Assembly: GCA_944384105.1 (NCBI GenBank)
Contig: CALWSC010000041.1
Coordinates: 2,763-66,762 of the forward strand
DNA length: 64,000 nucleotides
Source: an uncultured Lachnospiraceae bacterium
Lineage (GTDB): Bacteria > Bacillota > Clostridia > Lachnospirales > Lachnospiraceae
Direction: 5' to 3'
Of this stretch, positions 1 to 64,000 are shown in pieces. The first letter of the stretch is position 1. Every line of letters begins with the position of its first letter. The notes under the pieces were generated by a model. That model ran no database searches. It was not told the DNA's origin and saw nothing but the letters and a program-made list of their open reading frames with translations. The translations under genes and the position numbers were made by a program.

Positions 1-2826
1 TCCCGGCTCCTCTGACCACATTTCCCTGTAGGATGCGCCCCTTCGCGGATCCTCCATTTCCTCCCATTTCCCGCTGTACCTGACGCGCGGATCCCTGCAG
101 GAGACGATCAGCGCTTCCGGTTCCTGTACCTCTGCGCGTATGCTGTGGCTTCCGTCTGACAGAACCGTAAGCCCCTCTTTTGAAGAGGATTTCATAAGAT
201 GCGCTTCGTAAATATGCTCTTTCTGGGAGCGGAAATCATTTGTTCCGCGGTAGTCTACGTCATACTTCCCGTTTAAGACCACGCTCTTCATCTCATCCTT
301 CCATGGAATCTGCGGTTCCTGTCCGAACACGCTGCCCCTGCTGTACCGCAGGGCTGTGCCTTCTGTGCGTGCGATATGATCCTGAGGATATACGCTCCAC
401 TGTCCCTTCCTTCTCCAGCTCAGAGTGTCCATTCCCGGCGCGGCATCCAGCGAGACGCCGATTTCGTTAAGTCCTCCCGGCGTAACGCTTACGCGCAGCT
501 TGATGCGGTCCGGCATTGAAATATTCAGCTTATCTATGTGATATGTCATGTGAATCTTTCCATCCGGACAGAAGCGCAGGCGGAATGTTACTTTTGCCTC
601 GCTGCCGTACCATCCGCTCATTGTAACTGCCGGGACCCCGCTCTTTGACACCTCAAATTTTTCTTTTTTCCAGCTTCCCAGCTCTACGCCGTTCATATTG
701 ATATCCGGTCCGCCGACCAGAATACGTTCTCCGCCGACTGAGCCTTCCCGTATTCTCGCCGTCCTTATATCAAATGTCAGTCTGCTTTCCCGGCGTATAA
801 ACACAACCGTATCCTCTGTTCTCCTGATTTCCCAGTTTTGATCCTCTTGTGTGTCCTGCTGAGGGATTTCCCTTTTTCCGCTGTCCGTCAGTTGCAGGCA
901 GTACTCATCCACCGATTTTCCAAAGGCATCCGTCCAGCGCAGCGTGACCGTTCCGCCGTCCTGTGGAAGATCCTGCAGGCATAGTACTCCTGTACATCCG
1001 GGAGCAGCCTGCGGACCGTGTACTCTCCGGCTTATATTTCCTGCCGTATACAATACCTCTGTCTCGGACAGGTCTGTATGGCAGAAGCGGTTTTCCACCT
1101 CAATCTCCACGCTCTTATCTGCCCTGCGCTGTACGGCCCGCGCTTTTATTACAACAGGCGAATATGCCTTTCGCACAAGATACCATTCTGGTTTCTTTCT
1201 TCTCCAGATATCGATGATTCCCCATTCGAGCTGTGTATTGCCTCCGGTAAACACATCCGTCTCGTCAATTCCTGCCCAGATCGCGCCCCCGAGCGCTCCC
1301 GGAGTATTCCAGATCTTATCCCAGAAGCGTTTGATACTCTGTCCCCAGAAATTTCTCACATTGGGGTCCCGCCGGTGTTCTTCTCTGTTATAGCAGGGAA
1401 TATGGGCGTATTCATCATGGATTACCGGAACGTCTTTTCCCTCCATCAGCCCCACGCTCACGTTGTCTCTTTTCTCAGAGAGATCCACATCCTGATTGGT
1501 ATAGTGAATACTCCATACATCCACCGGTTCGTGTTCCGGCTGCATCGTCATCGGATAACTGAATTTTGTCATTCGGGTCGGATCCTTGCGGTGTACATAT
1601 CGATTCAGAAGATCAAAGTTATAGCCGCCGAAAGACTCATTGCACAAAGACCAGATAAGCACGCACGGATGGCTGTAGTCCCTTGCCATCGCCTCCTGGA
1701 AGTGTGACAGATACCGTCCGGTTTCTCCCGGATCTCTCTGTGTGTACGGCGTACTTTTTGCGATAAACGCAAGTCCCAGTTCATCCTCCACATAGATGCC
1801 TTCCCGGTCACATGCGTCCAGAAAATATTCGCTGGGGGAATAATGGGACGTCCGTATGTAATTACAGTTCGCCTCTTTAAAGAGCCGCACATCCTCATCG
1901 ATCATTTCCCTTGTCAGGCATCTGCCATGAAGCGGAGAGACTTCATGGCGGCAGACGCCCCGCAGCTTAATCTCCTTTCCGTTTACATAGACCCGGTTGG
2001 CACGCCGCTCGATCTGGCGGAATCCGAACTTTTTTCTCACGGTTTCCAGCACCGCTCCCTTTCTGCATACGCGAAGCTGCATCGTATACAGCCAGGGATG
2101 TTCCGCATCCCAAAGGGAAGGAGAGGAAATCTCTCTTTGTATTCTGCCGTCCCATACAGAATCCCGAATACTTTCACAAAAGTATGCTTCCGGGATTTCC
2201 ATACCGTAAGGGTCGAGAAGCCTTCCCTCAACCTCGCACCCTTCCAGGTGCGCCTGCGCAGAATAATCTACGGTCAGCCGGGCATTTTTATAGGACTCAT
2301 CCATCTCTGTGGACAGATGCAGCATGGAAATATAAGTCTGCGGCAAAAGATACAGCCAGACGCTGTGCAGAATTCCTCCATGGTAAAAAGAGCCCACACG
2401 GTCCTGCGTTTCATCCACATCCACCTGCAGAAGAATCTTCTCTTTTCCACTGCAGGCATCCGTGATATCCACTGTCCAGGTAAGAAAACCGTTTTTGTGT
2501 TCTGCCAGGAGTTCTCCGTCTGCATAGACTTTGGTAAAGCCGTTGACGCCTTCAAATTTTATCAGTTTTCTTGTGCCGCCCCACTCCGGCAAAAGCCGGA
2601 TTTCTCTGCGGTAGCTGTATCTCCCGGTAAAGCCGTCCGCTTCATCCGCATAATCTCCTATATATGAGGGAACCTGAATGGCATGCCACGTCCCCGCTTC
2701 TTCTCCCAGATGGCAAAACTCCCAGATACCGTCCAGGCACTGCACATTCTGATACTGCTGTTTTGACGGTTCCGGTTTCGGCGCCAGGCGCGGGATTTCC
2801 CTGTCAAATATTCCGATTTTATTCAT
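1..2826 (-). CDS. Glycoside hydrolase family 2 enzyme (beta-galactosidase/beta-glucuronidase-like); 3' end lies beyond the window start
   Basis: Absent from the ORF track because it runs off the window. My minus-strand translation from the ATG at 2824-2826 reads MNKIGIFDREIPRLAPKPEPSKQQYQNVQCLDGIWEF...KFEGVNGFTKVYADGELLAEHKNGFLTWTVDIT...YHGGILHSVWLY, a GH2 N-terminal pattern. It stays open to position 1. The ATG overlaps the upstream stop by 8 nt (ATGAATAA). Confidence 0.85.
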   Translation of the reverse strand, partial: MNKIGIFDREIPRLAPKPEPSKQQYQNVQCLDGIWEFCHLGEEAGTWHAIQVPSYIGDYADEADGFTGRYSYRREIRLLPEWGGTRKLIKFEGVNGFTKVYADGELLAEHKNGFLTWTVDITDACSGKEKILLQVDVDETQDRVGSFYHGGILHSVWLYLLPQTYISMLHLSTEMDESYKNARLTVDYSAQAHLEGCEVEGRLLDPYGMEIPEAYFCESIRDSVWDGRIQREISSPSLWDAEHPWLYTMQLRVCRKGAVLETVRKKFGFRQIERRANRVYVNGKEIKLRGVCRHEVSPLHGRCLTREMIDEDVRLFKEANCNYIRTSHYSPSEYFLDACDREGIYVEDELGLAFIAKSTPYTQRDPGETGRYLSHFQEAMARDYSHPCVLIWSLCNESFGGYNFDLLNRYVHRKDPTRMTKFSYPMTMQPEHEPVDVWSIHYTNQDVDLSEKRDNVSVGLMEGKDVPVIHDEYAHIPCYNREEHRRDPNVRNFWGQSIKRFWDKIWNTPGALGGAIWAGIDETDVFTGGNTQLEWGIIDIWRRKKPEWYLVRKAYSPVVIKARAVQRRADKSVEIEVENRFCHTDLSETEVLYTAGNISRRVHGPQAAPGCTGVLCLQDLPQDGGTVTLRWTDAFGKSVDEYCLQLTDSGKREIPQQDTQEDQNWEIRRTEDTVVFIRRESRLTFDIRTARIREGSVGGERILVGGPDINMNGVELGSWKKEKFEVSKSGVPAVTMSGWYGSEAKVTFRLRFCPDGKIHMTYHIDKLNISMPDRIKLRVSVTPGGLNEIGVSLDAAPGMDTLSWRRKGQWSVYPQDHIARTEGTALRYSRGSVFGQEPQIPWKDEMKSVVLNGKYDVDYRGTNDFRSQKEHIYEAHLMKSSSKEGLTVLSDGSHSIRAEVQEPEALIVSCRDPRVRYSGKWEEMEDPRRGASYREMWSEEPG

Positions 2827-5716
2827 ATGCCTCTGCCTCCTCACGATCTGTCAGCCGTATTACGACACGGTACGTCCTGCCCGGTTCTATTCGCACGGGC
2901 TCCTTCATATAGCATCCTCTTACCAGCCTCGTATAATTAAACCCGTGATCCAGTATCATGCGGACCTGACGTTTTTCCTTATTTCTGAGTACCTCAATAA
3001 AGTCAAAAGAAACCCAGGTATCGTTTCCTCCGCGCGGTCGCTCACCCAGGACTTCCAGGCGCAGTGTATGCATCCCTTCTGAAAGTCCCCGGACTTCTGC
3101 CATACAGACACGGTAGCGTTTCTCATATCCGCGGCTTGCCGCTGCGATATCCACCGGTTCCGGGAAACTGCTGCCTCTTTCTATGACGGTATTTCCATCG
3201 ATTTTCACGCGGTACAATCCTCCGATATGATCCGCCGGTCCATAAAGCGCCACTCCTGTCCCCTGAAAATCCACTTCCATAAAATCTCCCGCCGTGCGGC
3301 TGAGCGTTTCTGTCCCTCCCAGGTTTCCGGATGCATCCTTCATCTGCACCCACGATCCACAGCAGGTAATCTTCGGATCATTGTCATTGATAATATCTTT
3401 TGGCAGCGCTTCCTCTTGCATGCGGATGCTGCAGGCATCCTCCGGAAGAATCAAGAGCGCGCTTTTCTGTTTTCCAGTTACCGCTGCATACAGAATATCG
3501 TGCTTCATACTCTCAAAGTCTTTTTTATTTTCTCTGGGTGCCGTTCCTTTGGTCCTTCCCGGATGATCCTGCGGATAGATCTCCCAGAGCCCCCGACGGA
3601 TCCAGTGCAACTGCTGTGTTTCTCCCGGAAGTACAAAGGAAATGCCAAGCTCATCCAGTCCGCCCGGATCCAGGCCGATCTGCGCTTTTACGCGCGGAGG
3701 CATCGGACGGTACAGTTCTGTCGCCGCGTATTCGATTTCCATAGTTCCGCCGGCGGATACCGTGATGGTGAACTGTACCCGGCAGATGTCGCATTTCCCT
3801 GCCAGCAGGATTCGGATTCCATTCGGGACCCCGGACACCCGGGGCGCTTCCGGTCTCCACTTCCCCTGCTGCATTTTTGTGATCTGCAGATACGGACCGC
3901 TCTCTATCAGTTTCTCATTATTTCTCCACACGCCGCAGATCAGCCCTGTTTTTTCGGATACCGCGATTTTCAGTCCTGTCTCTTTACCTATACAGAAAAT
4001 CGTCTCCCTGGCTTTGCGGATCAGAAACGGCGCGGCGGATGTTTCCCGACATACGGTTCCCTTTTGTTTTTGCTTTTCCCATTCGCCGCGCGCCGCCAAT
4101 GTCCCTCCTGTAAACGCCATTCTCAGATGGTGATACTCCGGCTTTGGCTCATGCCGGGCGTCCAGAACTCCCCATCCGCAGTCTTTGAGCTGCTCTGAGA
4201 ATTTCCCGTCCTCATCGTATGCCGCCATCACGGAACCTCCCAGCGTCCCGGGCGTCTGATTCATCTTCTCCTGAAAACGGACAATCGTCTCGCCCCAGAA
4301 TTCATGAATTCCGTAATCCCGCAGGATCTCATCCCTGTTGTAGCATGGCAGATGCGCATAAATTTCATGCAGCACCGGCTTTTCCTCCCGCCGGGACTGA
4401 CCGGTTACATATCCGATCTCATTTTCGCTGCCGTTGGCGTGTCCGATCTCCATGTGGTCATACATCACATCCAACGGCTGCTTCCAGTCCGCATACAGCA
4501 CGCTCCACACATCGGGCTGCAGATCCTCTTTGGGAATTGTCATCGGATAGCTGAAGTTCCAGAGCTGCTCCGGGGCGAGCGCTTTTGCCATCTCAGCGCA
4601 GAGGCGAAAATTCGCGCCCCAGATGCTCTCGCTTCCCACATTCCACAGCAAAACGCTCACATAGTTTCGCGAAGCTTTCACAAGTTCCGAAAACTGTTCT
4701 GCATACATCGCCCGGCAGTCCGGCAGATTGTGAGTTGCCCGGACTGCGCGCCCGACCTGATACGCTGACATGGACTGCTCTGTGAAAAATCCCATCTCAT
4801 CGCAGAGTCTCAGCAGCTCTTCTCCAAACGGGTAATACAGACTTCTCAGGTAATTTACGCCCGCTTCCCGAAACAGTTTTAAATCCTTTCTCAGCAGTTC
4901 TTTATCATCCCCCAACGGTTCCCGATAACACAGCCCCCGCAGCTTCAGCGGGCTGTCATTCCAGAGTACCTGCTGATCGGCCGTGCGGATCCTGCGCAGG
5001 CCTATACGGCTTCTGACCTCTTCCAGAACCCTGCCGTTTTGCAGCACCTGCAGCGTCAGATCATACAGTATCGGATGCTCCGGACTCCACAGACGGGCTT
5101 CCCACACGTCCAGAGAAAGTACGGCGTCCGGTCTGTCCGGCGTGATTTCCTGCTCTTTTTGAAGTGAGACGGCGTTTCCCCCTGCATCCGTCAGCCCGGC
5201 CCGTATAGATATCCCGCTTCCGGCGCCGTCTCTTTCAGAGAATGCCGCGTCCGCCCGAATCTGTACCTGCCACGGTTCCCCGCATACCGTTTTCACCGAA
5301 TAATTTTCCAGATATATCTGCGGCAAACATACAAGAGCGATTTTTCCAAAAATCCCCGCCCGTTCAAACGGACTTAAATTTTCTGTGTCCTCCTGCAGTC
5401 TCAGACTCAGCTTTCTCCTGGCGCTGCCGTTTTTTTGCAGGCGCACCTCCCAGTCCGTAAAGCCGCCGTAATGCTCTCCTATTTTCCTGCCGTTTTCAAA
5501 CACCTCCGCGCGGCACCCGACCCGGTGCATCCGAAGCAGCAGCACACTGTGTATTTCCTCCTGTGTAAGCGCCAGATCAGCCTCATAGATCTGAACGCCG
5601 TCCTGTCCCTCGTCGCTCTGCCGCATAAATTTCAGATCCCGCACGCGGCAAACTCCATCTGATAAACATTCCGGCAGCGGCACAAGATGCCGGACATACT
5701 GCTCCCAAAGCTCCAT
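2819..5716 (-). CDS. GH2-like glycoside hydrolase with extra C-terminal beta-sandwich (CBM-like) module
   Basis: 965-aa ORF with a GH2-type sugar-binding region and a TIM-barrel segment (LKLRGLCYRE...GVNYLRSLYYP...LLWNVGSES). The last ~170 aa look like a carbohydrate-binding module. GGGAGG RBS about 7 nt upstream. Confidence 0.8.
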   Translation of the reverse strand: MELWEQYVRHLVPLPECLSDGVCRVRDLKFMRQSDEGQDGVQIYEADLALTQEEIHSVLLLRMHRVGCRAEVFENGRKIGEHYGGFTDWEVRLQKNGSARRKLSLRLQEDTENLSPFERAGIFGKIALVCLPQIYLENYSVKTVCGEPWQVQIRADAAFSERDGAGSGISIRAGLTDAGGNAVSLQKEQEITPDRPDAVLSLDVWEARLWSPEHPILYDLTLQVLQNGRVLEEVRSRIGLRRIRTADQQVLWNDSPLKLRGLCYREPLGDDKELLRKDLKLFREAGVNYLRSLYYPFGEELLRLCDEMGFFTEQSMSAYQVGRAVRATHNLPDCRAMYAEQFSELVKASRNYVSVLLWNVGSESIWGANFRLCAEMAKALAPEQLWNFSYPMTIPKEDLQPDVWSVLYADWKQPLDVMYDHMEIGHANGSENEIGYVTGQSRREEKPVLHEIYAHLPCYNRDEILRDYGIHEFWGETIVRFQEKMNQTPGTLGGSVMAAYDEDGKFSEQLKDCGWGVLDARHEPKPEYHHLRMAFTGGTLAARGEWEKQKQKGTVCRETSAAPFLIRKARETIFCIGKETGLKIAVSEKTGLICGVWRNNEKLIESGPYLQITKMQQGKWRPEAPRVSGVPNGIRILLAGKCDICRVQFTITVSAGGTMEIEYAATELYRPMPPRVKAQIGLDPGGLDELGISFVLPGETQQLHWIRRGLWEIYPQDHPGRTKGTAPRENKKDFESMKHDILYAAVTGKQKSALLILPEDACSIRMQEEALPKDIINDNDPKITCCGSWVQMKDASGNLGGTETLSRTAGDFMEVDFQGTGVALYGPADHIGGLYRVKIDGNTVIERGSSFPEPVDIAAASRGYEKRYRVCMAEVRGLSEGMHTLRLEVLGERPRGGNDTWVSFDFIEVLRNKEKRQVRMILDHGFNYTRLVRGCYMKEPVRIEPGRTYRVVIRLTDREEAEAYE

Positions 5717-5757
5717 AATAAACCTCCCTTACCGGCGGAAAAGGCGTATAACGCCCG

Positions 5758-6564
5758 TCAGCTTCCGCGTTTTTTCAGTTTTAAAATTTCTCTTGCCTCC
5801 CGGGGAGTCGCCGGCTTCAGCCCCATTGCGCGAATCAGCTCCGCCGTTTTCTCCACAATCTGGTAATTGTATCGGGCGCGGGTGTTCTCGTCCAGATAAT
5901 CACTGTCCTCAAATCCCACACGCACAATCACCGCTCCCATGGCAATTGCCGCCGCCAGGAATATCCAGTTGTCTCTTCCGAAATGTGTGACGCCCCACAG
6001 GGCATTTTCCGGCACAAAGGAGCGGAACGCGCTCAGGGCTTCCATAGTCGGCTGCATACCGCCCTTATGCCCGAATACCAGATTATATAAGATTGGTTCT
6101 GCAAAGGGCTGATCCTTCTCCACAAGCGCCATATTGTTAAGCATTCCTATGTCGAATACCTCTGTCTCCGGAAGGATTCCCCGCCGGTATACCGCGTCCG
6201 CGCAGTATCGGATATCGTCAAAGCTGTTAATATACACATTTTCCCCGAGATTTGTCGAACCGCCGTTCAGGGAAGCGCTCTCCACCTTCTCATAGTCCAG
6301 AGGATTGCAGCGCTCCCGGATATTCATATCCGATACGCCTCCGGTGGACGCCTGTACCACCACGTCGGTCTTTTCCAGGATTTTTTCAAAACACGCTTTC
6401 ATATATGTAATATCCGGCGTCAGGCTGCCATCCGGTTTTCTGCAGTGCAGATGACACATGGCGGCTCCGGCTTCAACGCTTCGTTTTACATCTTCTGCAA
6501 GTCTGTCGGCGTTTACAGGCGTGCCCGCCTGTACCGGCGCCAGCGATATAATGACTTTTCTCAT
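5758..6564 (-). CDS. BKACE/DUF849 family beta-keto acid cleavage enzyme (3-keto-5-aminohexanoate cleavage enzyme-like)
   Basis: 268-aa ORF. It has the AAMCHLHCRKPDGS HxH metal motif and a length and sequence pattern typical of DUF849. Confidence 0.8.
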   Translation of the reverse strand: MRKVIISLAPVQAGTPVNADRLAEDVKRSVEAGAAMCHLHCRKPDGSLTPDITYMKACFEKILEKTDVVVQASTGGVSDMNIRERCNPLDYEKVESASLNGGSTNLGENVYINSFDDIRYCADAVYRRGILPETEVFDIGMLNNMALVEKDQPFAEPILYNLVFGHKGGMQPTMEALSAFRSFVPENALWGVTHFGRDNWIFLAAAIAMGAVIVRVGFEDSDYLDENTRARYNYQIVEKTAELIRAMGLKPATPREAREILKLKKRGS

Positions 6565-6579
6565 AATGCACCCGTCCTT

Positions 6580-8013
6580 TCACATCAGCTCTTCTACAAT
6601 TTCACGCAGAGTCGTTTTTTCTCCCACGTTCCCCGGGAAAATAATATACGGCATTTGGGGAAATTTACTCTCCGCTCCCGTCAGCCATACCGGTATTCCC
6701 TTCTTTATCTGCCCCAGAACCAGCGCCTTTTTCACCTTCAGCGCTTTGGTTCCAACATCGCTTGAGGTAATTCCCCCCTTTGCCACAATAAATCCGGGTC
6801 TTACCTCAAAGCGTCCTATGATGCCGGTCAGCGCTTCCGAAATTTTTACGGACGCCTCCAGTATTTCATCCGGGTCTGCTCCGTCCGGCACGAGGAGCTT
6901 TCTGCTGGTATAAATAACCGCCGTCTTTCCCTCTGTTATCCATTGCTGCGCTCTGGCAGCGATTCTGTCCGCCTCGCGTTCCAATCCGTGAGGATTAAAG
7001 TAGGTATTGACGTCAAATTCCAGAAAGGCAAGCTCCTTTTGTGATTCTCTCAGGCATTCCATCTGCTGCGTACTTTTCTTTACATGGGACCCGATCAGAA
7101 CAATTCCTCCGTTCGTTTCACCCTCGCGCGCCAGCTCTTTTCCTGTCAGAAGCGGTCTGTCGGAAATATCCGCCAATACCTTTGGAAATGCCGCCGCCGT
7201 CCGGGCAAGGAAATGTTTTCCGTCTTTCAGCGCGCGGATAAACGCCGCGCAAAAGACCTTCACATCCTCGTATTCCACCGCGTTTACGATAATTTTCGCG
7301 AAACCGCGCGCAGCCATCAGCTTCCTGTAGATTCCCTCCACGTCAAAACTCCTGAGTTCCTTTATCGAAATGCAGACGCATCCGCCGGCCGGATATCTGC
7401 CGGCGGTCTTTTCCTCCACATATTCCGTCAGATCCGACGCCCGGTAACCAAACGTTTTATCCTGCGCGAACTCGGTCATTCCCGCCGGAACCAGCAGTTG
7501 ATCCTCTCTGACATAATGGACATTTTCAAAAGTATATCTTCCCCCTTCCGGGAAAAACGGACAGATCACTTCGCCGTCAAACGCGTATCCCTGAGCCAGA
7601 GAAATACCGTTTTCAAGCGCTTCTGTCTCCAGCGGATAATGGCCTCTCAGCGTGGAGTCCCCCCGGGAAATCACAAAAAAATCCTTTCCTGTTTCCCGTG
7701 CCGCACGGCTTATGTTCTCCGCGATCTGTCTGTGCGCGGTTTTCGTCTCCTCTGTGGAAAAGCTCCGGGAATTTGTCAGGACAAAGAACATCTGTCTTTC
7801 ATCTTCAAACGCCTCTCTAAGCGTTTCCGGCTCCCAGTCGGTATATACAAAAATATCATGTACCGTCTGCACTCCGGTGGGATCATCGTCCAGAACAACG
7901 ATTTTTCTGTCAAAATTTTTCAGTTCCTCTCTGAGCGTTTGCTCCGCCCGTTCGGGATCTGCCGCCGGAAACTGTTCCAGTACAGACAGCGGCTGTTTCT
8001 TCAGTCTGCTCAT
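6580..8013 (-). CDS. Four-carbon acid sugar kinase family protein (DUF1537)
   Basis: 477-aa ORF with the N-terminal IVVLDDDPTGVQTVHD motif typical of DUF1537 kinases. AAAGGAG RBS upstream. 15-nt gap to the BKACE gene. Confidence 0.8.
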   Translation of the reverse strand: MSRLKKQPLSVLEQFPAADPERAEQTLREELKNFDRKIVVLDDDPTGVQTVHDIFVYTDWEPETLREAFEDERQMFFVLTNSRSFSTEETKTAHRQIAENISRAARETGKDFFVISRGDSTLRGHYPLETEALENGISLAQGYAFDGEVICPFFPEGGRYTFENVHYVREDQLLVPAGMTEFAQDKTFGYRASDLTEYVEEKTAGRYPAGGCVCISIKELRSFDVEGIYRKLMAARGFAKIIVNAVEYEDVKVFCAAFIRALKDGKHFLARTAAAFPKVLADISDRPLLTGKELAREGETNGGIVLIGSHVKKSTQQMECLRESQKELAFLEFDVNTYFNPHGLEREADRIAARAQQWITEGKTAVIYTSRKLLVPDGADPDEILEASVKISEALTGIIGRFEVRPGFIVAKGGITSSDVGTKALKVKKALVLGQIKKGIPVWLTGAESKFPQMPYIIFPGNVGEKTTLREIVEELM

Positions 8014-8065
8014 CTTTTCTCCTTTCTGACGCGTTCACTGCGTCAATACTGGCAGTTGGATGTTT

Positions 8066-10024
8066 TCAGAGATACGCAACCGGAAACCAGATGCGCATCT
8101 CTCCAAATCCCCTGTTGTCCCACGCATAATAGGGAATAAAGCGGACTGTCTGCTTCTTCAGGCCTGCGAATTTCAGCGGCTGATAAAGCGCTTCTCTGTC
8201 GTACGCTTCTCTTCTGATACAATATTCCTCCGCTTCCAGCGCCTGAATCTTTCTTCCCGCAATCTCTGTTTCTGTCTGCCGGTACTGCGCGTTCAGATTC
8301 AGTAAAATATCATCCAGCGTCTCCACGTCAGCATCCGGCGTCTCGCAGCAGTACACCAGCGACCCATATTCGACTGCTGCCTGATTCGTATCTTCTTCTA
8401 CCATGCCGTTTGCCACAGTATAGCGCGCCTTCATCTCAAAGAAGACCTCCACCTCTGTCTTTGACGGTTCTTCCACTTCCACAGTCTGATAGGAGGAGGA
8501 CTCCTCTGCAGTCAGCTTCCTTGTCTTATGATTTACACGGATATATCCATTCTCCGCCCAGTCCGGAACACGGATGTTCAGCCGGAATCCCCGGTCAGAC
8601 TTTACATTTTCAAATGTAAACCGGATCTCCCCGTTCCACGGGTAATCCGTCTGCTGCACCAGCGTAAACTCCGCGCCGTTTTTCAGCCGGATCTGCGCCC
8701 GGTTTGCTCCGTACAGTCCCGTCCATACCGTATCCTCCGAGACCATGTACGCATACTCGCAGGACTGTGCGATGGTTCTCGCCAGATTCGGCGGACAGCA
8801 GTAGCTCAGAATATATTCCGAGCGCGTCAGCGGCCAGATCAGTTCATAGTCGAGCTTCTTTGTGCGGCGAAGCATATTTTCATAGAAAAATTTCTTCCCG
8901 TCCAGGCTGACTGCTGCCAGATTGGTATTCAGCATCATGCGCTCGATTACGTTAAAATACTCTGCCCTGGGATCGATCTGAAACATCCGGTACGCCCAGA
9001 ATACTCCTCCCAGGGACGCGCATGTCTCATTGTAGGCAGTAATATTCGGAAGCTGATATTCATAGCCGTACGCCTGATGAATCTTCTGATCCGCAAAGAA
9101 ATTTCCGTAAGGCGACGTCCCGTTATACAGCGCGCCGCACCCTCCGGTAATGTAAAGCTTCCTGTCAATGAGGTTTCTCCATACGCTGTCAAGTACCTTT
9201 CTGTATGCATCGTCGTTTTCCTCAGCGCAGAGATCCGCTACGCCCGCGTACAGATAATTCGCACGCACCGCATGGCCGATGATCTTCCTGTGCTCCTTCA
9301 GGGGGATCCTGTCCTGGTTATCGTCAAGTCCGTCCCGCACACTGTCCCTCAATACGATCGCCTGCTTTGCCAGGTTCAGATATCTCTTTTCCCCGGTCGT
9401 GCGGTACAGCTCGATCAGCCCCATATAATGCGAGGGGCACACCGCGGTCTGTACCTCTCCGGTACGCGCTGCCTCCGCATACATATTCTCAAGATAATCT
9501 GCCGCCTTTACGGCAATCCTCATAAAATTATCTTTGCCGGTCAGTCTCTGATACAGGCATGCCGCTGTAAACAGATGGCCGAAATTATATACCTCGAAGT
9601 CATTGATATCTCCCATTCTGGATATGCCGTTTCCCCGGCGTTCCCCGATAATCTGCTTTGTCGAAAGATAGCCGTCCGGCTGCTGCGCCCTGCCGATCAG
9701 ATCAATATACGCATCGATCTGTTCCAGAAGTGTTTGATTACCCGTCTTTGCCGCCGTATACATTGCGGCTTCCATCCATTTATAAAAATCTCCGTCTCCA
9801 AACACGGTTCCGTCGAAATCCCCGTCCGCCTCATTGGCGCAGATCCGGAAGTTTTCCAGTACATGGCTGATTTCTTTGCTCTCAAACATGTGCTGAAGCT
9901 GTAAAACCGTACTTTGCGCACATGTGTCAAACCGTTCCTTCCACAGTCCTTTTGTCCAGTTCACTGCCATCCCGTCCACCGGAGAGACCATGGCATACGG
10001 AGATTTTCTGGTATCTGTCAGCAT
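8066..10024 (-). CDS. Glycoside hydrolase family 127 (DUF1680; beta-L-arabinofuranosidase-like)
   Basis: 652-aa ORF carrying the NETCAS and YCCPPN motifs, which correspond to the Glu/Cys zinc and catalytic Cys cluster of HypBA1-type GH127. Confidence 0.85.
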   Translation of the reverse strand: MLTDTRKSPYAMVSPVDGMAVNWTKGLWKERFDTCAQSTVLQLQHMFESKEISHVLENFRICANEADGDFDGTVFGDGDFYKWMEAAMYTAAKTGNQTLLEQIDAYIDLIGRAQQPDGYLSTKQIIGERRGNGISRMGDINDFEVYNFGHLFTAACLYQRLTGKDNFMRIAVKAADYLENMYAEAARTGEVQTAVCPSHYMGLIELYRTTGEKRYLNLAKQAIVLRDSVRDGLDDNQDRIPLKEHRKIIGHAVRANYLYAGVADLCAEENDDAYRKVLDSVWRNLIDRKLYITGGCGALYNGTSPYGNFFADQKIHQAYGYEYQLPNITAYNETCASLGGVFWAYRMFQIDPRAEYFNVIERMMLNTNLAAVSLDGKKFFYENMLRRTKKLDYELIWPLTRSEYILSYCCPPNLARTIAQSCEYAYMVSEDTVWTGLYGANRAQIRLKNGAEFTLVQQTDYPWNGEIRFTFENVKSDRGFRLNIRVPDWAENGYIRVNHKTRKLTAEESSSYQTVEVEEPSKTEVEVFFEMKARYTVANGMVEEDTNQAAVEYGSLVYCCETPDADVETLDDILLNLNAQYRQTETEIAGRKIQALEAEEYCIRREAYDREALYQPLKFAGLKKQTVRFIPYYAWDNRGFGEMRIWFPVAYL

Positions 10025-10038
10025 TTTTTATCCTCCTG

Positions 10039-10716
10039 TCATTCTTTTATCAGTCCTTTGTCAGCCAGGGCTCTTTTCAGAGCCGCCGCGCCAAACCGCG
10101 GGCTTGAGAGTACCGGCTTATGATATTCCTTTTCCAATTCGCTTTCCACATATGCCATCGATCCCTGCGCAAGCAGAATCACATCCACCTGATCCGCTAT
10201 CTGTCCTGCCTTATCGCTCAGCACCTGTCTGAACTGCTCCTGGTCCAGTCCGAAAGCTCCGTCCACCAGCCCGTCCACCAGCGTAACTCTTGCTCCCATC
10301 TCTCTTGCCACTCTCAGAATTGTATTCTTCGTGGGCTCAAGCGTGGTCGGCAGTGTCGCAAGGACTCCGATTTTCTTTCCAAGCCTTACCGCTTCCCTGC
10401 ACATCTCCTCATCAATACGCACAATCGGCACGCCTGTGAATTTTCCGATGCTCATCGCCGCATCCGCCGCCTCTCCTACAGAAGAACAGCAATTTAAAAT
10501 CACATCTGCACCGTCGGCAGTCGCCTGCATAAACATTGCTGTCAGCCGCGCTGCCGCCGGTGCGGTCACATATCCCGCCTCACGGACTTCCGCCAGAATC
10601 GACGGATCTTCATAATTCATCAATTCCACTGTTTTTCCAAGATTCCTGTAGATTTCTGTATTTACCGTCTCGATCAGTTCCGGTGTCGTACTTGTATATA
10701 CAATTCCCGCCTTCAT
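10039..10716 (-). CDS. Asp/Glu/hydantoin racemase superfamily protein (single conserved Cys)
   Basis: The track ORF 10039..10836 is trimmed to the ATG at 10714-10716 (MKAGIVYTST...). This start has a GGAGG RBS and forms an ATGA overlap with the GH42 stop. Motifs LNCCSSVGE and LLAQGSMAY. Confidence 0.7.
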   Translation of the reverse strand: MKAGIVYTSTTPELIETVNTEIYRNLGKTVELMNYEDPSILAEVREAGYVTAPAAARLTAMFMQATADGADVILNCCSSVGEAADAAMSIGKFTGVPIVRIDEEMCREAVRLGKKIGVLATLPTTLEPTKNTILRVAREMGARVTLVDGLVDGAFGLDQEQFRQVLSDKAGQIADQVDVILLAQGSMAYVESELEKEYHKPVLSSPRFGAAALKRALADKGLIKE

Positions 10717-12812
10717 CCCATTACCTCCATTTCCGGAATCGCCGCCATACCCGAGCCGGCAGCTTTTCCTGTATTCTTTCTCTCGAGAAAAATTCTTACA
10801 TCCATTGGTTCCACGAAGTTTTCCTGTGCGGGACACGATCCCGCCAGAAAGTCTTCCCCGGACACCTGCGGGATTTTTACCCTCTCTTTGCCGTAATTCA
10901 GCCAGAAGTGATAACGGTATTCTCCGTTTTCCCTACAGTGATATTCCACTTCCTGCGGGATTTCAGATACAGGAATCCCGGCTTCTGTAAGCGCCCGGGC
11001 GATCAATTTTTCCATTGCTTTGTCATCCAGGCGCGCTCCTGTATACCACGCCGCTCCTCCGTTGTTTCCGCATTTTTTTCTCGTAACGGCGGCGCCTCCG
11101 GCATAATAGTCGTCTGTATACGTTCCCAGAATCTCCGCGTCCTGTACCCGCAGCACCTCTGCAAAATCGCGGACTTCTCCGATGCTTCCGTCCGCAAATC
11201 TTATGCCATTTCTGTCTGATGGATACAGCGTGTCCACTTCCTCGCTGTATGCGCCGAACAGTTCCTTCAGTCCCGCGCCCGGGAACCCGCCCAGATAGCA
11301 CAGCGTATTCTGATCGACATAACCTGCCAGATACGTCGCAAAAAGCTGTCCGCCGCCGCGCACATATGCGCGCAGGCGTTCTGCCGTATCCTCTTCTATC
11401 AAATACATCATGGGCGCAAACACAGCTCCGTATCCGCCCATATCATCTCTGCGCGAGATGATATCAGCTTCCACGCCGAGCCGGGCAAGTATCCGGTAAA
11501 AGCTCAGACATGTTTTTTCATACTGCTTTTTCTGCTGACTAAGTCCCTTCATATCATCGATCGCCCAGCGGTTATCCCAGTCAAACAGAATCGCCGCCTG
11601 CGCCCGCACAATGCTTTTTGTCACCGGCTGAAGCTTTTTGAGGATCTGTCCCGTCTGCTCCACTTCGCGGAAAATTCTCGTATCATCTCTTCCCAGATGA
11701 TCCACTACAGCTCCGTGATACTGCTCAAAAGAACCGCGGCTCTTGCGCCACTGAAAATACTGCACGCTGTCAGATCCGCAGGCAATCGCCTGAACTGCCG
11801 CCAGCTTATGCATCCCGGGGCGCTTCTGCTTGTTAAACTCATGCCAGTTTACAGCTCCGGGAACGCTCTCCATCAAAAGGAACGGGCGGTCTTTGCACAT
11901 CCCGCGCATCACGCTGTGATCAAACGCATTCTCTATACAGGTATCATACAGGCTCTCATAATCATTATGATATCTCGGGTAACTGTCCCACGAGATCACA
12001 TCCAGTTCCTTCGCCATCCTACGGTAATCCAGGCCCGGATACAGCTTCATAAAATTCGTCGTCACCGGAATCTGCGGCGTCAGGGAACGGAATACTTCAA
12101 TTTCAGACTTCATATAGTCCGTCATGTTCCACGTAGTAAACCGCTTCCACTCCAGATTCAGGCCCATAATACTGTTCTCTCCGTTGGCAAACGGAGGTTC
12201 AATCTGATCAAATCTCTGATAGCGGTGACTCCAGAAGGTGGTCCACCACGCCTGGTTCAGAGTTTCGATATCTCCATGAAACTTATCGCTTAGATACTCC
12301 TGGAACTTCTTCCGGCACAGCGGACAGAAGCAGGCTCCTCCCAGTTCATTGGAAATATGCCACAGTATCAGACCGGGATGTTTTCCGAAATGCTCCGCCA
12401 GCCGGACGTTTATCTCCCTTACCTTCCGGCGGAAATCAGGCGATGTCATACAGTGATTATGCCGAACGCCGTGATGGCGTCTCTGCCCTCTTTCATCCGT
12501 CCTCAGCGCCTCCGGATATTTCTCATCCAGCCACGCCGGCTTCGCTCCGGACGGTGTGGCCAGAATCGTCCGGATTCCATTTTCGTACAGCCGGTCCATA
12601 ATGTCTTTCAGCCATTCCAAATGATAGTCGCCCTCCTGCGGCTCCAGAACGGACCAGGAGAATACGCCGAGCGTCGCGACATTTACTCCCGCCTTTTTCA
12701 TCATACGGATATCTTCTTTCAGAATATCCGGGCGGTCCAGCCATTGCTCCGGATTATAATCTCCTCCATGAAGCAATTCCTGATTGGCAAGCGCAATACG
12801 TTGTCTTTCCAT
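10713..12812 (-). CDS. GH42 beta-galactosidase family enzyme
   Basis: 699-aa ORF; N-terminus HGGDYNPEQW...GVNVATLGVFSWSVLEPQEGDY is the classic GH42 pattern. Confidence 0.9.
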   Translation of the reverse strand: MERQRIALANQELLHGGDYNPEQWLDRPDILKEDIRMMKKAGVNVATLGVFSWSVLEPQEGDYHLEWLKDIMDRLYENGIRTILATPSGAKPAWLDEKYPEALRTDERGQRRHHGVRHNHCMTSPDFRRKVREINVRLAEHFGKHPGLILWHISNELGGACFCPLCRKKFQEYLSDKFHGDIETLNQAWWTTFWSHRYQRFDQIEPPFANGENSIMGLNLEWKRFTTWNMTDYMKSEIEVFRSLTPQIPVTTNFMKLYPGLDYRRMAKELDVISWDSYPRYHNDYESLYDTCIENAFDHSVMRGMCKDRPFLLMESVPGAVNWHEFNKQKRPGMHKLAAVQAIACGSDSVQYFQWRKSRGSFEQYHGAVVDHLGRDDTRIFREVEQTGQILKKLQPVTKSIVRAQAAILFDWDNRWAIDDMKGLSQQKKQYEKTCLSFYRILARLGVEADIISRRDDMGGYGAVFAPMMYLIEEDTAERLRAYVRGGGQLFATYLAGYVDQNTLCYLGGFPGAGLKELFGAYSEEVDTLYPSDRNGIRFADGSIGEVRDFAEVLRVQDAEILGTYTDDYYAGGAAVTRKKCGNNGGAAWYTGARLDDKAMEKLIARALTEAGIPVSEIPQEVEYHCRENGEYRYHFWLNYGKERVKIPQVSGEDFLAGSCPAQENFVEPMDVRIFLERKNTGKAAGSGMAAIPEMEVMG

Positions 12813-12828
12813 TTGCTTTTCTCCTCTC

Positions 12829-14862
12829 TCAGGCTTCCTGCCGGCTGCCCGGCGTTCCTTCTGCGCAGACCATTACCGCCCGCGGCGCCATTTGCACGCG
12901 CCCGGTCACTGTGCGGCCTGTCAGAAGATCTGTCAGATGTTCTTCTCCAAAATCTATCCACGCTTCCGCTCTGTTGTGATTGATCACAAACACGGTGTTC
13001 TCTTTTTCTTTGACTCTTACGGTAATCTCCACCCCGTCCTGCGCCGGATACAGCGAAGTCACGCCCTGCAGGCTGCAGATTTTTGAGATAAATTCACGGA
13101 GAAATTCTTCATCCGGCTCTGTGCCGATATAGTATGCGGCGCCCTTCCCATAATGATTTTCCGTCAGGCACGGCATGCCCTGATAGAAATCCTTCCCATA
13201 TACGGCCAGGCTCTTTGCTCCCTCTGTGTGCAGCAGGTCGCACAGGAATCCGCAGGCGTAACTGTCTTTGCTCAGGCCAGCTTCCTCTTTCATGCACATG
13301 ATGTTCGTCTCTTCCGGCCGCAGCGCGTCAGTCTCCTCCACGCGTATCCCCAGAATGTTCTTTAAAGGTCCGGGATATTCCCCATAAATACATCGGTCGT
13401 TTTCATCCGCGATTCCGGACATGACAGTCGCCAGCAGCGTACCGCCGTTTCTGACAAACACTTCCAGCTTCTTTGCAATGTTGTCCTTTATCATATAGAG
13501 CATCGGAGCAACCACCACGCGGTACTGGTCCAGGTTCTCGTCAAACCGGACGATATCCACCGGTATATTCTGCTCGAAAAATGCCCGGTAGTATTTCGAC
13601 ACAGTCTTTAAATAGTCCATATCCCGGCTCGGTCCGCTTGAGAGTTCCAGCGCCCACCAGTTATTCCAGTCAAACAGGATCGCTGCCTGTGCCCGGATCC
13701 GTCCGCCGGGTATCCGGTTTCCCAGTTTTTTCATCTCAGCCCCGAGCTGGCTCATCTCCCTGAAAACCCTCGTATCCTCTCTGCCGGAGTGGCTGATCAG
13801 AGCCCCATGGAACTTCTCCTGTCCCGCAATAGACTGGCGCATCTGAAAGAACAGGCAGGTATCCGCCCCATGTGCAATCGCCTGATAGCTCAGCTCGCGC
13901 ACTTCCTGCGGACGCTTCAGCTTATTATACGGCTGCCAGTTCTGCTGATTCGGGGACTGTTCGGTAAGCCAGTACGACTGTCCATGCCGCAGACCGCGCA
14001 TAATCTCATGCTTCATCGCTATGAAATACGGCGGATCTGTGGGTGCCGGATAATTATCCCATCCTACCATATCCAGATGCTCCGCCATAACTCTCTGATC
14101 CAGCTTTCTGATATATCCCGACATATTTGTCATCACCGGGATCTTGGGATTATACCGCCGAAGCACTGAAGCCTCATTCTCAAAGCACTCCGCAGTGGAA
14201 TCCGTCAGAAACCGCATGTAGTCGAGCTGCGCGACAGGATAAAACCGGTAATCGTCATTGAGTTCCGTGGGCATCATCACGTCGTCAAAGCTATAAACGG
14301 TGCGTCCCCAAAAGGACGTATGCCATTTTTCATTAAAATTTTCCACGGTTTTATACCGTCTCTTCAGCCAGAGCCTGAACTTTGCCTGACAGGTCGGGCA
14401 ATAGCAGGAGGTTCCATACTCGTTTGATACATGCCATGCCGCCAGCGCCGGATGATGCGCGTAGCGCTTTGCCATCTCCTCTGCGATTGCCGCCGCCCTC
14501 TCCCGGTATTTCAGGCTGTTCACGCAAAAGAAAACTCTCATGCCGTGCGTGCGCTTTCTCCCCGCTATATCGACAGGAAGCACCTCGGGATACTTTCTGG
14601 ACAGCCATGCGGGCTGTGCGGTTGTCGGCGTGGCAAGACAGATATGTATCCCATGCGACCAGATCTTATCGATGATCCGGTCCAGCCAGCCGAAATCATA
14701 CTCTCCTTCCGACGGTTCCAGCTTTGCCCAGGAAAATACCGGAAGCACTACCAGATTTACGCCCGCCTTCTCAAAGAGTTCCATATCTCTGTCAATCGTA
14801 GCGTCATCCCACTGATCCGGGTTGTAATCTCCTCCGAAATAGATTCTGTCAGCAACTTTCAT
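12829..14862 (-). CDS. GH42 beta-galactosidase family enzyme (paralog)
   Basis: 678-aa ORF; FGGDYNPDQW...GVNLVVLPVFSWAKLEPSEGEY. ATG at 14862 (the track uses the GTG at 14865). It overlaps the upstream gene's 3' end. Confidence 0.9.
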   Translation of the reverse strand: MKVADRIYFGGDYNPDQWDDATIDRDMELFEKAGVNLVVLPVFSWAKLEPSEGEYDFGWLDRIIDKIWSHGIHICLATPTTAQPAWLSRKYPEVLPVDIAGRKRTHGMRVFFCVNSLKYRERAAAIAEEMAKRYAHHPALAAWHVSNEYGTSCYCPTCQAKFRLWLKRRYKTVENFNEKWHTSFWGRTVYSFDDVMMPTELNDDYRFYPVAQLDYMRFLTDSTAECFENEASVLRRYNPKIPVMTNMSGYIRKLDQRVMAEHLDMVGWDNYPAPTDPPYFIAMKHEIMRGLRHGQSYWLTEQSPNQQNWQPYNKLKRPQEVRELSYQAIAHGADTCLFFQMRQSIAGQEKFHGALISHSGREDTRVFREMSQLGAEMKKLGNRIPGGRIRAQAAILFDWNNWWALELSSGPSRDMDYLKTVSKYYRAFFEQNIPVDIVRFDENLDQYRVVVAPMLYMIKDNIAKKLEVFVRNGGTLLATVMSGIADENDRCIYGEYPGPLKNILGIRVEETDALRPEETNIMCMKEEAGLSKDSYACGFLCDLLHTEGAKSLAVYGKDFYQGMPCLTENHYGKGAAYYIGTEPDEEFLREFISKICSLQGVTSLYPAQDGVEITVRVKEKENTVFVINHNRAEAWIDFGEEHLTDLLTGRTVTGRVQMAPRAVMVCAEGTPGSRQEA

Positions 14863-17458
14863 CACGCTGTTCCTCCTTCTCTTTCCATGTTTCCAGCACC
14901 GGCGCAGCTTCCAGACCTGTCGCTTTGATCTGCAGATGCGTCGACGCCCCGTCTCTGCGCTCCCATACGAGCGTGGTCGTTACCTCTATGCACAGTGTAT
15001 TTTCCCCGTCGGCCAGAGCTTTTGTTATATCCGTCCTGCCGGGGAAATTTACTATATATCCGCAATCCTTCCCGTTCAGAAAAATCCGTGCAATATCCCC
15101 GGCGCACGGCAGGCAGAGCAGATACCGATTCTCTCCCTTCTTTACATGAAAGCTGCCCTCATAGCGGTACGTCCCCGCAAAACGCGGATCCAGCAAATTC
15201 ATATTCGGAAATTCCAGTCCGGGGGCAAGCTTTGCAATGCGCTTAAATTGCTGCTCACCGTATGCTTTCCGGCTCACGTCCCACGCAGTCTCCACCGTCT
15301 GTCCGCATATTTTCACAGGCAGAGACGGCAGACCGTTTCCATCCTCCTCCAAAATCAAAAAGACAGACTCTCCCGGTTCGAGAGACAACGGCACTGTGTT
15401 TTCCTCCGTTTTCCATGAATCACAGACATTTCTCCACAGATCGGCACGCGTAATTTTCCGGAAAGTCCCGGCTTTTCTGTTCAGATACAGTGTAAGCTCC
15501 GCCTTCTGCGACACACTCTCATTTAAAAACATGCAGATAACTCCATCCGGCTGCGGCACGGCAAAGCTGCGCAGATCCGGGCAGAAGCGGCTCGGTGTAA
15601 AGAACACATCCGTACTGCGGCGTACCGCATCGGCAAGCGCTCCGAGGCTGACAAGCTGTACTCTGCGGTAAAATGCTTCTCCCAGGCGCCGTCCGTCTGT
15701 ATCCCGGTCAGGAAGAAAATCCACGGCAAATACAGGGAAATCTTCCAGATCTTCCCGCTCGAGAAAACGCGCTGTCTGTACGGGAATTCTCTCACATCCC
15801 GGAAGGATCAGAACCGGATATTCTTCTGCTGCGAGTTTTAGCTTTCCATCGCTGACCTGCGCTTCTGCAAACAGGTCGTCCGGCACAATGTCCGCATCCA
15901 TCTGATGTTCCATCAGAACCCGCACCGGCTTCTGGCTGAGCATTGTCCTGCATCCGCTCCACTCTGCATCCGCATGGTACAGCACTGCCGCCTCCCGCAC
16001 CGGCTTTCCCGCGCTCAGAAGATGCGCGGCGCGGTTCAGATAGCGCATCAGATATCCGAACGCTTCAAACTGCGGGTTCTCCCCTCCCGCGTAAAAATGG
16101 GGCGGGCAGTCCGTATCCTGCTTCTTCATGGAAAACGCGTGCGGCGTATACCGGTTGATCCCGCGAACCAGCATATGGTCTGAGAGCCATTTCATAAAGG
16201 ATACGCCCTCCGCCCATCCATAATTGCCGAAAATCTCGCAGAGCGCGCGTCCCTTCTTCTTTTCGTCAAGGTGCGCGGCTGAGCTCGCCAGCTTTGCCAG
16301 ACCGAAGTGGAAAAATTCCCCATCGCTGTCTCCCGCAATCCACTGATGGATCTTTCCGGTAAATCCCGGGACGATCTGATGATGCACCACATCGATACCC
16401 GCCATATCCTGCCCCTTCATTTCGCGGAAATAGTGCCCGATGCTGCATCCCAGTCTGCCGTGCGCATTATCGTCTTCAATAATATGCCCGATGTACGAGA
16501 CGCCGTGTTCCCGGCACCATGCGCCGATCTGGCCGCTGAAACACTGATATACGAGCGCGCTCACACTGTCCATAAACTGCGCCCGCACAGAAGCCGTTTT
16601 TTCTCCCATGTCATACCAGAGCGCCGGCAGATTTTCCAGAAACGCAGCTCCCCAGCGCGCTTGCAGTTTCTCCTGAAGCTGCCGGCTCCACGGCAGACGG
16701 ATGCCGGCCTGTCCGGGCATGCAGTCAAACGGATAGCCCGGCACATTTCCAATCTCCGGCTCATCCGAAAAGAATCCGGCAAACGTCTTTCCGAAATCGC
16801 TGCGGTATCTCTCATAGTGTTTCTCATATACTTCATCGATCAGCACGCGGACAGATTCCGAATCGATCAGATTCATATAGTGTTCCCTGCCGCCTCCCGA
16901 CCTGGTGGTGTAAAGTACGAACAGCCGGTACGCGCCTTTTGGCAGATCATAATAAACAAATCCATCCCGATACTGTTCTGTCAGATTCAAAACGCCGTCT
17001 CCCGAGACCGCCAGCGTATCGCTGTCCGGTTTCGGACACGCCAGAATACCCAGCAATTCTCCGTCCGGCTGCAGAAAATTTTCCACCAGCGAAGCGCCGC
17101 TCCGGCACGGGCCCATGAGATCCACATGGCGCTCCGCCAGATAAACCTTCGACAGCTCAGGATACTTTTTCTCAAAAGCTCCGTTTGCATAGCCGGTAGG
17201 AAATTTTCTGTCATCCAGCACCCATATGCGCATCTGCCGTTTTCTCGCCTCTTCCATGATGAAATCCAGATTTTTCCACCACCCTTCGCCGCAAAAATCC
17301 GGATGCGGGCGGGATTCCAGGCAAAGCTCACGGATACCGCACTCCTGTACCCTCTCGATCTCCCTTAATATGGTCTGATTGTCCTCTCCCTTCAGCCAGA
17401 AAAAAGGGAAAATATAACTGCCCTCCCGGTTCTCTAATATTTCGTTCAGCCGCTGCAT
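14849..17458 (-). CDS. Putative glycoside hydrolase, family not assignable by eye (N-terminal TIM-barrel-like region, C-terminal jelly-roll/GH2-type sugar-binding-like region)
   Basis: 869-aa ORF with a GGAGG RBS. N-terminus YIFPFFWLKGEDNQTILREIERVQECGIRELCLESRPHPDF. Sits between GH78 and GH42 in the same operon. Confidence 0.55.
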   Translation of the reverse strand: MQRLNEILENREGSYIFPFFWLKGEDNQTILREIERVQECGIRELCLESRPHPDFCGEGWWKNLDFIMEEARKRQMRIWVLDDRKFPTGYANGAFEKKYPELSKVYLAERHVDLMGPCRSGASLVENFLQPDGELLGILACPKPDSDTLAVSGDGVLNLTEQYRDGFVYYDLPKGAYRLFVLYTTRSGGGREHYMNLIDSESVRVLIDEVYEKHYERYRSDFGKTFAGFFSDEPEIGNVPGYPFDCMPGQAGIRLPWSRQLQEKLQARWGAAFLENLPALWYDMGEKTASVRAQFMDSVSALVYQCFSGQIGAWCREHGVSYIGHIIEDDNAHGRLGCSIGHYFREMKGQDMAGIDVVHHQIVPGFTGKIHQWIAGDSDGEFFHFGLAKLASSAAHLDEKKKGRALCEIFGNYGWAEGVSFMKWLSDHMLVRGINRYTPHAFSMKKQDTDCPPHFYAGGENPQFEAFGYLMRYLNRAAHLLSAGKPVREAAVLYHADAEWSGCRTMLSQKPVRVLMEHQMDADIVPDDLFAEAQVSDGKLKLAAEEYPVLILPGCERIPVQTARFLEREDLEDFPVFAVDFLPDRDTDGRRLGEAFYRRVQLVSLGALADAVRRSTDVFFTPSRFCPDLRSFAVPQPDGVICMFLNESVSQKAELTLYLNRKAGTFRKITRADLWRNVCDSWKTEENTVPLSLEPGESVFLILEEDGNGLPSLPVKICGQTVETAWDVSRKAYGEQQFKRIAKLAPGLEFPNMNLLDPRFAGTYRYEGSFHVKKGENRYLLCLPCAGDIARIFLNGKDCGYIVNFPGRTDITKALADGENTLCIEVTTTLVWERRDGASTHLQIKATGLEAAPVLETWKEKEEQRDESC

Positions 17459-17462
17459 ACTT

Positions 17463-20042
17463 TTATACCTCCCGTTCCTTTGCCGGAATATGAAATTCCC
17501 ATTCTCCGCTTCCCACCGTCTGCATCTTTCCTTCTCCCATGTCGATATGCGCAGTCAGATTCGCCGGCACGCGCACCTGCAGCAGAATCTCTCTTTCCCC
17601 GCGTTTCCAGAACACGCGGATCGCTCCATACGGATGGCGCAGCTTTACCTTGCAGTATTCCATATCTTCCGCAAAGTAAGGCTCAATATCCACTTCGCCG
17701 AACGGCCTGTCTGAGTGAAGCAGACGGATTCCTCCCAGTCCTCCGTAGAACCACTCTTCAATACCGCCCAGCATGAAGTGATTCTGCGAGCCGTGCGGAT
17801 TGCCCGGCTCAGGGCCATCCCAGTCCTCTGTAAGCGTCGTAGCGCCGTTTACAACCTGATAGCCATAGCCCGGCGTCTCCGTCTGATTCGTCATCTCATT
17901 GATCAGATCGGAAAGACCATTCTGCAGCGCCGCTGTGATCAGAAACGGATGCCCGACGTCGCCTGCAGTAATCGCATATCCCCGGTTTACAATGTCCTTT
18001 CTCAGAAATTCCACTACCTTTTCCCGATATGCGTCCGGCACCAGGCCGACAACCAGGCTCATCGCCTGCGCAGTCTGGCTGCCTGTGGCGTAACGGAATG
18101 TCTGATTGTCAAAGAACTGTGCATTATACTCTTTGTACACCTCCCTTTGCAGCGCTTCCAGCTCCTTTGCATCTTCCTCTTTTCCCAGCCGGTCTGCGAT
18201 CCGCTTCATTACACAGATATCGTAATAGTAGATACACGTTGCGGTTATCGGTATCGGCGTGTTCTGGGACGTCACGGAGTTCGGTCCGATATCCAGCCAG
18301 TCTCCCAGCCCGTGATGCAGGATATGATGGTGTGTCCTTGAAGTCAGATATCCGAGATATTTTCTCATAACATCATAGTAGCGCTCCATGGCAGCCGTGT
18401 CCCCGTATCTCTGATAAAGATACCACGGGTTTAAGATACATGCGCTTCCCCATTCAGGAGAGTCCACAAATCCCTCATGGTAGCCGAAAGTCACATACTC
18501 TGGGCAGATATCTGGAACAAGGCCGCTGTCTCTCTGTGAATCCGCCATGTCCATCTCCTGCTTTTCATAAATGTTTTCCGTGTCATAGTTATACATCACA
18601 CCGGCGGCAATCAGGTGCGTCTGCTCCAGCCACGGAAGTCTCTCGCGGTGCGGACAGTCCGTCGTATAGCTTTTCAGATTACTCAGAATTGCCTGGCAGA
18701 CAATCTTATGGATATCGTTAAAGAGCTGATTCGAGCATACAAATTCTCCCGTCTGCTCTACGTCCGGATAGATAAATTCGCCGCTGATCTTCTCGATAAC
18801 CGGCTCTCCCGGGACGCCTCTTTCCATCTGCGGAACCGCTCCGGCCATCTGTACATAGCGAAATCCCGTATAGGTAAAATCCGGGGCAAATTCCTGCTGC
18901 TCCTCTTCGCTGAGGATATAGGTCCACGCATAACCCCGCCCGGTCACTCTCTGATCCGGCGCCGAGCGGCCATCCAGAATCTCTCCCGGTGTCAGAACAA
19001 TCTTTGTTCCGGCAGGCGCACCGTTTCTGCGGATACGGATTCTGACCCATCCGGAAAAATTCGTCCCGAAATCATACAGCCAGGTTCCGGTTCCCGTCTT
19101 TCTTACACTGACCGGAGCATAGCGCTGCATCACGCGCATCGGCTCCTCCGGAGAGGATACGCGTCTGCCCGTTGGCGCCTCCACCTGCACTGCGCGCTCC
19201 CAGGAATCATCTTCCTGAAAGTCCGGCAGGGAGAATCCCTTTTGCGCCGCCTCTATCCTTCCGTCATAGTCCTCTCCCCCATACATACAGCAGAAGAGAA
19301 TCGGACTTTTTGCCATCCTCCAGGATGAATCCGTCACTACATACTCTGTGCTCTGGTCTGCATACGTAAGATTGAGCTGAATATTCAGCTTCATCTTTCC
19401 GTAAGAGCGCTCATAGTAAACGTAGCGGCCGCCCGGCAGATTATACATGCCGTCTCCCAGCTTAACGCCGATACCGTTTTTCCCCTTTCGGATACAGGAC
19501 GTCACGTCGTATACGGAATAAAAGCTTGTCTTTCTGTAATCCGTCCAGCCCGGCTCCAGCACACGGTCATCAACCTGCCTGCCGTTCAGATAGCAGATAT
19601 GGTGCCCCAGCCCGCTTACATATAACCTGGCGCGGATTACCTCTTTTTTCACCTCAAAAGTACTGCGATAGATATGGTAGCTGTGATCCTGTGTCTCGCC
19701 GATATAGATTCCCTTCCAGTCACTTTCCTCAAAAAGCCCTGTCTCAAACCAGGCTGCAGGGCTCTTGCAGACGGTATGATCCGTTCCCTCTACCTCAACC
19801 TGCCACTCATAGCGCGTATCCGATTTCAGGGGCTCCCCTTCATAGGGAATCTGTACCATCTGATCGGACGCGACGCGGGTGCTGTCCCACACGCAGCCCT
19901 TTTCGTCCGTCACGCGGATCCGGTAGCTTTTCTGTTTCCAGTTTTTTTCCGGCGTTACGACATTCCAGCTAAAGACCGGCCGCCGTGCGCTGATTCCATA
20001 CGGGTTCACTCTGTTTTCTGTCCGAAGTCTGACAATTTTCAT
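17463..20042 (-). CDS. GH78 alpha-L-rhamnosidase
   Basis: MKIVRLRTENRVNPYGISARRPVFSWNV is the typical GH78 N-terminus. Start moved to the ATG at 20042 (GAGGTG RBS); the track ORF begins at 20093. Confidence 0.85.
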   Translation of the reverse strand: MKIVRLRTENRVNPYGISARRPVFSWNVVTPEKNWKQKSYRIRVTDEKGCVWDSTRVASDQMVQIPYEGEPLKSDTRYEWQVEVEGTDHTVCKSPAAWFETGLFEESDWKGIYIGETQDHSYHIYRSTFEVKKEVIRARLYVSGLGHHICYLNGRQVDDRVLEPGWTDYRKTSFYSVYDVTSCIRKGKNGIGVKLGDGMYNLPGGRYVYYERSYGKMKLNIQLNLTYADQSTEYVVTDSSWRMAKSPILFCCMYGGEDYDGRIEAAQKGFSLPDFQEDDSWERAVQVEAPTGRRVSSPEEPMRVMQRYAPVSVRKTGTGTWLYDFGTNFSGWVRIRIRRNGAPAGTKIVLTPGEILDGRSAPDQRVTGRGYAWTYILSEEEQQEFAPDFTYTGFRYVQMAGAVPQMERGVPGEPVIEKISGEFIYPDVEQTGEFVCSNQLFNDIHKIVCQAILSNLKSYTTDCPHRERLPWLEQTHLIAAGVMYNYDTENIYEKQEMDMADSQRDSGLVPDICPEYVTFGYHEGFVDSPEWGSACILNPWYLYQRYGDTAAMERYYDVMRKYLGYLTSRTHHHILHHGLGDWLDIGPNSVTSQNTPIPITATCIYYYDICVMKRIADRLGKEEDAKELEALQREVYKEYNAQFFDNQTFRYATGSQTAQAMSLVVGLVPDAYREKVVEFLRKDIVNRGYAITAGDVGHPFLITAALQNGLSDLINEMTNQTETPGYGYQVVNGATTLTEDWDGPEPGNPHGSQNHFMLGGIEEWFYGGLGGIRLLHSDRPFGEVDIEPYFAEDMEYCKVKLRHPYGAIRVFWKRGEREILLQVRVPANLTAHIDMGEGKMQTVGSGEWEFHIPAKEREV

Positions 20043-20146
20043 CTCTGTCTTTTCACCTCTGCTTTCTATAATAGTAAGGTCCGGGAAAGGCATTGAGACC
20101 AGAGGCTCTTTTTTTTGCCTTCCCCAGACCTTTTGCGAAGTCTTAC

Positions 20147-21949
20147 TTATTCTGTTGCAGTTCCCTCTACGGTGTTCTCATTGAGCATCTCAATAATTCC
20201 GTCAAAATCTGTATCGGTCTGGCTCTTAATATCCTCTACATAGGACTCCCATACGGAATCGTCATTGATATCCATCTGTCCGGTGATAAACTGTGTGGCA
20301 AGCTCTCTCGCCCTCTTATCACACACGCCCTCATAGAGAAGCTCTGCTCTCTGACCGGACTCTTCCGGAGTCAGATATGTCACAGGCGGGCGGTCATACG
20401 GAGATACGGAATCCTCTCCGCCGTTCTTATCAGACTCTACCCAGTATTTGCCTTCATAATAGCCCTGCTCTTCATTCCACCACGGCTCCGGTTTTGCCGC
20501 TACGTCGAGCATCGCGTTAAAGTCAATCGGGTTAAACGGAACGCCCGGACGGCATACGGATGATGCTGTCAGTCCATAGTTGCCGGACTGAACTGCCGGA
20601 TCCTCCGCTCCTGTAATATCCTCGGAGTACGTCTTGGTTCCGTCCTCTTCTGTCGTATAAGTCTCTCCTTCGACGCCCCAGTTCATAAGATTTACCATCT
20701 CATCTGAGTACTGGTAATCGATCATTGCTACCGCATATTCCGGGTTCTCAACGGCTGCGCTGATATAAATACCCATTGAGGAGGACAGTGATTTGCCAGC
20801 CTGTCTGGAGCCCCACTTCCACGGGGTACCGTACTGCTCATCTTCTGGAAGGTAAGCAAGTCCCCACTGCATACTTTCATCCGTCACCGCGTCATTCCAT
20901 CCAGATACGCTGCCTGCCCACAGAGTCGGGCAGATCGCTCCGACGCCTGTCGTTGCCTTCGTCGTCGCTGCGTTCGTGTCCGCTGTCGCGAACTCCGGAT
21001 CAATATATCCTGCTTCGTACAGGCTGTTTACGTACTTGAGCATTTCGCGGTAGTTATCCTCAATCGGACCGAACCTCCAGGTGCCCTCGTCATAATACAG
21101 GCAGTCCCAGGTATGGAAAATTCCCACAAATCCTCTGACCAAAGAATAATCCTTCGTGCTGTTCATGATCGGATACTGAACATTCAGTTCTCCCGCGTCA
21201 ATCTTCTCTTTCATGGTCTTGCACAGTTCGGTAAATTCATCCAGCGTTGTCGGAGGATCAATGCCGATCTGCTTTAACAGGTCGAAGCGGTAAGCAAAAG
21301 CAGTAAAGGACTGCGCGCCCTGGATATTATCCGGGTTATAAAAGCCATCCATGAAATAATACATGGAACCGTCTTCCAGCTTTGCAAAATCTTCACCTCC
21401 AGCTGTGGACTTCATGTATTCCGGATAGTATACCATGTAATCCATATAGTCGCTCAGGTTCAGCAATACGCCGTCCTCGCCGTACTCATTCACCGCGCTG
21501 CCTTTTGTGACTGTCGCGATGTCCGGGATTTCTCCGGACTGAAGGACTACCAGCTCATTGGTAGAATAATCCGTAGAGTTCGTTCTGGACCACTCGATGT
21601 CCAGTTTGCAGCCCAGATAATGCTCCATCGCCTCCTGCCAGAGCTTCTGAATCTGCGTGTCCTCCGAAGAGAGCTGATAATCTGCAATGCTGACCTTCAG
21701 CTTCAGCGTATCGTCATCCAGCTCTGGAAGGTCGATGCCGTTTTCTTCCGCAGTTGCAAATTCCCCGACGTCCATCGTCAGCTCCGGAACGGATTCCGGG
21801 TCAAACTTGGAATTTTCCTGCGCCGCCGCAGGCGTGGATTCTGCTTCTGCCGCATCGCTGCCGCTGTTTCCGCCGCATCCTGCCAGAATGCCCGCTGACA
21901 TTGCCGCCGCCAGGACGGCTGCCGTAATTTTCTGTGTTTTCTTTCTCAT
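20147..21949 (-). CDS. Extracellular solute-binding lipoprotein of carbohydrate ABC importer (large LplA/YtcQ-like type)
   Basis: 600-aa ORF with a signal peptide and lipobox (ILAGCGGNSG). Adjacent to two permease genes. Confidence 0.85.
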   Translation of the reverse strand: MRKKTQKITAAVLAAAMSAGILAGCGGNSGSDAAEAESTPAAAQENSKFDPESVPELTMDVGEFATAEENGIDLPELDDDTLKLKVSIADYQLSSEDTQIQKLWQEAMEHYLGCKLDIEWSRTNSTDYSTNELVVLQSGEIPDIATVTKGSAVNEYGEDGVLLNLSDYMDYMVYYPEYMKSTAGGEDFAKLEDGSMYYFMDGFYNPDNIQGAQSFTAFAYRFDLLKQIGIDPPTTLDEFTELCKTMKEKIDAGELNVQYPIMNSTKDYSLVRGFVGIFHTWDCLYYDEGTWRFGPIEDNYREMLKYVNSLYEAGYIDPEFATADTNAATTKATTGVGAICPTLWAGSVSGWNDAVTDESMQWGLAYLPEDEQYGTPWKWGSRQAGKSLSSSMGIYISAAVENPEYAVAMIDYQYSDEMVNLMNWGVEGETYTTEEDGTKTYSEDITGAEDPAVQSGNYGLTASSVCRPGVPFNPIDFNAMLDVAAKPEPWWNEEQGYYEGKYWVESDKNGGEDSVSPYDRPPVTYLTPEESGQRAELLYEGVCDKRARELATQFITGQMDINDDSVWESYVEDIKSQTDTDFDGIIEMLNENTVEGTATE

Positions 21950-22017
21950 AGGTTACCTCTCTTTCTGCTGTGAATTTTTTAGTTATCTCAACGACCGCAT
22001 CTGCAGCCGCCTGATTC

Positions 22018-22923
22018 TTATCCCTTGACTGCGCCTACCTGCATACCCTGTGCAAAATATTTCTGCAGGAACGGGTATATAATAAGCACCGGCGCCACGG
22101 TTGCCACCACGCAGGCGTACTGAACATTCAGTTTGTTCATCACGCCGTTTCCGATCATCTGCTGCGCATTGCTCATGCTGGTAAGACCGGTGGCAAATAC
22201 AATCTTTCTCAAAATCATCTGAATCGGCTGCATATCCGGATTCTTAATATACAGCAGAGCCTCGTAGTAACTGTTCCAGACTCCGACAATGGAAAACAGC
22301 CCGAAAGTCGCATACAGCGCTTTTGACAGCGGCACATAAATCCGGGTCAGAATCTTAAAGTCAGACGCCCCGTCGATTCTTGCCGCTTCCCTTATCTCCG
22401 GGGAAATTCCCTTAAAAAAGGAACGGTATACAAATACGTTATACGCGGATACCGCATTGGGAAGGATCAGCGACCACCAACTGTCCATCAGATGCAGGTT
22501 CTGAATTAACAGGTAAGTCGGAACCGTGCCGCCTCCGAAAAACATGGTAATCAAAAGCGCTATCGTCAGAAATTTCTTGAGAATAAAGTCCGGCATCATC
22601 ATCGCGTATGCCATCATGGAGGTACATACGAGGTTTACAATCGTAGCGCCCGCCGCAATAATCACGGTATTGAAATATGCCCTCCAGATGTTCTGCTCTT
22701 CAAAGAGCATCTTATATCCTTCTACCATGATTTCCTTCGGATAGAACGTAACCTGTCCCGTTGATATCATCCGGTTGCTGGAGAGCGAAACTGCAAGTAC
22801 GTTCAGAAACGGATACAAAAATATGATGGAAATCGCCGCCATAAACAGGATCAGCAGGATATCAAATGTCCAGCTGCCGTAATGTATTCTGTTTTTTCTC
22901 TTGGTTTTATATGTTTTTGCCAT
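22018..22923 (-). CDS. Carbohydrate ABC transporter permease
   Basis: 301-aa polytopic ORF with an EAA-type loop AARIDGASDFKILTRIYVP. Confidence 0.85.
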   Translation of the reverse strand: MAKTYKTKRKNRIHYGSWTFDILLILFMAAISIIFLYPFLNVLAVSLSSNRMISTGQVTFYPKEIMVEGYKMLFEEQNIWRAYFNTVIIAAGATIVNLVCTSMMAYAMMMPDFILKKFLTIALLITMFFGGGTVPTYLLIQNLHLMDSWWSLILPNAVSAYNVFVYRSFFKGISPEIREAARIDGASDFKILTRIYVPLSKALYATFGLFSIVGVWNSYYEALLYIKNPDMQPIQMILRKIVFATGLTSMSNAQQMIGNGVMNKLNVQYACVVATVAPVLIIYPFLQKYFAQGMQVGAVKG

Positions 22924-22936
22924 CTTCTCTCCTCCA

Positions 22937-23896
22937 TTACCACAGACTGTTGTCTGGATCCAGCTTCCTTGTGATTGCGTTTGTGCCGAACACCAGGATA
23001 AAACAGATCACCGACAGGAACAGATTGACTGCCGTCGAATAGGAAAACTGTCCTTCCACAATACCCTTCTGGTACACAAAGGTGGAAATGGTATCCAGTT
23101 GGCTCCTGTTCGTATCGTTCTGCATCAGCAGGATTTTGGTAAAATCAGCGTTCATCACGGTTCCGACATTCATAATCAGAAGAATCGTCGTCGTGGGACG
23201 GATCGTCGGCCATGCGATATTTTTTATCTTCTGCCATCTGTTCGCCCCGTCGATATTCGCCACGTCATAGAGCGTCGTGTCCACATTGGAGAGCGCTGCC
23301 AGATAAATGATGGAACCCCATCCGATTCCCTGCCATACGGCGGATCCCACATATTCCAGAAGGAAATATGTGCCGCCGGAGTTCATATCCACTCTCGCCA
23401 GTCCGAAGAATTCCCGGATATCATTGAACAGTCCCGTTGTGGATCCAAATCCGTTGAGCATGGAACAGACAACCACAACCGAGATAAAATGCGGCAGATA
23501 CGAGATTGTCTGTACGGTTTTCTTATACCATTTTCCCTTTAACTCATTGAGCAGCAGCGCGAAGATAATCGGCGTTGGGAAAGTAAACAGCAACGTCATA
23601 ATTCCCACCTTAAACGTATTCCATATGATCTGCCCGCTGTTTACATTTTTGAAAAATCTTGAGAAATTTTCCCACAGCGGATTGAGCCAGTCGCTTCCCC
23701 ATACTCCTTTCGCCGCACTGTAATCCTTAAAGGAAATCAGGATCCCATAGATCGGTATGTATTTGAAGATAAATACCAGCACGACTCCGGGGAGCGCCAG
23801 CAGCAGCAGTTGTCTTTGATTGTACACTTTTTTCATAAACGGCTGCTTTTTCTTCACCGGTATGACTGCCGCCATCCCTGTCTTTTGTCTTTTCAT
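22937..23896 (-). CDS. Carbohydrate ABC transporter permease
   Basis: Trimmed to MKRQKTGMAA... at 23896 (AAGGAGG RBS). EAA-type loop VANIDGANRWQKIKNIAWP. Confidence 0.85.
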   Translation of the reverse strand: MKRQKTGMAAVIPVKKKQPFMKKVYNQRQLLLLALPGVVLVFIFKYIPIYGILISFKDYSAAKGVWGSDWLNPLWENFSRFFKNVNSGQIIWNTFKVGIMTLLFTFPTPIIFALLLNELKGKWYKKTVQTISYLPHFISVVVVCSMLNGFGSTTGLFNDIREFFGLARVDMNSGGTYFLLEYVGSAVWQGIGWGSIIYLAALSNVDTTLYDVANIDGANRWQKIKNIAWPTIRPTTTILLIMNVGTVMNADFTKILLMQNDTNRSQLDTISTFVYQKGIVEGQFSYSTAVNLFLSVICFILVFGTNAITRKLDPDNSLW

Positions 23897-24106
23897 TACG
23901 GTACCTCCTTGCTTTTTATATAATTTTAACAAATTCCATTCAGAATAAAATGGAGCGGATCTGTATGTTTTATGCAACTTTCTTCACTGTTACCTGACAA
24001 TTCTCCATAGGAAATCGTAGATTTTTCCATATTGTGATTTTTGACTTTCATGTAAAATAAGCATGAATCCTTATAGAAGCAATGAAAATCAAGCGAGGCT
24101 CTGTTT

Positions 24107-25909
24107 ATGAAGTTTTGGGACCGTAAGAAAAAATTTCTGATTCCGTTAAAGAGGCAATTCCTCTTTATCATGGTTTTTCTTTTTATATGTATCAGTCTGA
24201 TTACCTCCGTCACCTGCGCGGGATATATCCGCATGCACGCTCTCGTCGTGCGTCAGAATATGGAACTGTATTCCTCACAGTTATCGCGTTCGGTAGGGGA
24301 AATGTATAAAATCTGCCGGAATATCGCACGCACGCTCTCCTATAACCAGATTATTCAGGATTACCTTGCCACACAGATGCCCGAGGAAAAATATTCAGAC
24401 TATAATCTTGCGTATAACCAGCTTGTAAGTATGATGGAGCTTTCTCCTTATATCCGCGATATCGCCGTACTCAATGACGCCGGAAATTCTATCGCGGTAT
24501 ACGGCGCGTATGAGACGTATGCCTCTTTGTCGGATACCGCAGAAACTTCCGGCTCTTCGCTATCTTCGCTGGGAAAAACGGATGTCGAGGGCAGAGACTG
24601 CCAGATTCTGAGGATGCCTGTCTTCTCTCTTAAGAGCAGCGGCTCCCGTCTCGTGGGGAAATTATTTCTCGCCGTTGATATCGGCGCGTTCTTTACAGAG
24701 AACGCACCCTCCGACGCCGGTTATATCCCGGGATGTCTTCTGACCGACAGCAGCGGAAATATTATTTATGGAGACCCCTCATACAGCCGCGCTCTTAAAG
24801 CTTCCCCGGACGCCGATCAGATCTCTGTTTCCGGCAGTATTTATTATGTCGCTCAGGAAGAGCTCTCTGTCGTGGACGGGAACTTTTATGTATTCATCAG
24901 CCGGGATCTCTTTACCGCGGCCGGAAGCAAAATCGCCGCTTTGCAGCTTTGCTGCATGGTGCTTCTTCTGCTCATGGTCGCCTTTGTCATGTTCCGGATT
25001 TACCGTCCTTTGATCCGCTCCCTCCAGAGACTGACGCACTACATGGTAGAAATCACAGACGGCAATCAGCAGAATTATAAAAACGGCTTTACACTCAGCC
25101 AGGGACTGGTCGGTTCCACGGAAATTCAGGAAATTGCCAACGCCTTCAATGAAATGCTGCTGCACACTTATGATCTGAATCATACGATTTTTGAAAATTA
25201 TACGCGCATGTATGAAATGGATATCAACAATAAAAAAACGGAGATCGCCTATCTTCGCAGCCAGATTAATCCTCATTTTCTCTATAATACGCTGACCATG
25301 ATCTGCGGAATGGCATCCGCAGGCATGCGCCAGGAGATCATCGATACGGCGAGCGCGCTCTCCGCGATCTTCCGCTACAGCATCAAAGGAGATGATATCG
25401 TGACACTGCGCGAGGAGATGGAGATCGCGCGTTCTTATCTGAAGATTCAGACGTACCGGTTTGAAGACCGCTTCACCGTGACATACGATTTGCCGGAAGA
25501 AGCACTCCAGTGCATGATCCCCAAAATGGTCATTCAGCCTATCGTGGAAAACGCCATCGTGCATGGGCTGGAACCCAGCCTCAAGCCGGGACGCCTCGTC
25601 ATCGGCGCCGGCCGCAATCCTAAAAAAGGCTACCTTGCCATCTGGATTTTCGATACCGGAATCGGCATGAAACCGGAAAAGCTGCAGCAGATCCGCGAGG
25701 AACTGCAGGCGCCGGTCCACCGCTTTGCGCCTACCATTATGGACTCCCTGAACGTCCTGGATTCCAGGCACCATGACAGTATCGGCATTTTGAACGTCAA
25801 CAGCCGCATGGTTCTGTACTTCGGCATGGACTATTCGCTGATTCTGGATTCTGAGGAGGGCGTTGGAACAAATGTACAGCTTCGCATTCCTTACCGCACG
25901 AAATCATAG
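24107..25909 (+). CDS. Sensor histidine kinase, YesM-like
   Basis: 600-aa ORF with two TM segments. RSQINPHFLYNTL His-kinase motif and a C-terminal HATPase region. Confidence 0.85.
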   Translation: MKFWDRKKKFLIPLKRQFLFIMVFLFICISLITSVTCAGYIRMHALVVRQNMELYSSQLSRSVGEMYKICRNIARTLSYNQIIQDYLATQMPEEKYSDYNLAYNQLVSMMELSPYIRDIAVLNDAGNSIAVYGAYETYASLSDTAETSGSSLSSLGKTDVEGRDCQILRMPVFSLKSSGSRLVGKLFLAVDIGAFFTENAPSDAGYIPGCLLTDSSGNIIYGDPSYSRALKASPDADQISVSGSIYYVAQEELSVVDGNFYVFISRDLFTAAGSKIAALQLCCMVLLLLMVAFVMFRIYRPLIRSLQRLTHYMVEITDGNQQNYKNGFTLSQGLVGSTEIQEIANAFNEMLLHTYDLNHTIFENYTRMYEMDINNKKTEIAYLRSQINPHFLYNTLTMICGMASAGMRQEIIDTASALSAIFRYSIKGDDIVTLREEMEIARSYLKIQTYRFEDRFTVTYDLPEEALQCMIPKMVIQPIVENAIVHGLEPSLKPGRLVIGAGRNPKKGYLAIWIFDTGIGMKPEKLQQIREELQAPVHRFAPTIMDSLNVLDSRHHDSIGILNVNSRMVLYFGMDYSLILDSEEGVGTNVQLRIPYRTKS

Positions 25910-25945
25910 ACCCGAGTATACAGCACAGATAAAGGAGACTTCACT

Positions 25946-26881
25946 ATGTACCAAGCAATTATTATTGACGACGAAAAATGGGTAATCAAAAGCCTGATTG
26001 CGACAATCGCGGATCAGGAATACTTTGAATTTGTGGGGGAATTTTATGACGGCGCTTCTGCTTTTGCGTATCTTCGCGAGCATAAGCCGGATCTAGCTTT
26101 TATAGACGTCCAGCTTCCGGGGATGAGCGGACTGGAGATCCTTCAGGCTGCCAGGCAGGAAAATCTTCCTACTCTGTTTATCGTTATCAGCGGTCATGCG
26201 GAATTTGCCTATGTACAAAAAGCGCTGTTTCATAACGCGGTCAGCTACTGTCTGAAGCCCTTTTCCAGAAACGAACTGCTGGATTCCCTGCAGAAAGCGT
26301 ACCAGCTTCTTGAGAGCAGAAAAACTTCCCGTCCGCAAGAAGAAGGTTCATCCGGACAAAAGGAAGCGCTTCCTGCGCTTGAAAGCGGCTTTACGCCGCC
26401 GGATCAGATGCAGATTTCCAATAAAGCGGTGCGTTCTATGCTTGATTATATTGCGCTCCACTACGCGGAAGACATCTCGATTCAGATGCTTGCGGATCTT
26501 ACCTGCATTACTCCGAATTACGCCAGTCAGCTATTTAAGGAAGAGACCGGCGCCACCTTCAGCAGTTATCTGACCAATCTGCGCATGTACCACGCCTCCC
26601 GGCTGCTCCGCAGTACCGATATGCCAATCTTCACCGTTGCCAATCAGGTAGGGTATAAAGATTATTTTTATTTTGCCAAGGTATTCAAGCGTATGTCCGG
26701 ACATACGCCCAGCGCTTACCGGAATATGTTTCATACCCCCCCATACAGAAAGGAAAGATTTCCCGATGAAAACCCACAAATTTCCGCCGCTTGCAGTTCT
26801 TCTTCTGACCTGCGCGATTCTGACGCAGGGATGCGCTTCGTATCTCTCCACGGACACCGGGACACAGACGGCAGCTCCTGA
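25946..26881 (+). CDS. Response regulator with AraC-type HTH output (YesN-like)
   Basis: Receiver domain (DLAFIDVQLPGMSG) plus AraC HTH (...FKRMSGHTPSAYRNMF). AAAGGAG RBS. Its 3' tail overlaps the next gene by 116 nt. Confidence 0.85.
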   Translation: MYQAIIIDDEKWVIKSLIATIADQEYFEFVGEFYDGASAFAYLREHKPDLAFIDVQLPGMSGLEILQAARQENLPTLFIVISGHAEFAYVQKALFHNAVSYCLKPFSRNELLDSLQKAYQLLESRKTSRPQEEGSSGQKEALPALESGFTPPDQMQISNKAVRSMLDYIALHYAEDISIQMLADLTCITPNYASQLFKEETGATFSSYLTNLRMYHASRLLRSTDMPIFTVANQVGYKDYFYFAKVFKRMSGHTPSAYRNMFHTPPYRKERFPDENPQISAACSSSSDLRDSDAGMRFVSLHGHRDTDGSS

Positions 26882-28382
26882 GATCAGTTTCGGCTACTGG
26901 GATATAGACAGTATGCAAAACGCCTCCTCTCCCGACGGCATTACGCAGTACCTTGAGGATATGTTCGGCTTTACTGCAAGCGCCCAGTCCTTTAACTGGA
27001 GTACCTACCGGCAGCAGTATCAGATTCTCGCCGCCACCGACGAGCTGCCCGATGTCTTTACTACCGTGATGCTCTCCTCCAGCGATGCGGATGATACTGC
27101 TTTATTTCACCAACTGGCTGCCTCCCATAAGATTCAGCCTCTGCCGGACGATCTCTCCGACTACCCCCATCTGGAGGCGCTTCTCTCAGATTTTGAGAAT
27201 CTGAGGGATGAGGACGGGCACTTCTATGCGATTCCGCATCCTCTGTTCAGCGAAACGATTCTCTCCAGCTCAGACGCCGCCCTTTTGGTGCGCCGGGACT
27301 GGATGGATGCGCTCGGAATCAGCGATCCGCAGAATATCGATGAATTTATCTCCATGGTCTGCGCTTTCGCACAGCAGGATCCCGACGGGAACGGAGTGGA
27401 TGACACACAGGGCTACAATGTAAACAGCCTTGCGGCGCTCGGCAAATGGGTGATGCTCGGCATTGCCCCGGACTGCAACGTATATTCATGGATAGAGACT
27501 TCCTCCGGGGAATACCTTCCATCCTGGATGACGGAAGAATTTGAGGAGGTCGTGCGCGTATACCGCACGCTGTACACATCCGGAGGGCTGGACCCGGATT
27601 TCTATGCAACAAATCCTTCGGCGGTTGTGGATGATTTTGCCTCCGGCCGTCTCGGCGCCCTGGAATATAAGTCCTCCGCATCGGCGCTCGCTGAGCTGAA
27701 AGCGGTCTGGAATGCTAAAAATGACCTTCCGTTTGACGAATGCGTCGATGTGCTTCCCATATTTCCCGCATCCGACGGCGTGCGCTACAGCAGTTCCAGC
27801 AATACCTTCTGGTCTGAGACGTATATCAGCTCCGGCGTTTCCCAAAAAGAGCTTGATATTATTTTATCTCTTCTTGATTATCTGCTCTCTGATGCGGGGA
27901 TCGCGCTGTATACACAGGGCATTCCCGGCGAGGACTACACGACTGCCGAAGACGGCAGCCCTGTCTCTCTGCTCGCGGAAGAAGGCTCCTCGCACACCAT
28001 GGCTCTTCTGGAAAAATATCCCTCTGTAGAGCTCTGGTCAAATATTGCCAACTGCGGATGGGATGCCTCGCACTTTGAGGATACGCCGCTTACCCGCTTT
28101 CTGTACGGGGAGGACTGTGTAAAGCTTTCCAAAAAAGCCCTGGATTTCTGCCGGGAATATACTGTACAGGTAGAACGTCCCTATGACTTTCTCACCTTTC
28201 CGAAGGAACACTCCACCTATAGCTCCAACGCTTTTGATTCTTTTATCCGCTGCATTATCGGAACGCAGAAGCCGCTTGCCATGTGGCGGGATTGTCTGAA
28301 TGATCTGTGCGACCAGGGACTTCTGGACTACGTCGCCCGTCAGAATCAAAGATATCAGGACTCTTTGCATCTCTCTTCCTAG
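26766..28382 (+). CDS. Extracellular solute-binding lipoprotein (sensor-associated or second importer binding protein)
   Basis: Trimmed to MKTHKFPPLAVLLLTCAILTQGCAS (lipobox). Family-1 SBP-like sequence. Confidence 0.8.
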   Translation: MKTHKFPPLAVLLLTCAILTQGCASYLSTDTGTQTAAPEISFGYWDIDSMQNASSPDGITQYLEDMFGFTASAQSFNWSTYRQQYQILAATDELPDVFTTVMLSSSDADDTALFHQLAASHKIQPLPDDLSDYPHLEALLSDFENLRDEDGHFYAIPHPLFSETILSSSDAALLVRRDWMDALGISDPQNIDEFISMVCAFAQQDPDGNGVDDTQGYNVNSLAALGKWVMLGIAPDCNVYSWIETSSGEYLPSWMTEEFEEVVRVYRTLYTSGGLDPDFYATNPSAVVDDFASGRLGALEYKSSASALAELKAVWNAKNDLPFDECVDVLPIFPASDGVRYSSSSNTFWSETYISSGVSQKELDIILSLLDYLLSDAGIALYTQGIPGEDYTTAEDGSPVSLLAEEGSSHTMALLEKYPSVELWSNIANCGWDASHFEDTPLTRFLYGEDCVKLSKKALDFCREYTVQVERPYDFLTFPKEHSTYSSNAFDSFIRCIIGTQKPLAMWRDCLNDLCDQGLLDYVARQNQRYQDSLHLSS

Positions 28383-28488
28383 AGCCGTAAAATTTCCATA
28401 TTTTCTTATAGTTTTTCCATGTTGCTTCCTTTTGTTTTTCAGTACAATATCTTTAAAAAGAACCTGAAAAGCAAAGGAGGTCTTATCT

Positions 28489-29883
28489 ATGCATGGAATT
28501 ACACTCACTGCGGCGCCGTCTGACTGGGAGATTCTTCAGCAGACAGACGGCGCTGCTGCCGTCACACTGAAGGGTTCTTATACGGTTCATCCCGCCGCAA
28601 AGGAAGTCGGGGTAGAACATGTCCGTCCGGTTTTCCGTGTCATGCGGGAGGCGGACAATACCTGCGTCATCCCCTGGACAGAAATGAGGCATATCACGAA
28701 CAAAGATTTCTCAGGAACCTTTTCCCATACTTTTTCTCTTCCCGCCGGCGGGCTGTACAGAATTGATACGAGCCTGGAGACGAAGAGCACCGTGCCGGAA
28801 CTGACATGGATGTACCGGGGCGACTGCGTTCTCCATCTCGGCGTGGGCAATCTCTTTATTATCGCCGGGCAGTCAAACGCTTCCGGATACAGTAAAGATT
28901 ACGCGCTTGATCCGCTGTCGCTTGACGTACATCTGTTCCGGAACCGCAGTCAATGGGACCTGGCATCCCATCCTATGAATGAAAGTACCCTCGCAGGCTC
29001 TCTGCCCAACGAAGAAATGGGGATTCCCGGCGTCTCCCCGTATCTGTCCTTCGGTCGGAATTTCGCATCCTTCTCCGGCTGTCCCGTCGGGCTTATCCAA
29101 ACCTCCCTGGGAGGATCTCCTCTTGACCGCTGGATGCCGGACGGCGGAGATCTGTACGGAAATCTGATCGATAAGATCCGTCTTACCGGCGGGCGGTATG
29201 CCGGCATTCTCTGGTACCAGGGATGCTCTGATACCTCCCCGGAATATGCGTTTTCCTATAAAAACCGTTTCACAGAGTTTGTCCATGCAGTCCGCAGGGA
29301 GCTGGGATATGATATCCCGTTTTTTACCTTCCAGCTCAACCGGCAGATCGGGGGTCTGCATGACGACTGCTGGGGCGCAGTCCGGCTGGCACAGCGGGAT
29401 GCGGCGCGGGAACTTGCCGGAGTCTATATACTTCCCACCACAAACTGCCCGCTTTCGGACGGTATCCACAACAGCGCGCATGCCAACGTAATGCTCGGGG
29501 AAAAACTCTCCCGCCTCTGCGCCCATGTGCTTCTGGGACAGCCTGCATTCTTCGCTCCGGATCTGGAAGACGCCAGTCTGATATCCCCTGCCGTTCTGAA
29601 ACTCACCTTTTCCCATATGGCGCTGGGATTTACCGTCTTCTCCGGCAGCGGAAAAGACAGCGGATTTTATCTTGAAGATGAAGACGGCGTGATCCCGGTT
29701 ACTGAGCTTCACTGCGCGCGGGAAGACAAGAATTCTCTGCGTCTCTTTCTCGGCAGGACTCCGGGGAAGAACGCAAAGCTTTCGTTTTGCTGGGAAGCCG
29801 ATCCCACGAGGATTCCCCCGGTTGACGAGGTAACTTATCTGCCGCCCCTTTCCTTTTATCAGGTTCCCATTTTGGAACCGTGA
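28489..29883 (+). CDS. SASA-domain carbohydrate O-acetylesterase (sialate O-acetylesterase-like)
   Basis: Motifs IIAGQSNASGY, SLGGSPLDRW and ILWYQGCSD match the GQSN / GG / WxQGE(C)SD pattern of the SASA/DUF303 family. AAAGGAGG RBS. Confidence 0.75.
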   Translation: MHGITLTAAPSDWEILQQTDGAAAVTLKGSYTVHPAAKEVGVEHVRPVFRVMREADNTCVIPWTEMRHITNKDFSGTFSHTFSLPAGGLYRIDTSLETKSTVPELTWMYRGDCVLHLGVGNLFIIAGQSNASGYSKDYALDPLSLDVHLFRNRSQWDLASHPMNESTLAGSLPNEEMGIPGVSPYLSFGRNFASFSGCPVGLIQTSLGGSPLDRWMPDGGDLYGNLIDKIRLTGGRYAGILWYQGCSDTSPEYAFSYKNRFTEFVHAVRRELGYDIPFFTFQLNRQIGGLHDDCWGAVRLAQRDAARELAGVYILPTTNCPLSDGIHNSAHANVMLGEKLSRLCAHVLLGQPAFFAPDLEDASLISPAVLKLTFSHMALGFTVFSGSGKDSGFYLEDEDGVIPVTELHCAREDKNSLRLFLGRTPGKNAKLSFCWEADPTRIPPVDEVTYLPPLSFYQVPILEP

Positions 29884-29910
29884 CAACACTTATCAGGAGG
29901 ATATTCTATT

Positions 29911-31338
29911 ATGAGCGATGCATATACTATGAACTGGCAGCAGCTGCGTCATCCGGCGCCTGACTGGTTTTCCGATGCAAAATTCGGTATTTTTATTCAC
30001 TGGGGACCGTATTCGGTACCTGCCTATAAGGACGAGTGGTATTCCCGGCATATGTATGCCAAAGGGATGCCCCACAATCTGTATCATGAAAAAACGTACG
30101 GCAGCCTGAAAGACTTTGGCTACAAAAATTTTTATCCCATGATGACCGGTTCAAAATTTGACCCCGAGGAATGGGCGGATCTGATCGTCCGTTCCGGCGC
30201 CCGGTACGCCGGTCCCGTATCGGAACACTGCGACAATTTCTCTTTGTGGGACAGTGATGTCAATCCTGTCAACAGCGTCAATTACGGTCCTCACCGGGAT
30301 GTAGTCGGCGAATGCTTTGCCGCTCTTAGGCGGCGCGGCGTCAGGACACTTGCCACCTTTCATCATCAGTGGCTCTGGGGCTGGTTTATGTCCACGGATC
30401 CGGATGCCGATGTTTACAATCCGGAAAATGAGCGTTACTACGGACCGGCGCTGCCTCTGGAGACAAACCGCTATGATCCCTGGCGTTATCCGGATGAAAA
30501 ATTCTGCCGGACCTGGCGCGAAAAGGTCAAAGAGGTGGTAGAAAAGTATTCTCCTGACGCTCTGTATTTCGACAGCCGTACTTTCATTATCCGGGAGGAA
30601 GACCGTTTTCGCATGGCAGAGCATTTCTATCAGCACACGCCGGACGGCATACTGACCTATAAGCAGGAAGATTTTCCGTCCGGCATCGGCGTATGTGATC
30701 TGGAGAGGGGGCGGTTCTCAGAACCCAAATCTTTCGTATGGCAGTCCGATGACCGTCTGGAAGACAATATTACCTGGTGCATGGTACAGAATCCGCGCTA
30801 CCGCAGCGCTACCAATGTGATCCATCAGCTCTGTGACATTGTCTCGAAAAATGGAAATCTGCTTTTGAATGTGGGTCCATACGCCGACGGTTCTTTCCAC
30901 CCTGACGCGGTAAAGGAGCTGTATGCCATCGGAGACTGGCTGAAGGTCAATGGAGAGGCAATCTATCATACCCGTCCATACAAAGCTGCTATGGAAGGAC
31001 CTACATATATAAAAGATATTCATTACGATGTCTCTAAAATCAAGGGACAGCTTGCCACAGGCGAGGAAGCCCAGGTAGAGCAGCAGACCCTGACTTTTCA
31101 AGACTTCCGTTTTACTACAGGAAACGGTTTTCTCTATGCGATCGCCATGGGATGGCCTGCAGATGGAGACTGGAAAATCCGTACCTTAAAATCCGGAACA
31201 GAAAATATTTCCTCCGTCTCGCTGCTCGGCTCATCCGAGTCGCTCAGATTTGTTCAGACGCCGGAAGCTCTGATTGTGCATGCCCCGGACAGGAAACCGT
31301 GCGGGCACGCCTATGCCCTGAAGCTGTCTGTACATTAA
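29911..31338 (+). CDS. GH29 alpha-L-fucosidase
   Basis: DWFSDAKFGIFIHWGPYSVPAY and the overall pattern are typical of GH29. CAGGAGG RBS. Confidence 0.9.
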   Translation: MSDAYTMNWQQLRHPAPDWFSDAKFGIFIHWGPYSVPAYKDEWYSRHMYAKGMPHNLYHEKTYGSLKDFGYKNFYPMMTGSKFDPEEWADLIVRSGARYAGPVSEHCDNFSLWDSDVNPVNSVNYGPHRDVVGECFAALRRRGVRTLATFHHQWLWGWFMSTDPDADVYNPENERYYGPALPLETNRYDPWRYPDEKFCRTWREKVKEVVEKYSPDALYFDSRTFIIREEDRFRMAEHFYQHTPDGILTYKQEDFPSGIGVCDLERGRFSEPKSFVWQSDDRLEDNITWCMVQNPRYRSATNVIHQLCDIVSKNGNLLLNVGPYADGSFHPDAVKELYAIGDWLKVNGEAIYHTRPYKAAMEGPTYIKDIHYDVSKIKGQLATGEEAQVEQQTLTFQDFRFTTGNGFLYAIAMGWPADGDWKIRTLKSGTENISSVSLLGSSESLRFVQTPEALIVHAPDRKPCGHAYALKLSVH

Positions 31339-31364
31339 ATATTGTTTCATCAGGAGGATACATC

Positions 31365-32405
31365 ATGAACAGTTTGGAACGTTTTTACGCCACGATCAAC
31401 CGCGAGCCCGTAGACCGCCCTGCGGCCTGGCTGGGGATGCCGGATATCCAATCCCAGCCCGCACTCTTTGCATACTACGGTGTACGCAGCCTTCATGAAT
31501 TAAAGCTCGCCATTGGAGATGATTTCTATGCTGTGGAAGTGCCGTATAAGTCTCCCAGTGCCAGTGCTATTTTTGCCGCATTTGACTGGTATATGGACGG
31601 AAATGTAGATGCCGAGGAGCGCACACTGACCGCAGACGGATGTTTTAAAGACGCAGAAGAGCCAGAAGATCTGAATTTCTTCGACTGGCCGGACCCGTCC
31701 AAATACATTGACCCTGAAGAATGCCGCCGCCGCGTGGACATGGCTCCTGAAGACAAGGTCACACTTGGCATGATGTGGTCTGCGCATTTTCAGGATACCT
31801 GTGCCGCCTTCGGTATGGAAACGGCTCTTATGAACATGATTGCAAATCCGGAAATCTACGACGCGGTTAATGAAAAAATCCTTCAATTTTACCTGAAGGC
31901 AAATGAGATCTTTTATGAAGCCACAAAAGGACGGCTGAACGCCGTATTGATCGGCAATGATATGGGAAGTCAGCGGGGACTTATCATATCCCCTGAGATG
32001 GTCCGCAGATTTGTCATACCGGGCTGCCGCCGGCTTGTGGATCAGGCCCACAGCTATGGATTGAAGGTTATTTATCATTCCTGCGGCTCCATAGCGGATA
32101 TCATCCCGGATCTGATCGACGCCGGCGTGGACGCCATACATCCTATTCAGGCGCTCGCTGCAGGTATGGACGCACGCAATCTGAAAGAGAAATTTGAAGG
32201 CAGAGTGTCTTTCTGCGGCGGCGTTGACACACAGGAACTCCTGGTACACCATTCCCCTGCAGAAGTCCGGGCAAAGGTGAAAGAGCTGCGCGAACTCTTC
32301 CCCACAGGACTGATTATCTCACCCAGTCATGAGGCGATCATGCCGGATGTACCGCCGGAAAATATCCACGCATTATTTGAGGAGGCTACGAAAATTTATG
32401 AATAG
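31365..32405 (+). CDS. Uroporphyrinogen decarboxylase (URO-D) superfamily protein, MtaA/MT2-like
   Basis: Trimmed to MNSLERFYATINREPVDRP (CAGGAGG RBS). Carries the URO-D fold pattern with VIYHSCGS and a later SFCGG. Confidence 0.75.
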   Translation: MNSLERFYATINREPVDRPAAWLGMPDIQSQPALFAYYGVRSLHELKLAIGDDFYAVEVPYKSPSASAIFAAFDWYMDGNVDAEERTLTADGCFKDAEEPEDLNFFDWPDPSKYIDPEECRRRVDMAPEDKVTLGMMWSAHFQDTCAAFGMETALMNMIANPEIYDAVNEKILQFYLKANEIFYEATKGRLNAVLIGNDMGSQRGLIISPEMVRRFVIPGCRRLVDQAHSYGLKVIYHSCGSIADIIPDLIDAGVDAIHPIQALAAGMDARNLKEKFEGRVSFCGGVDTQELLVHHSPAEVRAKVKELRELFPTGLIISPSHEAIMPDVPPENIHALFEEATKIYE

Positions 32406-33075
32406 GGAACTTCACATTCTGTTTACCGGTGATAGTATTACCGACGGAAACCGATATAAAGACCCCTCTCTGGAATGGGATCTAAACCATCAGATGGGGC
32501 ACAGCTATGCTTATGTCATCAATGCTCTGCTGGGAAGTCTGTACCCTGAAAAGCGATTCCGCTTTTCTAACCGTGGAGTATCCGGAAATAGGGTTATTGA
32601 TGTATATTCCCGTCTGGACATGGATTTTCTGCGGCTAAAACCTGATATTGCCAGCTTTTTACTGGGAATCAATGACGGCCCCGGAAAAAGCCACTGTATG
32701 CGTGCAACAGGAGCACAGAAATATGCGCGTCTTTACCGGATGATGCTTGATGAGATCCTGGAGAATCTCTCCTCCGTTCAGCTCGTCATCTGTGAGCCCT
32801 TTGTTTTGGACAATCCAAAATTAGATCCCGCTTATTCCTCCTGGCAATCCTGTATCTGCGAGTATCAGGCTGAAACACGGCGCATTGCCGCTGATTACGG
32901 CGCCGTTTTTGTTCCTCTGCAGGAAGAATTCGACCGGGCCTGCCTGATCCGGGAGCCCTCCTATTGGTCCTGGGACGGCATCCATCCCACGGAAAACGGA
33001 CACGGTCTGATTGCCCGGCAGTGGATACGCTGCTGTGCCGGTATACTTAAACTGCATAACCTGCACGATGTTTAA
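32398..33075 (+). CDS. SGNH/GDSL hydrolase (probable carbohydrate esterase)
   Basis: Trimmed to MNRELHILFTGDSITDG (block I GDS). C-terminal DGIHPTENGH (block V DxxH). 8-nt overlap with the upstream stop. Confidence 0.8.
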   Translation: MNRELHILFTGDSITDGNRYKDPSLEWDLNHQMGHSYAYVINALLGSLYPEKRFRFSNRGVSGNRVIDVYSRLDMDFLRLKPDIASFLLGINDGPGKSHCMRATGAQKYARLYRMMLDEILENLSSVQLVICEPFVLDNPKLDPAYSSWQSCICEYQAETRRIAADYGAVFVPLQEEFDRACLIREPSYWSWDGIHPTENGHGLIARQWIRCCAGILKLHNLHDV

Positions 33076-33082
33076 TATAAGA

Positions 33083-33122
33083 GAGCCAGGCCTGCACTAT
33101 CACATGATATGCTGCCTGGCTC
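33083..33122. terminator. Long near-perfect hairpin between convergent genes (probable bidirectional terminator)
   Basis: GAGCCAGGC...GCA.TATCA-ca-TGATA.TGC...GCCTGGCTC. Flanks are only moderately U-rich on both strands. Confidence 0.5.
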
Positions 33123-33130
33123 CGATTATT

Positions 33131-34642
33131 CTAATTCTTCCTCTTCAATTTCCCAAAAATCGTCCTTGCCATACCCCTCTCATACTCATTCATACACCCA
33201 ATCCACATCGTTCCCGCGTAAATCACGCAGTACAGCACAATCTGCGCCAGCAGCAAAGCAATCCCGCCGGCAGGGAACACCATCTTAATCCCAAATCCCA
33301 CCGCCGCTGCGATTACCGTGCCGGCAGCGATCGGTGCAATATTCCTCCAGAATTTTCCGATTTTCAGTCCAATCTTCTTCCCATAATACCAGTTCATAAT
33401 CAGCCCGCTTCCGATAAACATTGACACTCCCGTTGAGACCGCAGCGCCGATTCCCGCGAATTGCCCTGCAAGCAATATTGTAGTTACAATATTCAGCACC
33501 GCCACAAGAAAATAAATCTTCGCCCGAAATGCATATCTGTCCACAACCTGCAGAATTGTAAGACCCAGGTTCTGAATCAGGTCTATCGTAAACGGCACCA
33601 TAACAATGAGAGCTACATAATATGCCTCCATCATGCCGTCGCCGGCCCACCATCTGATAAATTCTTTTCCGTACAGGAAGAATCCCGACAGCACCAGCGC
33701 CAGAACGTAGAACGTGATGCGTCCCACTTTAATGAATAGCTCTGAGATCTTTCCCATATCATGCTCTGTCTCATAAATGCCTGACACTCTGGGCATAAAT
33801 ACAGAGGATACCGCCATTCCCAGCGGCATATATGCCAGGTAAATCTGCGAACCGATGGAGTACACGGCCACAACTGCGGTTCCGTACATCTGCCCCAGGA
33901 TAATCTGATCCGTCTTCCAGAAAATCTGATCCGCCGCCGCTGCAAGAATAATACCGGCAGAGAAGATCAGCATACTGCGCATTAACCCTTTATCCAGCCG
34001 ATGTAATTTCACGCGGGCATGCAGCTTTACGCGGGCATACCACTGGCGCGTCAGTGCGACAATGAGATTTACCGTCACCTGGATGATCACTACCGTCAGT
34101 GCATACGGCGCATGACGGATCACCAGCAGAACCGCAAGCGGCTGGATAAGCTGTGATGCAATTCCGAGCAGCTTTAAGAATGCAAACTGTTCATTGGCAT
34201 TAATTACTGCAACATAATTATAATTGTTGATGTTAATGATAACATTTATCATCAGGAGGATCAAAATGATTTTTCCCTCCCGGATCTCTCCCATGCCCAG
34301 TGACGCTCCGAAGACCGGCTCGAAAATCACATATATCACCGCCGTCACTGCCGCGATTACTGCTGTGATTCCCCAGAAGATCATCCGGGACGTGCCGAGC
34401 GTATTTTCCATCTCTTCCGTCTGTCCAAGCGATTTGTATTTGCAGTAAAATCTCATAACGCTCGCCGACAGACTCGTCTCCATAACGGACAGATACGCAA
34501 TAATCGATGCCAGAAGCTGATACAGGCCGTATTCCTGATCTCCGATTGAGCTCAGCAGAATCGGCACATAGACGAGGCTGACAAAAATCTGTACAAATGT
34601 ATTAATATAGGAGAGAACTGCTCCTTTCTGCCGTTTATTCAT
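33131..34642 (-). CDS. Wzx-type oligosaccharide flippase (MOP superfamily polysaccharide biosynthesis protein)
   Basis: Trimmed to MNKRQKGAVLSYINTFVQIF... at 34642 (AAAGGAGG RBS). About 12-14 TM segments. Confidence 0.75.
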   Translation of the reverse strand: MNKRQKGAVLSYINTFVQIFVSLVYVPILLSSIGDQEYGLYQLLASIIAYLSVMETSLSASVMRFYCKYKSLGQTEEMENTLGTSRMIFWGITAVIAAVTAVIYVIFEPVFGASLGMGEIREGKIILILLMINVIININNYNYVAVINANEQFAFLKLLGIASQLIQPLAVLLVIRHAPYALTVVIIQVTVNLIVALTRQWYARVKLHARVKLHRLDKGLMRSMLIFSAGIILAAAADQIFWKTDQIILGQMYGTAVVAVYSIGSQIYLAYMPLGMAVSSVFMPRVSGIYETEHDMGKISELFIKVGRITFYVLALVLSGFFLYGKEFIRWWAGDGMMEAYYVALIVMVPFTIDLIQNLGLTILQVVDRYAFRAKIYFLVAVLNIVTTILLAGQFAGIGAAVSTGVSMFIGSGLIMNWYYGKKIGLKIGKFWRNIAPIAAGTVIAAAVGFGIKMVFPAGGIALLLAQIVLYCVIYAGTMWIGCMNEYERGMARTIFGKLKRKN

Positions 34643-34788
34643 ATCCGAAAACCTCCTTTTTCGCCATATACCCTCTATTATTATTGGATTCTCCTTGTCT
34701 GTCAATCCCCCGTCCGGATTTTCAGGGTATGCAAAGAATCCAACCTGTGCTATAATGGCAATGATTAAGATGGAAAGGGTGTGCTCTG

Positions 34789-35586
34789 TTGAATCTGAAA
34801 TCAAAACATACATTCTGCGTATGCGCCTATAAGGAAAGCCCATATCTGGAGAACTGCATCCGCTCACTGCTGCGCCAGAGCGCCAAAAGCCGGATTCTGA
34901 TTGCGACTTCCACGCCAAATCCGCACATTACATCCGTCGCTGCAAAGTACGGCATCCCTCTGTACGTCAACGAGGGAGAGCACGGTATCGTGCAGGATTG
35001 GAATTTTGCTTATTCCAGGGCAAAGACGCCCTATGTGACGATCGCCCATCAGGACGATCTGTATTTTTCCTCGTACACACAGAGAATTGTGGAGAGGATT
35101 GAACGCGCTGACACTCCGCTGATTGCTTTCTCCGGCTACTGTGAACTGCGCAAAGGGCGCATGGTGAAGGGTAATCCCCTGATCCGCATCAAGCGCTTTC
35201 TGCTCTCTCCCATGCGGTCGGCGGCACTCTCAGACCGTATCTTCTGGAAACGCGCTGTGCTCGCATTTGGCAATTCAATCTGCTGCCCGTCAGTGACATT
35301 TGTCCGCGAGCGGCTGCCTCAGAGCCCGTTCACCCCCGGTTTTCAGAGCAATATGGACTGGGAGTCGTGGGAGCGCTTCAGCCGTATTTCCGGCTCCTTC
35401 GTGTATGAGCCCGCTCCCCTGATGTGTCACCGCATCCATGAAGCGAGCACAACGTCCGAGATTATCGGAAATCATCTGCGTACCCGGGAAGATAGGGCGA
35501 TGTTCGAGAAGTTCTGGCATCCGGAATTTGCGCGCATACTCGCCGGAATTTACGCCTCCTGCGAGAAAAGCAATCAGATTATATAA
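34789..35586 (+). CDS. Glycosyltransferase family 2
   Basis: FCVCAYKESPYLENCIRSLLRQ and IAHQDDLY motifs. TTG start with a weak RBS. Confidence 0.75.
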   Translation: MNLKSKHTFCVCAYKESPYLENCIRSLLRQSAKSRILIATSTPNPHITSVAAKYGIPLYVNEGEHGIVQDWNFAYSRAKTPYVTIAHQDDLYFSSYTQRIVERIERADTPLIAFSGYCELRKGRMVKGNPLIRIKRFLLSPMRSAALSDRIFWKRAVLAFGNSICCPSVTFVRERLPQSPFTPGFQSNMDWESWERFSRISGSFVYEPAPLMCHRIHEASTTSEIIGNHLRTREDRAMFEKFWHPEFARILAGIYASCEKSNQII

Positions 35587-35599
35587 AAGGAGTTTAATC

Positions 35600-37579
35600 A
35601 TGAGGTATCTCTTAATGAAATACAACATAAAGCCGCTGCTCGTATGCCTGTTTCTTTTCTTCCTTCTTGCCGGAGGAATGTGCTTTTATTACGCAGGTGA
35701 TGTCAGCGAAGCAGCGAAGGAACCTCAGGTTGCGCTTGGAAATCCGGTAGGTCCAGATAATGTGGGCGAACTTGCCCAGGGGCGCACTGCCTCGCAGACC
35801 TTCTCCTACCACCTTGGAGAACTCGACGGCATCCAGCTTTATTTCCTGAATTTTAACCGTGAGAATGAGGGAACGCTTTCGATCTCTCTGTATCGCACGA
35901 CGAAGAGTTCCCGAAAGCTGATTCAGTCTTGGTCCTTTGACACAAGCAGTATTGACGGTAATGAAAGTAAGGATTTTATGCTTGAAGAACCGCTCCGATC
36001 TGCCGCCGGCTCCTATGAGATTGTCGTAAACAGTGTGGACGGCAAAGGAGGTTCATCTGTCAGTCTCCAGCTTTCCGATACAGATGTCTACCGAGAAGGA
36101 TACGCTACCGTGAACGGCAAGACCACAGTCTGCGATCTCGCTTTCGGCGTCTATGGAAAGAACACATATCTGACAACCTGGTATTTTGCCGTCTTTGGCA
36201 CAATGCTCGTCTTCTTTGTGCTGCTGTTCACAGCGGCGCTCTCAAAGGCAAAACTGCATCGCCTGTTTGTAATTGCAGGTCTTGGCATCGGACTTTTATA
36301 CCTTGCGGTTTTCCCGCCATACTCCGCTCCAGACGAGTACAGCCATATCGCAACAAGTTATGCAAATGCGAATATTATTCTCGGAAATAAAGCTGCGGAC
36401 AAGGACGGTTATCCGTATATCCGAGAGACCGATTTAACGCTCGACTCTCAGGAAATCCAGCCGGATCTCGCAACTTATGCGAAGGTGTGGACACATATCG
36501 CCGAGAAGCCGGAGAACATTGAAAAGATTACCTTTGATGTACAGAGACTTGATATTTCGTTTTTCGCCCATCTGCCGCAGTCGCTCGGCATCGCTGCCGC
36601 GTGGGCTATGGGTTTGAACGGAGTCGCTGTTTTATACATGGGAAGACTCTTTATGCTGCTGTTCTATCTCGTATGCGGATACTTTTCCATCCGGATCATA
36701 CCGTTTGGTAAAGCTGTGATGTTTCTGGTGTATCTGTCACCTATTGCCGTGTATAACGCGGCTTCCTTTTCCTATGACGGCGTTGTGCTGAGCGTGTGTT
36801 TTCTGATGACAGCATGTTATCTGAATCTGATTTACAGCGATCGGCGAGTAACCTGGGCAGATATCTTTCTGCTGATCCTACTCGCAGTCCTGAGCGCGCC
36901 GATCAAGGTCGTCTACCTTTTGATCGCGCTTCTGGGCTTCTTAATACCGCTCAGAAAATTCAACTGGAAGCCGGCTTACTTTATCTTAAATTTGGGCGCT
37001 ATCGCCGGCGGGGCTGCGGGAATTCTGCTGCAGCGCGCCTCGAGCATCACGGGCATGGCATCGTCCGGTTACGGCGGAGGCCAGGGAACAGGCTACACGC
37101 TTCAGATGATTCTCGAAGATATTCCCGGTTTCCTCTCTCTCTGCGCAAATACTGTCACAAAGCAGGGAGGAGATCTTTTCAGCGGCATGATCGGACAGGT
37201 CTTTCACTGGGCAGATATCGAGGTTTCCTGGGTTATCTCAGGGTTCTTCATACTCCTGCTGGTTCTCTCCGTGTTCTCCTCTGAACAGGATGACAGGCGG
37301 ATGACGATGAAGACCCGCGTGATGTCCATAATCATCTGCCTTGGCGTCATCGGAGGAATTCTCGTGACATTTACGCTCTCGTGGACGCCGCTCTCTCTTG
37401 ATTATATTGACGGTATACAGGGACGATATTTTCTTCCGATACTGCCTCTGTTTCTGCTGCTGTTTCAAAGCCGTATGCTTTCGATCCGGCAGAGAATTGA
37501 CAAGGCGCTTATTCTGGGACTGTTCGTAATTCACTTTTATACGGCACTCGATGTCTTTACAACGATTATTACAAGGTAA
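35600..37579 (+). CDS. Polytopic membrane protein, DUF2142-like (candidate GT-C-type glycosyltransferase)
   Basis: Trimmed to MRYLLMKYNIK. One TM segment, then a ~170-aa extracytoplasmic domain, then many TM segments. YSAPDEYSHI motif after the first membrane block. Confidence 0.6.
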   Translation: MRYLLMKYNIKPLLVCLFLFFLLAGGMCFYYAGDVSEAAKEPQVALGNPVGPDNVGELAQGRTASQTFSYHLGELDGIQLYFLNFNRENEGTLSISLYRTTKSSRKLIQSWSFDTSSIDGNESKDFMLEEPLRSAAGSYEIVVNSVDGKGGSSVSLQLSDTDVYREGYATVNGKTTVCDLAFGVYGKNTYLTTWYFAVFGTMLVFFVLLFTAALSKAKLHRLFVIAGLGIGLLYLAVFPPYSAPDEYSHIATSYANANIILGNKAADKDGYPYIRETDLTLDSQEIQPDLATYAKVWTHIAEKPENIEKITFDVQRLDISFFAHLPQSLGIAAAWAMGLNGVAVLYMGRLFMLLFYLVCGYFSIRIIPFGKAVMFLVYLSPIAVYNAASFSYDGVVLSVCFLMTACYLNLIYSDRRVTWADIFLLILLAVLSAPIKVVYLLIALLGFLIPLRKFNWKPAYFILNLGAIAGGAAGILLQRASSITGMASSGYGGGQGTGYTLQMILEDIPGFLSLCANTVTKQGGDLFSGMIGQVFHWADIEVSWVISGFFILLLVLSVFSSEQDDRRMTMKTRVMSIIICLGVIGGILVTFTLSWTPLSLDYIDGIQGRYFLPILPLFLLLFQSRMLSIRQRIDKALILGLFVIHFYTALDVFTTIITR

Positions 37580-37627
37580 GGAACGGGGCAGCTTACCGCT
37601 GCCTCTGCTTCTGACAGGATAAATATT

Positions 37628-38671
37628 ATGAGTATGATAATCTCAGCAATACTGGCGGTGATCGTCTTTCTGATTGTTCCCGCCCTGATTGGAATGCTGG
37701 CAAACGCATTCCGCAGAAAAAAGCATTTTTCCATGGCGCTGTTTCTCGTAAGCGGATACGGCGTCCTCTTTGCATTTTTTGAGCTTCTGGTGCTTCCGTT
37801 TATTTACCTGAAGCTCCCGTTTACACTTATGGTCTGGATCTACAGCATACCAGTCACTCTGTTATCGCTCTTTTCCCTGTATCTGCACCGACACGTGCTG
37901 CTCGGGAAGCTCCGCGGCATACCTGCGGTTCTTAAGGGTCTGCCCTGGTGTGCGTATCTGGCTGCAGCGCTGATTCTTCTGCAGGCTCTCACTGCCGCTG
38001 TGCGGATGCATGTGGACGATGACGATGCGTTTTATGTGGCGACAGCGACTACAACGGTTGAGACAAACACCATCTTTCAGTATGATGCCTACACAGGGCT
38101 TCCCTACGAGGAGCTGCCCTCCCGCTACGTGCTCTCACCATTTCCGGTGTGGAACGCCATGATGAGTACTCTCACCGGGCTGCACCCAGCGATCGTTGCG
38201 CACACAGTCATGCCGGCATTTTACATTCCGCTCGCCTACGCAGCTTTGTTTCTGCTCGCCTCCTGGCTGTTTGAAAAGAGCAGGATCAACGCCTGGCTGC
38301 TGATATTCTTTGCCGCATTGATCCAGATTTTCTCCTTTTACTCCATTTACACCGGAGGCACCTTCCTTCTCGTGCGTATCTGGCAGGGAAAGGCATTTCT
38401 CGCAAATGTGCTGCTTCCTGCCATTCTGTACTTCTGCATCCGCGCCATGAATCAGCGTAAGCCTGCGCGGACAGATTGGCTGCTGCTTGCCGCAATGCTG
38501 GGCGCTTCCTGCATGGTCTCCTCAATGGGCATCATGCTTGCTCCCATCGCAGTGGGTGTGATGGGAATTGTGATGTATCTGACGCACAAAAAGCTGCGCA
38601 TTCTCGGCTACGGCGCAGCATGCTGCGGAGTAAATCTTATCTGCGCGGCAGTCTATATTCTGATTCGATAG
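37628..38671 (+). CDS. Polytopic membrane protein (DUF6077-like; candidate GT-C/polymerase-like)
   Basis: 347-aa ORF with about 9 TM segments. Acidic loop VRMHVDDDDAFYVATA. Confidence 0.5.
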   Translation: MSMIISAILAVIVFLIVPALIGMLANAFRRKKHFSMALFLVSGYGVLFAFFELLVLPFIYLKLPFTLMVWIYSIPVTLLSLFSLYLHRHVLLGKLRGIPAVLKGLPWCAYLAAALILLQALTAAVRMHVDDDDAFYVATATTTVETNTIFQYDAYTGLPYEELPSRYVLSPFPVWNAMMSTLTGLHPAIVAHTVMPAFYIPLAYAALFLLASWLFEKSRINAWLLIFFAALIQIFSFYSIYTGGTFLLVRIWQGKAFLANVLLPAILYFCIRAMNQRKPARTDWLLLAAMLGASCMVSSMGIMLAPIAVGVMGIVMYLTHKKLRILGYGAACCGVNLICAAVYILIR

Positions 38672-38683
38672 GAGGCGAAACTC

Positions 38684-39493
38684 ATGGCAGAAACAATCCG
38701 TCTGATTTTTCACTGGCTTACTGCATACTTTGGGGGCGGCCTGCACTGGCTTCTCTTTCTCGCCTCTGTCATTGTTTTATTTTTCCTCGGCGAGGCATCA
38801 AAGAAGCGGCAGATCCTCGCATATTACTGCGCAGGAATTCTGTTTCTGTACTTCTTCCCGCTGACTGCATGGATTATCATGAAGGCATGCATCGGTACAG
38901 ACACGTATTGGAGAATGTTCTGGCTGCTGCCCGTCACTCCGGTGATCGCGTACGCACTTGTCCTTCTGGTTCGCCGCGCAGAAGAGCGCGGTGCCAGGGA
39001 GGGGCTTGCAGCGCTCTTTGCCTGCATACTGGCTGTTATTGTGACCGGCTCCTGCATTTACGGCAAAGGGCAGTTCCTGCCGGGGAACAGATTTAAGCTG
39101 AATGGAGACATGATGGCTGTCTGCCAATTCCTTGAGGAATACAATACGGACGAGGAAATCTACGCCGCAGTTCCCCCGGAGTTTGTCAGCTCCATCCGGC
39201 AGTATGACGCAAATATCAAGCAGCCGTACGGGCGGTACGGTCCCGAGGAGTGGCAGCCGCTGCAGCAGCAGATCGAATACGTCTACAAGCAGAACCCCGC
39301 GGACTTCTTCGGTCTGACCGCTGCGTGCAAGTCGCTTGGAATCAACTACATCATCTTTCCGCACAGTGAGGAGGCCTCTGCAGCTTTTGCCGCGGACGGC
39401 TACACACTCGCAGGAAATGTGGGTGTATACGGAATTTTCCACAATCCCGCCTGCGGTACCGAAGATGATAACCAATCTCAGGAGGAAATATGA
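38684..39493 (+). CDS. Membrane protein of unknown function (4 TM N-terminus plus soluble C-terminal domain)
   Basis: 269-aa ORF. TAGGAGG RBS directly after the upstream stop. No family recognised. Confidence 0.45.
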   Translation: MAETIRLIFHWLTAYFGGGLHWLLFLASVIVLFFLGEASKKRQILAYYCAGILFLYFFPLTAWIIMKACIGTDTYWRMFWLLPVTPVIAYALVLLVRRAEERGAREGLAALFACILAVIVTGSCIYGKGQFLPGNRFKLNGDMMAVCQFLEEYNTDEEIYAAVPPEFVSSIRQYDANIKQPYGRYGPEEWQPLQQQIEYVYKQNPADFFGLTAACKSLGINYIIFPHSEEASAAFAADGYTLAGNVGVYGIFHNPACGTEDDNQSQEEI

Positions 39494-39494
39494 C

Positions 39495-40391
39495 ATGCCA
39501 GAGAAATATGACACCGAAACCTTAAAAAAGCTGCAGTCTCTGGAGCTTGAGATGCTTGAGGATTTCATCTCGCTCTGTGAAAAATACCGTCTGCGCTGCT
39601 TCGGCATCGGCGGCACCGGAATCGGGGCGCTGCGCCACGGAGGGTTTATCCCTTGGGATGACGATATTGATCTTGCCTTTCCGCGCTCCGACTATGAGCG
39701 GTTCTGCCGCCTCGTTGAAGATGAAATGGGAGATAAATATCAGATTTTAAGCGCAGAGACAGAGGAGAATTAGCCTCGGTTCACGGCGAGAATGATGCGG
39801 CGCGGCACCACCTTCCGGGAATACTCCATGAAGGACGTGGACTGTGATTTCGGAATTTTTCTCGATCTCTACGCCTACGACAATGTGCCGGACAATGATT
39901 TTCTGATGAAGTTTCAGGCAATCGAGGTCTGGATTATCAGCAAGCTTCTCATCCTGCGCAGTATTCCTCGCCCGCATCTCTTCTATACGGGTGCAAAGGC
40001 GAAACTCATCTACGCGGTCTGCGGCATTGCGCATCGTCTCTTATGCGCTCTGCACATCTCAAAGCGCAGACTGTATCTCGCCGGCAAACGCGCATGCACA
40101 CGTTATAACGGCGTGCGCACCAGCCGCCTGGCCTACCTGCCGGAGGCGCGCCCATTCGCGAGCATGATTAAGCGCAGCGATCTGTACCCGCTCAAGAAGC
40201 TCCCCTTCGAGCATCTGAAGCTGTACTTTCCTCATGACATGCACGAGATGCTGCATGCCTATTACGGAGATTACATGCAGCTTCCGCCTGTAGAAAAGCG
40301 CTATAACCACTGCCCATATCAGCTCGATTTCGGGGATGTGACAGTACGGACATCTGTATCCGGAAAGGAGGATGAGCTTCATGAAGACTGA
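39495..40391 (+). pseudogene. LicD-family phosphocholine/phosphotransferase gene interrupted by a single in-frame TAG (39771-39773)
   Basis: The N-terminal ORF ends ...GGTGIGALRHGGFIPWDDDIDLAFPRSDYERF...YQILSAETEEN*. Reading on in the same frame gives PRFTARMMRRGTTFREY...DFGIFLDLYAYDNVP. Both halves of the LicD fold are therefore present in one frame. Confidence 0.75.
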
Positions 40392-41298
40392 CAAGAAAGT
40401 TGCGGTTCTGCTCTCTGCCTATAACGGCGAACGCTACATCGCGGAGCAGGTCGACAGCATCTTAAACCAGACCTACCCGAATCTGCATCTCTATATCCGC
40501 GATGACTGCTCCGCTGACGGCACGCTCACGGTACTTGCAAAGTACGAAAATAATCCGCGCGTCACACTGATCCGCGGTGAAGAAAATCTCGGGTATCCCG
40601 AGGGCTTCTATGAGCTTCTGCGCACTGTCACGGATGCTGATTATTACAGCTTCAGCGATCAGGACGATGTCTGGGAGCCGGACAAAATCGCCCGTGCGGT
40701 CACGGGGCTTTCGAGGCGAAATCCAAAGATCCCGGCAATGTTCTTTGCCAACTATGAGATCTGTGACGAACAGTTAAACCCTGTGCGTCTCTCGCCCTGT
40801 CTTCGGACAAAGCCGAAATTTCGCAATTCACTCTACGCCTGTCTCGGGCTTGGCTTTACTATCGTTTTGAACACTCCAGCCAAGGAGCTGGTTACAAACC
40901 GGCGCTCCGTGTATGGGGAGACGAAAGATGTCTGGATCGGTATGCTCTGCTCTGCTTTCGGGGAGATTATCTTTGATCGGAAGTCATGCGCGAAGCACCG
41001 CCGCAATCCCGGCGCATATTCCGCGGAGTCGATCCATTTCTGGAAGACGCAGAAGGAGCGCTTTAAGGAACTGTTTCTAAACGACGGTTTTACCTACGTC
41101 CACACGGTTATGCAGGAATTTTACGATACCTACCGGGGAAAGCTGCGGCTCGAAGATGAGGCGGAGCTCTCCCTTCTCGCAGACATGAGCAGATCCCCCA
41201 TACATGTGCTCAGGAAAGTCTTCTTTCCCCACCGCCTCCGCTATGAGTGGAAGGATGAGATCATGCTGCGGCTTGTATTTCTCATCGGGCGCCTTTAA
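40381..41298 (+). CDS. Glycosyltransferase family 2
   Basis: VAVLLSAYNGERYIAEQVDSILNQTY and FSDQDDVWEPDK motifs. AAGGAGG RBS 9 nt upstream of the ATG at 40381. Confidence 0.8.
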   Translation: MKTDKKVAVLLSAYNGERYIAEQVDSILNQTYPNLHLYIRDDCSADGTLTVLAKYENNPRVTLIRGEENLGYPEGFYELLRTVTDADYYSFSDQDDVWEPDKIARAVTGLSRRNPKIPAMFFANYEICDEQLNPVRLSPCLRTKPKFRNSLYACLGLGFTIVLNTPAKELVTNRRSVYGETKDVWIGMLCSAFGEIIFDRKSCAKHRRNPGAYSAESIHFWKTQKERFKELFLNDGFTYVHTVMQEFYDTYRGKLRLEDEAELSLLADMSRSPIHVLRKVFFPHRLRYEWKDEIMLRLVFLIGRL

Positions 41299-41332
41299 CG
41301 GGCGCCCGGTCTTTGCAAAGGAGGAATTTTCA

Positions 41333-42601
41333 TTGAAATCATCACGCCAGAGGTCACTCTCCCTGCGTCAGAATATCTTCTGGAACACCGCAGGTTCCGC
41401 GATTTATCTGGGATGCCAGTGGCTGATCACGGTTCTCGTGGTGCGGCTGTCCTCATCCGGATTTACGAACTCGGGGCTTTTGACGCTTGCGATGACGAAT
41501 ACAAATATCTTCTACTCCATCGCCATCTTCAATATGCGTGCCTATCAGGTATCCGATGTGCTGGATAAATATAAGACGCATACCTATATTCAGATCCGCT
41601 GCTTTACAAGCGCCGTCTCCCTTGTCATGTGCGCTGTGTTCGCCGCGGCAGGATTTGACAGCGATGCATGCTCCTGTATCCTTTTATATATGGTTTTTAA
41701 AGTTACAGAGGCAATCATCGATATCATTCAGGGCGTTGACCAGAGAGCGGCACGTATGGACATCAGCGGATTTTCCATGGCAGCGCGCGGTGTCGGCACC
41801 GCCGCAGCCTTCGCGGCAGTGACAGCGCTTACGGACTCTGTCCATCTGGCGATTCTGGCTATGACCGGCGTCTCTGTCCTCGTCATGGTCTGCTACGATA
41901 TTCCTCAGGCAAAGCGCTTCAGCAGGCTCTGGGGAGCAGTTGACGTCCGTGCCATGGGCAGACTTCTTCTGGAATGTCTGCCCATGGGCATCGCTTCGGC
42001 GCTCAGCTCCAGCATCACCGCAATCCCGCGCAACTTTCTGGACGCAGCCTGCGGAAGCGAAATTCTCGGAATTTACGGTGCGCTCTCTGTTCCTACCGTA
42101 ATCGTTCAGGTCGCCGCAACGTATATTTTCAACCCCATGCTGTCCGTGTATGCAGAGTACTATTGCTCGCGGGATAAAAAATCATTTTACCGCCTGTTTT
42201 CCCAGACCTTGCTTGCGATTGCAGGGTTGAGCGCTGCGGCGCTTGCGGGTGCGGCGCTATTGCAAAAGCCTCTTCTTCCGCTGATTCTGGGTCAGGAGAT
42301 CAGGCCTTATATTTATCTATTTCTGCCAATACTAATCTGTACAATACTAAATGCCTCAGTCTGGTTTCTCACGAACCTGCTGATCGTAATCCGTGATTTT
42401 AAGACATACTTTGCCGGAACCGTGTTCGCTGCAGCGCTCTCCTGGCTCGTGGGACGCAGCGCGGTAAACGCATGGTCGATGCAGGGGGTAAATGTGACGC
42501 TCTTCGCGGTATATGCCGCTGAAATTCTTATATTTGCCGCAGCGCTTGCCGTGCGGCTCAAAAAACAATTTTCAACATCGAGAAAGGAGCCTTGCGCATG
42601 A
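41333..42601 (+). CDS. Second Wzx/MOP-type flippase
   Basis: TTG start at 41333, 7 nt after AGGAGG. About 12 TM segments. NIFWNTAGSAIYLGCQWLITVLVVRL. Confidence 0.7.
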   Translation: MKSSRQRSLSLRQNIFWNTAGSAIYLGCQWLITVLVVRLSSSGFTNSGLLTLAMTNTNIFYSIAIFNMRAYQVSDVLDKYKTHTYIQIRCFTSAVSLVMCAVFAAAGFDSDACSCILLYMVFKVTEAIIDIIQGVDQRAARMDISGFSMAARGVGTAAAFAAVTALTDSVHLAILAMTGVSVLVMVCYDIPQAKRFSRLWGAVDVRAMGRLLLECLPMGIASALSSSITAIPRNFLDAACGSEILGIYGALSVPTVIVQVAATYIFNPMLSVYAEYYCSRDKKSFYRLFSQTLLAIAGLSAAALAGAALLQKPLLPLILGQEIRPYIYLFLPILICTILNASVWFLTNLLIVIRDFKTYFAGTVFAAALSWLVGRSAVNAWSMQGVNVTLFAVYAAEILIFAAALAVRLKKQFSTSRKEPCA

Positions 42602-43605
42602 AAATTTCCATTGCCGCCGCGACGTATAACGGCGCAGCATACATCACGGAACAGCTTCTCTCCCTCTACCATCAGAAGCGTCCGGCCGACGAGGTCATTC
42701 TTGTGGACGACGGCTCCACCGACGGTACAGACCGGCTTATCGACGCATTTCTGGAACGCTACCAGCCAAAGAACTGGTATTTTTTCCGAAACGAAAAGAA
42801 TCTCGGCTATATCCGCAATTTCCGCCGCGCGCTTTCGCGCACAACCGGCGACCTGATCCTGCTGTGCGACCAGGATGACATCTGGTATCCCGACAAGATC
42901 GGGATTATTGAAGATACCTTTCTGGCTCACCCGGAAATCCGCGTACTTGACACCAGCTTTCAGCTCATGGACGGGGAGGGACGCGATTACCATGTTCCCA
43001 GGAAGCGCGGCTGGGTCAATAACAATCTCCTGCGCGCTGTCCCTGACTCCGATGGGTTGGCGCAGATTCCATTCGGATATGTGCTGCAGAAGAATGTCTC
43101 CTGCGGCTGCACAATGGCATTTACCGCCGCTGTCCGAAATGTCTATCTGAAGCATTCCCACGGTAAAATTCAGCATGACTGGGAAATCAATATTCTCGGA
43201 GGCCTGCAGAACGGGCTCTATTACCTCGACCGCCGGCTGATCCGTTATCGGATTCACGATAATAATTCTTCGACAATGGCGAAGGCAAAGCATATGTCTC
43301 TGATTTCCTATGCGCTTACGATTCTGGACGGCTGGAAGGAATCATCACGCAATTTCAGCCTGCGTGTGCGGCAGTTTACCGCCCAGGGTTACTTCCGCCG
43401 CTGTCCTGAATGCCGCACCGTATGGATGCGTACACAGCATCTTTGTGATCTCCGCCATGCTGCAGTGGAACGCCACAGTATCCGCGCCTGGGCACAGGAG
43501 GTCTGGCTGTATCGAAAGATTTCCGCATACACGGATGTCCGCGGACTGCTGCTGGATTTTATATTTGCCCTGCATCTGGACAGGATTTTTCACCTACTGG
43601 GATAA
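42598..43605 (+). CDS. Glycosyltransferase family 2
   Basis: MKISIAAATYNGAAYITEQLLSL, VDDGSTDGT and LCDQDDIWYPDK motifs. ATGA overlap with the flippase stop. Confidence 0.8.
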   Translation: MKISIAAATYNGAAYITEQLLSLYHQKRPADEVILVDDGSTDGTDRLIDAFLERYQPKNWYFFRNEKNLGYIRNFRRALSRTTGDLILLCDQDDIWYPDKIGIIEDTFLAHPEIRVLDTSFQLMDGEGRDYHVPRKRGWVNNNLLRAVPDSDGLAQIPFGYVLQKNVSCGCTMAFTAAVRNVYLKHSHGKIQHDWEINILGGLQNGLYYLDRRLIRYRIHDNNSSTMAKAKHMSLISYALTILDGWKESSRNFSLRVRQFTAQGYFRRCPECRTVWMRTQHLCDLRHAAVERHSIRAWAQEVWLYRKISAYTDVRGLLLDFIFALHLDRIFHLLG

Positions 43606-43627
43606 ATATGGAATTCTTGGCGGATTA

Positions 43628-43656
43628 TTGATTATTTCCCCGTTATCTGCTATACT
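43628..43656 (+). promoter_or_regulatory. Candidate sigma-70-type promoter for the 1060-aa surface protein gene
   Basis: TTGATT, 17-nt spacer, TATACT. Lies about 70 nt upstream of the ATG at 43723. Confidence 0.45.
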
Positions 43657-43722
43657 GCTTATGGCTGCAGGCTTTTTGTATTTTGCCTGCGCCATGGATA
43701 AACAGAAAGGATTTACAGTGTT

Positions 43723-46700
43723 ATGAAAAACGGAATACGCAGATGGATCAGCGCTGCTTTAATCGGTGCACTTTCGGTTCCGTCTTTTACAGCGGCTCCC
43801 CTGTCTGCCTACGGTGCCTCCGGTGCCGATATCAAGATTCATTTTCTGAATCTGGCGGATCAGCCGAATGACGCGATCCTTCTGGAGTGCAACGGGCATT
43901 TCGGTATGATCGACGCCGGGGAGGACAACGATTATCCGGACGGCTCGGATCCGCGCTACCCTTACCGGGAGGGAACTACAATCGGGGAGGGCCATGAAGA
44001 TGAAGTTATCTCCTATCTGCACGAAGCGGGCGTGGAGCAGCTTGACTTCTTCATCGGCACGCATCCGCACAGCGACCATATCGGCGCTGCGGATGAGATC
44101 ATCCGGGAGTTCACTCCGGACCGCGTCTATCTGATGGAATACGACGACGCATACATATCGAGTGAGGCAAACCTCTGGGACAATCAGTACGTCTACGACC
44201 GCACAGTAGCAGCGGCAAAGGAGGTCGGTGCTTCCCTAATCCAGAACTTTGATCCCGACGCTCCGCTCTATCCCGAGCGCGTCTCGGTCAGCGGTCTTGT
44301 AAGCTGGGATGACGCAAGCGATGCGGATGGCATTCGCCCCTCTGAACTGGAGGTGCGGCTCTTCCAGACCATTAACGGCCGCAGAGAACAAATCGACTCC
44401 ACGATAGTCACACCTGACGATGTGGGCATCTGGTATTATCAGTTTGAAAGTCTTCCTCTGAAGACGGATGAGGGCGATACCATCTCCTACTCCGTTGAAG
44501 CAGACACCCCAGACGGCTATACTCAGATCATCAATCCGGACACCTTTAAGATTACCTACACGCATCAGGCTCAGAATACTCCGGAGGAAGCAAAGGACAG
44601 GCTCACCGGAACGATACTCTGGGAAGATAATGACAATGCGGAATATCTTCGCCCCGGACAGTTGACGCTTACGCTCTATCAGCGGCAGACTTCCTCTGAA
44701 CCGGGCGAGACACCGGATTCTCCCACTCCGTCAGGAGCCGTTGCCCTGCAGACGATTGAGGTTCAGGCAAATGAGCGCGGACTGTGGAAGTATGAATTCT
44801 CGGGCCTTGACGAGACAATTCCTCTGACGGATGAGAATTATTACCTGGAGCTTTCTGATCCCGGCAGCCACTACGCAGTGACGTACGACAGCCTGAACCA
44901 GATTACCTGTACCTACTATTCGGATACCTCCAAGCCCACCGGACTGCTGTCCGACGCGAGCCTGTACGCAGATACGTTTTCGCTGAATATGGCTCCGTCC
45001 GTCTCCATTGCGCCCGAGGATCAGGTGGATCCGACACACCAGGGCGACCGGACGAATCCCGATACACTGCCCGATTCCGGCACTGCGGCCGCGAACCTGT
45101 ACGCAATGCGCTCCTCCGGAGAACTCAGCGACAAACCGGAGGCGAACTCCGTGGGCAATCCGGTATTCACGCTCGGGGACGATATGACAATCGAGATTCT
45201 GAACTATTACGATGACTACAAGACGCATCCGAAGCCGGACGCCAATTATTTCTGTCTCGGCGTCAGGGTTACTGCAAACGGGCACTCTGCATTTCTCGGC
45301 GGCGATATCAATAACTACGAGGGAGCTGAGACACGCATCGCCGATCAGATCGGTCATGTGGATCTTCTGAAGCTGAACCATCACGGCAGCTATGGATCAA
45401 ACACGCCGGGCTTTCTCTCCGCTATGAGCGCCGACTACATCGTGATGTGCGGAAATATGGAGGACATGGCCGACAGCACCTTAAAGAACGTGCTGTACGA
45501 CCTCGGCAGTCCGAAGTTCTATGCAACACAGCAATACCACGCATTTTCGAAGGCGACCGTGTTTGACTTCTCAGGTACGGAGATCACCTCAAATGTACCG
45601 TCAGACGCGATGTTCTGTGCAATCACCCGCCTCGGCCCTCTGTTCATACAGGATGGCAGCCCTTACTGCTGGGACGGCTGGATGGACTTTGAGGGTAAGC
45701 GCTACTACATGAAGGACGGGCTTCTCCCGGTAGCAAACGGCTGGGTGACTGACACAAGCGGAAAGTACTATATGAACGCCCAGGGACAGCCTGTGACCGG
45801 CTGGAACCTCATCGACGGCACGCAGTACTATTTCAGCGAGGATGACGCCACTCTCGGACAGATGCAGACCGGATGGGTTGAGAGAGACGGCAGCCGCTAT
45901 TACTTCCTGAAGTCCGGCGACATGGCAACCGGCGTTCAGTCCATAGACGGCGAAGAATATTATTTCCTCCCTGACGGAACCATGGGAACAAATATCTGGA
46001 ACAATATGCGGTTCTACGGCGAGGACGGCACCTATATTCCGGACTATGTAAATGAAAACTGGGAAGAAGACAAGAATGGCTGGAAGATGAAGGGCGAGGA
46101 CGGCAAATACCTCACAGATCAGTGGTATTTCCTCGAAGGTCAGTGGTATCTGTTCAGCAAGCAGGGCTATCGCCTCGACGGCTGGCAGAAAGTCGGAGCG
46201 GCGTGGTATCACTTGAACAAGATCGGTCAGATGGATATCGGCTGGTCCGAGGTTGACGGCAACTGGTACTACTTCAATGAGATCGGCCAGATGCAGACCG
46301 GATGGCGCGACATTGACGGCACATGGTATTACTTAAATTCCGCCGGACAGCGCGTGATCGGATGGCAGCTTCTGGACGGCTCCTATTACTTCTTCAACGC
46401 TGAAGGCAAGATGCTCACCGGCTGGTTCTATCAGGGCGGTTACTGGTATTACACCGACCCGGACGGAAAGATGGCGGCAGGATGGCGCTTTATCAATAAC
46501 AACTGGTACTTCCTGAACGCCTCCGGACATATGGTAAGCGGCTGGCTGCAGCTCGGCAGCTTCAAGTATTATCTGAACGCTTCGGGCGCCATGACGACCG
46601 GATGGCAGACCATAGGAAATCAGTTCTACTACTTTGACGAGAGCGGAATCATGCAGACCGGATGGCGCGACATTGACGGCAAGCGGTATTACCTGGCGCC

Positions 46701-46905
46701 TGAGGACGGACACCTCTGGTTCGGCTGGCTGACACTCTCCGACGGAAGCCGGTATTACTGCTCGGCTGACGGAAGCCTTACCTACGGATGGCTTGGACCG
46801 TACTACCTTGCTCCTGAAGACGGGCACATGGTGACCGGAGATTATGTGATCGACGGGGTTACATACCGGTTTGGCAGTGATGGAATATTGATTGGAACGG
46901 TTTAA
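43723..46905 (+). CDS. Secreted metallo-beta-lactamase-fold hydrolase with two inserted Cna-B-type domains and C-terminal cell-wall-binding repeats
   Basis: Signal peptide. HPHSDH (HxHxDH) and, about 400 aa later, LKLNHHGSYGSN. Between them lie two WDD/WED...RP...Y.F..LP segments (Cna-B pattern). The C-terminus has about 20 GW-x-DG-x-WYYF-type repeats. Confidence 0.75.
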   Translation: MKNGIRRWISAALIGALSVPSFTAAPLSAYGASGADIKIHFLNLADQPNDAILLECNGHFGMIDAGEDNDYPDGSDPRYPYREGTTIGEGHEDEVISYLHEAGVEQLDFFIGTHPHSDHIGAADEIIREFTPDRVYLMEYDDAYISSEANLWDNQYVYDRTVAAAKEVGASLIQNFDPDAPLYPERVSVSGLVSWDDASDADGIRPSELEVRLFQTINGRREQIDSTIVTPDDVGIWYYQFESLPLKTDEGDTISYSVEADTPDGYTQIINPDTFKITYTHQAQNTPEEAKDRLTGTILWEDNDNAEYLRPGQLTLTLYQRQTSSEPGETPDSPTPSGAVALQTIEVQANERGLWKYEFSGLDETIPLTDENYYLELSDPGSHYAVTYDSLNQITCTYYSDTSKPTGLLSDASLYADTFSLNMAPSVSIAPEDQVDPTHQGDRTNPDTLPDSGTAAANLYAMRSSGELSDKPEANSVGNPVFTLGDDMTIEILNYYDDYKTHPKPDANYFCLGVRVTANGHSAFLGGDINNYEGAETRIADQIGHVDLLKLNHHGSYGSNTPGFLSAMSADYIVMCGNMEDMADSTLKNVLYDLGSPKFYATQQYHAFSKATVFDFSGTEITSNVPSDAMFCAITRLGPLFIQDGSPYCWDGWMDFEGKRYYMKDGLLPVANGWVTDTSGKYYMNAQGQPVTGWNLIDGTQYYFSEDDATLGQMQTGWVERDGSRYYFLKSGDMATGVQSIDGEEYYFLPDGTMGTNIWNNMRFYGEDGTYIPDYVNENWEEDKNGWKMKGEDGKYLTDQWYFLEGQWYLFSKQGYRLDGWQKVGAAWYHLNKIGQMDIGWSEVDGNWYYFNEIGQMQTGWRDIDGTWYYLNSAGQRVIGWQLLDGSYYFFNAEGKMLTGWFYQGGYWYYTDPDGKMAAGWRFINNNWYFLNASGHMVSGWLQLGSFKYYLNASGAMTTGWQTIGNQFYYFDESGIMQTGWRDIDGKRYYLAPEDGHLWFGWLTLSDGSRYYCSADGSLTYGWLGPYYLAPEDGHMVTGDYVIDGVTYRFGSDGILIGTV
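45670..46902 (+). repeat. Coding tandem array of ~20-aa cell-wall/choline-binding-type repeats
   Basis: Reiterated motifs such as TGWxxxDGxWYYLNxxGxM, visible in the translation of 43723..46905. Confidence 0.8.
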
Positions 46906-46917
46906 AACCTTACAGAA

Positions 46918-46979
46918 GAAACCCCCGTTCGCACGGAAGAATTCAAAGCTTGTCTTACCGTGCGAGCGGGGGTTTTTTA
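46918..46979. terminator. Rho-independent terminator (shared by convergent genes)
   Basis: GAAACCCCCGTTCGCACGG ... CCGTGCGAGCGGGGGTTTTTTAT. About 18-bp stem with one mismatch, then a T-run. Confidence 0.8.
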
Positions 46980-47008
46980 TGCCGCTTGCTGTCAGAATGC
47001 CGATATAT

Positions 47009-47224
47009 TTATATTTTAGAGTTCCTTTCTTCCCGTGCTTCTTCCAACGTAATATTGGAGGGAATGACCCCCAGGAGCGATTTTGCCATTTCCACACGAT
47101 CTGCATTTGGATTGGAAAGTTTCGCTACGACTTTGCCATTCCGTGTGATAAAAATAGTCTCGTGTTCCGCGAGCTTTAAATACTTACCGAGATTTAACTT
47201 TAATTCTGTAGCAGTGATTGACAT
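47009..47224 (-). CDS. Phd/YefM-family type II antitoxin (no toxin partner found)
   Basis: MSITATELKLNLGKYLKLAEHETIFITRNGKVVAKLS is the typical Phd/YefM N-terminus. ATG at 47224 with an AGGTG RBS; the track starts at the GTG at 47233. Confidence 0.7.
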   Translation of the reverse strand: MSITATELKLNLGKYLKLAEHETIFITRNGKVVAKLSNPNADRVEMAKSLLGVIPSNITLEEAREERNSKI

Positions 47225-47356
47225 ATATCGCACCTGCTTATAATTGGGAATATCTGATTACAATATTATTTATTATCATACTCAAATCGAACGAATTATT
47301 CAATAAAATTGTTCAATCTACGTTTCGATGGGAACAGTTTAAGAATTTATGAGGTA

Positions 47357-47412
47357 AAGAACACCCGCGCGGGACGAATGCAATAGTGCTCGTCCTGTGC
47401 GGGTGTTTCTTT
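47357..47412 (-). terminator. GC-rich hairpin downstream of the blaI-blaR1-small ORF operon
   Basis: GAACACCCGCGCGGGACGA ... TCGTCCTGTGCGGGTGTTTC. Lies in an otherwise AT-rich spacer, with a U-rich tract following on the minus strand. Confidence 0.6.
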
Positions 47413-47440
47413 TATGTAGCAGTTATAAGACATAGCTTTA

Positions 47441-47665
47441 TTATGCTGGAATCCAGTTCCCTATCCACTCTCCTGTGCTGCTATTATATTGACGCTTATA
47501 TATTTTACCATTCACTATCTTATATTTCCAGATAATATTATCAATACGCACTGCATCTTCAAGATTGTATTTTTCATAACTTTCAGCATAAACTACTGGG
47601 GGATTGTAAGATGTAATACAGGATACTAAAATCAAAAATGCTACTTTTATTTGTATCTTTTTCAT
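47441..47665 (-). CDS. Small secreted or lipid-anchored protein (74 aa), unknown function
   Basis: AAGGAG RBS 6 nt upstream. ATGA overlap with the BlaR1-like stop. The signal sequence MKKIQIKVAFLILVSCITS...VYA has a lipobox-like LVSC. Confidence 0.55.
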   Translation of the reverse strand: MKKIQIKVAFLILVSCITSYNPPVVYAESYEKYNLEDAVRIDNIIWKYKIVNGKIYKRQYNSSTGEWIGNWIPA

Positions 47666-48801
47666 CGCATCTCCTTATTTTTTGAATATATTGGAAGCGG
47701 AAGTGAATCTGGCAATTCGGAAAGCGTTGCTAACCTTACACCGTCCGAATATAAGTCATACATACCCTTCTCTGTTTTTATAAAATAAGCATTTTCTACA
47801 TTTATATCAAAGGAACCATCATTAGGTTCATGATATGGTTCGACCGAAAAAAAGAACAGAGCTAAAAAAACAAACATACATAGTAAAATGCCAAATGCGC
47901 TGAATTTTCTCCTGATTCCAAATCGAATAAAATGAAATCTTTGTTTCATATTCAAAGATTCGTCTCTAAAACGTAAAGAAGAGGTTCTTTGCACAGTGCT
48001 TTTTGTAGTCTTTAAGATACACTCCATATAACAAACCTTCTCCTTATCTGTTGAAAACTCTAATAGTGCGTCATCATTTCGAAATTCCAGCAGTTTATCC
48101 AGTTCTTTTCTCAGCAATCTAACAAACGGGTTCCACCAGTATAAAATAATCAGAACCTCTGTTAGCATTTTCCATATAAAATCTTTCTTTTTGAAATGCA
48201 TCATTTCATGAAGCAGAATATAATAATATTCCTCTAACGAATACTTTTTCTCCGGCAATACAATGACCGGATTTCTATATCCGTAGATAAAGGGGCTTCC
48301 ATTAAATGCTGCTGTCCTGATTTCAATGTTTCGGCAAATCCCTAGTTTTTCCTCAATCTGTTCCTTAATTCGCATTGCCTCTTTTGATGAACAAATAGAA
48401 AGTTTCTTCAATTTTACACCGTTTTGATACTCTTTCCATATAAATCGAATCCCAAAAAGTAGTATTCCAACACCCCATGTCAGACACAGAACGTGATAAA
48501 CAGGGACATCGATCAGACCTCCTCTAAACCCAATCTTCAAATCAGAATTTAAAAAGTTATACATTACAACAGGAATTCCTCTTAACCGAAAGTCATGAGC
48601 AAAAAAAACATATTGCCATGGAAAAAACATTCTAACAATAATCATCACAATCAAGCAAAAAAGAGTCTTAATTCCAAACACTCCTATTGCCTTCTGACTT
48701 CGAAACATTAACACCAGAAAAACCAGAAGAATACTAGAAATGACTAATCCATAAATAATAGAACTGGCACTAAAACAAATATATGAGTTTTCCAGCCTCA
48801 T
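47662..48801 (-). CDS. BlaR1/MecR1-like M56 peptidase signal transducer lacking a penicillin-binding sensor domain
   Basis: 379-aa ORF with multiple TM segments and an HEMMH zinc motif. A short (~70 aa) C-terminal extracytoplasmic tail replaces the transpeptidase-like sensor. ATGA overlap with the blaI-like stop. Confidence 0.8.
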   Translation of the reverse strand: MRLENSYICFSASSIIYGLVISSILLVFLVLMFRSQKAIGVFGIKTLFCLIVMIIVRMFFPWQYVFFAHDFRLRGIPVVMYNFLNSDLKIGFRGGLIDVPVYHVLCLTWGVGILLFGIRFIWKEYQNGVKLKKLSICSSKEAMRIKEQIEEKLGICRNIEIRTAAFNGSPFIYGYRNPVIVLPEKKYSLEEYYYILLHEMMHFKKKDFIWKMLTEVLIILYWWNPFVRLLRKELDKLLEFRNDDALLEFSTDKEKVCYMECILKTTKSTVQRTSSLRFRDESLNMKQRFHFIRFGIRRKFSAFGILLCMFVFLALFFFSVEPYHEPNDGSFDINVENAYFIKTEKGMYDLYSDGVRLATLSELPDSLPLPIYSKNKEMR

Positions 48802-49175
48802 TTCCCCTCTACCTCTCTGCGAAATTCTTCTAAAATATCCTCCAGCTCGTCAATCACCTTCTCCTTATCCTTCGATACCCTGAAAAATGAACTGCAAAGT
48901 TCCGACAAGGACGGCGGTTCTTTCAGAATATCCAGGGACTCCAGATATTCCTGCTCCGTCACAATCGGACGATACGCTCTTGCGTATACGGTTCCCGAGC
49001 GGCTGATTCCGGTAACCTCAATTGCTTTCTTCTTGAGCAGCTTATTCATAACATATGCAACCGTCTGCCTCGACAAATCCGGGCGGATTTCTAAAATATC
49101 TTTCACCGTACACGGCTGTTCTTCTGCCCATAATATTTTGAGTACTTCAAGCTCACGATTCGTCAATGTCTCCAT
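48798..49175 (-). CDS. BlaI/MecI/CopY-family transcriptional repressor
   Basis: 125-aa ORF. N-terminal winged helix LTNRELEVLKILWAEEQPCTVKDILE. No CopY Cys motif. AAGGAGG RBS. Confidence 0.85.
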   Translation of the reverse strand: METLTNRELEVLKILWAEEQPCTVKDILEIRPDLSRQTVAYVMNKLLKKKAIEVTGISRSGTVYARAYRPIVTEQEYLESLDILKEPPSLSELCSSFFRVSKDKEKVIDELEDILEEFRREVEGK

Positions 49176-49212
49176 CTGTATACCTCCTTTTCTTTACTAT
49201 ATCATCATTTTT

Positions 49213-49263
49213 TTTATAAGTAAACAAACATACATTGACAAACAACTTTACCAATGATAGTAT
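49213..49263. promoter_or_regulatory. Face-to-face divergent promoters sharing overlapping -35 elements
   Basis: Plus strand: TTGACA (49235-49240), 17-nt spacer, TAGTAT preceded by TG. Minus strand: TTGTCA (49236-49241), 17-nt spacer, TATAAA (49213-49218). Confidence 0.5.
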
Positions 49264-49273
49264 AGCTTTATAG

Positions 49274-49299
49274 TTATAGTATAATATATTATACTATAA
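49274..49299. promoter_or_regulatory. Perfect 26-bp palindrome (candidate BlaI-family operator)
   Basis: TTATAGTATAATATATTATACTATAA equals its own reverse complement. An extra ATAGTATA half-site at 49257-49264 overlaps the plus-strand -10 element. Confidence 0.55.
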
Positions 49300-49330
49300 A
49301 TTTTTATTCTAATTGCGAAAGGAGAATCCT

Positions 49331-50137
49331 ATGCGAAAGAAGATTGTAACAGCAGCCATACTTTCCTCCCTCCTCCTTGGAACCGCCGCCGGCTGTTCGT
49401 ACACAGAGGTGGATACTGCAATCCGCGAGGTGGTAGAGCCGGAGTCGGCGCCGGTTCCGGATGAAGAGCCTACACTGCTGACCCCGGAGGAGGGTTTTAC
49501 CTACATAGAGATCGGCGAAAGTGTACCCGATTATTATGAGTTTACGTTTCCAGGCGGTGAACTCTCATCGAGCGGAATTCAGGGACTGAGCTATACGCTG
49601 GACAGCGTTACGGTCTACCCCACGGTCTATGAATCTGGCGTCCCGTTCTCAGAGTGCCACCAGTTCCCTGACGGGGAGGCGGCGACTCAGGAGGCATATG
49701 AAAAGAATACTTTCATTCTCGCAAAGTTTACCGCGTATTATGAGAATCCCACCGGCGATCCGGCAAATGACGAGATCATGTTTTTCAATCCCTTTGAGGG
49801 AACTTACCGCTGGGGAGAAGGTTATGAAGAGTTTTCTCCCAACGGTTACGCTGACCGTGATCCGTATGTCGTCTACTTCGACAAACGTGTGCGCGAGGGC
49901 GATACCGACCTGGACGGCAATCCTGTGGATCCCATCCATCAGGGAAATATGTGCCGCGAGAGCATTGCGACCGGAGGAAGCGTAGAATTTCAGATCGGAG
50001 TGCTTGCATCCTCCAAACTGGTGGAGCAGAACAACGTCTTTCTCTATATGACCTACTCCGAGCCTCCGTCGGACAAACCGATTTACTACATTGACCTTCT
50101 GGGGAGGTTCGCCGATGAAAAATCTGCTGAAAATTGA
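49331..50137 (+). CDS. Lipoprotein of unknown function (beta-sandwich-like; possibly DUF5027-type)
   Basis: Trimmed to MRKKIVTAAILSSLLLGTAAGCSY (lipobox). AAAGGAG RBS. Confidence 0.6.
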   Translation: MRKKIVTAAILSSLLLGTAAGCSYTEVDTAIREVVEPESAPVPDEEPTLLTPEEGFTYIEIGESVPDYYEFTFPGGELSSSGIQGLSYTLDSVTVYPTVYESGVPFSECHQFPDGEAATQEAYEKNTFILAKFTAYYENPTGDPANDEIMFFNPFEGTYRWGEGYEEFSPNGYADRDPYVVYFDKRVREGDTDLDGNPVDPIHQGNMCRESIATGGSVEFQIGVLASSKLVEQNNVFLYMTYSEPPSDKPIYYIDLLGRFADEKSAEN

Positions 50138-51001
50138 GCTGAAAAAAGCCTTTTTCTCCAATTCCTTTCTCGCGGGCTTCGGCGTTCTGATGCTCTGCGC
50201 GTTCTGCAGCGCTCTGTTCGCCATCGAGAACTGGGGAGACTATAATCCGAACTATCTGTATGAATACTGCATGAAAGACGGCAGCTACACGATGAATCCG
50301 GATTTTCCGCTCTACAATCTGTTCAGTACCTGGATCGGAGCGGATACCATGTCGCTTGCGGGAACGCTGTTCTATTATCTGATGCCTGTGGGAGCCGCGC
50401 TTCCGTATGCATGGTCCTTCCACACGGAGCGCAAATCCGGATATCTGAAGAACATCGTCTCCCGCGCGGAAAAAAGCGGTACTTCCCGGCAAAGCTGACC
50501 GCAGTCTTTCTCTCCGGCGCCGCGGTCGTGCTGCTGGTCTGTCTGATCAATATTCTGATTGTGAGCGCCTTTCTGCCCGTCGGGGACAACACACAGGAAT
50601 ACACACTCTACAACCTGGTTTACTTCGGGAATCTCTGGGCGGCTCTGTTCTTTACGCATCCTTTCCTGCATATGGCGCTGTATGTGCTCCTGAACGGTCT
50701 TTACGGCGGAATCTTCGCCCTGCTGAGCGCCGCGGTCTCCTTCTATGTAAAGAATCTGCCGGCGCTTCTGCTGACGCCGTTTTTAGTTCTGCTGCTCGCC
50801 GAATATGTACAGAACGTGATTCGAACCCGCTTTTTCCCCCAGAGCCTCAATTTCCCCGAGTTTGTCCCCACGCAGTTTCTGCACGCCCGGACAGTTAACT
50901 GCCCCGTCTTCGGATGGTCAGTAGCGCTGGTCACGCTTCTGCTGCTCGGCTTTGCCCTTGGCACGATTTTATGGAGAGGTTTCAGAGATGAAATTTATTA
51001 A
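50115..51001 (+). pseudogene. ABC-2-type membrane permease split by a -1 frameshift in an A6 run (50470-50475)
   Basis: ORF 50115..50498 ends ...YLKNIVSRAEKSGTSRQS*. The -1 frame continues KRYFPAKLTAVFLSGAAVVLLV... to 51001. Together they make one ~295-aa, 6-TM permease. Confidence 0.6.
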
Positions 51002-51815
51002 ATTCTTTCGCTTTGATTTTCGATACGGTATCCTGAAGGTCTGCTGGCGGTATCTGGCGCTGGCGCTGCTGGCCGCGCTCGGCTTCTTTGAATCTCAGGC
51101 CGCGCTCCGCTCGTTCGGATACGGCAATGCATCCCTCGGCGACTATATGCTCTGCATCAGCGGCGGAATCAAGGAATTCATCCCGCTTCCCGGAGAGGTC
51201 TTCCGCGTTCCCTATCTCTGGCTGATCCACCATCTGCTCCTCCTGTATCTGACGCTGAACTATATGCCGCGCGACCTTAAGGGCTTCGGACAGCAGACGA
51301 TCTTCCGGGCAGGCAACCGCAGCGCATGGTGGCTCTCCAAATGCGCCTGGCAGATCCTCTCGGTCTGTCTTGGCTATGCGCTGGAATGGGCGGCGCTTCT
51401 TGTGCTCTCTGTCTGCACGGGCGTACGGATTTCTCTCACAGTCTCACCGTTTATAACGGATTTTATAGACTTCGGAGCAAATCTGCTTCCCTCTCCGGAT
51501 CTGAATCTGTGGATTTTTCTCACCGTTTTGCCGCTGCTTTTTACGGTATCGCTGGGGCTCCTCCAGATGAGCCTCTGCCTGTGGCTAAAGCCTGCGCTTT
51601 CCTACCTGATTCCGGTGAGTCTCTGCATTGCGTCGTCCTATACGATTCATCCTCTGCTCCTGGGCAATTACGCGATGGCGCTGCGAAGCTTGAGGGTGAT
51701 TTCAAACGGCGTCCACGCCGGCACGGGGCTGATACTACTCGTATGCCTTTCCCTTTTGAGCGCAGCCGCGGGCCTGATCCGATTTCAAAAGACAAATATT
51801 CTTGGCAGGGAGTGA
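50988..51815 (+). CDS. Polytopic membrane protein (second ABC-2-like permease subunit)
   Basis: Trimmed to MKFIKFFRFDFRYGILK (GGAGAGG RBS). About 6 TM segments. Overlaps the upstream 3' end by 14 nt. Confidence 0.5.
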   Translation: MKFIKFFRFDFRYGILKVCWRYLALALLAALGFFESQAALRSFGYGNASLGDYMLCISGGIKEFIPLPGEVFRVPYLWLIHHLLLLYLTLNYMPRDLKGFGQQTIFRAGNRSAWWLSKCAWQILSVCLGYALEWAALLVLSVCTGVRISLTVSPFITDFIDFGANLLPSPDLNLWIFLTVLPLLFTVSLGLLQMSLCLWLKPALSYLIPVSLCIASSYTIHPLLLGNYAMALRSLRVISNGVHAGTGLILLVCLSLLSAAAGLIRFQKTNILGRE

Positions 51816-51821
51816 TACAAA

Positions 51822-52478
51822 ATGGAAGTTATCTTTGAACATGTAACAAAAAGAATAGGAAACAGCACCGTCATCGACGACGTCAGCCTTGTGATACCCT
51901 CCGGTAAAATCACCGGTCTGAAGGGCGTCAACGGTTCCGGAAAAACCATGATGATGCGCCTGATGGCGGGCTTTATCTATCCGACCTCCGGCACGGTATC
52001 CGTGGACGGAAAGGTACTGGGAAAGGAGCTGTCCTTCCCGCCGGGTCTTGGCGTAATGCTTGAGAATCCCGCATTTCTGAACGATTACAGCGGCTACGAC
52101 AACCTGCTGCTCCTCGCGGATATCCGGGGCGCCGCAAACGAGCAGCGCATCCGGGAGGTTATGGAGCTCGTGGGGCTGCGGGAAAACGGGCGTAAGAAGT
52201 ACCGCAAATTTTCTCTCGGCATGAAGCAGCGCCTCGGAATCGCTGCCGCCTGCATGGAACGCCCCGACCTGCTGCTGCTCGACGAATCGACCAATTCTCT
52301 CGACGCCGACGGTGTGGAGATGGTAAAGCGAATCGTACGGATGGAAAAAGAACGCGGCGCTGCCGTCGTAATTTCCTGCCATGACGCGCAGGTTCTGGAC
52401 GAACTGGCGGATGAGGTTTTTTCTCTGCAGGCCGGCAGAATCACGGGAAGCTATATCCCCGGGAGGACAGAACTATGA
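51822..52478 (+). CDS. ABC transporter ATP-binding protein
   Basis: Walker A GVNGSGKT, signature-like SLGMKQR, Walker B LLLLDE. Confidence 0.9.
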   Translation: MEVIFEHVTKRIGNSTVIDDVSLVIPSGKITGLKGVNGSGKTMMMRLMAGFIYPTSGTVSVDGKVLGKELSFPPGLGVMLENPAFLNDYSGYDNLLLLADIRGAANEQRIREVMELVGLRENGRKKYRKFSLGMKQRLGIAAACMERPDLLLLDESTNSLDADGVEMVKRIVRMEKERGAAVVISCHDAQVLDELADEVFSLQAGRITGSYIPGRTEL

Positions 52479-53113
52479 TGTACCGGATTTTAAAAACCAG
52501 GAAAAGAAAATGTGCCGCGGCAATTTTCACCGCAGCCTGTACAGCTCTGCTCATTGTCTGGGGCATACGTTTCCGGCAGGTCAATGAGCTCGCATTTCCT
52601 CAGAAAACAGAGGTGTATTCCATGGACGAGGACGTCGCTCTGGAAGGAAATTTTTATCTGGACGGATCGGAATATACCGAAGGCTATACGGTGCGCGTGA
52701 CCGGCGCACGGCTCGCGGACTATGACGATTTTACAGAAGAATGGCGCCGGTCCGGAGAAATCTTATCTTCGCATCACTATGTGTATCTCGTGGATCTGAC
52801 CATCTCAAACAAGGGCAACACGGACGGCTATCTGCAGGTGATGGGCTGGACGCTCACGAACGGGGCGCTCGGACTTCCGCTCGACTATACGCTGTGGAAT
52901 CTCATGGATCCCGCTGTGGACGGAAAGACGGTCTTAAAGCTGCGGGAAAATTCAGAAGTCTCACTGACGCTGCCGTTTACCGCGCAGGAACTCGACGAGC
53001 TGACAGATGAAAAGGAGCTGATCCATCGCATGGAAACCAGCCCCTTTCAGCTAAATATCTGTCTGTTCCCCGTGAAAAAATCCATCACGGTTCAGTCATT
53101 TTCGGTCTCTTAA
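52475..53113 (+). CDS. N-terminally membrane-anchored extracytoplasmic protein (beta-sandwich-like; possibly DUF5028/DUF4352-type)
   Basis: 212-aa ORF. ATGA-type overlap with the ATPase stop. One TM segment (AAAIFTAACTALLIVWGI). No catalytic motif seen. Confidence 0.5.
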   Translation: MMYRILKTRKRKCAAAIFTAACTALLIVWGIRFRQVNELAFPQKTEVYSMDEDVALEGNFYLDGSEYTEGYTVRVTGARLADYDDFTEEWRRSGEILSSHHYVYLVDLTISNKGNTDGYLQVMGWTLTNGALGLPLDYTLWNLMDPAVDGKTVLKLRENSEVSLTLPFTAQELDELTDEKELIHRMETSPFQLNICLFPVKKSITVQSFSVS

Positions 53114-54634
53114 TTCTTTCAGAAATCCCGCGATCACCAGGATCATGATTATTCCCAGCGGGAACGCGGCAATGATCGACACAGTCTGCAGATTGGACAG
53201 CGTGCTCTCTGAGAAAAGAAGCCCAACCGGAAGTATCAGAAAAATCAGAGACCAGAACGCGCGCAGCCCTTTTCTCGGCTCTTCCTCGCTGCCGCCGCTC
53301 TTCTCTGAATATCCCGCGACTACCAGGCTGATCGCGTCAAACGAGCTGGCATAGAAGGCGACCATGGAGAAAATCAACACCAGAAGGGCAAACTTCGTGA
53401 CCGGAAGTTCGCTGAAAATGGTCATGACGATCTCTGACGCCGACGCGCCCCCGGCGAGCATTCCCGCCAGATCTGCCTCCCCGGCGGTCTGCATATGCAT
53501 TCCGAATCCGCCGAAAACGATAAACGACAGATACGTTCCGGCAAGTCCGCTGAACAATCCGCCGAAAATCGTCTGGCGTATGGTCCGTCCCTCGGAGATT
53601 TTCGCGATAAAGAAAGGAATCGCAACAAACCATGCCACCCAGTACGCCCAGTAGAAAATCGTCCATGTCTGTGGAAATCCGCTGCCGTTTGCTCCGGTAA
53701 GGCGCAGCGGGTCCATCCAGGTGCTCAGCCGGAAGAAGTTATCGATCACATTTCCGATCGCCGTAATTCCGGTCTCGATAATGTAAATCTTCGGTCCAAA
53801 CAGGAAAAATATCGCCAGTAGCAGCCCGAAAATTCCCACGCACGCGGACGCCAGATAGGAGATCGCCTTCATTCCCTTGAGCACGGCGATGATAAACACA
53901 GCGCCTATCATGCACAGAAGCGCCACGGAAAGTCCCTTGGAATTGGGAATCCCGAATACAACGGACGCTGCCTCGGCGAGCAGCGGCGTCGCCATCGAAA
54001 ACGTCGTCGCCGTTCCCGCAAGCAGCCCGACAATCGCGAAAGAGTCAATCACCTTTCCCGGAATCCCGTCAACGTGATGCTTCAGGATCGGGCGGCACGC
54101 CTCGGAAATTCTCTGGCGTTTCCTCTTCTTCACGAAAATCATGTAGGCGTAAGCACACGACGGAAGCATATAGAACGCCCACGGAATCGGTCCCCAGTGA
54201 AACAGGGGATACATGGAAGCCGTATCCTGACGCTGGGCCAGTGTCATCCTCCCCGTGCCGAACGGGTCCGCGTTAAAATAATACGCCCACTCAATCAGCG
54301 ACCAGTACAGAACGTCGGCAGCAAGTCCTGCGGTAAATACCATGGCTCCCCACTGAAAGTTTCCGTATCTCGGCTTCTCGAGCGTCCCAAGCCGGATCCT
54401 TCCGTGACGGGACAGCGCGATGCCGACCGCAATCAGAATCACCCCGAGACCCAAAAGGATATAGAAGAAGCCCAGCTCATTGACAAAGAAGCTCCGGATC
54501 TCATCTACCACGATCCGCGACCGCTCAGGGAAACACATCAGCAGTATGGTCAGCACGAGAATAATCGCAAGCGGAAGCGCTGTAATACTCCAGTCTATAT
54601 CGCTGTGTTTCTTATTTTCCATATTTTCTTTCAT
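53096..54634 (-). CDS. BCCT-family transporter (betaine/carnitine/choline)
   Basis: 512-aa ORF with 12 TM segments. QWGAMVFTAGLAADVLYWSLIEWAYYF matches the BCCT signature region. Confidence 0.85.
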   Translation of the reverse strand: MKENMENKKHSDIDWSITALPLAIILVLTILLMCFPERSRIVVDEIRSFFVNELGFFYILLGLGVILIAVGIALSRHGRIRLGTLEKPRYGNFQWGAMVFTAGLAADVLYWSLIEWAYYFNADPFGTGRMTLAQRQDTASMYPLFHWGPIPWAFYMLPSCAYAYMIFVKKRKRQRISEACRPILKHHVDGIPGKVIDSFAIVGLLAGTATTFSMATPLLAEAASVVFGIPNSKGLSVALLCMIGAVFIIAVLKGMKAISYLASACVGIFGLLLAIFFLFGPKIYIIETGITAIGNVIDNFFRLSTWMDPLRLTGANGSGFPQTWTIFYWAYWVAWFVAIPFFIAKISEGRTIRQTIFGGLFSGLAGTYLSFIVFGGFGMHMQTAGEADLAGMLAGGASASEIVMTIFSELPVTKFALLVLIFSMVAFYASSFDAISLVVAGYSEKSGGSEEEPRKGLRAFWSLIFLILPVGLLFSESTLSNLQTVSIIAAFPLGIIMILVIAGFLKELRDRK

Positions 54635-56450
54635 AATCTTTCCTCATTTCCAGAGCTCTCGAAAACCTGTCCTGACCATAAGAGCCAAAATGCTCTCCTC
54701 TCATTTCCTTGGAAATTGTCCAGACGCTCCAGAGCATGTCCTGACAAATCTTATAAATCAACAGTTTTTCCTGCTCTGTTTCCTTTGCCTCCCGGGAATA
54801 ATAATACTGCAGAAACAGCTCCTCCTCCACGGGCGTAAATTCACACTCCAGCAGATGCGAAGCCAGATCCCAGACCGGATCGTTATAACCGGAATATTCC
54901 CAGTCAATCAGGTACATTCTTCCCGTCCTGTCCTCGATGAGATTTTCTGCCACAAGATCATTATGGCACGGTTTTTTCTCAACTCCCAGCTCTTTCAGCC
55001 GGTTTTCCAGATTCAAAAACCATTCATCCATCTCCTGAAATCCAGAGTAAAATTCTCCCCCTCGCGCCAGCTCCTTATACTTTTCATACTCGCGAAAAAC
55101 CTGGAATTCTCCGCTCATCTTCATATCTGATGCATGCAGTTTTCTCAGAATTGCCGTTGTCCTGCGGATATTTTCCTCAAGCCGCGCGGTCTTTCCGTTA
55201 AGCGTATTTGCGCCTTCAATATATTCCGAGATTTTTACTCCACTCTGTTCATCGAAGCGGATGGTTTCCGGATTCAATCCCAGTTTCGAGGCTTTTTCGA
55301 GATTATTTCTCTCATTTTTCCGATTGATCATCACATCTGTACAGACGCCGGGAATCCGCAGCACGAAAGTCCCCTGTCTCGTCCGGATGCGGTAATTCGT
55401 ATTCGTCATCCCTCCGGCAATCCGGCAATCCAGGATTTCTTCCGGCTTCATGTCCATGTATGCCCGAAAGACCTCCCTGGCGTTATTCTCTCTGCGCAGC
55501 CGCGCGCGCTTCCTGATTCTGGGATAGATCAGCTTCTCTGCTTTGCGGTATAGTCTGGGATTCTCAATCACACTCCAGGCGAGATCGTCCACCATAACCC
55601 CCTGTATCTGATAAACTCTTCCGATATTTTCAATCACATACTCATAGTTAAGCATCGGGTTCTGGTTCCGCGAGAAATATTCCAGCATCTTCACAAAGAG
55701 CGGATAGCTGATCTTGCTGATTCCGATCATCTCCCCGTCGATCCGGTTCATCTGCCGGATATCCTTGGAGATGCGAAAGAGCGTGCCGTCCTCATTGAGT
55801 TCCACATACGCCTCATCGTGGGAACCGCTCGGGTTCGCGAGCAGAATACAGCTTGCCGCCGGATGCTCCAGCAGCGCGGTGACCGCGGTCTCCTCAAAAA
55901 TCTGATTGCTCTCCACAAGCAGAAAGTCCTCCTGCACCAGCTCCCGCACCGCCGCCAGGGATTCCATCGTCCCGGTCCACTTGTAGCGCGGGTTTTCCAC
56001 AATCGTGACGGCTCTGTTCTTAAAATATGACTCGAACATCTCCTTTTTGTAGCCAGTCACGAGATAAATTCTCTCTATTCCAGCCTGATTCAGGTACTGC
56101 ATGATATACTCGATCACAGCCGTCCCGTCGATCTGCAGAAGCCCCACCGGCTCCTCGAAGCAGGGATTCCCTCCTGCCGCCAGGATCACAGCCGTGTGCA
56201 CGCCTTCCGTCTGCTCTGCCATCGCAAGCTTCTCCACCTGCTTCTTTCTCGTCTCTTCCTCCAGCAGTGCCTCCCCTTTTGGCGTCAGCAGATACTTCCT
56301 CTTCTCGCGCCTCAGATATCCCGCTTCCTCCATCTGCCGCAGAAGCGCATTCACCTGCCCCAGCGACATCTCCGCAGCTTCGGCGAGGACGCGCTGGTTT
56401 CGAAATCCGCTGTTATTCAGTTCATATAAAATTCGGTAAAACTTGTCCAT
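54612..56450 (-). CDS. Tripartite fusion: winged-helix HTH + LicC-like nucleotidyltransferase + LicA-like choline/ethanolamine kinase
   Basis: N-terminus QRVLAEAAEMSLGQVNALLRQMEEAGYL (wHTH). Middle AVILAAGGNPCFEEPVGLLQIDGTAVIEY (NTP-transferase fold). C-terminus HNDLVAENL and IDWEYSGYNDPVWDLA (choline-kinase Brenner and ChoK motifs). Confidence 0.75.
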   Translation of the reverse strand: MDKFYRILYELNNSGFRNQRVLAEAAEMSLGQVNALLRQMEEAGYLRREKRKYLLTPKGEALLEEETRKKQVEKLAMAEQTEGVHTAVILAAGGNPCFEEPVGLLQIDGTAVIEYIMQYLNQAGIERIYLVTGYKKEMFESYFKNRAVTIVENPRYKWTGTMESLAAVRELVQEDFLLVESNQIFEETAVTALLEHPAASCILLANPSGSHDEAYVELNEDGTLFRISKDIRQMNRIDGEMIGISKISYPLFVKMLEYFSRNQNPMLNYEYVIENIGRVYQIQGVMVDDLAWSVIENPRLYRKAEKLIYPRIRKRARLRRENNAREVFRAYMDMKPEEILDCRIAGGMTNTNYRIRTRQGTFVLRIPGVCTDVMINRKNERNNLEKASKLGLNPETIRFDEQSGVKISEYIEGANTLNGKTARLEENIRRTTAILRKLHASDMKMSGEFQVFREYEKYKELARGGEFYSGFQEMDEWFLNLENRLKELGVEKKPCHNDLVAENLIEDRTGRMYLIDWEYSGYNDPVWDLASHLLECEFTPVEEELFLQYYYSREAKETEQEKLLIYKICQDMLWSVWTISKEMRGEHFGSYGQDRFSRALEMRKDYERKYGK

Positions 56451-56468
56451 CTCGGTGATACCTTTCTT

Positions 56469-56485
56469 TGTTCATTTTTTGAACA
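56469..56485. promoter_or_regulatory. Inverted repeat TGTTCA-n5-TGAACA in the leader of the wHTH-LicC-LicA gene
   Basis: Perfect 6-bp arms, 19-35 nt upstream of the ATG at 56450. Confidence 0.3.
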
Positions 56486-56535
56486 TTTTCCATTTTACAC
56501 TTCTCACCGGAGATTGTCAAGACCCTGTGTTTGGG

Positions 56536-56569
56536 TTAAAAAAACCCGGACTGGCGAACCAATCCGGGC
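56536..56569 (-). terminator. Rho-independent terminator of the Fic operon
   Basis: On the minus strand: CCCGGAttggttcgccagTCCGGG followed by TTTTTTTAA. Confidence 0.75.
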
Positions 56570-56579
56570 AGATAGATTT

Positions 56580-57392
56580 TTATAAAATATAATCAGTGAT
56601 ACAATCATACCAATGAACATAAGTTTCTCCATTTACAGTAATGCGCTCATTGTCTGGAAGCTTTTCGCTCCATCTCTGCTTGTAATAGTCATACGCCCAA
56701 TCATCACGGTTGAAACGGCGCCAAAGAATCGTACGTCCGTTTTGGTCAAGGTATTGCTCGCTGGCCACACCTGGGTTATAGGTTTCGATATCCATTACGC
56801 AAACGGTATCATATTCTTTTCCAGCAATCGTCACTTGGAAACGCCCTGCAATGTCAAGCAAAAACGGCTTATCTGCGGTTGTAATTGTGCTTCCCCTGCG
56901 TATAATATCGCCTTTGGAAGAAATGTGCGTTTCGTTTCCGCAATTATTCTCTCCAAAGCCCCAGTTTCCGAGAAAGCTGTCACCATCAAGAAAGGTATAA
57001 AGATGTCTCACCCCGTCTTTCATATGACTTTCTGCAAGATAGCGGCAATGCGTATCAGTCAGCTGTGCCACAAATGTTCTTGATACATTCTTTTGATTGC
57101 CTTCAGAATTACATTTCATCGGATTGCTCGTTTTCACTGTAATTTCAACGCCCTCAATCCCGTGAACCTCTGCTTTGCCGATGACTTCCATTTCATCCGA
57201 TTCTGCAAGCTTTCTTTCAGGCATACTGTATAATCCCCATGAAAGTTTTTCTCCGAGCTTTGGCACGAGAAACCAGCCCATGAGTTCTTCCCATATAACA
57301 GAAAACGGTTGTTTTTCTGATTTTGTAATTGTATATTTGGGCATGATGCCAGGTAACTTTTTCATCGTCGCCTTTTTATAGAGCAGTTCCAT
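56580..57392 (-). CDS. Hypothetical cytoplasmic protein (270 aa), no recognisable family
   Basis: Trimmed to MELLYKKATMKK (GGAGGGAG RBS). 17-nt overlap with the Fic 3' end. Trp/Tyr-rich, with no TM segment or signal peptide. Confidence 0.55.
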   Translation of the reverse strand: MELLYKKATMKKLPGIMPKYTITKSEKQPFSVIWEELMGWFLVPKLGEKLSWGLYSMPERKLAESDEMEVIGKAEVHGIEGVEITVKTSNPMKCNSEGNQKNVSRTFVAQLTDTHCRYLAESHMKDGVRHLYTFLDGDSFLGNWGFGENNCGNETHISSKGDIIRRGSTITTADKPFLLDIAGRFQVTIAGKEYDTVCVMDIETYNPGVASEQYLDQNGRTILWRRFNRDDWAYDYYKQRWSEKLPDNERITVNGETYVHWYDCITDYIL

Positions 57393-58509
57393 TTTCTCCC
57401 TCCGTAAACCTGTATTTCCCTTTTCCGTGACCGGATATGGGTTCAAGGATTTCTGCCTGTACCAATTTTGCAATCAGCTTGGATGCACTTGAATTCTTGA
57501 TCTTGAGAAGTTCAGCCGCCGCGCTCCTCCCAAATATACTGTCAAATCCAAACTCTTCAAACATCCTGCGGATATGATCGATTGTCTTACTGGAAAATCC
57601 CTTCAATTTATCTGCAAATACATTTTCAATGTCTACTTTTTGCTTTCCAATATCTACTTTTTGGTCTCCAATGTCTACTTTTTCAGTTCCCAGGAGCTCG
57701 CTGATATGCATATTTCGATTTTTCAGTTCATTTTTCTCATCAAGAAGCAGATTTCTCAAAAACACTTCCAGGTATTCTGTAGTTTCATAGATACCTTTTT
57801 GCAGATTCGTATAGTTCGCACGAACAAGCGCATTTCTGAAATACCACGCATGATCGGCAAAAATATCGTTCGTTGCTGAAAATCCAAGCGTTCTCAGATA
57901 CTTGATGAAAAACACCGCAGTCGTTCTCGTGTTTCCCTCTCCGAAAATATGGATTTGCCACAATCTCGAAACAAATACCGCAAGATGATGGATAATCTCA
58001 TCCATCGAAAGCCCCTTATAGCTAAAGTTCTTCTCCTCTGAAAAATCATATTCCAGGGTAGCCCTTAGCTCAGAAGCGCTTCCGTAGATAACAGTTGCTC
58101 CGTCGAGGATCCACTCCTTCTTTGTAATATTATAATCTCTCATTTTTCCGGCATGGCTGTATATCCCCTGAAACAGCCTGCGGTGGATAGAGATATATTC
58201 ATTCGGCGAAAATGAAAACGCCGTTTCCGACAGTATTTCCGCAATTCGTGCCGATACCTTATCTGCTTCTTCCGTACGATCACCGTCTGAAGTCACCGGT
58301 TTTTCCTCATAGTAGCTGTCAATGAGATTCTGAGCTTCTTTTAATGTAATGTTCCCCTCAATATTTTGAATAGCTGTATCAATCAAATACCTGGAGGGTT
58401 TCAGACCATCTACCGCCTGCAGTCCGATTGCTGTGCTCCAGGCATAGCCTTTGCTGACTTTATCCGGCTCAGACTCTCTCAGATATTCTTTAAAGGGGTC
58501 TTTGTTCAT
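57376..58509 (-). CDS. Fic-domain protein with N-terminal VbhA-like segment and C-terminal winged-helix domain
   Basis: Fic motif variant HIFGEGNTRTTAV. N-terminal YAWSTAIGLQAVDGLKPS...NIEGNITLKEA. C-terminal AAELLKIKNSSASKLIAKLVQAEILEP. Confidence 0.85.
   Translation of the reverse strand: MNKDPFKEYLRESEPDKVSKGYAWSTAIGLQAVDGLKPSRYLIDTAIQNIEGNITLKEAQNLIDSYYEEKPVTSDGDRTEEADKVSARIAEILSETAFSFSPNEYISIHRRLFQGIYSHAGKMRDYNITKKEWILDGATVIYGSASELRATLEYDFSEEKNFSYKGLSMDEIIHHLAVFVSRLWQIHIFGEGNTRTTAVFFIKYLRTLGFSATNDIFADHAWYFRNALVRANYTNLQKGIYETTEYLEVFLRNLLLDEKNELKNRNMHISELLGTEKVDIGDQKVDIGKQKVDIENVFADKLKGFSSKTIDHIRRMFEEFGFDSIFGRSAAAELLKIKNSSASKLIAKLVQAEILEPISGHGKGKYRFTEGENGTAL
57627..57689 (-). repeat. 3 x 21-bp imperfect tandem repeat inside the Fic gene
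   Basis: CAATGTCTACTTTTTGCTTTC / CAATATCTACTTTTTGGTCTC / CAATGTCTACTTTTTCAGTTC, encoding (E/Q)KVDI(G/E) x3 in the linker. Confidence 0.85.
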
Positions 58510-58649
58510 ATCACTACCTCATCTCTCTCTATAATAATATCCAAAACCATTTCGCAAAAGCGCCGGACACGCTTCTCCTTTCAGAGTACATGCCCGGCGC
58601 CAGCCTACCATTCATTACAGGTCATCGATGGCCAAACGGCCTTTTTCTG

Positions 58650-59216
58650 TCAGCGGATAAAGTTCGTCTTGATCTTCTCCTCTGTCCCCGGAGCAGCTAC
58701 GCCTGAGTTTCTGCCCGCCTCCAGGCATTTCAGCAGCCATGCCATGTTCCTGCCAAGCACGCGCATGATCTGTAAGCCCTCCTCGTCGCGGCGAACCTCG
58801 TCAGGCGTATTGCCGTGTACCATGTTCCAGTAGTTGGAGGATACGACCGGCATCTGATGGAAAGTGAAATACTTCATCAGCACGTCGAGCGTCGCTGTTG
58901 TTCCCGCGCGTCTTGCGGATGCGACTGCTGCGGCCGGCTTTAATACCATATATTTTCCTGCCAGAGAGCTGAACTTATCCATGAACTCGATAATCTGTCC
59001 TGACGGGGACGCCCAGTACACCGGAGATCCCACGATCAGCGCGTCGCACTCCTTCATCAGCTCAGCGGCAGCCTTCACATTCTCCGTCTCCGGATTGCCT
59101 GCCTGGAAGATTACGCTCTCCACGCCTTCCTTCTTCAGAGCATCTGCAACCTCACACAGAGCGGTATAGGTGCAGCCTTCTTTTCTCGGGCTTCCATTTA
59201 ATAATAAGACCTTCAT
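58650..59216 (-). CDS. Flavodoxin-like fold NAD(P)H-dependent FMN reductase family protein
   Basis: MKVLLLNGSPRKEGCTYTAL N-terminus and 188-aa length are typical of this family. Confidence 0.75.
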   Translation of the reverse strand: MKVLLLNGSPRKEGCTYTALCEVADALKKEGVESVIFQAGNPETENVKAAAELMKECDALIVGSPVYWASPSGQIIEFMDKFSSLAGKYMVLKPAAAVASARRAGTTATLDVLMKYFTFHQMPVVSSNYWNMVHGNTPDEVRRDEEGLQIMRVLGRNMAWLLKCLEAGRNSGVAAPGTEEKIKTNFIR

Positions 59217-59336
59217 ATTTTCTCATCCTTTCTGAAAATCTGTGCCGCGGCACATTGTTGCTCATCTATAGATTATACCGCGGCGTCCGGATTTTTTCCA
59301 TATTTTTTCTCCATAGGGCCGTATCCTCCCGATCAG

Positions 59337-59371
59337 TCAGAAAAGGCGCAGCCAACTCTGCGGCTGCGCCT
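59337..59371 (-). terminator. Rho-independent terminator of purL
   Basis: AGGCGCAGCC-n8-GGCTGCGCCT (10-bp perfect stem) followed on the minus strand by TTTTCTGA. Confidence 0.75.
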
Positions 59372-59387
59372 CCCATTCTTTCAGTAA

Positions 59388-62300
59388 TTATTTGAAATAT
59401 GCCACACCGGACTCGAAGATCTTCAGATCCTGCTCGCCGTAAATATTGACTGCCACGCCGTCGCCGCGTCTCTCGGAGTGTGCCATCTTTCCAAGCACGC
59501 GTCCGTCCGGGCTGGTAATACCCTCGATCGCAGCATAGGAACCGTTTACGTTCCACTCCTCGTCCATGGAAACATTGCCGTCCAGATCGCAGTACTGAGT
59601 CGCTACCTGTCCGTTTGCGAAGAGCTTCTGCAGCCACTCGTCGTTTGCCACGAAACGTCCCTCACCGTGGGATGCCGGGTTGCAGTAAACGCCGCCGAGC
59701 TGTGCATTTGCCAGCCACAGGGACTTGTTCGTCACAACCTTTGTATATACCATCTTGGAGATGTGGCGTCCGATGGTGTTGTATGTCAGTGTCGGAGAAT
59801 CCGCCTGCTGTCCGACGATCTCGCCGTACGGCACAAGTCCGAGCTTGATCAGCGCCTGGAAGCCGTTGCAGATACCGAGCGCCAGACCGTCTCTCTCATT
59901 TAACAGCTTCATAACGGCTTCTTTGATCTTCGCGTTCTGGAACGCCGTCGCGAAGAACTTCGCGGAGCCGTCCGGCTCGTCGCCTGCGGAGAATCCGCCC
60001 GGGAACATGATGATCTGTGCCTGATCGATCGCTTTCTCAAAAATATTTACAGAATCACGGATATCCTCTGCGGTCAGGTTCTTAAATACTCTCGTGATCA
60101 CGTTCGCGCCTGCGCGCTCAAATGCCTTCGTACTGTCATACTCGCAGTTCGTGCCCGGGAATACCGGAATAAATACAGTCGGGCGCGCTACTTTGTGCTT
60201 GCATACGTATACGCTGTCCGCCTTATACAGCGGGCTTTCAACCTCTTCTTTTCCGTCTGCCGCGCGGGTCGCGAATACCTTCTCCAGCGTGCCGGTCCAT
60301 GCCTGCAGCGCCTCATCCATTGTGATCTGGGTATCCGCATACTCGAATACGCCCTTATCGGTCACCTCACCGATCACCGTGTACTCGCATGCGAGCTCTC
60401 CGACCTTGCCGTCTCTGACCTCGCAGACCAGATCGCCGAATGCCGGACGGAAGAAGTCGCGCTTGTCGAGGTTGTGCTTGATCTTCACGCCGAGCTTATT
60501 TCCGAACGCCATCTTGGAAACCGCTGCCGCGATTCCGTGACGGTCAAGCGCGTAAGCGGAAATAATTCTGCCGTTCTGGATATCCTCATGTACGCGGCTG
60601 TACAGATCCATCAGCTTCTCATACTCCGGCAGGTCGTAAGCGTCCTTCGGCATGCGGATCCATACCAGTTTGCTGCCCGGAACCTTGAACTCCGGTGTGA
60701 TTACGTCCTTCTGTTTTGCTACATCCACTGCAAAGGAAACGAGTGTCGGCGGTACATCAATGTCATTGAATGTACCGGACATACTGTCCTTTCCTCCGAT
60801 GGACGGCAGTCCGAATCCGAGCTGTGCGTCGTATGCGCCCAGAAGAGCTGCAAACGGCTGGCTCCAGCGCTTCGGATCCTCGGTCATTCTGCGGAAGTAC
60901 TCCTGGAAGGTGAAACGGATCTTCGAGAAATCTCCGCCTGCTGCGACAATGCGCGCCACGGACTCAGTCACTGCGTAAACCGCTCCGTGATACGGGCTCC
61001 AGCTGGACACATACGGATCAAATCCATAGCTCATCATGGTCACGGTCTCGGTCTTTCCGTTCTGCACCGGAACCTTTGCCACCATGGACTGTGTCTCTGT
61101 CAGCTGATATTTTCCGCCGTACGGCATGAATACGGAACCCGCTCCGATGGAGCCGTCGAACATCTCCACAAGTCCCTTCTGGGAGCAGGTGTTCAGATCT
61201 GCCAGCGTGTTCAGCCACTTCTCCTTCACATCGCCGACTTCCTCTCTCGTCAGCACCGTATCGGCTCTGTTCGGGATCTCAACAAATACTTCTGTCTCCT
61301 GATGCGCTCCGTTGGTGTCCAGGAACGCTCTGGAAATATTTACAATCTCTTTTCCTCTCCAGTTCAGAACGAGTCTCGGCTCCTCAGTCACGACTGCGAC
61401 CTCCACAGCCTCCAGATTCTCCTCGTTCGCGTATTTTAAGAACTGTGCGACATCCTTCGGGTCCACAACAACAGCCATACGCTCCTGGGACTCGGAAATC
61501 GCGATCTCCGTGCCGTCCAGACCGGCGTATTTCTTCGGAACCTTGTCCAGATTGATTCTCAGACCGGGCGCCAGCTCTCCGATCGCAACGGAAACGCCGC
61601 CCGCGCCGAAGTCGTTGCACTTCTTGATTAATTTACTTACTTCTTCCCTGCGGAACATTCTCTGGATCTTACGCTCTGTCGGAGCATTTCCCTTCTGAAC
61701 CTCCGCGCCGCAGACCTCAATGGAAGCCTCTGTGTGCACCTTGGAAGAACCGGTCGCTCCGCCGATTCCGTCGCGTCCGGTACGTCCGCCCAGCAGAATG
61801 ATGATATCGCCCGGACCGGAAGTCTCACGGATAACCGCGCGTCTCGGAGCTGCGCCCATAACCGCGCCGATTTCCATTCTCTTAGCCACATAATTCGGGT
61901 GATAAATTTCCTTTACATATCCTGTCGCCAGACCGATCTGGTTTCCGTAGGAGCTGTAGCCATGCGCCGCGCCGCGCACCAGCTTCTTCTGCGGCAGCTT
62001 GCCCTTCATCGTCTCCTTCACGGATACGGTCGGGTCTGCGGCTCCTGTCACGCGCATTGCCTGGTATACGTAGGTACGTCCTGAAAGCGGGTCGCGGATT
62101 GCTCCTCCCAGACAGGTAGCGGCGCCTCCGAACGGCTCGATCTCAGTCGGATGGTTGTGCGTCTCATTCTTGAAGTTGATGAGCCACTCTTCCTCCACGC
62201 CGTCCACGTCAACCGGAACCACGATGGAGCATGCGTTGATCTCCTCGGACTCCTCCTGATCCTGCAGCTTGCCCTCAGCTTTGAGCTTGCGCATTGCCAT

Positions 62301-63140
62301 CAGAGCAAGATCCATCAGGCAGACGAACTTGTCGTCTCTTCCCTTGAAGATGACCTCACGGTCGGCAAGGTATCTCTCGTATGTTTTCTCAATCGGCTCT
62401 CTGTAGTCGCCCTCGCCGAACGTCACGTTTTTCAGCTCTGTGGAAAAGGTGGTGTGGCGGCAGTGATCTGACCAGTATGTGTCCAGCACGCGGATCTCTG
62501 TCATGGACGGATCGCGATGCTCCTCATTTCTGAAATAATTCTGAATGTGCAGGAAATCCTTGAATGTCATCGCAAGTCCCAGAGAATCGTAGAGCGCTTT
62601 CAGCTCATCCTCCGGCATTCCGGCAAATCCGTCAAAAATCTTCACATCCTCCGGCTCCTCAAACTCCGTCACCAGTGTCTCCGGCTTCTGAAGACCTGTC
62701 TCACGGGAATCCACCGGGTTGATGCAGTGCGCCTTGATCGCAGCGAACTCCTCATCCGTGATGTCTCCCTCGATCACATAGGTAGTCGCGGACTTGATGA
62801 TCGGCTGCTCGTCCTCCTTTAAGAACTGCACGCACTGTACCGCGGAATCTGCTCTCTGGTCAAACTGACCCGGGAGATACTCCACGGAAAAAACGCGCGC
62901 GCCCTCCGCCATCGGGAAGGACTCCTCATATAACGTATCCACCGGCGGCTCGGAGAATACGCAATGGCATGCCTTTTCAAATGTATCATCACTTATATTC
63001 TCAACATCATAACGAATCAGAACCCGCACGCCGGTCACGCTCTTGATGTTCAAATAGCTGCTGATCTCGTGCTTTAATTCCTTTGCCTGTACTGCAAAAT
63101 CCGCTTTTTTCTCTACATAAACGCGTCTAACTTTGCTCAT
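59388..63140 (-). CDS. purL: Phosphoribosylformylglycinamidine (FGAM) synthase, single-chain large form
   Basis: 1250-aa ORF with an N-terminal PurS-like region, an AIR-synthase-like duplication, and a C-terminal glutaminase (LGICNGFQAL catalytic Cys motif). Confidence 0.95.
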   Translation of the reverse strand: MSKVRRVYVEKKADFAVQAKELKHEISSYLNIKSVTGVRVLIRYDVENISDDTFEKACHCVFSEPPVDTLYEESFPMAEGARVFSVEYLPGQFDQRADSAVQCVQFLKEDEQPIIKSATTYVIEGDITDEEFAAIKAHCINPVDSRETGLQKPETLVTEFEEPEDVKIFDGFAGMPEDELKALYDSLGLAMTFKDFLHIQNYFRNEEHRDPSMTEIRVLDTYWSDHCRHTTFSTELKNVTFGEGDYREPIEKTYERYLADREVIFKGRDDKFVCLMDLALMAMRKLKAEGKLQDQEESEEINACSIVVPVDVDGVEEEWLINFKNETHNHPTEIEPFGGAATCLGGAIRDPLSGRTYVYQAMRVTGAADPTVSVKETMKGKLPQKKLVRGAAHGYSSYGNQIGLATGYVKEIYHPNYVAKRMEIGAVMGAAPRRAVIRETSGPGDIIILLGGRTGRDGIGGATGSSKVHTEASIEVCGAEVQKGNAPTERKIQRMFRREEVSKLIKKCNDFGAGGVSVAIGELAPGLRINLDKVPKKYAGLDGTEIAISESQERMAVVVDPKDVAQFLKYANEENLEAVEVAVVTEEPRLVLNWRGKEIVNISRAFLDTNGAHQETEVFVEIPNRADTVLTREEVGDVKEKWLNTLADLNTCSQKGLVEMFDGSIGAGSVFMPYGGKYQLTETQSMVAKVPVQNGKTETVTMMSYGFDPYVSSWSPYHGAVYAVTESVARIVAAGGDFSKIRFTFQEYFRRMTEDPKRWSQPFAALLGAYDAQLGFGLPSIGGKDSMSGTFNDIDVPPTLVSFAVDVAKQKDVITPEFKVPGSKLVWIRMPKDAYDLPEYEKLMDLYSRVHEDIQNGRIISAYALDRHGIAAAVSKMAFGNKLGVKIKHNLDKRDFFRPAFGDLVCEVRDGKVGELACEYTVIGEVTDKGVFEYADTQITMDEALQAWTGTLEKVFATRAADGKEEVESPLYKADSVYVCKHKVARPTVFIPVFPGTNCEYDSTKAFERAGANVITRVFKNLTAEDIRDSVNIFEKAIDQAQIIMFPGGFSAGDEPDGSAKFFATAFQNAKIKEAVMKLLNERDGLALGICNGFQALIKLGLVPYGEIVGQQADSPTLTYNTIGRHISKMVYTKVVTNKSLWLANAQLGGVYCNPASHGEGRFVANDEWLQKLFANGQVATQYCDLDGNVSMDEEWNVNGSYAAIEGITSPDGRVLGKMAHSERRGDGVAVNIYGEQDLKIFESGVAYFK

Positions 63141-63259
63141 TTCTGTACCTGTCCTTTCGTAGTGTAGGGTATTTCCTGTAAATTACCTTATCATAGAAAG
63201 AATACCATACTTTTGTTTATAAGTAAAATTAATGTGTCTTATCTTATTTATTAGCACAG

Positions 63260-63606
63260 CTAAATACTTTCCCACGTCCGTCTTGCCGCATCCCGCCATT
63301 TTCCCGGCGATATCCCGTATTCTTTTTTTAACGCCTTATAAAATGCGAATACTCCTTAAACCCGTACTGAGTACACGCCTCGCACGCCTTTCTCCCGCTT
63401 CTGAGCGCTTCCTGCACCGCTGCAAGGCGTTTTTTCAGAATATACGGATGAATCGAAATACCGAAATTTTCTTTAAACGTATGTGCGATATAATACTTAC
63501 TCACAAAGAACTTTGCTGCGAGCGTTTCAAGAGACACTTCCTCATCTAAGTGGCTCTCAATATATCCCGCAAACACGCCGCAAAGACCTGCCCTCATCTT
63601 CTCCAT
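63260..63606 (-). pseudogene. Stand-alone AraC-type HTH fragment with a 3' frameshift
   Basis: The 92-aa ORF ...LETLAAKFFVSKYYIAHTFKENFGISI...GFKEYSHF stops at 63328. Shifted by one base, the next frame reads FYKALKKEYGISPGKWR...*, the expected end of the second AraC helix-turn-helix. No N-terminal ligand domain fits, since only 42 nt separate it from the serpin stop. Confidence 0.5.
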
Positions 63607-63648
63607 GAGGGCAGGTGGCTTTCTGACTGTCTTTTCTGATGCTCTCTC

Positions 63649-64000
63649 TTACGGTTGATATACGCAGCCCACAAACAGCGGCATCCCGTCAGTGCTGATG
63701 ATCGCAAAGAGAAACGGACGGTTGAGGTTTATCTCCATCTCCTCGGGATCCTGGGCTGCCGCTCCGGATAAGAGTATTTCCGTATAAGCTGCCGCGCTTA
63801 CTCCTTTCTCATCAATTTTCACCCTTGCATTATGCTTTGCCTGCGATACGAAAATCCCTTCCGCCTGTGACGCCAGCGGTGAGAAATCCGCCGCGCTGTT
63901 ATCGAAAACATCCGTGACTCCCAGCTTCTGCAGCCCTTCGCGCAGATCTGTCTCGGAAGTAATATCGAATTTTGGAACCGACAGATTTAAAAGGACTCCC
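63649..64000 (-). CDS. Serpin-family protease inhibitor, C-terminal part (5' end beyond the window end)
   Basis: Absent from the track. My minus-strand translation gives ...LSVPKFDITSETDLREGLQKLGVTDVFDNSAADFSPLAS...FVSQAKHNARVKIDEKGVSAAAYTE...NRPFLFAIISTDGMPLFVGCVYQP*, the canonical serpin C-terminus with its hinge region. Confidence 0.8.
   Translation of the reverse strand, partial: GVLLNLSVPKFDITSETDLREGLQKLGVTDVFDNSAADFSPLASQAEGIFVSQAKHNARVKIDEKGVSAAAYTEILLSGAAAQDPEEMEINLNRPFLFAIISTDGMPLFVGCVYQP

Follow-up and report, generated by a model that had tools for sequence, protein, structure and literature searches.

The window, by which we mean the whole 64 kb stretch of DNA analysed, carries at positions 5758-10716 of its minus strand four genes encoding a BKACE enzyme, a DUF1537 kinase, a GH127 and an Asp/Glu-racemase-fold protein (RACE), all within a run of glycoside hydrolase (GH) genes (Table 1). 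The intergenic gaps are 41, 15, 52 and 14 nt, in addition to a 4-nt overlap between the RACE ATG and the stop of the upstream GH42 gene; the RACE length given here takes this ATG as its start. The flanking GH2, GH42, GH106-like, GH78, solute-binding protein and permease genes are all co-directional with the cassette, and no convincing intergenic terminator was found inside the gene run. Open reading frames and Pfam matches agree with the initial annotation, which had described a co-directional and tightly packed set of BKACE, kinase, GH127 and racemase-fold genes in a GH run, and every family it named was confirmed by Pfam. It had also stated that the usual partners of DUF1537 pathways are missing from the window, and Pfam scans of all large ORFs together with tblastn likewise detected no PdxA, Aldolase_II, F_bP_aldolase, RuBisCO-like or OtnI-type genes in the 64 kb. 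The same histidine kinase/response regulator pair flanks the cassette at four other loci (L006, L008, L175 and L176). At locus L001 the GH2 neighbours are present at full length.

Table 1. Genes of the cassette and its surroundings, with positions in the window.
Feature	Position	Strand	Details
GH2, incomplete (exits window start)	1-2826	-	Pfam Glyco_hydro_2, Glyco_hydro_2_C; 942-codon open frame
GH2, complete	2819-5716	-	Pfam Glyco_hydro_2, Glyco_hydro_2_C
BKACE/DUF849 Zn TIM-barrel enzyme	5758-6564	-	268 aa; motif MCHLHCR
DUF1537 kinase	6580-8013	-	477 aa; motif VLDDDPTGVQ; Pfam SBD_N + NBD_C
GH127	8066-10024	-	652 aa; three Pfam GH127 domains
RACE (Asp/Glu-racemase-fold protein)	10039-10716	-	225 aa; Pfam Asp_Glu_race
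GH42	10713-12812	-	Pfam
GH42	12829-14865	-	Pfam
GH106-like	14849-17458	-	Pfam; rhamnosidase matches, NCBIfam
GH78 alpha-L-rhamnosidase	17463-20093	-	Pfam; rhamnosidase matches, NCBIfam
ABC importer lipoprotein solute-binding protein	20147-21949	-	lipobox LAGC in N-terminus; weak carbohydrate-SBP match
ABC permease	22018-22923	-	BPD_transp_1
ABC permease	22937-23977	-	BPD_transp_1
His_kinase/HAMP sensor of divergent two-component regulator	24107-25909	+	Pfam
AraC-type response regulator of divergent two-component regulator	25946-26881	+	Pfam

GH127 matched the catalytic, middle and C-terminal Pfam domains of its family with 311, 59 and 65 bits. Its sole NCBIfam match was AcerHdlse (NF049879), over the full length and with 755 bits; because this lies under the equivalog cut-off of 950, we infer its specificity. 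In a PDB search 5mqo came first at 537 bits, the next GH127 structure scoring 327, and the alignment places residue 2 of GH127 on residue 25 of the 5mqo chain. We take 5mqo to be BT1003; its PDB title reads 'Non-reducing end beta-L-arabinofuranosidase'. Residues 298-320 of GH127 form a 5mqo-type insertion adjoining the catalytic region, which is present in 52 of the 53 cassette GH127s and is not found in HypBA1, 4qjy or 6ex6 (two of these three carry beta-L-arabinofuranosidase titles). Residues E333, C335, C409 and C410 are kept in all 53, and from the HypBA1 literature we take these Glu/Cys and Cys-Cys residues to be the Zn and nucleophile set. At the loop that holds the acid/base Glu322 of HypBA1, HMMER and MAFFT alignments disagree on its replacement in GH127. 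No signal peptide was found, so GH127 is predicted to be cytoplasmic. Overall, we assign GH127 by its sequence to the BT1003 (aceric acid hydrolase) type, in keeping with aceric acid having been one candidate named by the initial annotation. To our knowledge, aceric acid hydrolase activity has been characterised in a single enzyme so far, and no acidic sugar other than aceric acid has been reported among GH127 products.

The kinase covers both DUF1537 domains at full length (SBD_N, PF07005, 164 bits; NBD_C, PF17042, 117 bits). It scored far below the curated NCBIfam cut-offs for D-threonate kinase (DtnK, 53 bits, cut-off 450) and 3-oxo-tetronate kinase (OtnK, 38 bits, cut-off 350) and gave no match to the OiaK model, against which one relative reached 18 bits (cut-off 700). 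PDB searches with the kinase, profile included, returned no DUF1537 match at E<1e-3. These scores place it in what appears to be an uncharacterised DUF1537 clade. Its closest relatives (50-55% identity) are found in clusters with a dehydrogenase (DH), an F_bP_aldolase-type protein and GntP, whereas the window kinase has neither LtnD nor an F_bP_aldolase-type 2-OtnC beside its gene. The window group and the relatives from LtnD/F_bP_aldolase-type clusters have 116 of 148 invariant positions in common and differ consistently at only 3 residues, suggesting closely similar active sites. In a neighbour-joining tree, one clade holds the kinases from GH127-linked cassettes, and those from loci with the BKACE-kinase-RACE trio and no GH gene fall outside it. 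All characterised DUF1537 kinases that we know of act on a terminal primary hydroxyl.

BKACE (PF05853, 225 bits) likewise remained far under the cut-offs of the curated equivalogs, reaching 213 bits for Kce (cut-off 382) and 153 and 133 bits for two others (cut-offs 430 and 350), and is predicted to lie outside the curated functional groups. The initial annotation had suggested placing the kinase and BKACE relative to characterised clades; both scored as outsiders. The best NCBIfam matches of BKACE are true acetyl-CoA-dependent BKACEs. Aligned on 2Y7D, its H38, H40 and E219 occupy Zn-ligand positions, and E135, R215, D220 and S73 correspond to E143, R226, D231 and S82, with roles as reportedly described by Bellinzoni et al. 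2011. H38, H40, E135, R215, E219 and D220 are unchanged in 63 of 63 homologues, and at S73 one homologue has Thr where the other 62 keep Ser. The complete canonical catalytic set, Zn and enolate apparatus, is retained. PMC4922564 (Table 7) records non-canonical, decarboxylating members of DUF849.

RACE matched Pfam Asp_Glu_race with 68 bits. Its AF2 model (pLDDT 91) was searched with Foldseek, and allantoin/hydantoin racemases, arylmalonate decarboxylase (AMDase) and Glu racemase came out on top at 12-19% identity, the racemases with probability 1.0 and TM-scores of 0.6-0.77. The model thus predicts a two-domain Asp/Glu/hydantoin racemase fold. One catalytic Cys is present (C77, in N-x-C-S-S-V-G-E), the second-Cys site being Ser186 (Q-G-S-M); residues C77, S78, S79, E82, Q184, G185, S186 and M187 are unchanged in 72 of 72 distinct homologues. 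The paired catalytic Cys of two-base racemisation was accordingly found neither in RACE nor in these homologues. The Ser at the second site counts against a true racemase, and Cys/Ser instead of Cys/Cys fits a one-base isomerisation; we propose that RACE is a proton-transfer isomerase. We know of no aldose-ketose isomerase in the Asp/Glu racemase superfamily, which counts against such a role.

At least 13 species-level genomes share the order RACE-GH127-kinase-BKACE, each time with other flanks, and it persists to about 56% kinase identity. Cultured carriers of the cassette include Blautia faecis DFI.3.66 and Blautia glucerasea MSK.18.94. The order is also repeated across metagenomes, where locus counts overstate independence because many are near-duplicates of a few species. 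Such repetition across many genomes and metagenomes argues that the arrangement is not due to chance. In a species-dereplicated genome scan, all kinases of at least 56% identity adjoin BKACE, and they also adjoin RACE and GH127 except at L015, where the locus is cut short, and L017, which has a transporter instead. In the reciprocal test with RACE (43 loci, each with at least 7 kb downstream), we found the kinase in 43, BKACE in 40 and GH127 in 33. At the three loci without BKACE, the sequence ends right after the kinase. RACE, kinase and BKACE are obligate mutual partners, and mostly also partners of this GH127.

GH127 and DUF1537 also occur as single polypeptides of 1101-1328 aa, which make up 33 protein clusters at 90% identity with more than 1000 member sequences and reach down to 57% identity; the ones inspected have RACE on one side and BKACE on the other. 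The synteny, which the initial annotation had suggested measuring, is tight and specifically with GH127, including this recurrent fusion. It had described a trio with GH127 lying between its members; the gene order stands, but the functional unit comprises four genes, GH127 included. Cassette flanks recurrently encode the GH140 apiosidase family and GH78, as well as an isomerase, a split transketolase and an FGGY kinase. No apiose-specific NCBIfam match was obtained in the transketolase module, which may represent an apiose route on the basis of GH140 co-location and of a route reportedly described by Carter et al. 2018.

Trio loci without a GH encode TRAP or BASS/PanS-like organic-acid transporters and GntR/FCD regulators, and at L076 GH127 occurs together with a TRAP system, which points to an acidic substrate. 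An F_bP_aldolase-type (2-OtnC-like) protein is present at some GH-less loci, and no dehydrogenase was found at trio loci. The GH-less trio may handle a related but different acid, because its kinases fall outside the GH127-linked clade and its BKACEs are just 41-48% identical to that of the window.

L-aceric acid (AceA; 3-C-carboxy-5-deoxy-L-xylose) is a branched acidic sugar of side chain B of rhamnogalacturonan-II (RG-II) and has no primary hydroxyl. The idea of the initial annotation, in which the neighbouring GHs free an uncommon plant sugar, acidic or branched, for the trio to process, gains support from the GH127 type, the synteny, the gene fusion and the uncharacterised clades, and each computational test suggested with that idea came out in its favour at the sequence level. 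We propose that the cassette is an AceA catabolic module and consider AceA its probable substrate; the step-by-step enzyme roles that follow are tentative and rather doubtful. The gut Lachnospiraceae host, which is related closely to Candidatus Egerieimonas, would take up a side-chain-B fragment via the neighbouring ABC system, and the GH78, GH106-like, GH42 and GH2 enzymes would trim it in the cytoplasm before GH127 frees AceA. RACE would then shift a proton and convert AceA to the 2-ketose HOCH2-CO-C(OH)(COO-)-CH(OH)-CH3; isomerisation would have to come first because AceA lacks the terminal primary hydroxyl that DUF1537 kinases need. This ketose would be a beta-keto acid that differs from 3-oxo-isoapionate as its C-methyl homologue and can formally be seen as an aldol adduct of 3-oxo-tetronate and acetaldehyde. 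The kinase would act on the newly formed primary hydroxyl, and the Zn-dependent BKACE would take the beta-keto acid and cleave a C-C bond via its usual enolate, most likely by retro-aldol release of acetaldehyde, or alternatively by decarboxylation; these two steps could occur in either order. Finally, oxo-tetronate phosphate would be decarboxylated to DHAP, for which the 2-OtnC-like protein of some GH-less loci could serve, giving AceA + ATP -> DHAP + acetaldehyde + CO2 + ADP. No final-step decarboxylase or aldolase is encoded in the window, which counts against the route. The GH140 and GH78 flanks, with the isomerase, split transketolase and FGGY kinase, match the AceA-Rha-Api trisaccharide, 10-50% of which is secreted by wild-type B. 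thetaiotaomicron growing on RG-II (bioRxiv 10.64898/2026.03.13.711244).

A module that is real and coupled to GH127 could serve another sugar, be it a furanosidic acid, a branched sugar, or L-arabinofuranose in a modified form and acidified later. We regard this as unlikely: the AcerHdlse score below cut-off is compatible with it, but GH127 is far nearer to 5mqo than to the other solved GH127s and has the insertion in common with it. With a single aceric acid hydrolase characterised, the clade may include other specificities, and the GH42, GH2 and GH106-like neighbours in the window equally suit arabinogalactan or RG-I; the recurrent GH140 and GH78 flanks, however, agree with AceA-Rha-Api, and we know of no report of any other acidic GH127 product. 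Since the pathway has no oxidoreductase, yet has a DUF1537 kinase, a BKACE and TRAP transporters, the freed sugar must be an acid already.

With the same substrate, BKACE might instead work canonically, converting a beta-keto acid with an alpha-proton and acetyl-CoA to an acyl-CoA and an acetoacetate derivative, in which case AceA use would be linked to acetyl-CoA/butyrate metabolism and not to DHAP. The AceA ketose has no alpha-proton and its quaternary alpha-carbon makes this chemistry impossible, and cleavage of an oxo-tetronate would presumably yield glycolyl- or phosphoglycolyl-CoA and 2-hydroxyacetoacetate with no obvious fate. We consider canonical action fairly improbable, even if the top NCBIfam matches are acetyl-CoA-dependent enzymes and many of the hosts are Lachnospiraceae; the 2-OtnC-like decarboxylase at some GH-less loci indicates a DHAP end point. 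The retention of the canonical catalytic residues examined, with one Ser-to-Thr exception at S73 among the 63 homologues, favours canonical action and, together with the quaternary alpha-carbon of the proposed ketose, counts against our route.

It is very unlikely that the trio is a variant L-threonate/D-erythronate pathway, in which the kinase would phosphorylate 2- or 3-oxo-tetronate with RACE and BKACE as accessory proteins, GH127 merely sharing a plant-carbon operon. The architecture of the clusters that hold the 50-55% kinase relatives equals the three-step threonate route (PMC12540250) and the kinases differ consistently at so few residues, but trio loci have no dehydrogenase to oxidise threonate or erythronate, the 33 fusion clusters would be puzzling unless GH127 and kinase were directly linked in metabolism, and RACE and BKACE join the kinase in every complete locus. 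That the genes are unconnected neighbours packed together by chance is hardly credible: nothing favours it except the usual warning against reading function from adjacency, and the conserved order with changing flanks, the reciprocal co-occurrence and the recurrent fusion all speak against it.

Among known systems, BT1003 of Bacteroides thetaiotaomicron is reportedly (Ndeh et al. 2017) a GH127 aceric acid hydrolase, an activity that frees L-aceric acid from AceA-alpha-1,3-Rha. It is the top PDB and NCBIfam match of the window GH127 and has the loop insertion, Glu/Cys and Cys-Cys residues in common with it; BT1003 is periplasmic and part of a Bacteroidota PUL, whereas the window enzyme is predicted to be cytoplasmic, belongs to a Gram-positive host with an ABC-importer locus and has relatives fused to the kinase. 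BT1003 is called aceric acid hydrolase in PMC13501991.

The proposed AceA route follows the redox-free logic of the isomerase-kinase-aldolase pathways for the 6-deoxyhexoses L-fucose (FucIKA) and L-rhamnose (RhaABD), from aldose to ketose, C1 phosphorylation and C-C cleavage to DHAP and a short aldehyde, but would use three unrelated enzyme folds and require an additional decarboxylation. The D-apionate route, which serves the other branched sugar of RG-II, reportedly (Carter et al. 2018) runs through ApnO and OiaK (DUF1537) and then OiaC, OiaT or OiaX. It likewise employs a DUF1537 kinase on a branched 3-oxo acid sugar from RG-II, but OiaK is not orthologous to the window kinase, the keto acid arises by an oxidoisomerase acting on an aldonate and not by the redox-free isomerisation of an aldose-acid proposed here, and a RuBisCO-like protein acts downstream where the cassette has BKACE. 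The enzymes of this route are named in bioRxiv 10.64898/2026.03.13.711244 and PMC12994016.

The passages of PMC12540250 and PMC12994016 that draw on Zhang 2016 and Guo 2024 give a three-step (LtnD, 2-OtnK, 2-OtnC) and a four-step (LtnD, OtnI, 3-OtnK, 3-OtnC) L-threonate/D-erythronate pathway, the characterised 2-OtnK being the Arthrobacter sp. ZBG10 enzyme. Clusters of the 50-55% kinase relatives are likened to the three-step route by Pfam architecture, and some GH-less trio loci keep its F_bP_aldolase-type protein; in place of dehydrogenase or OtnI, the cassette has RACE and BKACE, plus its coupling to a glycoside hydrolase. From the absent partners, the initial annotation expected the chemistry to depart from that of known DUF1537 pathways. 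It may not differ wholly, and downstream the AceA route may converge with them on oxo-tetronate phosphate and DHAP, because the kinase relatives show the three-step L-threonate cluster architecture.

Kce (3-keto-5-aminohexanoate cleavage enzyme) and the BKACE family have reportedly been described by Bellinzoni 2011 and Bastard 2014. The window BKACE has their fold, Zn ligands and catalytic Glu/Asp/Arg/Ser, but sits with a kinase in sugar catabolism, and its predicted substrate lacks the alpha-proton required by the canonical mechanism. AMDase, a single-Cys member of the Asp/Glu racemase superfamily, has the same fold as RACE, and in both one catalytic Cys is retained and the other substituted. 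RACE differs from it by the low identity and by its sugar-catabolic partner genes; RACE retains C77, the Cys of the N-terminal domain, and has Ser in place of the second one, an arrangement that is reversed in natural AMDase.

We came across no AceA catabolic pathway in the literature searched. If our proposal is correct, the cassette would equip its hosts for the degradation of this rare branched pectin sugar.

The four genes of the cassette are packed within a run of glycoside hydrolase (GH) genes transcribed in the same direction, with gaps of 41, 15, 52 and 14 nt between the packed genes. They encode an Asp/Glu-racemase-fold protein (RACE), a GH127 enzyme, a DUF1537 acid-sugar kinase and a DUF849-family Zn enzyme (BKACE), and all four families gave high-scoring Pfam matches. 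The arrangement and family assignments of the initial annotation were thus borne out by ORFs, gaps and HMM searches. Two GH2 genes lie downstream, one of them running past the window start. Upstream, also in the same direction, are two GH42 genes, a GH106-like gene, GH78, a solute-binding lipoprotein (lipobox LAGC) and two ABC permeases, and beyond the permeases a divergent sensor kinase and an AraC-type response regulator. The annotation's remark that the usual partners of DUF1537 pathways (PdxA, Aldolase_II, RuBisCO-like and OtnI-type proteins) are missing held throughout the 64-kb window, in which no F_bP_aldolase, TRAP, transketolase or GH140 genes were found either. NCBIfam gave no equivalog specific to rhamnogalacturonan-II (RG-II) for the other GHs of the window, and a promoter/terminator scan across the operon returned matches no better than chance level. 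The 90%-identity cluster of RACE includes a member annotated as Candidatus Egerieimonas faecigallinarum, a Lachnospiraceae.

Coordinates of the cassette genes in the window and of related features in other loci compared with it (L-numbers; P-numbers are proteins from searches)
Feature	Position	Strand	Remarks
BKACE	5758-6564	minus	268 aa, motif MCHLHCR
DUF1537 kinase	6580-8013	minus	477 aa, motif DDDPTG
GH127	8066-10024	minus	652 aa
RACE	10039-10716	minus	225 aa; ATG shares 4 nt with stop of upstream GH42
GH127-kinase fusions	L095:10690-14028, L120:10784-14152, L019:7991-11389, L111:10692-14012, L105:10717-14058		proteins P0261-P0293
Loci of 50-55%-identity kinase relatives	L021-L089, e.g. L081:9071-12782, L038:9015-13797, L046:7513-11434		
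Isomerase-like/transketolase/FGGY module	L008:1114-5787; also L012, L013, L144-L154, L168-L173		directly upstream of cassette

Further genes of the window lie past the regulator genes. A group at 28489-33075 (plus strand) comprises a SASA-family acetylesterase, a GH29 alpha-L-fucosidase, a GDSL esterase and, at 31152-32405 (plus), a URO-D/MtaA-CmuA-like methyltransferase-family protein. Because RG-II chain B bears O-acetyl groups and 2-O-methyl-fucose, these genes could serve deacetylation, defucosylation and possibly O-demethylation. The response-regulator gene shares its 3' end with a TTG-initiated ORF of 569 aa at 26673-28382 (plus), which had no Pfam or NCBIfam match; its start is miscalled, or it encodes an uncharacterised protein between regulator and esterase. 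The 33-64 kb part of the window holds cell-envelope, choline-related and purL genes. Its cell-envelope cluster (33131-57473) contains a Polysacc_synt flippase, DUF2142, DUF6077, LicD, two GT2 genes, a 1060-aa protein with choline-binding repeats, Cna_B and a metallo-beta-lactamase domain, a BCCT transporter and a choline kinase/nucleotidyltransferase fusion. With these genes, the Lachnospiraceae may make a wall polymer that bears choline.

L-aceric acid (AceA), the branched acidic sugar of side chain B, is a signature rare sugar of RG-II and is freed by BT1003, a GH127 aceric acid hydrolase of Bacteroides thetaiotaomicron. The sole NCBIfam match of the window GH127 was the aceric acid hydrolase model (full-length, 755 bits, under the conservative cut-off of 950). 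Its best PDB match by far was 5mqo (537 bits; next GH127, 327 bits), which we take to be BT1003 and whose entry is titled 'Non-reducing end beta-L-arabinofuranosidase'. The window GH127 and 5mqo have in common an insertion in a loop (residues about 298-320), which 52 of the 53 distinct cassette GH127s carry and which HypBA1, the Geobacillus enzyme (4qjy) and 6ex6 lack. Residues E333, C335, C409 and C410, presumably the GH127 Zn and nucleophile set, are conserved. By similarity under the curated cut-off, we infer that the enzyme is of the aceric-acid type. The alignment starts at its residue 2, opposite residue 25 of the 5mqo chain. A signal peptide is therefore missing from the window GH127, which is expected to work in the cytoplasm. 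We also considered a loss of the acid/base Glu. HMMER pairs Q317 with E322 of HypBA1 and MAFFT sets the loop otherwise, and we claim only the shared insertion.

We scanned genomes with the kinase as query (one genome per species), followed by tblastn and family clustering. Exact cassette copies were found on several gut metagenome contigs, and the order RACE-GH127-kinase-BKACE was kept, with differing flanks, in homologues at 62-75% kinase identity. In the species-dereplicated scan every kinase of at least 56% identity adjoined BKACE; these kinases also adjoined RACE and GH127, with the exceptions of L015 (a short contig) and L017 (a transporter-type locus). The linkage of the trio (RACE, kinase and BKACE) to GH genes, on which the initial reading depended, extends to related genomes, the GH127-containing order being present in Blautia, Mediterraneibacter, further Lachnospiraceae and further Clostridia, at least 13 species-level genomes in all. 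Their kinases formed one clade in a neighbour-joining tree, a crude distance tree without support values that was used only for grouping GH127-linked kinases. In the reciprocal test, starting from RACE, we collected 43 loci on metagenome contigs with at least 7 kb downstream. The kinase was present in all 43, BKACE in 40 (the other three end just past the kinase) and GH127 in 33. Since a few species account for many of these loci as near-duplicates, the counts show consistency and not 43 independent events.

Many relatives carry GH127 and kinase joined in a single ORF of 1101-1328 aa, with variable linkers of 10-30 residues. The protein search yielded 33 fusion clusters at 90% identity, reaching down to 57% identity; their members number over 1000 and stem from four independent data sources. 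The fused gene lay between RACE and BKACE in all three fusion contexts examined. Unlike these relatives, the window has GH127 and kinase as separate genes with a 52-nt gap. We know of no other fusion of a glycoside hydrolase with a sugar kinase. As the fusion is upheld over wide divergence, it is strong evidence that the kinase pathway consumes the sugar freed by this GH127, or a close derivative of it.

The kinase and BKACE proved to lie outside the characterised clades, in line with the initial annotation. Against NCBIfam equivalogs the kinase scored 53 bits for D-threonate kinase (cut-off 450) and 38 bits for 3-oxo-tetronate kinase (cut-off 350), and BKACE 213 bits for Kce (cut-off 382). 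The kinase did not match the NCBIfam OiaK model, and no solved DUF1537 structure was found for it in the PDB by single sequence or profile. Most kinases at 50-55% identity occur together with an NAD_binding_2/NAD_binding_11 dehydrogenase and a GntP permease, often also an F_bP_aldolase-family protein, in Bacillus, Paenibacillus, Planococcus, Clostridium, Enterococcus and Lachnospiraceae. The dehydrogenase is GarR/LtnD-like and scores above the NCBIfam cut-off as 2-hydroxy-3-oxopropionate reductase; the kinases themselves have no NCBIfam name. These clusters have the same Pfam architecture as the three-step L-threonate pathway of LtnD, 2-OtnK and 2-OtnC, as outlined for Guo et al. 2024 in PMC12540250. 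Among 148 positions invariant in GH127-linked kinases, 116 hold the same residue in at least 90% of the 50-55% relatives, and consistent differences were seen at only three positions (S84/G and S86/T in the N-S-R-S-F-S motif, and A235/V). For this reason the kinase substrate is probably an oxo-tetronate-like acid or a close analogue.

RACE has no sequence relative in the PDB, where only a chance match to a designed TIM-barrel protein was returned (E 0.079). Its AF2 model is confident (pLDDT 91) and resembles allantoin and hydantoin racemases, arylmalonate decarboxylase and glutamate racemases, at only 12-19% identity. One catalytic Cys is kept (C77) and the second position is Ser186 in 72 of 72 homologues, a pattern that speaks against two-base racemisation and is consistent with a 1,2-proton shift by one base. 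For BKACE, decarboxylase rather than BKACE activity has been recorded for some DUF849 members (PMC4922564 Table 7), and the NetSyn BKACE preprint does not mention a kinase or racemase context. The Kce Zn ligands and the Glu/Asp/Arg/Ser set are kept across 63 BKACE homologues, with one Ser-to-Thr exchange (S73). BKACE should therefore still hold a beta-keto acid on Zn and stabilise an enolate.

All evidence considered here is computational, and steps were assigned by chemical reasoning. AceA, OHC-CH(OH)-C(OH)(COO-)-CH(OH)-CH3, has no primary hydroxyl. To our knowledge, a terminal primary hydroxyl is the site used by every characterised DUF1537 kinase (those of Zhang 2016, Carter 2018 and Thiaville 2016). 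The same site is given in PMC10971088. No oxidoreductase is part of the four-gene module. Without a redox step, a primary hydroxyl could arise only by aldose-to-ketose isomerisation, giving HOCH2-CO-C(OH)(COO-)-CH(OH)-CH3. RACE, with its Cys/Ser pair, could be the sugar-acid isomerase, working by the one-base shift. Alternatively, RACE could be an OtnI-like 3-oxo/2-oxo-tetronate isomerase, taking the proton alpha to the carboxylate. The ketose of AceA would be a beta-keto acid, the BKACE substrate class, as well as a C-methyl homologue of 3-oxo-isoapionate (the OiaK substrate) and formally the aldol adduct of 3-oxo-tetronate enolate and acetaldehyde. Its alpha-carbon would be quaternary, so that no enolate could form by deprotonation; on the BKACE Zn, decarboxylation or a retro-aldol reaction that expels acetaldehyde might generate it, in place of acetyl-CoA-dependent cleavage. 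Kinase and BKACE, in either order, would lead through oxo-tetronate 4-phosphate or 5-deoxypentulose 1-phosphate to DHAP, a last step in which the F_bP_aldolase-type protein of some loci without GH genes could act. The net reaction would be AceA + ATP -> DHAP + acetaldehyde + CO2 + ADP.

Two variants of this scheme were dropped. The kinase active site is like that of tetronate-type relatives, which makes an obligatory position of BKACE after the kinase no more likely than the reverse order. CoA thiolysis or hydrolysis of the ketose would leave an unstabilised carbanion or yield phosphoglycolate. We tentatively put forward, as a real possibility rather than a probable one, that the cassette is the first L-aceric acid catabolic pathway, with a RACE isomerase, a retro-aldol or decarboxylative BKACE and a GH fused in nature to the kinase of its own product, all of them unprecedented uses of familiar folds.

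Three contexts of the cassette recur. In one, GH140 (Pfam 'Apiosidase' family) precedes the cassette and GH78 follows; in another, the cassette and GH78 come after a gene for an isomerase-like protein of 466 aa, a split transketolase and an FGGY kinase resembling glycerol kinases. The third, that of the window, has a GH106-like gene and two GH42 before the cassette and GH78 or GH2 after it. The isomerase-like protein (466-469 aa) gave a weak match of 94 bits to the sulfoquinovose isomerase SftI and has no Pfam match on record; the rest of the transketolase module gave only generic transketolase and GlpK matches in NCBIfam, and no apiose-specific NCBIfam model matched. From co-location and from work reportedly by Carter et al. 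in 2018, we infer that this module is an apiose route. The cassette with GH78 and the GH140 or transketolase module matches, residue for residue, L-AceA-alpha-1,3-L-Rha-alpha-1,3-D-Api (Rha, rhamnose; Api, apiose). Wild-type B. thetaiotaomicron grown on RG-II secretes 10-50% of exactly this trisaccharide (2026 preprint, 10.64898/2026.03.13.711244). The larger GH set of the window would fit a longer side-chain-B fragment with rhamnose, arabinopyranose and galactose.

Loci with the trio and no GH gene show 64-70% (RACE), 41-48% (BKACE) and 50-54% (kinase) identity. They carry a GntR/FCD regulator and usually a TRAP or BASS/PanS-like transporter, some with an F_bP_aldolase-family protein, and are found in [Clostridium] clostridioforme, Pelosinus, a Fusobacterium MAG and soil or digester MAGs, among others. 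A Blautia MAG (L076) has GH127 together with TRAP. Such transporters and regulators suggest that the substrate is a free organic acid, and the GH-less trio may act on an acid related to AceA.

Several neighbouring genes were observed in addition. In some GH-less loci (L086:5989-6963, L083, L126, L143, L167) a BASS-family transporter replaces TRAP; it comes closest to PanS (278 bits, cut-off 400), the ketopantoate/pantoate transporter, whose cargo is small branched hydroxy acids. At L174:5876-6916, next to a cassette of the fused type, are a 114-aa MIF/tautomerase-family protein and a 226-aa protein lacking annotation; a keto-enol tautomerase would suit an enol product of decarboxylation or retro-aldol cleavage. 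A GH63/MGH1-like (trehalase-fold) glycosidase (L006:21250-, L008:21271-, L175:13524-, L176:23224-) recurs among several lineages; it lies downstream of the cassette, just behind the ABC transporter. Distant RACE-like proteins (37-39% identity; L026:8451-9119, L031:9338-10000 and L082, near 4362) lie directly upstream of BKACE-less kinases, and the RACE-kinase partnership therefore reaches beyond the aceric-acid-type cassette. The two checked (L026 and L031) have the same C-S-S and Q-G-S-M motifs, and L026, from Youngiibacter, also has a dehydrogenase, F_bP_aldolase and GntP.

The fucose/rhamnose isomerase-kinase-aldolase routes and the DUF1537-based tetronate/apionate routes follow a similar logic, but the cassette differs from both in its partner enzymes, its coupling to a glycosidase and its substrate, and these are new. 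We found no description of aceric acid catabolism, or of DUF1537 linked to aceric acid, in 7.7 million open-access papers and bioRxiv. The cassette offers a concrete four-gene hypothesis for a sugar without a described catabolic route in the searchable literature, and one that is directly testable because cultured Blautia (Blautia faecis and Blautia glucerasea) carry it. If true, it would provide functions for clades of DUF1537, DUF849/BKACE and Asp/Glu-racemase-fold proteins that are large, highly conserved and uncharacterised. Abundant Lachnospiraceae carry genes fitting all three residues of AceA-Rha-Api, and gut Lachnospiraceae would then live by cross-feeding on the trisaccharide that Bacteroides secretes during RG-II degradation.
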